This document shows, piece by piece, positions 1 to 32,000 of a stretch of 32,000 bases of DNA. Origin of the DNA: Pseudomonas aeruginosa (GTDB taxonomy: Bacteria > Pseudomonadota > Gammaproteobacteria > Pseudomonadales > Pseudomonadaceae); NCBI RefSeq assembly GCF_001457615.1, contig NZ_LN831024.1, positions 3,600,001 through 3,632,000 on the forward strand. Reading direction: 5' to 3'. The notes under the pieces were generated by a model. It had not been told where the DNA came from, did no database searches, and worked only from the letters and a program-made list of their open reading frames with translations. How positions within the stretch are numbered: position 1 is the first letter of the stretch; each line of letters begins with the position of its first letter. Made by a program: the position numbers and the translations under genes.

Positions 1-539
1 AGATCTTCAAGAGCATCAGCTACGAAGGTGTGCCGGACATCCGCATCATCGTACTGATGGGCTACCCGGTGATGGCCATGCTGCGCCTGCCGACCCGGCA
101 GTCGGGCGGCAAGGCCAACCTGCATCAGGGCGCCATCGGCGTGGGCGTCGACCTGGCCACCGGTGTCACCCTGCGCGGCACCTGGCTGAACAACAAGATC
201 GCCAAGCACCCGGACACCACCAACGCGGTGGACGGCGTGCAACTGCCGAACTGGGACGGCTTCATGAAGCTGGCGGCCGGTTGCTACGAGTTGTCGGGCC
301 TCGGCTACATCGGCGTGGACATGGTTCTCGACCAGGAGAAAGGCCCGCTGATCCTCGAACTCAACGCCCGCCCGGGCCTGAACATCCAGATCGCCAACGA
401 CAGCGGCCTGGTGCACCGCTGCCACGCCGTCGAGGCGCGACTGGAAGAACTCAAGGCGAAAGGCATCGAAGAGTCCGCGGAAGAGCGCGTACGCTTCTCC
501 CAGCAGCTGTTCGGCCACGTCCAGCAGCACCAGGGCTGA
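1..539 (+). CDS. ATP-grasp enzyme, RimK-like alpha-L-glutamate-ligase-related protein (C-terminal part; 5' end lies outside the window)
   Basis: Frame 3 is open from the window edge (IFKSISYEGVPDIRI...), with stop TGA at 537-539. GYIGVDMVLDQEKGPLILELNARPGLNIQ is the typical ATP-grasp C-terminal Mg/ATP-binding E-x-N strand. GC3 is high. A strong terminator follows. Confidence 0.75.
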   Translation, partial: IFKSISYEGVPDIRIIVLMGYPVMAMLRLPTRQSGGKANLHQGAIGVGVDLATGVTLRGTWLNNKIAKHPDTTNAVDGVQLPNWDGFMKLAAGCYELSGLGYIGVDMVLDQEKGPLILELNARPGLNIQIANDSGLVHRCHAVEARLEELKAKGIEESAEERVRFSQQLFGHVQQHQG

Positions 540-554
540 CGTGCTTCCGGTATG

Positions 555-583
555 AAGAAGCCCGGCTCCGGCCGGGCTTTTTC
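555..583. terminator. Bidirectional rho-independent terminator between convergent genes
   Basis: Perfect 9-bp stem AAGCCCGGC (558-566) / GCCGGGCTT (571-579) with loop TCCG. It is flanked by an A-rich run upstream and a T-run downstream, and lies between the stops at 539 (+) and 596 (-). Confidence 0.7.
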
Positions 584-595
584 ATGTCTCGGATT

Positions 596-1786
596 TCAAC
601 GCACCACGGCCAGCTCGAAGCCGCCCTGCCGGGCGTGCTCATGCACCTGCATACCCGCCTCGTTCACCGCCAGGTCCTGCAGCGGACGCTTGAACGGCTT
701 GTTGTCGAGGGTTTGCAGCGAGCGGTCCTCGTCGGTGGTCAGCAGCAGCACGTAGCGCTCGCCGCGATTGGCTCGCACCGGCACCGTACCCTCGATGAAA
801 GCGTAGCGATACCAGGTTTCCGGGTTCAGCTTGTACACCGCGTCGCTGACCAGCCGGGTCGGCCGCTTGTGCTCGTCGAGGAACAGCAGCGACGGGTAGA
901 CCACCTGGCGGTTGGCGAAACTGCGGATGCGCAGGCCGTAGACACCCTGGGAGCGCGGCAGCCGGATCGCCGCGTAGAAGCTCCTGCCCATGGGAAAGTC
1001 GAAGCTCGGCGAGAAGCGGTTCAACTCCTCGTAGCGCGGTTCGTCGGCATCCAGTTCGGTGAAGTCGCTCTCGGCGATCTGCTCGCAGCAGCGCCGTTGC
1101 AGGTCCTGGTAGAGATCGTCGATGGTCATCTCGGTGCCCTTGAGCAAAGCCTTCAGCGCATCGCTCTGCTGGCCGGCGCCATCCAGCCCGGGCAACGCCG
1201 TCGGACGTTGCTTGAACTCGATCTGCCGGCCCTCGGTGAAGGCGATCTGCGACGAAGGCGCGGCCTCCCGCTTGAAGCGCGCCGCGCGCTCCTCGGGCGG
1301 GATCTGCGAGTTGTGCATGCGGCCCTTCTCGTCCACCCAGGTGTAGTAGGGACTGCCGTTCTCGCTGCGAACGAAACCCTTGCCCTCGAAGGCCTCGGCG
1401 TCGATGTATTCGGCGGAGTGCTCGCCGTTGGGCAGGACGTAGTCGGCGCGCTGGCCGGCGACCTGGGCGCCGGCATAGAAGCTGTTCTGCACGTTGCCGT
1501 TGGCATCGATCCAGGTGTAGTAGCGACGCTTGCTCTCCCCTCCGCTGCTGTTCCCCGGCCACTGCGTGGCGTTGTCCGCCTTGTTCAGCACCCGCGCCTG
1601 GTCGCTCTGGCCGATGCGCTGCCGCGCCTGGCGCTGCTGGCGGTCGAACTGGCCGTCGACGAAGGTGTTGTGCACCCCGCCATTGTCGTCCACCCAGGTC
1701 AGGTAGCGCCCGCCGGAGGCCCAGCCCGGCGAAGATGCCGGCAGCGCCAGGGAGAAGACGCAAAGTACGATGGATGCGCGCATCAT
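596..1786 (-). CDS. Exported protein: three DUF4124-like repeats plus a MalM-like C-terminal domain
   Basis: N-terminal signal peptide MMRASIVLCVFSLALPASS. Three repeats: RYLTWVDDNGGVHNTF, RYYTWIDANGNVQNSF, PYYTWVDEKGRMHNSQ. In the C-terminal part, VYPSLLFLDEHKRP and ERYVLLLTTDEDRSLQT parallel E. coli MalM FAPNVLILDQNMTP and KLYVLVFTTEKDLQQT. SD GGAG lies upstream, 10 nt after the preceding stop. Confidence 0.8.
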   Translation of the reverse strand: MMRASIVLCVFSLALPASSPGWASGGRYLTWVDDNGGVHNTFVDGQFDRQQRQARQRIGQSDQARVLNKADNATQWPGNSSGGESKRRYYTWIDANGNVQNSFYAGAQVAGQRADYVLPNGEHSAEYIDAEAFEGKGFVRSENGSPYYTWVDEKGRMHNSQIPPEERAARFKREAAPSSQIAFTEGRQIEFKQRPTALPGLDGAGQQSDALKALLKGTEMTIDDLYQDLQRRCCEQIAESDFTELDADEPRYEELNRFSPSFDFPMGRSFYAAIRLPRSQGVYGLRIRSFANRQVVYPSLLFLDEHKRPTRLVSDAVYKLNPETWYRYAFIEGTVPVRANRGERYVLLLTTDEDRSLQTLDNKPFKRPLQDLAVNEAGMQVHEHARQGGFELAVVR

Positions 1787-1796
1787 GCTCCAGCCC

Positions 1797-3395
1797 TCAG
1801 AAGGTCGTACGGTAGGTCATGGCGAAAATATAGGCCTTCACCGTGGTGTCCACGTCCAGTCCCGCGTAGGGGTTGTACACCAGGTTGTCGAGCCCGGTGC
1901 AGTTCAGGTTGCAGCTGTTATCGGCCTTGACGCTCTGCTTGGTGACGAAGTAGTTGAAACCGACATCGATCACCGTGTCCTTGTCCCACTGGTAGCCCAG
2001 CCCCAGGCCGTAGAGATTGGCATCGCCGATCGGCACCAGGATGTCCGCCTGGCCCTTGGGGATCGCCGAAGGCCGGTATTCGTAGCCGGCGCGCAGCTGC
2101 AAACGGTCGTTGACGTCGTACTGCACGCCCATGGCCCAGCTCCAGGTATCGCGGTAGCCGCGGTCGAGGGTGATGCTGTGGCTGGTGGCGTCCTTCGAGT
2201 CGAGGTACTTGGCGATGCGCAGCAGGTCAAGCTCGCGGTCGAACTCGATCTTGAACTCGTTCCAGTCGCTGTAGCCGTTCCATTTCAGGTCGAAGTTGAA
2301 TTGCCACTTCTTGAACGGGCGCAGCTTCACGCCGGTGGAGAAGGCATCCGGATAGACCATGTTCATCGTGGCGTTGCCATGCTCTTCATCGACGTTCCCG
2401 TAAGGGAACATCTGGCCGAGGATCGCACCGCCGAGCGACTTGTGCACCCCGGTCCAGAAACCCTGCCAGCCCTGGCCGTAGTCGACCCGGTACTTGCCCT
2501 TGAGCCTCATCCGCGACTCGCTCTGATAGGTCGCGCCCCAGGCGAACCAGTCGGTGGGCTCCCAGAGCACGCCGAGGTTGAAGCTGGGCGACAGCGACTG
2601 CTGCATGTCCAGGTCGATATTGGCCAGGTTCTGGAACGGGCCGATGTTGCCGCCGCAGACGTTGAAGAACACCTCGAGGATCTCCTGCATTCCCGGCAGG
2701 CAACCGATCTCCTTGGTCTGCTGCAACAGCCCGAGCAACTGGTTCGGCGCCCGGAAATCCTCGTTCAACGCTACTGCCTGGTGGGAGAAACCCACCGACA
2801 GGCCGACCGACAGCTCGTCGTTGACCTGGTAGGCCAGGGTCGGCGAGAAGTAGGTGAGCCGCTGCAACGACACCTCGCGTCCCTGGTAGCGCGCCGGATC
2901 GCTATCGGAATCGCGGCTGTAGCCCAGCGCTTGCGGGGTATAGACGTTGGTGGCGAAGGTGAACTTGGAGCCCGGCGGGTTGATCGAGATCCCGGCCAGC
3001 GGCGCCACCAGCAACGGCACGTCGGTCATGCCGCCGAGGCCGGGCAGGTACATGGTCGGGGTCAGGGTCCGGCTGTGGCTGTTGGCGACCGGGTCGTCGC
3101 GCAGGCCGAAGGTGCCTTCGCCGTAGTTCGGCGGCGCCTTGAAGCCGGCGCGGATGTCCATCACCCCTGTAAGCAGCTTCACGGTCGCCTGGCGGCCCTT
3201 CATCCTGGTCAGCGCCGCCGGGTTGTAGTGCACCGAATCGATGCCGGTCTCGTCGGCGGTCACGGCGTTGCCGAGGGCCATGGCTTTCGGGTTGCCGATG
3301 GTCAGGTCGTTGGCCATCTGCGCGCCGGCCGGCGGAATCCAGGCCAGGCACACCCCTGCCAGCGCCAGCCAGAGCGGCGCAATGCGCATCTTCAT
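1797..3395 (-). CDS. Outer-membrane channel of the FadL/TodX (OMPP1) family
   Basis: Signal peptide MKMRIAPLWLALAGVCLAWIPPAGAQ. N-terminal GNPKAMALGNAVTADETGIDSVHYNPAAL aligns with FadL [26 protein letters not shown]. The segment RAGYEYRPSAIPKGQADILVPIGD aligns with [24 protein letters not shown]. C-terminal aromatic YRTTF. SD GAGG. Confidence 0.85.
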   Translation of the reverse strand: MKMRIAPLWLALAGVCLAWIPPAGAQMANDLTIGNPKAMALGNAVTADETGIDSVHYNPAALTRMKGRQATVKLLTGVMDIRAGFKAPPNYGEGTFGLRDDPVANSHSRTLTPTMYLPGLGGMTDVPLLVAPLAGISINPPGSKFTFATNVYTPQALGYSRDSDSDPARYQGREVSLQRLTYFSPTLAYQVNDELSVGLSVGFSHQAVALNEDFRAPNQLLGLLQQTKEIGCLPGMQEILEVFFNVCGGNIGPFQNLANIDLDMQQSLSPSFNLGVLWEPTDWFAWGATYQSESRMRLKGKYRVDYGQGWQGFWTGVHKSLGGAILGQMFPYGNVDEEHGNATMNMVYPDAFSTGVKLRPFKKWQFNFDLKWNGYSDWNEFKIEFDRELDLLRIAKYLDSKDATSHSITLDRGYRDTWSWAMGVQYDVNDRLQLRAGYEYRPSAIPKGQADILVPIGDANLYGLGLGYQWDKDTVIDVGFNYFVTKQSVKADNSCNLNCTGLDNLVYNPYAGLDVDTTVKAYIFAMTYRTTF

Positions 3396-3414
3396 AACAG
3401 GCCTCGCTCGCGGG

Positions 3415-4440
3415 TTACTGGGCCTTCAGCCCTTTGATATCGAGGGGTACGGATAACCCCAGCAGTACATCCGGCGAGTCTTCCGTGAGGCCGAAACCGG
3501 CGTTGACGTTGACGATGTAGTCCGGTGACGTCCGCAAGCCGAGCGAGAAGTTCATGATGCTACTGGTCTGTTCGGACGACTCGAACGTACCGGCAGTGGT
3601 GTGGTAGCGGTTCTTCAGCGTGTAGGCCATCTGGTACGAGGTCGCCAGCGAGACGTCGTAGGACAGCGCGTAGGCCATGCCCATGTTGAAGTTGATCGTG
3701 TTGCCGGGCGAGACCTTCTCCAGCTGGGAGTTGTCGGCCAGGGTCTGGTGCACGTCGTCCACCGGCAGGTTCCAGGTGTAGCCGAGCGAGCCGTAGAGGA
3801 CCACCGGGTCGATCACATAGGACATGTTCGCGCCGAAGCCCAGGCTGTAGTAGCCGTTGCCGGTGGAGATGTCCTTGTCCAGGTTGGTCTTGTAGGGACT
3901 GTCGCCGGTCGGCAGGCCGATGGTGGTATACAGCGTGGTGACCGGCCGCCCGCGCACCGCCGCCCAGGGCTGCCAGCGCAAGGTCGCGGAAACGTCGCCG
4001 AGGCTGTAGGCGTGGGTATCCATCTCGGTGTCGTACTTGGCTACCAGCGGCAGGCGGAAACTGAAGGTGAGGTTGTCCCAGATCCCGTAGTCGAAGGTGA
4101 AGGAGTTGGTGAAGGTGTGCTGGGACTGGCTCTGCCGGCCGGCGAGGCCGTAGATCTGCGTGCCGCCGCTGGTCTTGGTCAGCGGCACCAGGGTCAGCCG
4201 CTGGTCGCGCACCAGCGCGTAGTCGAAACCGTAGGTCAGGGTCCGCTCGCCCTTCTTGAGCAAGGTGTAGCTCTTCTCGGCGGCCTGGAAGACCTCCTCC
4301 AGCGCCTTGGCGCTGTCGGCATCGTCATTCTTCTTGGCCAGCGCGTCACGGGCCTGGTCGACCGAGGCTTCCTCGGCAACGGACAAACCGCTGATAGACA
4401 GCATCAGCGCCGCCGCGCATGTGTACCCCCTGATTCTCAT
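3415..4440 (-). CDS. Outer-membrane beta-barrel protein, family not assigned
   Basis: I moved the start to the ATG at 4440 (MRIRGYTCAAALMLSISGLSVAEE, a signal peptide preceded by GGGGA), not the track start at 4527. Alternating amphipathic strands rich in Y/G/T/S/N (TLTYGFDYALV, FTNSFTFDYGIW, YYSLGFGANMSYVI) are typical of OMP barrels. Confidence 0.7.
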   Translation of the reverse strand: MRIRGYTCAAALMLSISGLSVAEEASVDQARDALAKKNDDADSAKALEEVFQAAEKSYTLLKKGERTLTYGFDYALVRDQRLTLVPLTKTSGGTQIYGLAGRQSQSQHTFTNSFTFDYGIWDNLTFSFRLPLVAKYDTEMDTHAYSLGDVSATLRWQPWAAVRGRPVTTLYTTIGLPTGDSPYKTNLDKDISTGNGYYSLGFGANMSYVIDPVVLYGSLGYTWNLPVDDVHQTLADNSQLEKVSPGNTINFNMGMAYALSYDVSLATSYQMAYTLKNRYHTTAGTFESSEQTSSIMNFSLGLRTSPDYIVNVNAGFGLTEDSPDVLLGLSVPLDIKGLKAQ

Positions 4441-4480
4441 GGCGCTATCCCCAGAGATTGTTCTTGTTTTTGGGTATCTG

Positions 4481-5242
4481 CTACTTGGTGCGCAGGTGTA
4501 TGACGTCGCCACCAGTGCCCAGCTCACGGACCTGGTTTTCAGTGATCTTGTTGATCTGCGGAAACTCGCGGAACGCCAGCAGGCTGACGGTGCGGTCGTC
4601 CACCAGGCGCATGTCGCGATCGTTCAGCGCCAGCGCGTTGCGGGGCTCCTGCCCACTCGGGAAGATCACGAACAGGACGTTCTGGTCCCAGATTTCCTCG
4701 AAGCGCGTCCGGGTGAAGCTGATGTTGCCCAAGGCCGGATCGGCGACGAAGACGTGATCGTTGTAGACATCGCGCACCACCACGAAATGCTTGAAGCCGG
4801 CATAGTGGATGGGGACCAGCGCCGGATGCTCGAGAGCGTCCAGGTCGCTGAACTCGGCGCGAAAACCACCGCTCTTGTAGCCCAGCGCAGCGGCGTAGCG
4901 CTTCATGTCGAGCAGCGAGAAACCGCGGCGCTGCACGATCTTATCGGCCTCGCCATAGCGCAGCAGTCCTTCCATGACCTGGCGTTCCTCGAGGTTGCGC
5001 CCGAGGTAGTAGTCCAGCAGCGTGGTAAGCGCCGCCGAGCCGCAGCTGTAGTCATAGGCCTGGCGGATGACGTTGCGGAACTGCAACTGGCTCATCGGCT
5101 CCAGCTGCACCGATTCGCGGTAGGGTCCATTGGGGGTCAGAGGCTGGCTGAGGTTGACCGTGCCCTGCGGTTGCGGCTTGGTATCGACCGTCTGGGTGAA
5201 CCCGAACAGCCCGATCAGACTTCCCAGCAAAATCTCGAACAT
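4481..5242 (-). CDS. Stand-alone peptidase C39-like cysteine protease (no ABC transporter domains), hydrophobic N-terminus
   Basis: IRQAYDYSCGSAALTTLL gives the Gln-x5-Cys oxyanion/nucleophile pattern (Q61, C67). KHFVVVRDVYNDHVFVADPALG gives the His/Asp pair (H152, D168) of C39 bacteriocin-processing peptidases. The N-terminal MFEILLGSLIGLFGF is hydrophobic. Stop TAG at 4481. Confidence 0.8.
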   Translation of the reverse strand: MFEILLGSLIGLFGFTQTVDTKPQPQGTVNLSQPLTPNGPYRESVQLEPMSQLQFRNVIRQAYDYSCGSAALTTLLDYYLGRNLEERQVMEGLLRYGEADKIVQRRGFSLLDMKRYAAALGYKSGGFRAEFSDLDALEHPALVPIHYAGFKHFVVVRDVYNDHVFVADPALGNISFTRTRFEEIWDQNVLFVIFPSGQEPRNALALNDRDMRLVDDRTVSLLAFREFPQINKITENQVRELGTGGDVIHLRTK

Positions 5243-5265
5243 CGCCCCGTCGTACCTCTTTCGGA

Positions 5266-5298
5266 GAAAGACCCCGCCGATGCCTCGGCGAGGTCTTC
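5266..5298 (-). terminator. Intra-cluster stem-loop after the small secreted-protein gene (possible partial terminator/attenuator)
   Basis: GAAAGACCCCGCCGA / TCGGCGAGGTCTTC forms about 13 bp with one mismatch and loop TGCC. On the minus-strand transcript it is followed by UCUUUCUCC. It lies in the 78-nt gap between the stop at 5321 and the next start at 5242. Confidence 0.4.
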
Positions 5299-5320
5299 GC
5301 GTCTCGACTCGGTTCCTGGA

Positions 5321-5758
5321 TCAGTGACCCCAGACCTTGATGGTGGAACCGGCCATGTTCAGCCCGGAGACGGTCAGCGAGCCGATGCTGGCGGCGCTGG
5401 TGTCGCCCACCTTGATGGCGCCAACGGTCACGTCGCCGGTGATGGCCGGCAGGCCGATGGCCAGTTGCTGGGTCGACTTGCCGCCGATATCGGTGGTGAC
5501 GACGTCGATGGTCAGCGGCTTGGTATCGTCGATGGTCAGCGCCGGCAGGCTGATGTTCTCCAGCCGCAGGGAGCCGCCGTTGGTGTCGGTATCGGTGTAG
5601 GTCACGGCCCCGACGGAGCCCTGGAAAGTACCGGAAATGCTGATGCCTGCCTGGCCGGTCACGTCGGACAGCGCGCCATCGTCCATGGCTTTCAGGTCGG
5701 CATGCGCCAGCAAGGGAGCAGCCAGAACAGCAGTTGCAAGGAACAGGTGCTTTTTCAT
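5321..5758 (-). CDS. Small secreted Gly/Thr/Ser/Ile/Asp-rich, Cys-free protein (145 aa) of unknown function
   Basis: I chose the start at ATG 5758 (MKKHLFLATAVLAAPLLAHA, a signal peptide with SD GGAGA 7 nt upstream) rather than the track start at 5812. The mature part has alternating beta-strand-like sequence (ISISGTFQGSVGAVTYTDTD, LTIDVVTTDIGG, VTVGAIKVGD). Confidence 0.8.
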   Translation of the reverse strand: MKKHLFLATAVLAAPLLAHADLKAMDDGALSDVTGQAGISISGTFQGSVGAVTYTDTDTNGGSLRLENISLPALTIDDTKPLTIDVVTTDIGGKSTQQLAIGLPAITGDVTVGAIKVGDTSAASIGSLTVSGLNMAGSTIKVWGH

Positions 5759-5947
5759 TGTTATTTCTCCAGTGTTCAGGTGTGGTTTGCCCCAGGGCAC
5801 TGCCGTTTGCATCCTGTCCCCGGCAGATCGACCGGCATCTCGCCGGTCTCCAGGTCCGGTACTGCTTCCCTAGGTGTCCCGGACATGGATTCGGTAGAGC
5901 CTCATGCTCTCTCGTCCTGGATTCCAAGCTACTGGGCCACCCCTTCC

Positions 5948-5983
5948 GCCGCCAGCCCATCCAAGGGATGGAGCGATGGCGGC
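5948..5983 (-). terminator. Imperfect stem-loop immediately 3' of the second regulator gene
   Basis: GCCGCCA...CCATCC-CTT-GGATGG...TGGCGGC (sense-strand reading): 7-bp and 6-bp stems with an internal loop, starting 7 nt after the stop at 5990. There is no U-run, so terminator function is uncertain. Confidence 0.3.
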
Positions 5984-5989
5984 TGCCGC

Positions 5990-8713
5990 TCACGCCTCGC
6001 TCAGCAGTCCCAGGCTTTTACCCTTTAGTACGGCTTGCGTTCTGCTCTTCACACCCAGCTTGGCGAACAGGTTGTGCAGGTGCCACTTGATGGTGGCTTC
6101 CGACAGGTGCACCGCCTGCGCGATATCGCGGTTCGACAAGCCCGCCGCCACCAGCCGCAGGATTTCCCGTTCGCGATGGCTAACATCCTGATTTTCATCG
6201 AAACTTTCCGGGTCCACGGAGAGCTTCCGGCACTGCTCGCGGAGCAGGTCGGCCAGCCCCTGCCAGGCCGCGGCACGCTTGGGCTCCGCTTCCCTCCAGC
6301 TTTCCCACATCGGCAACAGCCACAACGCGTCGTCCTGGAACAGCCGGCGGTAGCCGAGATTCCAGGCTTCCTCGAGCGTGGCGAGGAACAGGCCGATGGC
6401 TTTTTCGCTGTTACCTTTCTGCCAATACGCCACAGAAAGTAACAAGGACAAACGCAGCCGCCGATCCCTCTGGTAAGCGGAAGAGTAGCCGGCCAGACAG
6501 CTTTCCAGCTTGCTCTGCGCGCGTTCCGCGTGACGCTCGGACAATGCCAGCCGAGCCTCCGCCAGGACCAGGGCGGTCTGTGCGTCGGCATGCCGCTCGC
6601 CGGAGAGCCCGGCAAGATGCCGCTCCAGTTGCAGGCAGACCCGTTCGGCTTCGTTCGGACGGCGCAGCCACAGCAGGAACTGCACCTTGCAGCTCATGGC
6701 GTGAGCATAGACACGCTCGTAGCCGGGCGAGAGCAGACCGCTCAGCCATTCGTCGAGTTGCGCCAGCCCCTGCTCGGCGGCGCCGGAGAAGAAGCGCGCC
6801 TTGGCCATGACCAACTGGCCGCGACTGAGCAGTTCCACCGGCGTCGCGACATCCCGCCAGACCGTCGCCAGCGGTAGTTCGGCGAGCACGCCGGCATGCC
6901 GGTCCTGCTCGTAGAGCAGGTCGGCATAGGCCAGCGACAAGGGTCCGCCGACCCGGCTGCGCCGGCCGAATACCTGCTCGACCCGGTTGCGCGCCGACTC
7001 GGCGATCGCCCTGCCCCGCTCCAGGTCGCCACTCTCCTTGCAGATCAGGGATTCGATCAGGCTGGTCACCACCTGCAGGTACTCGCTGTCGGCGACTTTC
7101 AGGTCCTCCCGCGCGGAACCGATGGCGCCGGCGGCCTCGGCGTAGTCGCCGAGCAGCGCATGCGCCGAAGCCTGCACGCAGAGCAGGCTGGCGCGGAACA
7201 CCGGCTGGTTGCTCGGGACCATGGACAGCCAGTGACGGGCGACCTTCAGGCAGGCTTCGAGCTTGTCCTGGTAGAGCAACACCAGGGCCTTGAGCACCTG
7301 GGCGGCGGCGAGCAACTCGCCGAGCCCGAAGTGCATGACCTTGCCGCGCCCCTGCAAGAGGCGGTGGCTGACCTCCTCGATCAACGCCTCGGCCTCGGCG
7401 AAGCGTTGCTCGAACGCCAGTTGCCAGGCGTAGAAGATCTGGAACACCGGATGCTCGCGGATCACCTCGGCGGGAATGCCGTTGAGCATGCCGAGGATGC
7501 CGTACACCCGGTTACCGGCGATCAGGCGCGCGCCCTGGCGCTCCAGCAACTCGGCGGCGAACAGGTAGTCGCGGGCGCGAAGGGCGTACTTGATCGCCCG
7601 GTCGGCCAGGTCGCGCCCCTCGCACCAGCGCGCCGCCGCATGCAGCAACGGGGTCGGATCGGCATGCCGGGACAGCCGCCCCTGGAGGAACTCGGCGAAC
7701 AGATGGTGGTAGCGGAACCATTCGCGCTGGTCGTCCAGGGCGATGACGAACAACTGCTCGTTCTGCAGGCGCATGAGCATGTCCAGGCCGTCGCGACGCC
7801 CGGTCAGCGCATTGCACAGTTCCGCATTGAACTCATCGAGCACCGAGGTCTGGTCGAGGAACAGCTGCAGGTCGGCGGGCAGGCTGGCCAGCACGTCTTC
7901 CGCCAGGTAGTCGGCGATGTTCCGTTCGGTCCCGGAGAGCCCGCGGAGGAAACCTTCCCGGTCGGTATTGCGACTGAGGGCCAGGGCCGCCAGGTGCAAC
8001 GCCGTGATCCAGCCTTCGGTGCGCTTGAACAGCAGCTTCAGCTCGCGCTCGCCCAGCTCCAGCCCCTTGAGGTCGAGGAGAAACGCATCGCTCTCCTCGC
8101 GCGAAAGTCGCAGGTCTTCCGCGCTCAGGCAGAAGGTCCAGGGCTTGAGGGTCGGCTCGTCGACCAGGAAGCGCGGGCGGAAGCGGGTCGAGGCCACCAC
8201 CCGCACGTGATCGGGCAGGTTCTCGATCAGGTAGCGAACCCCATGCGGCAAGGCGGCGTGGCGGATGCGGTGGAAATCGTCGAGGAACAGGTACAAGGAG
8301 CCTTCCAGGCGACGCAGGTCGGCGAGGAAGGCATCCAGGATACCCTCCAGCGGCACCGCGACGTCGGTGCCGAGCAGATTGGCGGTATTGCCGCCGAATG
8401 CCGGGACCACTCGCTGGATGCTCGCCAGCAGGTACTGGATCAGACGCTGCGGTTCGCTGTCGGTCTCGTCGCAGGACAACCATGCCACCGCCGCGCCCTG
8501 CTCCAGCAGGCGCAGGCGCAACTGGCAGAGGATGGTGCTCTTGCCGAAGCCGGCCGGCGCGCTGAGCACCATCGCGCGTCGCCCGCGGGCCTCGTACAGG
8601 CGGTCGATCAGCGCCTGGCGGGGCAGCAGCGGCAGCCCTCCGGCGCCTGGCGGGAACAGCTTGGTCTGCAACAGCGGAATGGTGCTGGCGGGAACACCGT
8701 CGCGATGGCCCAT
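5990..8713 (-). CDS. MalT-like large ATP-binding LuxR-family (LAL/STAND) transcriptional regulator, copy 2
   Basis: Start ATG at 8713 (MGHRDGVPASTIPLLQTKLFPP...), 2 nt after the upstream stop. Walker A SAPAGFGKS; Walker B YLFLDDFH; long helical/TPR-like middle region; C-terminal LuxR HTH REREILRLVAAGLSNRDIAQAVHLSEATIKWHLHNLFAKLGV. The track's 1570-aa ORF is a read-through artefact. Confidence 0.85.
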   Translation of the reverse strand: MGHRDGVPASTIPLLQTKLFPPGAGGLPLLPRQALIDRLYEARGRRAMVLSAPAGFGKSTILCQLRLRLLEQGAAVAWLSCDETDSEPQRLIQYLLASIQRVVPAFGGNTANLLGTDVAVPLEGILDAFLADLRRLEGSLYLFLDDFHRIRHAALPHGVRYLIENLPDHVRVVASTRFRPRFLVDEPTLKPWTFCLSAEDLRLSREESDAFLLDLKGLELGERELKLLFKRTEGWITALHLAALALSRNTDREGFLRGLSGTERNIADYLAEDVLASLPADLQLFLDQTSVLDEFNAELCNALTGRRDGLDMLMRLQNEQLFVIALDDQREWFRYHHLFAEFLQGRLSRHADPTPLLHAAARWCEGRDLADRAIKYALRARDYLFAAELLERQGARLIAGNRVYGILGMLNGIPAEVIREHPVFQIFYAWQLAFEQRFAEAEALIEEVSHRLLQGRGKVMHFGLGELLAAAQVLKALVLLYQDKLEACLKVARHWLSMVPSNQPVFRASLLCVQASAHALLGDYAEAAGAIGSAREDLKVADSEYLQVVTSLIESLICKESGDLERGRAIAESARNRVEQVFGRRSRVGGPLSLAYADLLYEQDRHAGVLAELPLATVWRDVATPVELLSRGQLVMAKARFFSGAAEQGLAQLDEWLSGLLSPGYERVYAHAMSCKVQFLLWLRRPNEAERVCLQLERHLAGLSGERHADAQTALVLAEARLALSERHAERAQSKLESCLAGYSSAYQRDRRLRLSLLLSVAYWQKGNSEKAIGLFLATLEEAWNLGYRRLFQDDALWLLPMWESWREAEPKRAAAWQGLADLLREQCRKLSVDPESFDENQDVSHREREILRLVAAGLSNRDIAQAVHLSEATIKWHLHNLFAKLGVKSRTQAVLKGKSLGLLSEA

Positions 8714-8715
8714 GG

Positions 8716-11484
8716 TCAGAGCAGGCTCAGCTCGCGGGCTCGCCGGATCGCCTGGGTGCGATTGCGCACCTTGAGCTTTTCGTAGATGTTGTGCAGATGC
8801 CATTTGACGGTCCCCAGGGCCAGCGACAGGCGCTGGCCGATTTCTTCGTTGGATAGGCCCTGTGCGGCCAGGCAGACCACTTCGCGCTCGCGCTCCGTCA
8901 GGCCTTCCTCGAGCGCATCCTGGGGCTTGCGCACGCCCTGCCCGGGCCAGATGCCGAGCAGGCCGCGAATGAAGGTCTGTAGCGCCGGCTGGCGCTCGGT
9001 GGATTCGAGTTGCTGGAGCAACTGGCGAATGCCGTCGCCTTCCTCGATGAAGAGGCTGCGCACCCCTTCCCGTTCGGCATTGATCAGGCATTCGCCGAGC
9101 AGGCTGTTGGCCCGTTCCTGGTAGCCCAGGCGCTGATAGCTGAGCGCCGCCAGGATATCCAGGCGCAGGCGCTGCAGGCCATGCCAACCGGGCTGCAAGG
9201 TGCCGCGCAACTGAGTGATCTCGTGCAGCGCCTCGCTGAAATGTCCTCGCCCCTGCAACAGGCGCACGCGGCTCACACCCAGCGACCAGTTGACCGGGTT
9301 GAAGGCCATGTTGCGGTAGTGTGCCGCCATCTTGTTCCAGTCCACGCTCTTCAACCGCTGCTCGGCGCGCTTCAGGCGGTCGGGGCCGCTGTCCTGGAGG
9401 ATCAGGTTGATCTCTTCGGCCATGGCCTGGGCGAAGAAGCGCCACGACTGATTGCGCGAGGCCAGGGCCTGCATCGCCGCCAGGCTGGCCAGCGCCTCCT
9501 TCGGCCGTCCCAGCAGGCGCTGGGTGCGCGCCAGGCAGATCTGTCCCTGGGCATAGAAATCGATCGGATTGATCACATCCACATGCCCGAGCGCCCAGCC
9601 CAGGCGCTCTTCCAGCCCGTCCAGCTCGATCCTGTAGTAGGCGGTCAGGGCCTCGGTGATGGTCGGCAGCGCCAGCGCGCTCCTGGACTTCTCGAACAGC
9701 GGCCGGGCGCGCTGGCGGAGCCGCTCGATGAGCAGTTGCGCCTGTTTCACCTGGCCCTGCTCGAGTGCGAGGATCACCTCGACGTTGGCCAGTTGCATGT
9801 CCAGGTAGCGCCCTTCGAGGAAATGATTGCGCTGCTGCGCCAGCCCCAGCAGGCGCCGCGCCTGGTCGCCCTGGCCACGGACCACCTGGGCCAGCGCGGC
9901 AGTGATCAACACCGCCACTTCGAGGAAGGCAGCGTTCTGCCCGAGCTGGACTTCGACCCGGCGAGCCAGGGCGATGCACAGTTCCAGATCGTCCTTCTGC
10001 AACGCCACCACCGCCTTCACCGCCAGCGCGGAGAGGTACTGGTCGCCCATCGGCCCGTCGCCGCGGCTCTCCCCCCAGCGCGCCAGCAGTTCGTCGATGA
10101 TCCGGTTGGCCTCGCCCAGGCTGAGGTCGCTGGCCCGCGACCAGACATCGGTAAGGACCAGGATCGGATAGCGCTCGGCGATTTCGTCCGGCACATGCTT
10201 GCGCCAACGGTAGATCAGGCTGAGCTGGCCGCGGTTGATCAGCTCCAGTCCGCATCCGTCGACCAGCGCGGCGATCATCTCCGGGTCTTCCGCCGCACAG
10301 GCATGCTCGATGGCGAACGTCGGCATGTGGTGGTTGGTGAACCACAGGCTGGCGTTGAAATGCAGTTGCTTGAAACGGTCCGGATCGGAGTCGCGCAGGC
10401 GGTTGCGGAGGAAGTCGGCGAACAGCAGGTGGAAGCGATACCACTGGCGTTCGCGATCCAGCGGCAGGAGGAACAATTGCATGGACTCCAGGCGCTCCAG
10501 CAGCGCCTGGCCGTCCTGGCGCCCGGTCAGGGCGTTGGCCAGGTCGCCGCTCAATTGGCTGGCAACGCCAAGGGCCAGCAGCGCTTCCTGCAGGTCGCCA
10601 GGCAAGCGTTCGAAGACCGCCGCCAGCAGATAGGCGCTGACCGCCTGCTTGTCGCCGTCGAGCAGGGCCATTTCCTGCACCTGCGGTTGCTGGCGCAGCC
10701 ACAGGCTGACGAGATGCACGCCCACCACCCAGCCTTCGGTCTGGCCATAGAGCGCCTTCAGGCAGGGCTCGTCCAGATAGAGACCGCTGCGCTCGAGGTA
10801 TTCGCGGGTTTCCTCGAAGCCGAGGCGCAGCTCCTCGAGGCCGATTTCCAGCAACAGTCCCTTGGCCCGCCAGGTAGCCAGGCTCAGCGCCGGCTGCGAA
10901 CGCGTGCCCAGGGCCAGGACCAGCCCGGGCGGTGCGTACTGCACCAGGCGGTTGAGGCCGGTGAAGATGTCCGGGTTGCTAACCAGGTGCAGGTCGTCCA
11001 GCACCAGCAGCAACGGCCGCGCATAGCGATCGAGATCGCCGAGCAGGCTTTCGATCACCGCCACCACCGGGACCCGCATGGTGTTCTGCAGGTAGGTCTG
11101 GGCGTCGTCGCCAAGCTGCGGCACGGCTTCGCCCAGCGCCTCGATCAGCTGCCGGCAGAAACGGGCGGGGTCGTCGTCTTCTTCGGCAAGCGAGAGCCAG
11201 GCCACCGCCTGGTCTGCTACAGTGCGCTCCCTGGCCAGGGCGGCGAGCGCGCAGGTCTTGCCGAAGCCGGCAGGTGCGGAAAACATCAGAACGCGTGAAT
11301 GGGGATTGCGATCCAGCAGGTTGCGGATCGCGGGGCGAAGAGAATATTCGGCTGGCACCTGAGGCGGCACTATTCTGGAGCGCGAAAGGCTGCCGGCTGC
11401 TGGATCCTGTACTGCATCCACGGCCTGTATCCCTGTGTCATTATCATTGTGGTACGGAGCCAAATCTCCGTGGGATATTTCCAT
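8716..11484 (-). CDS. MalT-like large ATP-binding LuxR-family (LAL/STAND) transcriptional regulator, copy 1
   Basis: Walker A SAPAGFGKT; Walker B LLVLDDLH; TEGWVVGVHL arm motif; C-terminal LuxR HTH REREVVCLAAQGLSNEEIGQRLSLALGTVKWHLHNIYEKLKV. The exact start is less certain because there is no clear SD at 11484. Confidence 0.85.
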   Translation of the reverse strand: MEISHGDLAPYHNDNDTGIQAVDAVQDPAAGSLSRSRIVPPQVPAEYSLRPAIRNLLDRNPHSRVLMFSAPAGFGKTCALAALARERTVADQAVAWLSLAEEDDDPARFCRQLIEALGEAVPQLGDDAQTYLQNTMRVPVVAVIESLLGDLDRYARPLLLVLDDLHLVSNPDIFTGLNRLVQYAPPGLVLALGTRSQPALSLATWRAKGLLLEIGLEELRLGFEETREYLERSGLYLDEPCLKALYGQTEGWVVGVHLVSLWLRQQPQVQEMALLDGDKQAVSAYLLAAVFERLPGDLQEALLALGVASQLSGDLANALTGRQDGQALLERLESMQLFLLPLDRERQWYRFHLLFADFLRNRLRDSDPDRFKQLHFNASLWFTNHHMPTFAIEHACAAEDPEMIAALVDGCGLELINRGQLSLIYRWRKHVPDEIAERYPILVLTDVWSRASDLSLGEANRIIDELLARWGESRGDGPMGDQYLSALAVKAVVALQKDDLELCIALARRVEVQLGQNAAFLEVAVLITAALAQVVRGQGDQARRLLGLAQQRNHFLEGRYLDMQLANVEVILALEQGQVKQAQLLIERLRQRARPLFEKSRSALALPTITEALTAYYRIELDGLEERLGWALGHVDVINPIDFYAQGQICLARTQRLLGRPKEALASLAAMQALASRNQSWRFFAQAMAEEINLILQDSGPDRLKRAEQRLKSVDWNKMAAHYRNMAFNPVNWSLGVSRVRLLQGRGHFSEALHEITQLRGTLQPGWHGLQRLRLDILAALSYQRLGYQERANSLLGECLINAEREGVRSLFIEEGDGIRQLLQQLESTERQPALQTFIRGLLGIWPGQGVRKPQDALEEGLTEREREVVCLAAQGLSNEEIGQRLSLALGTVKWHLHNIYEKLKVRNRTQAIRRARELSLL

Positions 11485-11585
11485 AATTAGCAGATCACCC
11501 TTCTTACGTAAACTGAAGAAATGGCTCTAGGATCGACGATTCCGGCGAACTAGAATTCCTGACTGTCCCACTACCCCCACTTTCC

Positions 11586-12947
11586 ATGCCCAGTTGTCAT
11601 GTTCACCCCCTGCCCTACCATAGCGACCCAAGCTGTCTCTTTGCCATCATCCATGAGGCGCCCGGTGCGGTGATGCTCGATTCGGGTCGCCCCATCGCTA
11701 CCCGTGGACGCTATGACCTTATGAGCGCCTGGCCATTGGCAGAACTGGCGCCGCTGCCCGACGAATCGGCCAACCGCTTCTTCGCCCGCCTACGCGAAGC
11801 GGCCGGAAGCCTGGGCCCCGCGCAGCTGCCAGCGCCGTACGAACTGCCCTTCGCCGGCGGTCTGCTGGGCTATTTATCCTACGACCTGGGTCGGCGCATC
11901 GAGCGCATCGGCGAACACGCCCGCGATGACCTGGGCCTGCCGCTGGCCTCCGTCGGCCTGTATGCCTGGGCGCTGATCAGCGACCACCAGGCCGGCACCA
12001 GCCAACTGGTATTCCACCCGCGATTGGACGAGCGCGAACGCCAGCGCCTGATCGCCCTGTTCAGCGAGGAAGCGCAAGGCGCGGCCGGCAACTTCAAGCT
12101 TCTGGGAAAATTCCGACGGAGCATCAGCGCATCCGACTATCGGCAGGCGATCCGCCGCATCCAGGACTACATCCAGGCAGGCGACTGCTACCAGGTGAAC
12201 TATAGCCAGCGCTTCCAGGCCGCTTGCAGCGGCTCGCCGTGGCCGGCCTATCGCGCCCTGCGCGAGGCCTGCCCGACGCCGTTCTCCGGCTACCTGCGAC
12301 TGGCCGACGGCGCGATCCTCAGCCTGTCGCCGGAGCGCTTCCTCAAGCTCGGCAAGGGCAAGGTGGAAACCCGGCCGATCAAGGGCACCCGCCCGCGCGG
12401 CAAGACGCCCGAGGAGGACATGGCGCTGGCGGCGTCGCTGCTGGCCAGCCCCAAGGACCGCGCGGAAAACCTGATGATCGTCGACCTGCTGCGCAACGAC
12501 ATCGGACGCAGTTGCCAACCTGGCAGCGTACGGGTACCGGAGCTGTTTGCCCTGGAAAGCTATCCCAACGTGCATCACCTGGTGAGCAGCGTCACCGGCG
12601 AACTGGCGCCGGGCAAGGACGCCCTCGACCTGCTGGAAGGCAGCTTCCCCGGCGGCTCGATCACCGGCGCGCCGAAGATTCGCGCCATGCAGATCATCGA
12701 CGAGCTGGAACCGAGCCGACGCGGCATCTACTGCGGCAGCCTGTTCTACCTCGACGTGCGCGGCGAGATGGACAGCTCGATCGCCATCCGCACCCTGCTG
12801 GTCAGGGACGGCCAGGTCAGTTGCTGGGGCGGCGGCGGCATCGTCGCCGACTCGCACTGGGAGGACGAGTACCAGGAAACCCTGGACAAGGTCCGGGTGC
12901 TGCTGGAAACCCTGGAAGGAATGGCCGGGACAGCGTCCCCGGAATAG
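11586..12947 (+). CDS. pabB: Aminodeoxychorismate synthase component I
   Basis: Chorismate-binding enzyme motifs SPERFLK, ETRPIKGTRPRG, DRAENLMIVDLLRNDIGR, FPGGSITGAPKIRAMQIIDELE, RGIYCGS. There is no TrpE-type N-terminal feedback motif. The position next to thrH/cysH is as I recall for PAO1. Confidence 0.85.
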   Translation: MPSCHVHPLPYHSDPSCLFAIIHEAPGAVMLDSGRPIATRGRYDLMSAWPLAELAPLPDESANRFFARLREAAGSLGPAQLPAPYELPFAGGLLGYLSYDLGRRIERIGEHARDDLGLPLASVGLYAWALISDHQAGTSQLVFHPRLDERERQRLIALFSEEAQGAAGNFKLLGKFRRSISASDYRQAIRRIQDYIQAGDCYQVNYSQRFQAACSGSPWPAYRALREACPTPFSGYLRLADGAILSLSPERFLKLGKGKVETRPIKGTRPRGKTPEEDMALAASLLASPKDRAENLMIVDLLRNDIGRSCQPGSVRVPELFALESYPNVHHLVSSVTGELAPGKDALDLLEGSFPGGSITGAPKIRAMQIIDELEPSRRGIYCGSLFYLDVRGEMDSSIAIRTLLVRDGQVSCWGGGGIVADSHWEDEYQETLDKVRVLLETLEGMAGTASPE

Positions 12948-12948
12948 A

Positions 12949-12975
12949 AAAGAGCCCGCGTTCCGCGGGCTCTTT
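12949..12975. terminator. Bidirectional rho-independent terminator (pabB / thrH convergent)
   Basis: AAAGAGCCCGCG / CGCGGGCTCTTT form a 10-12 bp stem with a short loop. An A-run lies on one side and a T-run on the other. Confidence 0.7.
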
Positions 12976-12989
12976 CATCGGCGGCGCGG

Positions 12990-13607
12990 CTACAGGCTCA
13001 GCGAACGGCTGGAAGCCTTGAGGAACTCGCGCTTGAGGTCTTCGTAGGTATGCACCGCGGGGAACTGGGGAAACTCGCGGATCACGTTTTCCGGGGCATG
13101 GAACAGGATGCCGGCGTGGGCCTCGGAAAGCATGGTGGTGTCGTTGTAGGAATCGCCGGCGGCGATCACCCGATAGTAGAGGCTCTTGAAGGCGATCACC
13201 GACTGCCGCTTGGGATCCTTCTGGCGCAATTGATAGCCGACCACCCGGTCGCTGTCGTCGATCTCCAGCTTGTGGCACAACAGGGTCGGGAAGCCCAGCT
13301 GGCGCATCAGCGGCTGGGAGAACTCGTAGAAGGTGTCGGAGAGAATCACCACCTGGAAGCGCTCGCGCAGCCAGTCGACGAATTCCACCGCCCCCTCCAG
13401 CGGCTTCAGGGTAGCGATCACCTCCTGGATGTCGCCCAGCTTCAGACCATGTTCGTCGAGGATGCGCAGGCGCTGCTTCATCAGCACGTCGTAGTCCGGA
13501 ATGTCCCGGGTGGTCGCCTTCAAGGCGTCGATACCGGTTTTTTCCGCGAACGCGATCCAGATTTCCGGAACCAGCACGCCTTCCAGGTCAAGACAGGCAA
13601 TTTCCAC
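12990..13607 (-). CDS. thrH: HAD-family phosphoserine phosphatase / homoserine kinase ThrH (205 aa)
   Basis: GTG start at 13607 preceded by AGGAG. The N-terminus (M)EIACLDLEGVLVPEIW carries the HAD DxD-type motif, and the C-terminal GDSYNDTTML is HAD motif III. The track's 231-aa ORF overextends upstream. Confidence 0.85.
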   Translation of the reverse strand: MEIACLDLEGVLVPEIWIAFAEKTGIDALKATTRDIPDYDVLMKQRLRILDEHGLKLGDIQEVIATLKPLEGAVEFVDWLRERFQVVILSDTFYEFSQPLMRQLGFPTLLCHKLEIDDSDRVVGYQLRQKDPKRQSVIAFKSLYYRVIAAGDSYNDTTMLSEAHAGILFHAPENVIREFPQFPAVHTYEDLKREFLKASSRSLSL

Positions 13608-13741
13608 AGGACTCTCCTCGAAATTCTCTGAACGATGGGGTGACGACGGACGCGGCACTCTAGCCCCTCGCCGAGGGCAAGGCAACGCCGGCTTATTCCT
13701 GGAATCAAGGTCGACAGGGGTAAATGGTTATTTAGGGCCAT

Positions 13742-14545
13742 ATGCCGCCCTTTGCTACCATTCCCGCCACAGAGCGCAACAGCGCCGCCCAGCACCAGGA
13801 CCCCAGCCCGATGAGCCAGCCTTTCGACCTTCCCGCCCTCGCCTCCAGCCTTGCCGACAAATCCCCCCAGGACATCCTGAAAGCCGCCTTCGAGCACTTC
13901 GGCGACGAGCTGTGGATCTCCTTCAGCGGCGCCGAGGACGTCGTCCTGGTAGACATGGCCTGGAAGCTCAACCGCAACGTGAAGGTGTTCAGCCTCGACA
14001 CCGGTCGCCTGCACCCGGAAACCTATCGTTTCATCGACCAGGTCCGCGAACACTACGGCATCGCCATCGACGTGCTTTCCCCCGACCCGCGCCTGCTCGA
14101 ACCCCTGGTGAAGGAAAAGGGCCTGTTCAGCTTCTACCGGGACGGCCACGGCGAGTGCTGCGGCATCCGCAAGATCGAACCGCTCAAGCGCAAGCTCGCC
14201 GGCGTGCGCGCCTGGGCCACCGGCCAACGCCGCGACCAGAGCCCCGGCACGCGCAGCCAGGTGGCGGTGCTGGAAATCGACGGTGCCTTTTCCACGCCGG
14301 AAAAGCCGCTGTACAAATTCAACCCGCTGTCGTCCATGACCAGCGAGGAGGTCTGGGGCTATATCCGCATGCTCGAACTGCCCTACAACAGCCTGCACGA
14401 ACGCGGCTATATCAGCATCGGCTGCGAACCCTGCACCCGTCCGGTGCTGCCCAACCAGCACGAGCGCGAGGGCCGCTGGTGGTGGGAGGAAGCCACCCAC
14501 AAGGAGTGCGGGCTGCACGCCGGCAACCTGATCAGCAAGGCCTGA
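13742..14545 (+). CDS. cysH: Assimilatory APS/PAPS reductase (Fe-S type)
   Basis: PAPS-reductase fold ([20 protein letters not shown]). Cys pairs ECCGIRK and GCEPCT are typical of the [4Fe-4S] APS-reductase subgroup. C-terminal KECGLH active-site motif. Confidence 0.9.
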
Positions 14546-14609
14546 AACCGTCGATAGAGCGTATGCAATCGGGGTAAAGTGCGGGTCGAACCCCGAGCGG
14601 AGACCCAGC

Positions 14610-14957
14610 ATGCGCATCACCATGGTCAAGAAAGTCCTCGCCAACGGCGAGGACTGCCGCAAGTGCAAGGAAGTCCGGCAACGCCTGGAACAAGGCGGCT
14701 ACCTGCCGCGCATCCATCGCACCCTGGTGGCCGACGAACGCGACCCGAACAGCGCAGGCTGGATGGTCGCCGCCCAATATGGCGTAGAGACCGCGCCGTT
14801 CTTCGTGGTTCGCCACGACGACGGGCGCGAACAGGTCTACACCGTGTTCATGAGCTTCCTCCATGAAGTCCTCGAACCGCGAGCCGAGCAGTCCGCGGAC
14901 GCTGATCGCGAAGCGCTGGCCAGGCTGGCCGGTCGCGACAATCTCGACATGCTCTGA
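14610..14957 (+). CDS. Small thioredoxin-fold (glutaredoxin-like) protein with CRKC motif
   Basis: SD GGAGA upstream. A beta-strand (ITMV) followed by C-x-x-C (DCRKCKEV), then TAPFFVV (cis-Pro region) and QVYTV, fits a Trx/Grx fold. It starts 64 nt downstream of cysH on the same strand. Confidence 0.65.
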   Translation: MRITMVKKVLANGEDCRKCKEVRQRLEQGGYLPRIHRTLVADERDPNSAGWMVAAQYGVETAPFFVVRHDDGREQVYTVFMSFLHEVLEPRAEQSADADREALARLAGRDNLDML

Positions 14958-14965
14958 GGGCCAGC

Positions 14966-15002
14966 CATGAAAAAGCCCGGCACCAGGCCGGGCTTTTTCA
15001 TG
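14966..15002. terminator. Bidirectional rho-independent terminator (convergent with cysB)
   Basis: Perfect 15-bp inverted repeat CATGAAAAAGCCCGG / CCGGGCTTTTTCATG with a 7-nt loop. Confidence 0.8.
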
Positions 15003-15013
15003 GGCCGAGGCGA

Positions 15014-16057
<1,044 letters not shown>

Positions 16058-16119
16058 TGAGGAATAAAATTAGACGTTTTTTTTGATTTTGCACGCTTTT
16101 TCACCAGCCGACCGCTGGC

Positions 16120-16617
16120 CTACAGGTCGCGACTACGGTGCTGCAACATCGGCACCAGGTACACCGGTACCTCCGCCAGTTGCACCAGACGCGCGGCAGT
16201 CCGGCCCAGCGGCGTGTCGAGCTGGGTGCCGTGGCTATGGCTGCCGGCGACGATCAGGTCCACGGCCAGCTTTTCCGCCTCATCGAGGATCATCTGCGGC
16301 GGGTCGCCCTGCACCACCCGCACGCTCTTGACCAGCGCCGCATCCTGGGGCAACTCGCCGAGTTCATCGCGAAACCCTTCCAGGACCCGCTTCTCGATGC
16401 TTTCCATGACGTTGTCCAGCCCTTGCGCCCGCAGGTCTTGGAGACGCTCGGTGTCAAGGTAGGTCTGCAGGACCGACTCGGCGAACAGCCCGAGGGGCTC
16501 CACCACATGGACGACATAGAGCTCGGCGTTGTAGGCGCGGGTCAGCGACAGGGCGTGTTGCAGGACATAGGGAGCATAGAGCCCCAGATCGGTGGCGTAG
16601 AGAATCGAACGAATCAT
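16120..16617 (-). CDS. Universal stress protein (UspA family)
   Basis: MIRSILYATDLGLYAPYVLQHALSLTRAYNAELYVVHVVEP together with the C-terminal VDLIVAGSHSHG...GRTAARLVQLAEVPVYLV is the standard Usp fold signature. Confidence 0.85.
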   Translation of the reverse strand: MIRSILYATDLGLYAPYVLQHALSLTRAYNAELYVVHVVEPLGLFAESVLQTYLDTERLQDLRAQGLDNVMESIEKRVLEGFRDELGELPQDAALVKSVRVVQGDPPQMILDEAEKLAVDLIVAGSHSHGTQLDTPLGRTAARLVQLAEVPVYLVPMLQHRSRDL

Positions 16618-16744
16618 GCGGCCTCCTCGACAGCCTGCGCGGCGGGCCTCATTAGCAGATTAGCAGCAAGCATCCATTCTCCTAGCGTTCCCTGCTGTTT
16701 CGGGCTTTTTCCGGCCCGTTGGGGTAAATCCCTTTTCTCCCTGC

Positions 16745-16773
16745 GAGCGCGGCGCCGGCTGGTCGCCGCGCTC
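16745..16773 (-). terminator. GC-rich hairpin 3' of the ketopantoate-reductase-like gene
   Basis: Perfect 10-bp inverted repeat GAGCGCGGCG / CGCCGCGCTC with a 9-nt loop, 7 nt after the stop at 16780. No U-run follows, so it may be a stabiliser rather than a terminator. Confidence 0.35.
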
Positions 16774-16779
16774 GGCCCT

Positions 16780-17727
16780 TCAGCGCGGTTGTGCTTCGAG
16801 GAAGCGCAACGCCTGGTACAGCGCCTCGACCCTGGGCATCCGGTAGCCCGCAGCAGCAGCGCGGGCCAGGGGCGCGGCATAGATCGCCGCCAGCTCCAAT
16901 GGCCGCCCATGGGCGAAGTCGTGGTACATGCTCGGCCGATAGTCGGGCATCCGCTCGGTCGCCGCCAGCAGTTGGTCCGCATAGCCCTCAGGCAGGATGA
17001 AGCCGCAGGCGCCGGCAGCACCGATGACTTCCTCCATGATCGCCTCGATCAGCGACCGACTGTCCGCGTTGGCCATCAGCGGCGCGGTGCTGCTCTTCAG
17101 CAATACCGACAGCCCGTTGTAGGGGATGTTCCAGACCAGCTTCTGCCAGCGCGCCTGCTCCAGGTCGGGCATCGCCGTGGACTCCAGCCCGGACTCGCGG
17201 AACAGCGCGGCACCCTCCTCGACGATCTCGCGCCGGCGTCGCTCGTCGGCCGGTCCGGAATGATAGCCGAGATTCACTCCGCCGTAGGCCTGGTGCTCGA
17301 TCACGCCCGGTTCGCCGCGATGCACACAGATGAAGCAGAGGCCGCCCAGCAGATGCAGGCTTTCCGGCAGCAGCGGCCGCAGCCGCTCCTCCACGCCCAG
17401 ACCGTTCTGCAGCAGCAGAACCTTGGCTCCCGGCGCCGCCGCTGCGCGGATCAGGGGTGCCAGTTCGTGATTGCCGGTGGTCTTGGCGCCCACCAGCAAC
17501 CAGTCGCAGGGCGGCATGTCCTGCGCCGAATGGTAGGCCTGGACCGGCGCCAGGCGCCGGAAGCCATGCACCGCACTATTCAGGCTGAGTCCGGCGCGAT
17601 TGACCGCCTCGAACTCGCTGCGCAGGAGAAAATGCACGTCGTGACCGGCATGCGCCAGCATCAATCCATAGAAGCCGCCGATGGCTCCCGTACCGATGAC
17701 GCCGATCCGTTGCTGCTTTGAATCCAT
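16780..17727 (-). CDS. 2-dehydropantoate 2-reductase (ApbA/PanE family) homologue
   Basis: N-terminal Rossmann motif IGVIGTGAIGGFYG. The family-typical length (315 aa) and the C-terminal region SMYHDFAHGRPLE match the ketopantoate reductase family. Confidence 0.75.
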   Translation of the reverse strand: MDSKQQRIGVIGTGAIGGFYGLMLAHAGHDVHFLLRSEFEAVNRAGLSLNSAVHGFRRLAPVQAYHSAQDMPPCDWLLVGAKTTGNHELAPLIRAAAAPGAKVLLLQNGLGVEERLRPLLPESLHLLGGLCFICVHRGEPGVIEHQAYGGVNLGYHSGPADERRRREIVEEGAALFRESGLESTAMPDLEQARWQKLVWNIPYNGLSVLLKSSTAPLMANADSRSLIEAIMEEVIGAAGACGFILPEGYADQLLAATERMPDYRPSMYHDFAHGRPLELAAIYAAPLARAAAAGYRMPRVEALYQALRFLEAQPR

Positions 17728-18107
17728 CAGGGCAACTCCTCAGGTAAAGCGGTCGACCCCGCCAGCACCGCACCCCGCAAGGCTTCCTGGTGCAGCGGAA
17801 CGTTCAGTGCGCCATGGAAGCGGCCGTCGCGGACCATGAACAGGGCCGGCAGGTGAAAGACGCCGTAGCGTTCCACCAGGCCGCCATTGCGGCCGGCGTC
17901 CACCCAGCACAGGCGCTCGATGGGCAGGTCCATCGCGGGGAGATGGCGCCGGGCCCAGCGGCACGACGCGCAGCCTTCGCTGGTGAATACCAACAGCGAA
18001 ACCCCTTCCAGGGCAAGCAACTGCCGGTCGGCGTCCAGATCGGTGAGTTCCAGGGACGGCACGCTGCTGACCTCGATAGAAAGGAAGAAATGGGGCCCGA
18101 CCATCAT
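17727..18107 (-). CDS. Thioredoxin-like protein with CASC motif
   Basis: VFTSEGCASCRWAR (CxxC) followed by VFHLPALFMV (cis-Pro region). The stop overlaps the next start in ATGA (17725-17729). The start is uncertain: I chose MMVGP at 18107, while the track start is 18167. Confidence 0.6.
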   Translation of the reverse strand: MMVGPHFFLSIEVSSVPSLELTDLDADRQLLALEGVSLLVFTSEGCASCRWARRHLPAMDLPIERLCWVDAGRNGGLVERYGVFHLPALFMVRDGRFHGALNVPLHQEALRGAVLAGSTALPEELP

Positions 18108-18421
18108 CCGTAGGCTTCGGCTCCTGCGATAGCGCTGGCGCCCTCCTCGGCCAGCGGATACGCGCAAGGCGCGCCCCTCCGCAGCACCTGCACAATATCG
18201 TCCGCGGCGGCCTCACCTGCAACTCCGCTGGCAGCCTTGGCCCGGAGCAACGAAGAAAACGTGCGCAGAGCGGGGAAAACACCGGCGAACCGCGTCCCGC
18301 CCATTGTCTAGGCCCGGCCCGACACGTTAAGGTTCGTCTCCCCGTTTGCGAACTTCATGCCTGCGCCCTTTCGCAGGGGGCCTCCCGGCGGCCGGCGCCC
18401 GTGACCTGATTGAGTACCACG

Positions 18422-19498
18422 ATGGCTGATTTACAGATCGACGACCTTAACGTTGCCTCCAACGAGACCCTGATCACGCCGGAGCAGCTCAAGCGTGAAA
18501 TTCCCCTGACCGACAAGGCCCTGCAGACCGTGGCCCATGGTCGCCAGGTGGTGCGCGACATCCTGGATGGCAAGGACCACCGTCTGTTCGTGGTGATCGG
18601 CCCCTGCTCCATCCACGACATCAAGGCCGCCCACGAATACGCCGACCGCCTCAAGGCGCTCGCGGCCGAAGTGGCGGATACGCTGTTCCTGGTGATGCGC
18701 GTGTACTTCGAGAAGCCGCGTACCACGGTGGGCTGGAAAGGCCTGATCAACGATCCGTACCTGGACGACTCGTTCAAGATCCAGGATGGCCTGCACATCG
18801 GTCGCCAACTGCTCCGCGACCTCGCCGAGAAAGGCTTGCCCACCGCCACCGAAGCGCTCGACCCGATTTCCCCGCAGTACCTGCAGGACCTGATCAGCTG
18901 GTCGGCGATCGGCGCCCGTACCACCGAATCGCAGACCCACCGCGAGATGGCCTCCGGCCTGTCTTCCGCGGTCGGCTTCAAGAACGGCACCGATGGCAGC
19001 CTGACCGTGGCGATCAATGCCCTGCAGTCGGTCTCCAGCCCGCATCGCTTCCTCGGCATCAACCAGCAGGGCGGCGTATCCATCGTCACCACCAAGGGCA
19101 ACCGCTATGGTCACGTGGTGTTGCGCGGCGGCAACGGCAAGCCGAACTACGATTCGGTCAGCGTCGCGCTCTGCGAGCAGGACCTGAACAAGGCGAAAAT
19201 CCCGCTGAACATCATGGTCGACTGCAGCCACGCCAACTCCAACAAGGACCCGGCCCTGCAACCGCTGGTGATGGACAACGTCAGCAACCAGATCGTCGAA
19301 GGCAACAACTCGATCGTCGGCCTGATGGTGGAAAGCCACCTGGGCTGGGGCAGCCAGCCGATTCCGAAGGATCTCGACCAACTTCAGTACGGCGTTTCCA
19401 TCACCGACGCCTGCATCGACTGGGCGACCACCGAGAAGAGCATCCGCAGCATGCACGCCAAGCTCAAGGAAGTGCTGCCGAAACGCCAGCGCGGCTGA
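18422..19498 (+). CDS. Class I (AroG/F/H-type) 3-deoxy-D-arabino-heptulosonate-7-phosphate synthase
   Basis: Extensive co-linear similarity to E. coli AroG: RLFVVIGPCSIHD, VMRVYFEKPRTTVGWKGLINDP, WSAIGARTTESQTHREMASGLS, VGFKNGTDG, MVDCSHANS. I prefer ATG 18422 (358 aa) to the TTG at 18410. Feedback specificity cannot be read from the sequence. Confidence 0.9.
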   Translation: MADLQIDDLNVASNETLITPEQLKREIPLTDKALQTVAHGRQVVRDILDGKDHRLFVVIGPCSIHDIKAAHEYADRLKALAAEVADTLFLVMRVYFEKPRTTVGWKGLINDPYLDDSFKIQDGLHIGRQLLRDLAEKGLPTATEALDPISPQYLQDLISWSAIGARTTESQTHREMASGLSSAVGFKNGTDGSLTVAINALQSVSSPHRFLGINQQGGVSIVTTKGNRYGHVVLRGGNGKPNYDSVSVALCEQDLNKAKIPLNIMVDCSHANSNKDPALQPLVMDNVSNQIVEGNNSIVGLMVESHLGWGSQPIPKDLDQLQYGVSITDACIDWATTEKSIRSMHAKLKEVLPKRQRG

Positions 19499-19512
19499 GC
19501 GAGGCGGAAACG

Positions 19513-19541
19513 AAAACGCCGGGCTGATGCCCGGCGTTTTT
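19513..19541. terminator. Bidirectional rho-independent terminator
   Basis: AAAACGCCGGG-CTGATG-CCCGGCGTTTTT: 7-bp GC stem flanked by an A-run and a T-run, between the convergent stops at 19498 (+) and 19556 (-). Confidence 0.8.
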
Positions 19542-19555
19542 CATTGCGCGCCTGC

Positions 19556-19840
19556 TCAGGCGGCCGGATCGGCCTGACGCTGGCGACGCTCGATGTAACG
19601 CTCCACGTAGGAGCAGGACGGGATCACGCTGTAGCCCATGCGGTCGGCGTACTGCAGGGCGTGCTCGGTCAACGCGGCGGCGATACCGCGACCACGCAGC
19701 GAATCCGGTACGAAGGTCCGGTAGATATCCAGCGTCTGCTTGCCCAGGTCCATATAGGCCAGATAGGCACGATGGCCATCCACCGTCGTCTCGAATTGAT
19801 GGCCGCCCACGTCATGATGGATGGACAGGGACTCGCTCAC
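19556..19840 (-). CDS. Small GNAT-like N-acetyltransferase (94 aa, YjdJ-type)
   Basis: GTG start at 19840 preceded by GAGGAG. VPDSLRGRGIAAALTEHALQYADRMGYSVIPSCSYV is the acetyl-CoA-binding R/Q-x-x-G-x-A core of minimal GNAT proteins. The track's 192-aa ORF overextends. Confidence 0.7.
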   Translation of the reverse strand: MSESLSIHHDVGGHQFETTVDGHRAYLAYMDLGKQTLDIYRTFVPDSLRGRGIAAALTEHALQYADRMGYSVIPSCSYVERYIERRQRQADPAA

Positions 19841-20224
19841 TTTGGATCTCCTCAACGGGTTCGTAACCCGACCCGCGCCTGATTGATAGGTTCCTCGCGA
19901 GGAAGCCCCCGCGTACCGGCCTCCAGCGGACCGCCGGAGACCTTCGTCCGTTCTCGTCCCGGTGGCGGATCGCGCCTGGCGGACATCCTCGAAACGGCTG
20001 GCCTGCACCGCATGCAAGGCCGGACTAACGATAGGGCCCATATTGCTGTCTTCCCCGGTCAGACTCAACCGTTTCTTCTGGCAGGAACGCGCAGGCGTCG
20101 CTGGAGCCCTGGCCGGGAGGCCGCGCAAGCGCAATCGCGCATGACCCGCGGGTCAGCCAAAGCGCTTTACGCCGACGGCGGCCATCAGTAAGGTCTGCGC
20201 CACTCCACCAAAAGGAATCCTGCC

Positions 20225-20914
20225 ATGAGCGAGTTGATCAGCTACCAGTTCGAAGACGGCATCGCCACCCTGACCCTCAACAACGGCAAGGTGAACGCCA
20301 TCTCCCCGGCGGTGATCGACGCCTTCAACCAGGCTCTCGACCAGGCCTTGCAGGACAAGGCCGTGGTCATCGTCACCGGCCAGCCGGGCATCCTCTCCGG
20401 TGGCTACGACCTGAAGGTCATGACCTCCGGCCCGGAGAATGCCGTCAACCTGGTCGCCGCCGGCTCGACCCTGGCTCGCCGCCTGCTCTCCCATCCCTAC
20501 CCGGTGATCGTCGCCTGCCCCGGGCACGCGGTAGCCAAGGGCGCCTTCCTGCTGCTCTCGGCCGACTACCGGATCGGCGTCGACGGGCCGTTCCAGATCG
20601 GCCTGAACGAAGTCGCCATCGGCATGACCATGCACCATGTCGGCATCGAACTGGCCCGCGATCGCCTGCGCAAGTCGGCGTTCACCCGCTCGGTCATCAA
20701 TGCCGAGATGTTCAGTCCGGCCGCTGCGGTGGATGCCGGCTTCCTCGACACCCTGGTCAGCGCCGACCAGTTGCAGGAAAGCGCGCGTGCAGCGGCCCAG
20801 CAGTTGAAGAAACTCAACATGACCGCGCACCGCAATACCAAGCTCAAGGTGCGCAAGGCACTGCTGGAAACCCTCGACCAGGCGATCGAGCTGGACAAGA
20901 AGCACCTGGGCTAA
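20225..20914 (+). CDS. Enoyl-CoA hydratase/isomerase (crotonase) family protein
   Basis: ATLTLNNGKVNAIS, IVTGQPGILSGGYDLK and ACPGHAVAKGAFLLLSADYRI match the crotonase fold and oxyanion-hole segments. Confidence 0.85.
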   Translation: MSELISYQFEDGIATLTLNNGKVNAISPAVIDAFNQALDQALQDKAVVIVTGQPGILSGGYDLKVMTSGPENAVNLVAAGSTLARRLLSHPYPVIVACPGHAVAKGAFLLLSADYRIGVDGPFQIGLNEVAIGMTMHHVGIELARDRLRKSAFTRSVINAEMFSPAAAVDAGFLDTLVSADQLQESARAAAQQLKKLNMTAHRNTKLKVRKALLETLDQAIELDKKHLG

Positions 20915-20928
20915 GGCCCGCTCCAGCG

Positions 20929-20955
20929 AAAGCCCGGTTGATACCGGGCTTTTTT
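20929..20955 (+). terminator. Rho-independent terminator
   Basis: AGCCCGG-TTGATA-CCGGGCT followed by TTTTTT. Confidence 0.75.
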
Positions 20956-21063
20956 GCGCCCAATAATTACTTATTACGCAAAGGTAACTCTCCAGAACTG
21001 CTATTTTTAAAAAATTATTACGAATTATCCTGATGACATTCCCAAGGAAAACCGGAGGTCATC

Positions 21064-21252
21064 ATGAAACGCAATGTCTTCGCCGCCATTCTCCTCGGCA
21101 TGGCTACCACCCTCGCAGTGCAAGCCAGCTTCGCCGACGAATCCAGCCTGATGGAAAACCGCATGGTCCAACTGAACCAGCACGCCATCGAGCAGGCCCA
21201 GCAGCAACAGGCCACGGCGCCAACCGCGAGCGACACCGATGCGCAGGGTTGA
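21064..21252 (+). CDS. Small secreted Gln-rich protein (62 aa)
   Basis: SD GGAGG 7 nt upstream. Signal peptide MKRNVFAAILLGMATTLAVQA. Mature part ...EQAQQQQATAPTASDTDAQG. A terminator follows. Confidence 0.6.
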   Translation: MKRNVFAAILLGMATTLAVQASFADESSLMENRMVQLNQHAIEQAQQQQATAPTASDTDAQG

Positions 21253-21294
21253 ACGCCGCCTGCCAGGAACGTTTTTCTTTTCCCCGCAACCCTG

Positions 21295-21320
21295 AAAAGC
21301 CCGGCTCACGCCGGGCTTTT
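21295..21320. terminator. Bidirectional rho-independent terminator
   Basis: AAAAGCCCGG-CTCACG-CCGGGCTTTT. The outer arms CCTGAA/TTCAGG extend it onto the stop codon of the minus-strand macro-domain gene. Confidence 0.75.
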
Positions 21321-21323
21321 CGT

Positions 21324-21830
21324 TCAGGCCAGCTTTTCCTCGGCCGCCACGCCCTTGCGATAGACCTCGTAGAGAATCACCGGGATCTCCAGATCGCCCA
21401 GGTGGCGAACCACCAGCGGCTTGACCTCGGACCAGTCCAGCCCGCCCACTCCCGTCGCCACGCAGGGCAGAGCCAGGCTGCTCACCCCTTCGCTGCGCAC
21501 ATAGCGGGCCAGCTCGCGCAGGGCATGGCCGACATCCTCCAGGCTCGCCTTGCCCGGCTTGGCGCTACGACCGCTGTGCAGCATGCCCTGGGTGATCAGG
21601 TTGACGATGCACTGGGTCTTGCCCTGCTCGTCGACCCCGGCCCAGACCCAGATGCCGCCCGGCTCGGGCGCCCTGGCATGGGCGGCATGCCGGTAGTCGC
21701 GAACCATCGACGGCCAGCATTCGCGCAAGGCGAGGGCCAGGCCGCTGTCGAAATGGTCCTGGGGCGCGATGCCGTGGGCGATCACCTGGGCCCCGGAAAG
21801 CAGAATGTCACCTTCAACTTCACGAATCAT
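21324..21830 (-). CDS. Stand-alone macro domain (ADP-ribose binding/hydrolase) protein, 168 aa
   Basis: Start at ATG 21830 (MIREVEGDILLSGAQVIAHG), the typical macro N-terminus (x-G-D-I-x...ivn). A later SLALPCVATGVGG matches the phosphate-binding G-x-G-G loop. The track start at 21881 is an overextension. Confidence 0.75.
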   Translation of the reverse strand: MIREVEGDILLSGAQVIAHGIAPQDHFDSGLALALRECWPSMVRDYRHAAHARAPEPGGIWVWAGVDEQGKTQCIVNLITQGMLHSGRSAKPGKASLEDVGHALRELARYVRSEGVSSLALPCVATGVGGLDWSEVKPLVVRHLGDLEIPVILYEVYRKGVAAEEKLA

Positions 21831-22050
21831 GAGCGTTTCCTTCTTGGCTTCGGGACAGGCGCTTCGTGCGCCGCCCTGCATCTTTCACCGTACGCCTTGC
21901 CCGCCGGCGCCAGTTGATGCGTATCAAGAACGGCCGGTCCCATCCGCTACGGGCCGACTAGACTGCATGCGAGGGAACCTTGGAGGCGCCTCGCCTCTCC
22001 ATTGGATTCCAGCCTCGTGCCGTCTCATCCATGACAAGGAAACAACCGCC

Positions 22051-22539
22051 ATGCCGAAATGGATTGCACTTTGCCTGATCCCGCTGTTGGCAAGCTGCGC
22101 CACCTGCCGCCAGGACAGCGACAGGGAAAAACTGCTGTACGAGAACGACATGCTGCAGGCGAAACTGATCATCGTCGCCAACGACCGCGATCGCCTGCCG
22201 CTGGCCCAGGCCCTGCTGGAGCGCGCGGCGCGCGAGGACCGCAGCGGCGAGGCGGACTTCTACCAGGCCGTGCTGATCGCTCGCCGCGACGGCCAGGCCA
22301 GCGATTGCGAGCGCATCACCCGCCTCCTCGAACGTTCCGCCGAGCGACGCTACCCGCTGGCCAACGCGATGCTCTACAAGATCTACGCCGAGCCCTTCCT
22401 GTTGCCGCGCGCCGATATTCCCAAGGCGGAGACCTATCGCCAGGCCTACGCCGAGCTGCCGGTCGCGCGCAGCGGCTACCCCTCCTTCGAGCGAGCCCGG
22501 CAGGTGGTCGATCGTCTGCTCGCGCCGACTTCGTCCTGA
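22051..22539 (+). CDS. Lipoprotein, helical (possibly Sel1/TPR-like) repeats
   Basis: ATG 22051 with AGGAA upstream. Lipobox LLASC in MPKWIALCLIPLLASC. Helical repeat-like segments (LAQALLERAAREDRSGEADFYQAVL, ITRLLERSAERRYPLANAMLYKIY). The track's 256-aa ORF overextends. Confidence 0.65.
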   Translation: MPKWIALCLIPLLASCATCRQDSDREKLLYENDMLQAKLIIVANDRDRLPLAQALLERAAREDRSGEADFYQAVLIARRDGQASDCERITRLLERSAERRYPLANAMLYKIYAEPFLLPRADIPKAETYRQAYAELPVARSGYPSFERARQVVDRLLAPTSS

Positions 22540-22693
22540 TCCATCGGGCCCGAACCCGGGCCCCGCAACCCGTACCGGTCGTTCGGCCAAAGCATCATTT
22601 CTGTCGATAGTTAATAGCGCGACAATTCGTTATCCAATCGAATTCTTCTCCGCGATCCTATGCCCATCCGAGGTATCGATCACGGAAGCCGCC

Positions 22694-22912
22694 ATGAAAC
22701 GTCGCAGCCCCCGCCATTACGCCCGCAACACCGCCCTGGCCACCCTGGGTCTGTACGCCATCCTCATGCTGGTCGTGCTGAGCCTCGTCGCCGGCGCCGA
22801 AAGCGCCAGGAACGCCACACCGGACAACGACACCGCCACGACCTTCTCCAACCAGATCGGCCAGGCCCTGCCAGGCCTGCTCTCGGGGTTGAACAGTCGA
22901 CGCGCCGGTTGA
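22694..22912 (+). CDS. Small membrane-anchored protein (72 aa), unknown function
   Basis: SD GGAAG. Basic N-terminus MKRRSPRHYARN followed by a TM segment TALATLGLYAILMLVVLSLVAGA. Confidence 0.5.
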   Translation: MKRRSPRHYARNTALATLGLYAILMLVVLSLVAGAESARNATPDNDTATTFSNQIGQALPGLLSGLNSRRAG

Positions 22913-22939
22913 ACGCCGGCTTCTTTCCCGGGAAACAGC

Positions 22940-23179
22940 ATGAGAAGGCAAACACGGAAATTCTGGATCGTCGCCGCCCTGGCGATATTGACCAATGGCT
23001 ACTCGCTACTCGGCCTCGCCCAAGGCTCGGCAGGCGCACTGGCGCGCACCATCGAATGCAACCAGGCGATGGTCCGCGCGCTGGCGGCCAACCTGGCGCT
23101 GAAGCTGCAGAGCGGCACCCCGCCGGCACGCCCGCAGCGCTGGATCCCGGAGCGCTTCATCCTCGACTGCCCGGCCTGA
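22940..23179 (+). CDS. Small exported/membrane protein (79 aa), unknown function
   Basis: MRRQTRKFWIVAALAILTNGYSLLGLAQG (basic plus hydrophobic N-terminus). Two Cys residues in the mature part. A hairpin follows at 23188-23215. Confidence 0.5.
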   Translation: MRRQTRKFWIVAALAILTNGYSLLGLAQGSAGALARTIECNQAMVRALAANLALKLQSGTPPARPQRWIPERFILDCPA

Positions 23180-23187
23180 AACGAAAA

Positions 23188-23215
23188 CGCCGCCAACCCC
23201 GGGAGGCTGGCGGCG
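23188..23215. terminator. Hairpin terminator between convergent genes (U-run on the minus-strand side)
   Basis: CGCCGCCA / TGGCGGCG form an 8-bp stem with extra inner pairs. On the minus strand it is followed by TTTTCGTTT, so it best serves the GATase gene ending at 23237. Confidence 0.6.
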
Positions 23216-23236
23216 CTCGCATGGCGCGGAGCCGGC

Positions 23237-23959
23237 TCAGGCGCCGGTCGGCTGGCGCGCGACGAAACGCATCATCCATTCGGCGACGACGGTGCCCTGG
23301 TGGTCCCCCGCCAGGCTATCGACCCCCTTGCGATAGAGTTCCTCGCCCAGGTGCTGCTGGCGCAGTTCGAGCAGTTCGCGGGAGTAGTCGTGGACGAACT
23401 CGGGATGCCCCTGGAAGCACAGCACCTGGTCGCCGATGGCGTAGGCGGCATAGGGACAGAAGTCGCTGGAAGCGATCACCCGCGCGTTTTCCGGCAGCCG
23501 GGTGACCTGGTCCTGGTGGCTGATCAACAGGGTCAGGTCCGGCAGCGCCGGGCTCATCCAGTCGGCCCGTTCGTTCAACTGGTACTGGTGGATGCCCATG
23601 CCCCAGCCCTGGCTGGCGCGCTCGGCCTTGCCACCGAGCAGCAGGGCCAGCAACTGGTGGCCGAAACACACGCCGAGGAGCTTGTCGCCGCGCTCGTAGC
23701 GGTCCAGGAGGAAGGTCTTCAGGGTCTGGATCCACGGGTCGGGACCGAAGGAGTCGGCCTTGCTGCCGGTCACCAGGTAGGCGTCGAAGCGCTCGTCGTC
23801 CGCCGGATAGCGCCCCTCCACCACGTTGTAGATGACGAATTCGGCGGCGATCGGTTGCTTGGCGAACAGTTGCTGGAACATCCGGCCGTAGCCTTCGTAG
23901 CGCTCGATCAGCTCGGGACGAAGGATATCGGTTTCCAGGATACAGATGCGGAGCGACAT
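23237..23959 (-). CDS. Class I glutamine amidotransferase-like protein
   Basis: GVCFGHQLLA nucleophile elbow (Cys) and the later GHPEF (His of the triad) are diagnostic for GATase1. Confidence 0.85.
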   Translation of the reverse strand: MSLRICILETDILRPELIERYEGYGRMFQQLFAKQPIAAEFVIYNVVEGRYPADDERFDAYLVTGSKADSFGPDPWIQTLKTFLLDRYERGDKLLGVCFGHQLLALLLGGKAERASQGWGMGIHQYQLNERADWMSPALPDLTLLISHQDQVTRLPENARVIASSDFCPYAAYAIGDQVLCFQGHPEFVHDYSRELLELRQQHLGEELYRKGVDSLAGDHQGTVVAEWMMRFVARQPTGA

Positions 23960-24203
23960 AAAGACTCTCTGAAGAAGTGGGGTTATTGTCGTTTTCGTTT
24001 GATTTAATTAACACAGGAGCGCGGGCAAGGGAACCGTCGCCCTGGCCTCGAAAGGAATATCCGGACGATTCGCCAAAAAACAAGCAGCCGGCAGAAAGAT
24101 TCCCGAGACGCCCAGCCGTAAAGAAATCTGCACAGGAGACGGAAGGACTCCCCATGCCCGGAACCGCCACGTAAACTGGCGGTTTTCCCGCGAGGCACAC
24201 GCC

Positions 24204-24575
24204 ATGTTGCTCAAGGCAGTACGTAACGGACTGGGTCAGGCGATTATCCTCGCCGACTTCGTCAGCCGCCCCCGCAAGCTGCAGCGCAGCGCCGAGGCCC
24301 AGGCCGAGGTCGAGCGGGCGCTGCGGAACCTGTCGCTCTACCAGTTCCGCGCCTGTCCGTTCTGCGTGAAGACACGCCGCGCCATGCACCGGCTGAACTT
24401 GCCGATGCAACTCAAGGACGCCATGAACGATCCGCAGGCCCGCCAGGCTTTGCTGGAAGGCGGCGGGAAGGTCAAGGTGCCGTGCCTGCGCATCGAGGAA
24501 AACGGCCAGGTGCGCTGGATGTACGAATCCAGCGAGATCATCGCCTATCTGGAAGGTCGTTTCGCCAACGCCTGA
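24204..24575 (+). CDS. Glutaredoxin-family protein (CPFC) with an N-terminal extension
   Basis: LYQFRACPFCVKTRRAM (CPFC active site), VKVPCLRI (cis-Pro region), and ESSEIIAYLEGRF. Confidence 0.8.
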   Translation: MLLKAVRNGLGQAIILADFVSRPRKLQRSAEAQAEVERALRNLSLYQFRACPFCVKTRRAMHRLNLPMQLKDAMNDPQARQALLEGGGKVKVPCLRIEENGQVRWMYESSEIIAYLEGRFANA

Positions 24576-24583
24576 GCGGCCGA

Positions 24584-25582
24584 TCAACCGCCCCCGGCCG
24601 CGTCCAGGGGCAGCCGGTGGATCAGGAAACGCGCCGGCACCTCGCCCTCGCGCCCCGGCAACAGGCGGTGGCGAATGCGGGACTCGCTGACATAGGCGCA
24701 ACCCTGTCCGGTGACGGTCAGGTTGACCGGCGACTCCAGGCCCTCGCGTATCACTTCGATGCCGCGCCGCCCTGGAGCGAGCGGCTCGGCGATCCGCAGC
24801 ACCTTGCCGGCGCCGCTGCGGATGGCGTTCTCCAGCACGATCAGCGAGCCGTCCGGAGCCAGCGCCATGCCGTCCGGATTCTCCAGCGTTCGGGGCAGCT
24901 CCATCTCGCGCAGCCGCGGACGCGAGGCGACCCCTTCGACGACATGGATCGCCCCGCTACCGAAGTTGCCGACCAGCAGGGTGTCCTCGTCCACCCGGAC
25001 GATGCCCGCCGCGCCCAGGCCGCCGGGGTCGGCCAGGCGGCTGTCGCGCAGCAACACCTGGAACGCCGGTTCCCCGGGCCGCAGCCGCATCAGGCTGCCA
25101 TCCCGGGTTTCGCTCAGGTAGACCGTTCCGTCCGGCGCCACCGCGAGATCGTTGCCCATCCCGTCGCCGGGCAGGGTCAGATATCGGCGCACGGCACCGG
25201 TCGCGAGATCCAGGGCGAACACCCCATGCGGCCGGCGCCGGCCAGCGGGTAGGAAGTCCGGCGAATTGCCCCAGAGCAGGCCACGCGGCTCGTCCAGCCG
25301 CAGCGCGGTGGCAGCGAAGATCGCCGGGCTGCCGGCGAAGAAGGTTTCCCACTCGCCCCCGGGAGGCTTGCTCAGGATGCGCCCGCTGGTGACCAGACCG
25401 ACGTACAGCGTTCCATCGGCGGCATGGGCGATGCCGTTGGGATACCGGGCCCCCGCTGGCAGGACGATGCTCGTCGCGGCGCAGGACGGCTCGCGCTCGC
25501 CCGGCGCACGGGCGAAAACCGGCAAGACGGTCGCCGATACCATGGATACCAGCAGCAACACGGAAGCCTGTCGTCTCATCAT
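24584..25582 (-). CDS. Secreted beta-propeller protein, SMP-30/gluconolactonase/LRE-like
   Basis: Signal peptide MMRRQASVLLLVSMVSATVLPVFA. Repeated blade motifs: PNGIAHAADGTLYVG, GNDLAVAPDGTVYLSE, PDGMALAPDGSLIVLE. Confidence 0.65.
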   Translation of the reverse strand: MMRRQASVLLLVSMVSATVLPVFARAPGEREPSCAATSIVLPAGARYPNGIAHAADGTLYVGLVTSGRILSKPPGGEWETFFAGSPAIFAATALRLDEPRGLLWGNSPDFLPAGRRRPHGVFALDLATGAVRRYLTLPGDGMGNDLAVAPDGTVYLSETRDGSLMRLRPGEPAFQVLLRDSRLADPGGLGAAGIVRVDEDTLLVGNFGSGAIHVVEGVASRPRLREMELPRTLENPDGMALAPDGSLIVLENAIRSGAGKVLRIAEPLAPGRRGIEVIREGLESPVNLTVTGQGCAYVSESRIRHRLLPGREGEVPARFLIHRLPLDAAGGG

Positions 25583-25604
25583 GCTTTCTCCGTCGATGTG
25601 CGCC

Positions 25605-26576
25605 CTACCAGCGCGGGGTCCGGGCGCGCACCGTGAGCGGCGCCTCCAGCGTGGCGCACTCCTCTTCGGCGAGGTCCAGCGTCAGCGCCGCGAGGGCATC
25701 CTCGAGGTGATGCGGCCTGGACAGGCCGACGATCGGCGCGGCGACACCGTTCCGGCCAAGCAGCCAGGCCAGGGCGAGTTGCGCCGGTGGAAGCCCGCGG
25801 GCAGCGGCGAGTTTCTCCAACGCGCCGAGGGTCGACTCGACTTCCTCCCTGCCGCCGTACCAGCGCGGGGCCTGTTCGTCCGTCCGGGTCCGCAGCGTGC
25901 CGGCGCTTCGCGCTCCGGCCAGCAGCCCACGCGCCAGCGGCGACCAGGGCGTCAACGCGATCCCCTCTTCCCGGCACAGCGGCACGAGGTCCTCCTCGTC
26001 CTCGCGAACGATCAGGTTGTACTGGCTCTGCATCGAGATGAATTGCGCCAGGCCGTGGTGGCGCTGGAAGGCGAGCATCTTCATGAAGCGCCAGGCCGGC
26101 ATCGACGAGGCGCCGAGGTAACGGACCTTGCCGGCACGCACCAGGCTGTCGAGGGTTTCGCAGGTTTCCTCGATCGGGGTTTCCGGATCGAAGCGATGGA
26201 TCACGAAGAGATCCAGGTAGTCCGTACCCAACCGCCGCAGCGAGGCATCCACGCTGGCAAGCAGATGCTTGCGCGACAAGCCGCAGGCGTTGGGCCTGTC
26301 GCTCATGGGAAAGAACGCCTTGGTGGCGATTACCAGGTCCTCGCGCTGCGCGAAGTCCCTGAGCGCGCGTCCGAGGATCCGCTCACTCTCGCCGGTGGAA
26401 TAGATATCGGCACTGTCGAAGAAGTCGATCCCGGCTTCCAGCGCCTCGCGAATGAACGGACGCGCCCGTTCCTCGTCCAGCACCCATGGACGCCACGCCG
26501 GATCGCCATAGGTCATGCACCCCAGGCAGAGTCGGGAGACTTTCAGGCCGCTGTTGCCAAGACGGACATGCTGCAT
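25605..26576 (-). CDS. Aldo/keto reductase
   Basis: LGCMTYG, GIDFFDSADIYSTGESERILGRAL and the later GASSMPAWRF are AKR signature segments (catalytic D/Y/K/H context). Confidence 0.9.
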   Translation of the reverse strand: MQHVRLGNSGLKVSRLCLGCMTYGDPAWRPWVLDEERARPFIREALEAGIDFFDSADIYSTGESERILGRALRDFAQREDLVIATKAFFPMSDRPNACGLSRKHLLASVDASLRRLGTDYLDLFVIHRFDPETPIEETCETLDSLVRAGKVRYLGASSMPAWRFMKMLAFQRHHGLAQFISMQSQYNLIVREDEEDLVPLCREEGIALTPWSPLARGLLAGARSAGTLRTRTDEQAPRWYGGREEVESTLGALEKLAAARGLPPAQLALAWLLGRNGVAAPIVGLSRPHHLEDALAALTLDLAEEECATLEAPLTVRARTPRW

Positions 26577-26727
26577 CGTACGACCTCGTCGGAAGGCTCT
26601 GAAAAGAGCGGTTTCCCCGGCCCCACCCTGTTCATGAGCCAGGTTTCCCGACGATGCTATATTGCTGCCGAATAGCTAACTATCCTGGAAAAATCTCTTT
26701 CACTGATCGAGTTATTTTAATAATCCA

Positions 26728-27642
26728 ATGAAAAAGCCCGATCTCGCCGGTCTCGCCGCCTTCGTCGCCATCGCTCGCGAACGCAGTTTCCGCCGCGCCG
26801 CCGCCACCCTCGGCGTAACCCCGCCGACGCTCAGCCACACCCTGCGCGAACTGGAAACCCAGCTCGGTATCCGCCTGCTCAACCGCACCACTCGCAACGT
26901 CTCGCCGACCGAGGCCGGCGAGCACCTGCTGGCACACCTGGACCCGGCGTTCGAAGACATCGCCGCCGCGCTGGACAGCCTTAACCGCTTTCGGGAAACG
27001 CCTCACGGCCTGGTACGAATCAACGCACCGCGAAACGCCATCGGTCTCGTCCTCGCGCCACGTTTCGGCGAACTGGCCCGCGACTATCCCGGCATCACCC
27101 TGGAAGTGGTGGCGGACGAGGGTTTCGCCAATATCGTCGAAGCCGGTTTCGACGCCGGCATCCGCCTCGGCGAAGACCTCCAGCACGGCATGCGCGCCGT
27201 GCGGGTCGGCCCGGACCTGCGCTTGGCCATCGTCGCGACCCCGGCCTACTTCCGACGGCAAGGCAGGCCGGGTAGCCCGGAGGAATTGCTCGGCCACCGT
27301 TGCATCGGCTGGCGCAAGGTGTCTTCCGAAGAGCTGTACAAATGGCAATTCAGCAAGGGTGCGAAAACGCTTTCGGTGGCCGTGAGCGGACCGCTGGTCC
27401 TCGACGACCCGCGCCTGATGCTACAGGCGGCGCTGGCCGATGTCGGGATTGCCTTCGCCATCGAGGAGGAAGTCGCCGAGCACCTCGCCGCCGGCCGCCT
27501 GGAACGGGTCCTGGCGGATTGGTGCGCCCCCTTTCCCGGTTTCCATCTCTATTATCCGAACCGCCGCAACCACCCGGCGGCGTTGAGCGCCGTGATCGAC
27601 CTGCTGCGCTACCCCGGCGAGGAACACCCAGGTCCCGCGTAG
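26728..27642 (+). CDS. LysR-family transcriptional regulator, divergent from the AKR operon
   Basis: N-terminal HTH LAAFVAIARERSFRRAAATLGVTPPTLSHTLRELETQLGIRLLNRTTR, plus a LysR substrate-binding domain. Confidence 0.9.
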   Translation: MKKPDLAGLAAFVAIARERSFRRAAATLGVTPPTLSHTLRELETQLGIRLLNRTTRNVSPTEAGEHLLAHLDPAFEDIAAALDSLNRFRETPHGLVRINAPRNAIGLVLAPRFGELARDYPGITLEVVADEGFANIVEAGFDAGIRLGEDLQHGMRAVRVGPDLRLAIVATPAYFRRQGRPGSPEELLGHRCIGWRKVSSEELYKWQFSKGAKTLSVAVSGPLVLDDPRLMLQAALADVGIAFAIEEEVAEHLAAGRLERVLADWCAPFPGFHLYYPNRRNHPAALSAVIDLLRYPGEEHPGPA

Positions 27643-27711
27643 GCACATCGGCGGAAGCGCCCGTGGCGGCCTGGAGGCAAGCATGGAGGCTGGCCTGTAT
27701 CGACGCACGGC

Positions 27712-27792
27712 GTAGGGCGGATAACCGCCTCGCGGTTATCCGCCGAATCTCGGTATATCGGCGGATAGCGCCTGTGGCGCTATTCGCCCTAC
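27712..27792. repeat. REPIN-like element, copy 1: two inverted GTAG-headed REP palindromes
   Basis: GTAGGGCGGATAACCGC-CTC-GCGGTTATCCGCC on the plus strand, and GTAGGGCGAATAGCGCC-ACA-GGCGCTATCCGCC on the minus strand. The outer GTAGGGCG/CGCCCTAC arms can pair. Confidence 0.8.
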
Positions 27793-27832
27793 CAATGGCG
27801 GCTGAAGGCAAGGGCCTGTACCGCCGCGCGGC

Positions 27833-27913
27833 GTAGGGCGCATAACCGCATCGCGGTTATCCGCCGAACCTCGGCATATCGGCGGATAGCGCCCATGGCG
27901 CTATTCGCCCTAC
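27833..27913. repeat. REPIN-like element, copy 2 (121 bp downstream of copy 1)
   Basis: Same architecture as copy 1 with a few substitutions (GGCGCATAACCGC-ATC-GCGGTTATCCGCC; GGCGGATAGCGCC-CAT-GGCGCTATTCGCC). The flanks also repeat (CCTGTA..CGGCGTAGGGCG). Confidence 0.8.
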
Positions 27914-28026
27914 CCGTGGCGGCCTGGCTGGCAAGAACCAGGGGATACCGGGGTGGCGTCATCCGCCGCGGTACGCAACCACGAGAAAGCCGGCCCGAAG
28001 GCCGGCTCTCCATGCGACGCCAGGAC

Positions 28027-30171
28027 TCAGAACAGCTCGCCCTTCGCCGCCTTCTCCAGCAACAGCGCCGGCGGCTCGAAGCGCTCGCCGTACTGTTCGA
28101 CCAGGTATTGGGCGCGGGCGATGAAGTCCTTCAGGCCGTACTGGTTGATGAACTGCAAGGCGCCCCCGCTCCAGGCGGCGAAACCGATACCGAAGATCGA
28201 GCCGATGTTCGCGTCGGCGGTGGAGTGCAATACCCCCTCCTCCACGCAACGCACGGTCTCGATGGCCTGGATGAACAGCAGGCGGTCGCGTACGTCCTCG
28301 GCGGATATTTGCGCATCGGGCTTCTCGAAGCGGCTCTTGAGTTCCGCCCAGAGATGTTTCCTGCCGTTCGCCGGGTAGTCGTAGAAGCCGGCGCCGGCCG
28401 CCTTGCCCGGGCGCTTGTACTCATTGACCATCAGGTCGATCACGGCGAACGCAGGGTGCGTCGGCAGAGCCTTGCCCTCGGCCTCGAGGTCGCGGGCGGT
28501 CTGGTTGCGGATGTGGGTCATCAGGCTCAGGGAGACTTCGTCGGAAATCGCCAGCGGCCCCACCGGCATACCGGCCTGGCGCGCCTGGTTGTCGATCATC
28601 GCGGCGCTCACGCCTTCGCCGAGCATGGCGATGCCTTCGTTGGTGAAGGTGCCGAATACCCGCGAGGTGAAGAAGCCGCGGCTGTCGTTGACCACGATCG
28701 GCGTTTTCTTGATCTGCAGCACGTAGTCGAAACCGCGCGCCAGGGTTTCGTCACTGGTCTTTTCGCCGCGGATGATCTCCACCAGCGGCATCTTGTCCAC
28801 CGGGCTGAAGAAGTGCAGGCCGATGAACTTCTCCGGCCGCGCCACCGCCTGGGCCAGACCGGTGATCGGCAGGGTCGAGGTATTGGACGCCACCACCGCA
28901 TCGGCCAGGGCATGCTTCTCGGCCTCGGCGGTGACCTTGCCTTTCAGCGCGCGGTCCTCGAAGACCGCCTCGATGATCAGGTCGCAGCCTTCGAAGTCGG
29001 CTTCGCTGACGCTCGGCACGATCCGCGCGAGGAAGGCGTCGCGCTTCTCGGCGGACAGGTGCCCGCGCGCAACTTTCTTGTCCAGCAGCCTGGCCGAATA
29101 AGCCTTGCCCTTCTCCGCCGCTTCCAGCGAGACGTCCTTGAGCACCACCTCGATGCCGGCCGCCGCCGATACGTAGGCGATGCCCGCGCCCATCATCCCG
29201 GCGCCGAGCACGCCGACCTTTTTCGTCGCCCGCACCGGATACCCCTGCGGCCGCGACTTGCCGGCGTTGATCTCGTTGAGCTGGAACCAGAAGGTGCCGA
29301 TCATGTTCTTCGCCACCTGGCCGGTGGTCAGCTCGGTGAAATAGCGCGCCTCGATCAGTTGCGCGGTGTCGAAATCGACCTGGGCGCCCTCCACCGCCGC
29401 GCACATGATCTTCTCGGGCGCCGGGAAGCAACCCTTGGTCTTGTCGCGCAGCACCGACGGTGCGATGGCCAGCATCTGCGCCACGTTGGGACTGGCAGGC
29501 GTACCGCCGGGAATCTTGTAGCCGGCGCTGTCCCAGGGCTGCTTCGCCGCCGGGTTGGCGAGGATCCAGGCGCGGGCCTTCTCCAGCATTTCCTCGGGGC
29601 TGTCGGCCAGTTCGTGGATCAGCCCGGCCTTGAGCGCTTCCGCCGGACGCACCTTCTTGCCTTCGGCGAGGTACGGCAGGGCTTTCTCCAGGCCAAGCAG
29701 GCGCACCATGCGCACGATCCCGCCGCCGCCCGGCAACAGGCCGAGAGTCACCTCCGGCAGGCCGAGCTGCACGCCGGGATTGTCCAGGGCGATGCGGTGG
29801 TGGCAGGCCAGGCAGATCTCCCAGCCGCCGCCCAGCGCAGCGCCGTTGATCGCGGCGACCACCGGCTTGCCGAGGGTCTCCAGGCGCCGCAGTTGGCCCT
29901 TGAGTTCGAGGATGCCCTGGTAGAAGGCCGGGGCGTCGGCCTTGGTGACCTTGATCAGCTCGTTGAGATCGCCGCCGGCGAAGAAGGTCTTCTTCGCCGA
30001 GGTCAGCACCACGCCGGCGATCCCCTCTTTCTCCGCCTCCAGCCGTGCGATGGTCTTCGCCATCGCCTCGCGGTAGACACCGTTCATGGTGTTGGCGCTC
30101 TGCCCGGGCATGTCCATGGTCAGGACGACGACGTTGTCCTGGCCTTTTTCGTAACGGATAGCGTCAGTCAT
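28027..30171 (-). CDS. Bifunctional enoyl-CoA hydratase / 3-hydroxyacyl-CoA dehydrogenase (FadB/FadJ-like alpha subunit)
   Basis: N-terminal crotonase part (FFAGGDLNE, AAINGAALGGGWEICLACHHRI). Central Rossmann motif VGVLGAGMMGAGIA. HFFSPV dehydrogenase motif. Length 714 aa. Confidence 0.9.
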   Translation of the reverse strand: MTDAIRYEKGQDNVVVLTMDMPGQSANTMNGVYREAMAKTIARLEAEKEGIAGVVLTSAKKTFFAGGDLNELIKVTKADAPAFYQGILELKGQLRRLETLGKPVVAAINGAALGGGWEICLACHHRIALDNPGVQLGLPEVTLGLLPGGGGIVRMVRLLGLEKALPYLAEGKKVRPAEALKAGLIHELADSPEEMLEKARAWILANPAAKQPWDSAGYKIPGGTPASPNVAQMLAIAPSVLRDKTKGCFPAPEKIMCAAVEGAQVDFDTAQLIEARYFTELTTGQVAKNMIGTFWFQLNEINAGKSRPQGYPVRATKKVGVLGAGMMGAGIAYVSAAAGIEVVLKDVSLEAAEKGKAYSARLLDKKVARGHLSAEKRDAFLARIVPSVSEADFEGCDLIIEAVFEDRALKGKVTAEAEKHALADAVVASNTSTLPITGLAQAVARPEKFIGLHFFSPVDKMPLVEIIRGEKTSDETLARGFDYVLQIKKTPIVVNDSRGFFTSRVFGTFTNEGIAMLGEGVSAAMIDNQARQAGMPVGPLAISDEVSLSLMTHIRNQTARDLEAEGKALPTHPAFAVIDLMVNEYKRPGKAAGAGFYDYPANGRKHLWAELKSRFEKPDAQISAEDVRDRLLFIQAIETVRCVEEGVLHSTADANIGSIFGIGFAAWSGGALQFINQYGLKDFIARAQYLVEQYGERFEPPALLLEKAAKGELF

Positions 30172-30184
30172 TCCGGTTCTCCCT

Positions 30185-31390
<1,206 letters not shown>

Positions 31391-32000
31391 GGCGGTCTCT
31401 CTTATCCTGTTCTCGTCCGGCCGAGCGGGCCTCCGCCTACCTTAAACAGGCTCGCCGGCGGGACAATGACCGAACCGCTCAGGCTGATTGACCGCCCAGC
31501 TCAGCCTGCAACACCGGGAAGATAGCACCATGCCATCTTTCGACCGGAAACCCGGACACCGGACGAACGGTCGAGACGCACGCCAGAGCCGTCACCACGC
31601 TGTCATATAGAGGGAATATGTCTAGACCGCAGCAGCTTGTATCCAAGTGGTCTAAGCCCGCGCAGGCCGGGGCTTAGACTGATTCATGCAAGCGTTCGAA
31701 AGGGAGGTCGACGCCGGGGATGCCGGGCCGACCGAAGAGTACGCCACTGCGTGGCAAGCCGTTCCGCCGGGCCGTAGCGCGGAGCAGGCAGCCACCCGAC
31801 AACAAGAAAGGCAGACAGGCCATGTTGAACGAGCAGCCAAAAAGATGGCGGCAAGCGAGCCTCATCGTCTTCGCCACCACAGTCATCCTGATCCTTCCCA
31901 ACCTTAACAGTCTGATCCGTTAGGGCACCTGCTGCCTGCACGCTGCGCACCGCCTCGCGGTCAGCGCAGCGCAGGCAGCCACCAGGTCAGCAGCAGCGGA

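Follow-up and report, generated by a model that had tools for sequence, protein, structure and literature searches.

Homologues of the Acinetobacter Fil genes in Pseudomonas aeruginosa: PA1761-PA1765 as a probable fibre-building cluster with a C39 peptidase

The Fil genes of Acinetobacter, filABCDEF (A1S_0690-0695), are covered by the NCBIfam models NF050077-NF050081 and NF033645 and by Pfam FilE_C, carry the label "putative pilus system", and include filA, whose product is referred to as the pilus subunit of this system in Acinetobacter Tol 5 (PMC11784438). Apart from its name, what is known of Fil comes from its detection by proteomics in pellicles and biofilms and from vaccine work on FilF; no description of its mechanism was found in the searchable literature. 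The Fap genes of Pseudomonas, fapABCDEF, for which the FapF structures 5O65, 5O67 and 5O68 are available, encode the periplasmic peptidase FapD, whose active-site cysteine is needed for Fap secretion (PMC5557850). A further point of reference is 9XFV, termed 'pilus-like-alpha', a native helical filament from karst-cave water with a rise of 11.7 Å and a twist of 283.9 degrees, in which folded subunits containing alpha-helix were modelled at about 3 Å and do not form a cross-beta amyloid; it served its source paper as a handedness control, and biogenesis genes are not discussed in the main text (PNAS 2026, PMC12956863).

We compared these systems with a cluster in the window, by which we mean the whole stretch of 32,000 nt of P. 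aeruginosa DNA that was analysed. The cluster corresponds to PA1759-PA1765. A first-pass annotation had described seven co-directional minus-strand genes separated by short gaps and closed by a terminator, and the ORFs, public gene calls and hairpin energy bore out this layout, coordinates included; its account of the gene content and operon-like arrangement also agreed with Pfam, public assemblies and the recurrence of the cluster across genera. The features are as follows.

8716-11484, minus strand: PA1759-like LAL regulator (MalT-like STAND ATPase, TPR and LuxR HTH, by Pfam and the MalT model)
5990-8713, minus strand: PA1760-like second LAL regulator, separated from the first by 2 nt
5951-5971, minus strand: conserved 21-nt element CCATCCCTTGGATGGGCTGGC with the inverted repeat CCATCC-n3-GGATGG, about 200 nt upstream of the filA-like gene PA1761
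5926-5955, minus strand: candidate weak sigma-70-type promoter (-35 CTGGCG, 18-nt spacer, -10 TAGCTT), abutting the inverted repeat
5321-5758, minus strand: PA1761, putative FilA-like fibre subunit precursor with DUF6160 (Pfam, 81 bits), 145 aa, predicted mature length 109 aa
5699-5758, minus strand: Sec-type signal peptide of PA1761, MKKHLFLATAVLAAPLLAHA, read from the sequence and conserved in homologues
5651-5698, minus strand: 16-residue propeptide of PA1761, DLKAMDDGALSDVTGQ, a double-glycine-type leader with predicted cleavage between Q36 and A37
4481-5242, minus strand: PA1762, FilB-like/FapD-like C39 cysteine peptidase (Pfam Peptidase_C39, 74 bits)
3415-4440, minus strand: PA1763, FilC-like/FapF-like outer-membrane barrel (NCBIfam FilC, E = 2e-85; FapF, E = 1e-18)
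1797-3395, minus strand: PA1764, FilD-like outer-membrane barrel of the FadL/TodX/OmpP1 family (Pfam Toluene_X, 439 bits, full length)
596-1786, minus strand: PA1765, periplasmic protein in the FilE position (Pfam MalM, 115 bits, plus DUF4124)
552-585, no strand assigned: bidirectional intrinsic terminator hairpin (-29 kcal/mol, z = -4.6)

From PA1759 to PA1765 the gene lengths in public assemblies are 901/856, 907, 145, 253, 341, 532 and 395/396 aa, and only 2 nt separate the two regulators, the gaps that follow being 231, 78, 40, 19 and 10 nt. The start of PA1759 is ambiguous: translation from the ATG at 11484 yields 922 aa, gene callers have 901 or 856 aa and a GTG at about 11421 is an alternative. 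Translational coupling of PA1759 and PA1760 is probable, and we infer that PA1761-PA1765 are co-transcribed; the terminator lies between PA1765 and a convergent ATP-grasp gene and serves both. Export signals, assigned by reading the sequences, predict that all five structural products (PA1761-PA1765) reach the periplasm or outer membrane via Sec. In a single array study PA1761 and PA1762 were up together (13.5-fold and 17.9-fold) in a rubB mutant, and by this study the operon is nearly silent in laboratory conditions (PMC12431658). A search of the literature for the cluster proteins returned nothing beyond omics lists.

By profile comparison PA1761-PA1765 are homologues of Acinetobacter filA-filE in the same order. 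The NCBIfam models FilA, FilB, FilC and FilD match PA1761, PA1762, PA1763 and PA1764 with E = 1e-13, 1e-87, 2e-85 and 2e-154, with all Fil scores of the P. aeruginosa proteins below the Acinetobacter-tuned cutoffs, and PA1765 aligns with Acinetobacter FilE in a profile-profile comparison (hhalign, 97%, E = 1e-10). Both clusters encode a DUF6160 subunit with the same leader, a C39 peptidase, a FapF-like barrel, a FadL-family barrel and a protein that joins a DUF4124-like N-terminus to a MalM/FilE_C-type C-terminus, and both adjoin a pabB-like (chorismate-binding) gene. In an Acinetobacter modestus locus recovered by our C39 peptidase scan, whose FilA-F proteins score above the respective NCBIfam cutoffs and whose genes are arranged in the same order, the pabB-like gene lies just upstream of filA. 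In contrast to Fil, the P. aeruginosa cluster has tandem LAL regulators and lacks filF, the gene for the T2SS-dependent lipoprotein (PMC12802150). The mature subunit is also shorter, with 109 residues against about 300 in Acinetobacter FilA, and the likeness between PA1761 and FilA is limited to the leader and a C-terminal module.

The linkage of these genes was followed in loci from the C39 peptidase scan, covering about a dozen genera, in which the sequence continues for at least 5.2 kb past the peptidase gene. The peptidase gene is followed by FilC-like and FadL-like genes in 68 of 68 loci and by a FilE-like gene in 67, while a FilF-like gene was found downstream in only 7; upstream of the peptidase a FilA-like gene occurs in 45 of 72 loci. 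Loci in Marinobacter, Bermanella and Hahellaceae have filBCDE with no adjacent filA, and some DUF6160 genes (e.g. L095) had no C39 gene within a 10-kb flank. Because the gene order recurs across genera, the cluster is not a chance arrangement.

The pairing of a peptidase with its likely substrate, also proposed in the first-pass annotation, gained strong support from the leader of PA1761 and from the solved filament 9XFV. Double-glycine leaders, such as those processed by the C39 domains of bacteriocin PCATs, are amphipathic with Gly at -2 and hydrophobic residues at -4, -7, -12 and -15; the PA1761 leader fits this pattern, and its end, ...ALSDVTGQ, may be compared with ...ELDSVSGG of the ColV leader. 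The leaders of DUF6160 proteins differ from PCAT leaders in their position after a Sec signal and in having Gln or Arg at -1 where those have Gly, Ala or Ser, and Q at -1 is incompatible with signal peptidase I. All 54 distinct leaders show G at -2, Q or R at -1, L or M at -7 and D or E at -10, and the motif occurs once in the window. PA1762 (NCBIfam FilB, E = 1e-87; FapD, E = 7e-35) shares with the PCAT domains the C39 fold and the Q/C/H/D catalytic residues, here Q61, C67, H152 and D168, which are invariant among 24 diverse homologues. In contrast to PCATs it is a stand-alone enzyme that by analogy with FapD would face the periplasm, in a cluster that holds no ABC transporter. Its N-terminus is hydrophobic and has no basic n-region, and may therefore act as a signal anchor and not be cleaved off as a signal peptide.

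The sole PDB sequence match of PA1761 is 9xfv_A (E = 1.7e-7), and the same chain is the only significant fold match (E = 4.8e-5, TM 0.44) of its AF2 model, which has a compact beta fold (pLDDT 76). The two proteins thus belong to one family by sequence and fold. They share the N-terminal and C-terminal modules that make up the conserved core of the DUF6160 family, including a C-terminal W-x-H ending (the invariant W-G-H of PA1761), although the 9XFV subunit is about 60 residues longer (173-residue chain). Close relatives of 9XFV carry the same leader. The 9XFV chain begins at +1 of the predicted cleavage site and its alignment at +1/+2, and in the proteins of the metagenome locus L087 and of L088 the predicted mature length of 173 residues equals that of the chain; this starting point of the model could, however, mark disorder instead of cleavage. 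The L087 protein is 83% identical to the 9XFV subunit, and C39, FilC-like and FadL-like genes lie 4.5 kb downstream on the same strand, with a similar situation in L093.

We therefore consider it likely that PA1761-PA1765 (596-5758) are a filABCDE homologue that would act as an usher-independent, Fap-like machine and produce an extracellular helical fibre from PA1761. It is conceivable, though improbable, that PA1761 remains a secreted or surface monomer (an adhesin, a signal or a bacteriocin-like protein), matured by the C39 peptidase and released by the barrels with no polymer formed in P. aeruginosa. Cleavage of double-glycine leaders by C39 peptidases is the classical way in which bacteriocins and peptide signals are matured, the mature protein is short compared with 9XFV, and fibres have not been reported for P. 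aeruginosa despite heavy imaging. Against this, the modules common to PA1761 and 9XFV, W-G-H included, are the family core, PA1761 resembles the filament-forming type (E = 1e-12) more than it does Acinetobacter FilA (BLASTP, E of about 1e-4), and the near-silence of the operon in the laboratory would account for fibres having gone unseen.

The regulators and the last two genes had initially suggested an echo of the E. coli MalT regulon (malK-lamB-malM), which likewise combines a LAL/MalT-type activator, an outer-membrane barrel and a periplasmic MalM-domain protein. A MalT-type regulon that takes up or handles hydrophobic substrates by way of the FadL-type channel, with the MalM-like protein acting as MalM does beside LamB and a protease-substrate pair added, could draw on the full-length Toluene_X match of PA1764, the MalM domain of PA1765, the MalT-like regulators, the many hydrocarbon degraders among the host genera and the rise of PA1761 and PA1762 together with lipid-use genes in the rubB mutant (PMC12431658). 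We nevertheless give it little chance, and the resemblance proved superficial, with no functional likeness. The barrel is of FadL type, not a maltoporin, and by its profile scores PA1764 is a member of the FilD subfamily (it reaches 42 bits in the FadL ortholog model, whose cutoff is 585), tied to C39 and FapF-like genes in all 68 loci. PA1765 has three DUF4124-like YTWVDxxG repeats (residues 27-42, 88-103 and 146-161; AF2 pLDDT 45), and its MalM-like domain is the FilE_C-type domain found in the fifth position of Fil-type clusters. MalK is absent, catabolic, ABC and inner-membrane uptake genes were not found in the cluster, and the DUF6160 relative forms filaments.

Both regulators carry AAA_16/AAA_22, TPR_MalT and GerE domains in Pfam, yet with 332 bits (PA1759) and 304 bits (PA1760) against a cutoff of 537 in the MalT ortholog model they are LAL-family proteins for which MalT orthology was rejected. 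The tandem pair lies upstream of the cluster in 25 of 25 Pseudomonas/Ectopseudomonas loci with a long enough contig, a single regulator being visible in one short-contig locus. Among the related loci scanned the pair is restricted to Pseudomonas, and cluster-linked regulators are conserved nowhere beyond Pseudomonas and part of Marinobacter. The nascent PA1759 transcript is a reported Hfq/Crc target (PMC5990048). The element CCATCCCTTGGATGGGCTGGC, which occurs once in the window, is exact in 19 Pseudomonas loci of a species scan and in six P. aeruginosa assemblies, with diverged intergenic DNA on its flanks, and its inverted repeat is a candidate binding site for the LAL regulators. From conserved blocks of the Pseudomonas alignment we infer a possible sigma-70-type promoter at 5926-5955, which a consensus promoter scan did not pick up.

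The features shared with Fap are these: a FapD-like, presumably periplasmic C39 peptidase stands beside a FapF-like barrel, substrates are Sec-dependent, ATPase, usher and T2SS parts are lacking, and the product is an extracellular fibre, a predicted one in the case of the P. aeruginosa cluster. PA1763, for which a Pfam search gave no match, hits the FapF crystal structure 5o67 with E = 1e-13 and has a helical segment, LEEVFQAAEKxYSLLKKG, before the barrel that is conserved across 75 homologues; the long disordered linker of FapF is, however, absent from FilC. FadL-like and MalM-like components are added, and a C39-type leader is plain to see in the Fil substrates, whereas no target of FapD is known. 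PA1761 might instead be the amyloid subunit of a second Fap-like system, leaving through the FapF-like pore and assembling as cross-beta fibrils in the matrix of the biofilm. This is very improbable despite the FapD and FapF homology and Fap being the only characterised case of a periplasmic C39 peptidase with this barrel type (PMC5557850), as PA1761 has a compact predicted fold in place of the Q/N-rich imperfect repeats of FapB/FapC, FapA and FapE are missing, and the related 9XFV is a helical assembly of folded subunits.

Most likely, then, PA1761-PA1765 build a filament on the cell surface and include a periplasmic protease dedicated to trimming its subunit. PA1759 and PA1760 would activate the normally silent operon via the conserved inverted repeat upstream of PA1761, and the five products would be exported by Sec. 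Signal peptidase would cut PA1761 between AHA and D, after which PA1762, in a well-supported step, would remove the 16-residue propeptide by cutting between G35-Q36 and A37. By homology to FapF and FapD, PA1761 would cross the outer membrane unfolded through PA1763 in a manner requiring peptidase activity. Its extracellular assembly would then give a helical filament, as shown for its relative 9XFV. PA1764 and PA1765 would be obligatory accessory parts; our guess is that PA1764 provides docking or anchoring at the outer membrane, much as PorV does for the type IX translocon, and that PA1765 is a periplasmic adaptor or chaperone.

The initial view that no described system has this composition does not hold, given the FilA-D matches, the FilE homology and the FapD and FapF relatives. 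HMM searches for a known system found Fil, which weakens the novelty of the locus; it does not abolish it, since Fil has a name but no characterised mechanism. The cluster is a real, testable system, not one unknown to science, with a barely studied Fil counterpart. If the model holds, P. aeruginosa would possess a fibre system that resembles Fap in the way it works, is normally silent and is switched on by activators.

The seven minus-strand ORFs lie where the first-pass annotation had placed them, and the same genes are called in public assemblies. The gaps were likewise confirmed, with 231, 78, 40, 19 and 10 nt between successive ORFs plus 2 nt between the two regulator genes. In published tables PA1757 appears under the name thrH, and Q9I2X7, a C39-domain protein, corresponds to PA1762; counting along the gene order from these identifies the genes as PA1759-PA1765:

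8716-11484, minus strand: PA1759, LAL (MalT-like) regulator
5990-8713, minus strand: PA1760, second LAL regulator in tandem
5321-5758, minus strand: PA1761, small DUF6160 protein, FilA-like
4481-5242, minus strand: PA1762, C39 peptidase, FilB-like and FapD-like
3415-4440, minus strand: PA1763, barrel, FilC-like and FapF-like
1797-3395, minus strand: PA1764, FadL-family barrel, FilD-like
596-1786, minus strand: PA1765, MalM/DUF4124 protein in the FilE position

Pfam searches bore out the LAL-type regulators (AAA_16/AAA_22, TPR_MalT and GerE in both PA1759 and PA1760), the Peptidase_C39 domain, the full-length Toluene_X/FadL barrel and the MalM plus DUF4124 protein. They assigned the small protein PA1761 to DUF6160 (81 bits, cutoff 27) and gave no match for the 341-aa PA1763. 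The start of PA1759 is ambiguous, with lengths of 922, 901 or 856 aa (ATG 11484 or GTG ~11421; gene callers give 901 or 856), and PA1762 begins with a hydrophobic segment without a basic n-region. The strong terminator claimed after the last gene was recovered as a hairpin at 552-585 (-29 kcal/mol, z = -4.6) flanked by convergent genes, and an Rfam scan of the window gave no match. We infer co-transcription within the cluster.

On one side the cluster is flanked by genes for a PAPS reductase, a HAD phosphatase and a chorismate-binding enzyme, and on the other, beyond the terminator and starting with a convergent ATP-grasp gene, by an ATP-grasp/7TM-transglutaminase set, a PEP-synthase kinase gene and ppsA. 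By position, the three-gene set convergent with the cluster is PA1766-1768 (ATP-grasp, 7TM transglutaminase-like and RimB-like protease); the window holds only the ATP-grasp C-terminus (1-539), and the full set is seen at 15220-18278 in loci L001-L006. The cysH/thrH/pabB group lies upstream of the cluster in Pseudomonas (window 11586-13685), Kistimonas, Thalassolituus and Bermanella (L032, L038, L041), and the PEP-synthase kinase gene and ppsA lie on its far side in Pseudomonas, Thalassolituus and Bermanella. Conservation of the cluster between these two regions in several genera argues for an old, vertically inherited locus. The exact 145-aa PA1761 sequence occurs in >44,000 assembly blocks, under the name "DUF6160 family protein [Pseudomonas aeruginosa]".

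The first-pass annotation had recognised no characterised system of this composition, a view that is weakened, as NCBIfam matches the cluster to the named "putative pilus system" Fil of Acinetobacter. PA1761 matches FilA (E = 1e-13, 51 bits; cutoff 220), PA1762 FilB (E = 1e-87, 294 bits; 'exception' cutoff 475), PA1763 FilC (E = 2e-85, 287 bits; 'exception' cutoff 630) and PA1764 FilD (E = 2e-154, 515 bits; 'exception' cutoff 970), all below the model cutoffs, which for Fil are narrow and Acinetobacter-tuned. PA1761 has the features of FilA, namely DUF6160, a signal peptide followed by a leader of the type ...DDxALSxxTGQ ahead of DG, and a C-terminal ...GH; leader and C-terminus are all that it shares with the Acinetobacter protein. 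C39 peptidase, FilC barrel and FadL-family barrel genes are adjacent and in the same order in PA1762-PA1764 as in L083, an Acinetobacter modestus locus in which each of the six Fil proteins scores above its NCBIfam cutoff. The NCBIfam FilE model gave no direct match to PA1765, whose Pfam domain is MalM, while that of the fifth Acinetobacter protein is FilE_C. A Bermanella homologue matches both domains over one region. When the fifth-gene sets of Pseudomonas and of the Acinetobacter type (six loci, L081-L086, with FilE certified in L083) were compared by hhalign, they aligned at 97%, E = 1e-10, making PA1765 a homologue of FilE. The FilF lipoprotein, sixth in Acinetobacter, is absent after PA1765. 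Together, the Fil-model matches, the profile match of the fifth gene and the gene order identify PA1761-PA1765 as homologues of filA-filE without filF.

An alignment of diverse full-length PA1762 relatives was then used for a scan with one genome per species. The best 80 loci came from Pseudomonas, Ectopseudomonas, Kistimonas, Alcanivorax, Alloalcanivorax, Bermanella, Marinobacter, Oleiphilaceae, Thalassolituus, Oleispira, Hahellaceae, Bacterioplanoides, Saccharospirillaceae, Acinetobacter and other Moraxellaceae. FilC-like and FadL-like genes were found downstream of the peptidase gene in all 68 loci with enough sequence; 67 of these 68 carry a fifth-gene homologue and 7 a FilF-like lipoprotein gene. 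In 45 of 72 loci a FilA-like ORF precedes the peptidase gene. Marinobacter, Bermanella and Hahellaceae loci (L034, L040, L041, L046, L051, L061-L079) have filBCDE without an adjacent DUF6160 gene, so that their substrate must be a different one or have its gene elsewhere. One Alloalcanivorax MAG (L037, 7777-9642) carries a TPR plus sulfotransferase gene between filA and filB, which could encode a subunit-modifying enzyme. Degraders of hydrocarbons and oil are well represented among the host genera (L007-L086): Alcanivorax, Marinobacter, Thalassolituus, Oleispira, Oleiphilus, Bermanella, Acinetobacter and the P. aeruginosa, P. nitroreducens and P. mendocina groups.

All FilA-like ORFs encode a signal peptide ending in A-x-A followed by a leader of ~16 residues with the pattern [LM]xx[LM][DNE][DE]xx[LM][SA]xx[TS]G[QR], ahead of [DAS]G[ILV].

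Residues at leader positions among 54 distinct leaders, numbered from the predicted cleavage site
Position -1: Q (50) or R (4), 54/54
Position -2: G, 54/54
Position -7: L or M, 54/54
Position -10: D or E, 54/54
Position -12: M, L, I or V, 54/54
Position -15: L or M, 48/54
Position +2: G, 50/54

Hydrophobic residues spaced at -4, -7, -12 and -15 together with Gly at -2 make up the signature of a double-glycine leader for C39 cleavage; the ColV leader, for comparison, ends in ...ELDSVSGG. Gln at -1 would be unsuited to signal peptidase I. In PA1761 the N-terminal parts would be the signal peptide MKKHLFLATAVLAAPLLAHA, the propeptide DLKAMDDGALSDVTGQ and then AGISISG, the start of a predicted mature protein of 109 residues, and DLKAMDDGALSDVTGQAGISI is a candidate peptide substrate for cleavage by PA1762.

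The sole solved structure matched by the PA1761 sequence is 9xfv_A (E = 1.7e-7). A fold search with the AF2 model of PA1761 (pLDDT 76) likewise gave this chain as the only significant PDB match (E = 4.8e-5, TM 0.44). 9XFV, "pilus-like-alpha", is a helical filament with a rise of 11.70 A and a twist of 283.86 degrees, reconstructed at ~3 A from karst-cave water, its sequence being assigned from the map (PMC12956863). Scanning metagenomes with the aligned part of the 9xfv_A chain yielded a freshwater contig (Ga0194137_10000079, 9833-18566; L087) with a gene whose product shares 83% identity with the 9XFV subunit. On the same strand there are two copies of the major subunit, three more leader-bearing ORFs and then C39, FilC-like and FadL-like genes. 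The extra ORFs, which suggest minor subunits, are:

12770-13633: leader ending WGQ
13638-14531: leader ending TGR
14541-15038: leader ending TGQ

A second metagenome locus, L093, encodes a protein 61% identical to the 9XFV subunit in the same layout, and the arrangement of the two loci links a filament that has been physically seen with gene clusters of this kind. In sequence, PA1761 is nearer to the 9XFV-type proteins (BLASTP E = 1e-12 and 6e-9) than to Acinetobacter FilA. For Acinetobacter Tol 5, FilA is cited as the subunit of the Fil pilus and was picked up in surface proteomics (PMC11784438). By analogy with this cited role and with 9XFV, PA1761 is indirectly supported as the subunit of a putative surface pilus of the FilA kind. 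The 'thick pili' of A. baylyi were dropped as candidate FilA pili, since a review ascribes 'thick pili' to twitching motility.

Alignment of the 173-residue 9xfv_A chain starts immediately after G-Q, and 173 is likewise the length predicted beyond G-Q for the proteins of L087 and of a further locus, L088. The native filament thus agrees with cleavage after G-Q. In the alignment of PA1762 relatives, Q61, C67, H152 and D168 are invariant, presumably as the catalytic tetrad of C39 peptidases. FapD, the endopeptidase of the Fap amyloid system, is periplasmic, and its catalytic Cys is needed for Fap secretion (PMC5557850). From the conserved leader, the 173-residue match and the FapD precedent we infer that PA1762 removes the propeptide of PA1761.

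Among the other systems compared, Fap is the closest, with a peptidase-barrel pair like that of Fil and a different type of substrate. PA1762 matches FapD (E = 7e-35, 120 bits; equivalog cutoff 330) and PA1763 the transporter FapF (E = 1e-18, 67 bits; equivalog cutoff 700), a clear homology but far below the cutoffs in both cases, and FapD/PA1762 and FapF/PA1763 are paralogous families, not orthologs. Fap lacks FadL-like and MalM-like components, whereas Fil lacks FapA and FapE; no FapA, FapE or FapB/FapC-type Q/N-rich repeat subunit is found among the cluster genes. Q/N-rich repeats are missing from PA1761 itself, and in the related 9XFV filament folded subunits form a helix, unlike the Fap amyloid. 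PCATs have C39 fused to an ABC transporter, whereas PA1762 is a stand-alone protein of 253 aa in a cluster without an ABC domain, and the leaders of PCAT and class II bacteriocin substrates end in GG, GA or GS, not in G-Q. The analogy to MalT-LamB-MalM drawn in the first-pass annotation failed every ortholog test (regulators against the MalT model, 332 and 304 bits vs 537; PA1765 against the MalM equivalog, 23 bits vs 295), and where the MalT regulon has the LamB maltoporin and the MalK ATPase, this cluster has a Toluene_X barrel and no ABC ATPase. Usher, PapD-like chaperone, prepilin peptidase site and secretion ATPase were all absent from the seven proteins.

Unfolded subunits pass through FapF, a trimeric plugged barrel (PMC5557850), and by homology PA1763 is likely to be the outer-membrane conduit. 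It matches the FapF crystal structures (E = 1e-13, PDB 5o67), and among 75 homologues a helical N-terminal motif, AREALxKQ..DADS.K.LEEVFQAAEK.YSLLKKG, immediately precedes the barrel and the C-terminal motif GFGLTEDSPDVLLG aligns with the FapF terminus. PA1764 belongs to the Toluene_X family (439 bits) and its FilD subfamily; it is no ortholog of FadL (42 bits against PRK10716, cutoff 585) and scores weakly with the PorV/PorQ models. Our guess is that it serves as an outer-membrane partner or anchor, like PorV in type IX secretion. PA1765 carries three DUF4124-like repeats, YTWVDxxG, along with a domain of the MalM/FilE_C type. The protein in this position is a lipoprotein (lipobox LxGC) in Marinobacter, Bermanella and Alcanivorax (L037, L041, L065) and has a plain signal peptide in Pseudomonas (window 596-1786) and Acinetobacter. 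A PDB sequence search with PA1765 gave no match, and its AF2 model (31-sequence alignment) was left out of the fold search for its mean pLDDT of 45; a periplasmic adaptor or chaperone is our guess for this protein.

Every Pseudomonas locus has the LAL pair in tandem ahead of the cluster, though one short contig shows just one of the two genes. A single divergent LAL gene is found in ~7 Marinobacter loci, an upstream LAL gene in L088 and an AraC gene in L087; the remaining loci have no adjacent regulator. Two candidate elements lie in the gap between PA1760 and PA1761:

5951-5971, minus strand: 21-nt element CCATCCCTTGGATGGGCTGGC, with the inverted repeat CCATCC-n3-GGATGG
5955-5926, minus strand: weak -35/-10-like pair, CTGGCG, 18 nt, TAGCTT, abutting CCATCCCTTGGATGGGCTGGC

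The 21-nt element occurs once in the window and is exact in 19 Pseudomonas loci of the species scan, while the rest of the intergenic DNA between PA1760 and filA has diverged. Its half-sites are similar to the MalT-box core GGATGA. The element would fit a LAL-regulator box at an activator-dependent promoter, and CCATCCCTTGGATGG is a candidate DNA site for the HTH domains of PA1760/PA1759. A scan of the 231-nt gap for consensus promoters found none; the candidate promoter was read only from cross-species conservation. Read as an RNA hairpin or terminator, the inverted repeat folds no better than shuffled sequences (z = -1.1), and its sequence rather than its pairing is conserved, for which reason a DNA site is preferred. 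GCTGGCAG was rejected as a sigma-54 site, as P. aeruginosa has no correctly spaced TTGC. A small hairpin, GAGAGC-AUGAG-GCUCU, was noted at ~5896-5912 on the minus strand in the putative 5' UTR of PA1761; manual pair counts gave only a few compensatory changes among Pseudomonas species (AAGC/GCUU, GAGC/GCUC, AUGC/GCAU), and RNAalifold on the putative 5' UTR did not recover it.

The nascent PA1759 transcript is reported to be an Hfq/Crc-associated target (PMC5990048), which would place the regulator of the cluster under carbon catabolite repression. In a mutant of rubB, the rubredoxin reductase gene of the alkane pathway, PA1761 and PA1762 are up together, 13.5-fold and 17.9-fold (PMC12431658), and a published extracellular proteome includes PA1762. 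This induction and the many oil-degrading hosts may point to adhesion to hydrophobic interfaces, or may reflect only phylogeny. In the literature searched, the Acinetobacter fil genes (A1S_0690-0695) are known only from pellicle and biofilm proteomics as "putative type III pili", and from FilF vaccine and T2SS work. A search of the searchable literature for Fil, DUF6160, A1S_0690-0695 and FapF/FapD homologues found no study of the Fil mechanism, and PA1759-PA1765 of P. aeruginosa appear there in omics lists only, few subscription journals being covered. As far as we can tell, the connection between Fil, Fap and 9XFV, the G-Q leader rule and the conserved regulatory element are not stated in this literature.

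We consider it rather probable that the cluster is a Fil-type fibre-assembly operon working in the way set out above. What we propose for PA1764, for PA1765 and for the regulation is held with much lower confidence. A wider reading, to which we give slightly less than even credence, is that P. aeruginosa has a surface filament of an undescribed class, silent as a rule, and made by an unrecognised secretion or assembly pathway. On that reading the PA1761 precursor would be exported by Sec, and the periplasmic C39 peptidase would take off the G-Q double-glycine-type propeptide. The subunit would then cross the FapF-type barrel in concert with the FadL-type barrel, the latter recruited to protein export or anchoring and not to lipid uptake, with assistance from the MalM-type periplasmic partner. 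The locus is a relative of Fil that differs in lacking FilF, in having a short subunit of the 9XFV type and in its tandem LAL control, and follow-up is worthwhile, though not on grounds of novel composition.

The comparison supplies a testable cleavage site for stand-alone periplasmic C39 peptidases, ...L-S-x-V-T-G-Q with cleavage ahead of (A/D)-G. If the wider reading is true, this one leader rule would mark out the substrates throughout the periplasmic C39 clade, including the target of FapD, in question since 2017. The orphan cryo-EM filament 9XFV is joined to biogenesis genes. A part in protein export is suggested for FilD-subfamily FadL barrels and MalM-like domains, which touches thousands of 'FadL' and 'MalM' annotations and, if true, would give MalM-type domains their first functional context. 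The known surface fibres of P. aeruginosa, type IV pili, Tad/Flp, Cup pili and the Fap amyloid, all matter in infection and biofilm. One more fibre operon, and a conserved one, would be a new finding in a heavily studied pathogen, with possible roles in adhesion and the biofilm matrix and possibly as an antigen.

Follow-up and report, generated by a model that had tools for sequence, protein, structure and literature searches.

What processes a small exported protein of Pseudomonas aeruginosa that carries, directly behind its signal peptide, a block resembling the leaders removed by C39 peptidases, when the next gene encodes a C39 peptidase of its own? We scrutinized this locus within the window, the whole 32-kb stretch of DNA that was analysed, using family profiles, structure comparison, structure prediction and related loci in other bacteria. 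The features that bear on the answer all lie on the minus strand (Table 1).

Table 1. Features of the locus, with positions in the window and the basis of each assignment
Feature	Position	Strand	Basis
MalM + DUF4124 protein, exported, 396 aa; closes the operon	596..1786	-	Pfam
FilD-like outer-membrane protein of the FadL/TodX family, 532 aa	1797..3395	-	Pfam, NCBIfam
FilC-like / FapF-like outer-membrane protein, 341 aa	3415..4440	-	NCBIfam
Stand-alone C39 cysteine peptidase, FilB-like/FapD-like, 253 aa	4481..5242	-	Pfam, NCBIfam, alignment
14-bp stem-loop between pilin and peptidase genes, attenuator/terminator-like	5267..5298	-	RNA fold
DUF6160 / FilA-like pilin precursor, 145 aa	5321..5758	-	Pfam PF19657 and 9XFV match
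Predicted mature pilin, residues 37-145	5324..5650	-	Ends in the family-wide ...VWGH C-terminus
G35-Q36-A37-G38 box, proposed scissile bond Q36|A37	5645..5656	-	Family logo and 9XFV start
Leader peptide, residues 21-36, DLKAMDDGALSDVTGQ	5651..5698	-	Family logo; not in the 9XFV chain
Sec-type signal peptide, residues 1-20, MKKHLFLATAVLAAPLLAHA	5699..5758	-	Sequence features
MalT/LuxR-type STAND regulator, 907 aa; directly upstream	5990..8713	-	Pfam AAA_16, TPR_MalT, GerE; public gene call
Second MalT/LuxR-type regulator, 901 aa	8716..11421	-	Pfam; public gene call

The small protein and its leader

Coordinates and frame of the small protein were as originally predicted, nt 5645-5698 encoding D21-G38, and the ORF at 5758-5321 (minus strand) translates as MKKHLFLATAVLAAPLLAHA|DLKAMDDGALSDVTGQAG...; identical 145-aa and 253-aa products, the latter being the peptidase, are present in public gene calls for P. 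aeruginosa assemblies. The classical Sec signal assigned to its start also held: K2 and K3 make its n-region basic, its hydrophobic core is 13 residues long, and A-H-A stands at -3/-1. From these features a Sec-type signal ending AHA|D is predicted, after which the precursor continues with DLKAMDDGALSDVTGQ|AG. Only DUF6160 (PF19657) was returned by a Pfam search of the precursor, at 81.1 bits versus a cut-off of 27, and a type IV pilin methylation motif was not found in it. The NCBIfam FilA model (NF050077) matched below its cut-off (51.4 bits versus 220), across the leader and the C-terminal half only. AlphaFold2 (AF2) modelled a beta-rich domain from residue ~41 (pLDDT 85-93), with low confidence for residues 1-40 and a helix predicted up to residue 34.

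The expectation that the L-S-D-V-T-G-Q/A-G block would be the conserved part of the protein was borne out by a family logo built on 139 DUF6160 representatives of clusters at 50% identity. The leader is the most conserved part of the family, the remainder of the protein averaging 13% column identity. In the G-Q-x-G box, both glycines are present in 139/139 representatives and Gln in 137/139 (Arg in 2/139), an Asp lies upstream of the box in 129/139, and the two alanines of the A-x-A preceding the leader are kept in 109/139 and 101/139. Translation of the 32-kb window in all six frames yields the leader motif a single time, and the motif is beyond chance.

Double-glycine leaders follow a rule of hydrophobic residues at -4, -7 and -12 together with Gly at -2 (PMC6363468). 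Counted from a cut after Gln, the DUF6160 leader conforms to this rule, with [VMTI] at -4, [LM] at -7 (139/139), [MLIV] at -12 (138/139) and a further [LM] at -15, Gly at -2 in 139/139 and Glu frequent at -8; the corresponding residues of the window leader are V33 (-4), L30 (-7), M25 (-12) and L22 (-15). Canonical C39 pockets are narrow and accept Gly, Ala or Ser at P1 (PMC6363468), whereas position -1 of the 139 DUF6160 representatives is occupied by Gln (137) or Arg (2). Nor does the leader sit at the extreme N-terminus without a Sec signal, since a 20-residue signal with A-x-A precedes it. The cut site is most likely G35-Q36|A37, rather than Gly-Gly or Ala-Gly, and P1 is therefore Gln. Hence the double-glycine-type leader originally proposed to follow the Sec signal was upheld in its register (-4/-7/-12/-15, Gly at -2) but not in its P1 residue. 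Among curated double-glycine leader families (NCBIfam, E up to 10) none matched the leader, which was recognised by FilA only (model positions 21-41, E 9.4e-5). The hydrophobic moment of the leader (0.60) was not above that of shuffled sequences (mean 0.66), and amphipathicity alone is therefore no evidence.

A native filament provides a structural view of the family. PDB entry 9XFV, 'pilus-like-alpha', with map EMD-66838 and UniProt entry A0A257CJ09, is a helical filament from karst-cave water determined by cryo-EM, which served its authors as a handedness control only, processing and biogenesis not being discussed (PNAS 2026, PMC12956863). We identified 9XFV as a DUF6160 member by profile search (E 5.4e-14), by its match to P0175 (E 2.8e-46) and by Foldseek (E 1.2e-4). 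In the alignment its residue 1 falls directly behind G-Q, and its chain ends at the family C-terminal His. The start is thus the very residue expected from the register, in a model auto-built into density, where a disordered leader would be invisible and the start may be misplaced by one or two residues. Like the window pilin, 9XFV has the family fold, and its chain spans exactly the region predicted to be mature; unlike the window pilin, with which it shares 19% identity, it has a 173-aa chain versus about 109 mature residues. Loss of the leader in the pilus is supported by this structure, and the small protein, rather than being a bacteriocin-like peptide, is the subunit of a pilus.

The peptidase, its operon and related loci

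The features originally attributed to the neighbouring peptidase were all recovered. Peptidase_C39 (PF03412) was the only domain found, matching residues 57-192 at 73.9 bits versus a cut-off of 22, and residue-by-residue alignment to LahT150 (6mpz) and PCAT1 (4ry2) placed Q61, C67, H152 and D168, the set predicted to be intact, on the catalytic positions, where they are invariant among 25 homologues. The ABC transmembrane and ATPase domains of PCAT/AMS exporters, predicted to be missing, were not found in the 253-aa protein, whose sole Pfam match is Peptidase_C39 and which covers only the first ~130 positions of exporter models (24-42 bits versus cut-offs of 500-853). The hydrophobic N-terminus, assigned to residues 1-19, was likewise evident as MFEILLGSLIGLFGFTQTV, with a Kyte-Doolittle mean of 1.93 over 15 residues. 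This segment is conserved among homologues and has no basic n-region, and the charges at its flanks are balanced, at an average of 1.7 K/R versus 2.5 D/E; some K/R residues follow it, in Acinetobacter especially, whereas divergent homologues carry a net acidic stretch behind the anchor. The protein ends in a C-terminal extension of ~55 residues, and its AF2 model was poor (pLDDT 61.7).

The nearest curated relatives of the peptidase were FilB (NF050078), matched over model positions 1-240 of 277 at 293.7 bits versus a cut-off of 475, and then the FapD equivalog (NF058616; E 7.4e-35), at 120.2 bits versus 330, with transporter-borne C39 domains at ~1e-11. Genes for fapA-C/E were not among its neighbours, which are DUF6160, FilC-like and FadL-like genes. 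A periplasmic location of the peptidase and cleavage by this enzyme are putative. The original prediction regarded such an arrangement as unusual for C39 enzymes, a view that calls for correction. A periplasmic C39 is not unprecedented, because FapD of the Fap amyloid system has been shown experimentally to be one, its active-site Cys being needed for secretion (PMC5557850), and among the NCBI models there is already a 'putative pilus system C39 family peptidase FilB', to which the window peptidase matches at E 1.3e-87.

Further along the operon, the 341-aa product matched FilC (E 2.1e-85) and FapF (E 1.1e-18), each below the NCBIfam cut-off, and had no Pfam match. The 532-aa product matched Toluene_X in Pfam (E 1.8e-131) and FilD in NCBIfam (E 2e-154), and the 396-aa product matched Pfam MalM (E 2.9e-33) and DUF4124 (E 2.6e-10). 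Export signals are present on all other operon products, and neither an ABC exporter nor an immunity gene was found in the operon. The 83-nt spacer between the pilin and peptidase genes folds at -34.6 kcal/mol (z -1.97), and about 50 related loci have an equivalent stem-loop in the corresponding place; the intergenic hairpin was not called by a simple consensus terminator scan. The operon adjoins pabB and is core in P. aeruginosa. It putatively corresponds to PA1761-PA1765 of the PAO1 map, the one support for this being the pabB neighbourhood.

To find related loci, the leader was turned into a degenerate DNA pattern; all counts refer to determinable loci. The C39 gene lies directly downstream of the DUF6160 gene(s) in 18/18 loci of Pseudomonas, 20/20 of Acinetobacter and 15/19 from other taxa outside these two genera and Marinobacter, and is usually followed by the FapF-like (FilC) and FadL-like (FilD) outer-membrane genes. 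A MalM/DUF4124 gene comes after FilD in Pseudomonas-type loci and not in those of Acinetobacter. In Marinobacter, 21/21 loci have the leader without a nearby C39 gene, as do a few other taxa, and the ORFs beside the orphan DUF6160 gene of M. nauticus had no family matches. DUF6160 proteins are found mostly in bacteria that degrade oil and lipids, and this, together with the FadL-like neighbour, hints at a role in the handling of hydrophobic substrates.

Proposed maturation route and alternatives

We consider it reasonably probable that this is a Fil-type operon in which the leader of a Sec-exported pilin is cut after Gly-Gln by the adjacent C39 peptidase, pilus assembly then proceeding by the FilC route. 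The 145-aa precursor would be exported by Sec and its signal removed at AHA|D, leaving a periplasmic form that presumably retains the 16-residue helical leader, DLKAMDDGALSDVTGQ, as a mimic of a double-glycine leader. The peptidase, putatively tethered to the membrane or periplasmic by virtue of its hydrophobic N-terminus, would bind this helix and cut after Gly-Gln to give a mature N-terminus AGISIS..., both the identity and the location of the enzyme being inferred; the peptide DLKAMDDGALSDVTGQAGISISG should then be cut by it after Q36. Mature subunits would next be passed across the outer membrane, for which the FapF-like FilC barrel is the probable channel, and polymerise into the pilus. 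Likely accessory or anchoring factors are the MalM-like protein and the FadL-like FilD, conceivably counterparts of AupA/AupB of Marinobacter. The stem-loop after the pilin gene may keep expression of the subunit above that of the machinery, and the two MalT-like regulators upstream probably switch the operon on upon a ligand.

That the leader is trimmed by some other periplasmic or surface protease, the C39 peptidase instead processing a part of the machinery such as the FapF-like FilC, seems unlikely to us. Cleavage of FapF or FapE was proposed for FapD (PMC5557850), Gln at P1 is atypical for a C39 enzyme (PMC6363468), and the Marinobacter leaders have no neighbouring C39, all of which would suit another protease; against it, the register of C39 recognition is reproduced without deviation in the leader, and the peptidase gene is the immediate downstream neighbour throughout Pseudomonas and Acinetobacter and in most other loci outside Marinobacter. 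The 9XFV model, which supports loss of the leader, was auto-built into density and would not show a disordered tail; this and the low AF2 confidence for residues 1-40 would also fit a block that stays on the pilin as a flexible segment for targeting or chaperoning, such as docking to the outer-membrane channel, but has no order in the filament. The C39 protein would then be mainly a binder, and C39-like domains that bind and do not cut are known, for instance from some type 1 systems (PMC5557850, PMC6363468). The invariance of the catalytic Q/C/H/D set, the need for the FapD active-site Cys in secretion (PMC5557850) and the exact agreement of the 9XFV start with the register-predicted site make such retention quite improbable.

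A C39 domain held in the cytoplasm by an N-out anchor, acting before or instead of Sec export, would agree with the cytoplasmic location of canonical C39 domains (PMC6363468), with a peptidase N-terminus devoid of positive charges and with the presence of some K/R residues behind the hydrophobic segment, in Acinetobacter especially. A cytoplasmic cut after Q36 would, however, strip off the signal peptide, and an ABC transporter is missing from the operon; moreover, FapD, the closest characterised relative, works in the periplasm (PMC5557850), and the acidic post-anchor segment of divergent homologues points the same way, leaving this topology very doubtful. For a secreted peptide of bacteriocin-like or signalling function, bearing a double-glycine leader, only the resemblance of the motif speaks, and we give this reading next to no credence in view of the Sec signal, the pilus-forming family, the predicted folded beta-rich domain of about 109 residues, and the lack of any bacteriocin or leader family match or of an ABC exporter or immunity gene.

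Cleavage of the pilin leader by the adjacent C39 peptidase is thus the reading that we prefer, and with Gln at P1 it implies an S1 pocket altered so as to take Gln. Whether the locus also represents a distinct pilus route, in which a second, double-glycine-type leader, an extracytoplasmic C39 with a new Gly-Gln specificity and export through a FapF-like channel coupled to cleavage come together, is a more tentative matter, and we hold it to be a real possibility that falls a little short of an even chance. If true, the pathway would give the FapD/FilB clade of C39 peptidases its first defined substrate and recognition code, and the core P. aeruginosa operon beside pabB a function. The substrate signal is explicit, kept in hundreds of divergent proteins and in the classical double-glycine register.

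Relation to known systems

The locus represents the Fil fimbrial system of Acinetobacter in a variant with a short subunit, and it is related to Fap. FilA is the subunit of Fil fimbriae, surface fibres of Acinetobacter sp. Tol 5, for which Edman data were reportedly obtained by Hori and colleagues in 2011. With the filA-F locus the window shares the leader block (FilA model 21-41) and the order of DUF6160 subunit, C39 peptidase, FapF-like barrel and FadL-like barrel (window genes 5758-1797), an order found in Acinetobacter and other loci. It differs in that its proteins score below the NCBIfam cut-offs for FilA to FilD (51/220, 294/475, 287/630 and 515/970 bits, respectively), its subunit is half as long (145 aa versus about 280 aa), a MalM/DUF4124 protein stands in place of FilE/FilF and two MalT-like regulators lie upstream. 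The analysis joins DUF6160, the filament 9XFV, the little-studied Acinetobacter Fil fimbriae and a core P. aeruginosa operon.

The Fap system has a stand-alone extracytoplasmic C39, a FapF-type barrel and Sec-dependent substrates, as proposed from sequence for the window. However, the window peptidase and barrel are not FapD and FapF equivalogs (120 versus 330 and 67 versus 700 bits), and the Fap substrate is an Asn/Gln-rich amyloid repeat protein, whereas that of the window is a predicted folded pilin. Fap proteins were reported to be without a canonical C39 recognition sequence (PMC5557850), unlike DUF6160, which carries a clear one, and the window adds a FadL-like protein.

PCAT/AMS exporters (ComA, LahT, PCAT1, CvaB) share with the window the peptidase family, the catalytic residues and a predicted-helical leader with the -4/-7/-12 positions and Gly at -2. 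In contrast to these systems, the window leader follows a Sec signal and has Gln at P1, the peptidase is unfused and the cargo is a pilin. Both the pairing of leader and protease and the Gly-Gln cut appear to be undescribed. Removal of an N-terminal segment before polymerisation is also a feature of type IV pili, by the prepilin peptidase, and of the type V pili of Bacteroidia, from which the window system differs in protease families, signals and export routes.

A conserved leader in a divergent pilin family

The 145-aa small protein is encoded in a minus-strand unit with intergenic gaps of 10 to 78 nt (table) and belongs to Pfam DUF6160 (81 bits against a cut-off of 27). Its N-terminus reads MKKHLFLATAVLAAPLLAHA↓DLKAMDDGALSDVTGQAGISISG..., and nt 5645-5698, where the original prediction had placed a double-glycine-like motif directly after a Sec signal, do encode D21-G38. 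Public gene calls matched the gene coordinates, the protein was 99 to 100% identical to P. aeruginosa entries, and an exact copy of it was found in over 44,000 assembly-collection blocks.

Genes of the pilin locus and its surroundings in the window
Feature	Position	Strand	Remark
MalT/LuxR-type regulator, 901 aa	11421-8716	minus	
MalT/LuxR-type regulator, 907 aa	8713-5990	minus	
small DUF6160 protein, 145 aa	5758-5321	minus	
C39 peptidase, 253 aa	5242-4481	minus	
FapF-like outer-membrane protein, 341 aa	4440-3415	minus	
FadL/TodX-family protein, 532 aa	3395-1797	minus	
MalM + DUF4124 protein, 396 aa	1786-596	minus	
pabB (chorismate-binding enzyme)	11586-12947	plus	beyond the two regulators, opposite strand

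A DUF6160 profile search over 1.8 billion cluster representatives (E up to 1e-3) returned 755 members. Anchoring 139 of the best 148 on the motif yielded the pattern A-x-A↓[EDA]-[LM]-x-x-[MLIV]-D-D-x-x-[LM]-x-x-[VMTI]-[TS]-G-Q-[ADS]-G-[VI]-[TS]-I, with [LM] present throughout (139/139) and the second D kept in 129/139. Its G, Q, and G were essentially invariant (Gln in 137, Arg in two), bearing out the conservation among homologs on which the original prediction had been made to depend. Outside the motif, the proteins were very divergent (mean column identity 13%, lengths 140 to 2064 aa), the other conserved feature being a C-terminal ...[VI][WY][GA]H end. The latter was almost invariant family-wide (...KVWGH in the window, 5321-5335) and might act as a signal for secretion or for polymerisation. 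The 2064-aa member, P0122, is a giant form of the subunit, with Arg replacing Gln in its leader (...EDDEMSKVSGRDG), 11 domain repeats, and the end ...RVWGHE.

A cut after Q places conserved hydrophobics at -4, -7, -12, and -15 and Gly at -2, the same rule as the double-glycine leader consensus Leu(-12)-X3-Glu(-8)-Leu(-7) (PMC6363468). The scissile site of such leaders is Gly-Gly, Gly-Ala, or Gly-Ser because the C39 pocket is narrow (PMC6363468); Gln at P1 would require a pocket unlike the narrow one of LahT150. The leader matched the N-terminus of the NCBI FilA model (E 9.4e-5 over 23 residues) and had no match among curated double-glycine leader families, hence the resemblance to the latter is one of register, not demonstrable homology. 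AF2 modeled the leader, with low confidence, as a helix reaching residue 34, and a confident beta-rich domain began at about residue 41.

A stand-alone C39 peptidase and its genomic linkage

The downstream product matched Pfam Peptidase_C39 and no other domain (73.9 bits, cut-off 22). Consistent with the original prediction, it has no ABC-transporter part and its own hydrophobic N-terminus (MFEILLGSLIGLFGFTQTV), and the proposed residues Q61, C67, H152, and D168 aligned by HMMER with the catalytic positions of LahT150 (6mpz) and PCAT1 (4ry2) and were invariant in 25 homologs. The N-terminus was also conserved, as M-[FIL]-E-I-x-L-G-S followed by about 10 hydrophobic residues, without a basic n-region; the 15 residues after the hydrophobic segment averaged 1.7 K/R vs. 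2.5 D/E. This N-terminus may be a signal peptide, a signal anchor, or an N-out anchor.

A degenerate leader DNA pattern retrieved 120 loci (8-kb blocks) from one-genome-per-species contigs, and their ORFs were compared by phmmer and jackhmmer with the proteins of the window. A C39 gene lay directly downstream of the leader gene, the stop-to-stop ORFs being at most 700 nt apart, in 18/18 determinable loci of Pseudomonas, 20/20 of Acinetobacter, and 15/19 of other taxa outside Marinobacter (including Alkanindiges, Alcanivorax, Oleispira, Thalassolituus, Bacterioplanoides, Ectopseudomonas, and Atopomonas), usually with FilC-like and FilD-like genes after it. Four loci (L001, L040, L052, and L092) carried two to four tandem subunit genes ahead of the peptidase. 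For Marinobacter the count was 0/21, and within the retrieved blocks no C39, FilC, or FilD gene was found for at least 2 kb downstream in any of these 21 loci. Solitary leader-bearing genes also occurred in one locus each of Hahellaceae, Bermanella, Aquabacterium, and an unclassified Pseudomonadota MAG. The orphan leaders of Marinobacter call either for a peptidase that works in trans or for a different explanation.

Marinobacter genomes held many DUF6160 genes (~250 to 330 aa) with a perfect leader (38 loci). A Hahellaceae locus had three tandem orphan copies. ORFs adjoining the Marinobacter nauticus copy gave no family matches; a pabB-like gene (L105, 5490-7622, plus) adjoins that orphan divergently, and pabB at both this and the P. 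aeruginosa locus may be a remnant of common ancestry. Past the MalM gene, on the opposite strand, lie ATP-grasp (RimK-like), 7TM-transglutaminase, and RimB-like proteins (window 30-539, plus; locus L121, 13220-16278), as far as can be told without relation to the leader and peptidase.

A strong stem-loop (14-bp stem, 5267-5298, minus) separates the pilin and peptidase genes, and an equivalent occupied the same intergenic position in about 50 related loci (L002-L120), conserved in position and not in sequence. Acinetobacter, Oleispira, and Alcanivorax have a canonical terminator made of a GC stem and a U-tract, and Pseudomonas has an 11 to 16 bp GC stem, as expected for attenuation that keeps the subunit more highly expressed than the machinery. 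The tandem MalT-like STAND/LuxR regulators (5990-11421, same strand, directly upstream of the pilin gene), matched in 31/120 related loci, suggest ligand-dependent control of the operon. Judging by locus titles, most carriers of the leader family degrade hydrocarbons or lipids (Alkanindiges, Alcanivorax, Oleispira, Thalassolituus, Bermanella, Marinobacter, Acinetobacter, and the P. aeruginosa, citronellolis, nitroreducens, and mendocina groups). AupA/AupB, an alkane-uptake pair, may be relatives of the FadL-like FilD and the MalM-like protein. PA1761/PA1762, probably genes of this operon, are listed with 13- to 18-fold changes for a rubB mutant (PMC12431658).

The native pilus and the candidate cleavage site

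Foldseek with the AF2 model gave a single significant PDB match, 9XFV "pilus-like-alpha" (E 1.2e-4, TM 0.51), whose sequence belongs to DUF6160 (profile E 5.4e-14; E 2.8e-46 against the member P0175). This helical filament, with a rise of 11.7 Å, was imaged directly from cave water, and its model was auto-built and afterwards matched to a UniProt entry; it served its authors as a handedness control, processing not being addressed (PMC12956863). The 173-residue chain starts DGVSIAGD..., aligned to P0175 residue 38, immediately after ...MTAIEDDALSTVSGQ, itself preceded by a signal peptide ending ASA, and it terminates at the DUF6160 terminal His. Two independent lines, the C39-type register and the start of the ordered chain in a native pilus (which may be off by one or two residues), converge on one bond, Q36↓A37 of the window protein. 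Absence of the leader from the assembled fiber is supported, although a leader retained in disordered form would escape density. The original observation is confirmed, and its interpretation as a C39-processed, Sec-exported precursor is supported in part: right in essence, wrong about the exact cleavage site.

Proposed pathway and comparison with Fil and Fap

In the likeliest scheme, signal peptidase would cut at AHA↓D after Sec export, as judged from sequence, and the C39 peptidase would receive the 16-residue leader as a helix. Cleavage would follow after G35-Q36, loss of the leader being backed by the structure and the enzyme inferred from family, register, and synteny. By analogy with Fap, the subunit would then pass through the FapF-like FilC and polymerize, with FilD and the MalM-like protein as accessories. 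ABC-borne C39 domains grip the leader while cargo is fed into the transporter (PMC6363468); speculatively, the peptidase may likewise pass the pilin on to the outer-membrane channel.

Literature searches on DUF6160, Fil/C39/FapF, and periplasmic C39 enzymes yielded no explicit substrate signal for the FapD/FilB-type clade, and the putative leader-C39 pairing with its Gly-Gln site, which is testable, is apparently undescribed. Contrary to the original impression of an unusual arrangement, there is a parallel: FapD carries a Sec signal and functions with an OmpA signal sequence, and FapC secretion needs the FapD active-site Cys (PMC5557850), so a transporter-less extracytoplasmic C39 enzyme has a precedent. 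The FapD substrate is unknown, and Fap proteins were reported without a canonical C39 recognition sequence (PMC5557850). FapD (E 7.4e-35) and FapF (E 1.1e-18) of the Fap amyloid system were the next-nearest models, and the nearest were those of the NCBIfam "putative pilus system" FilA, FilB, FilC, and FilD (E 1e-13, 1.3e-87, 2.1e-85, and 2e-154), all four window proteins scoring under the curated cut-offs. Acinetobacter sp. Tol 5 builds long curved "Fil fimbriae", abundant on triacylglycerol-grown cells, from the subunit FilA, which was identified by Edman degradation. The locus is a Fil/Fap-type system.
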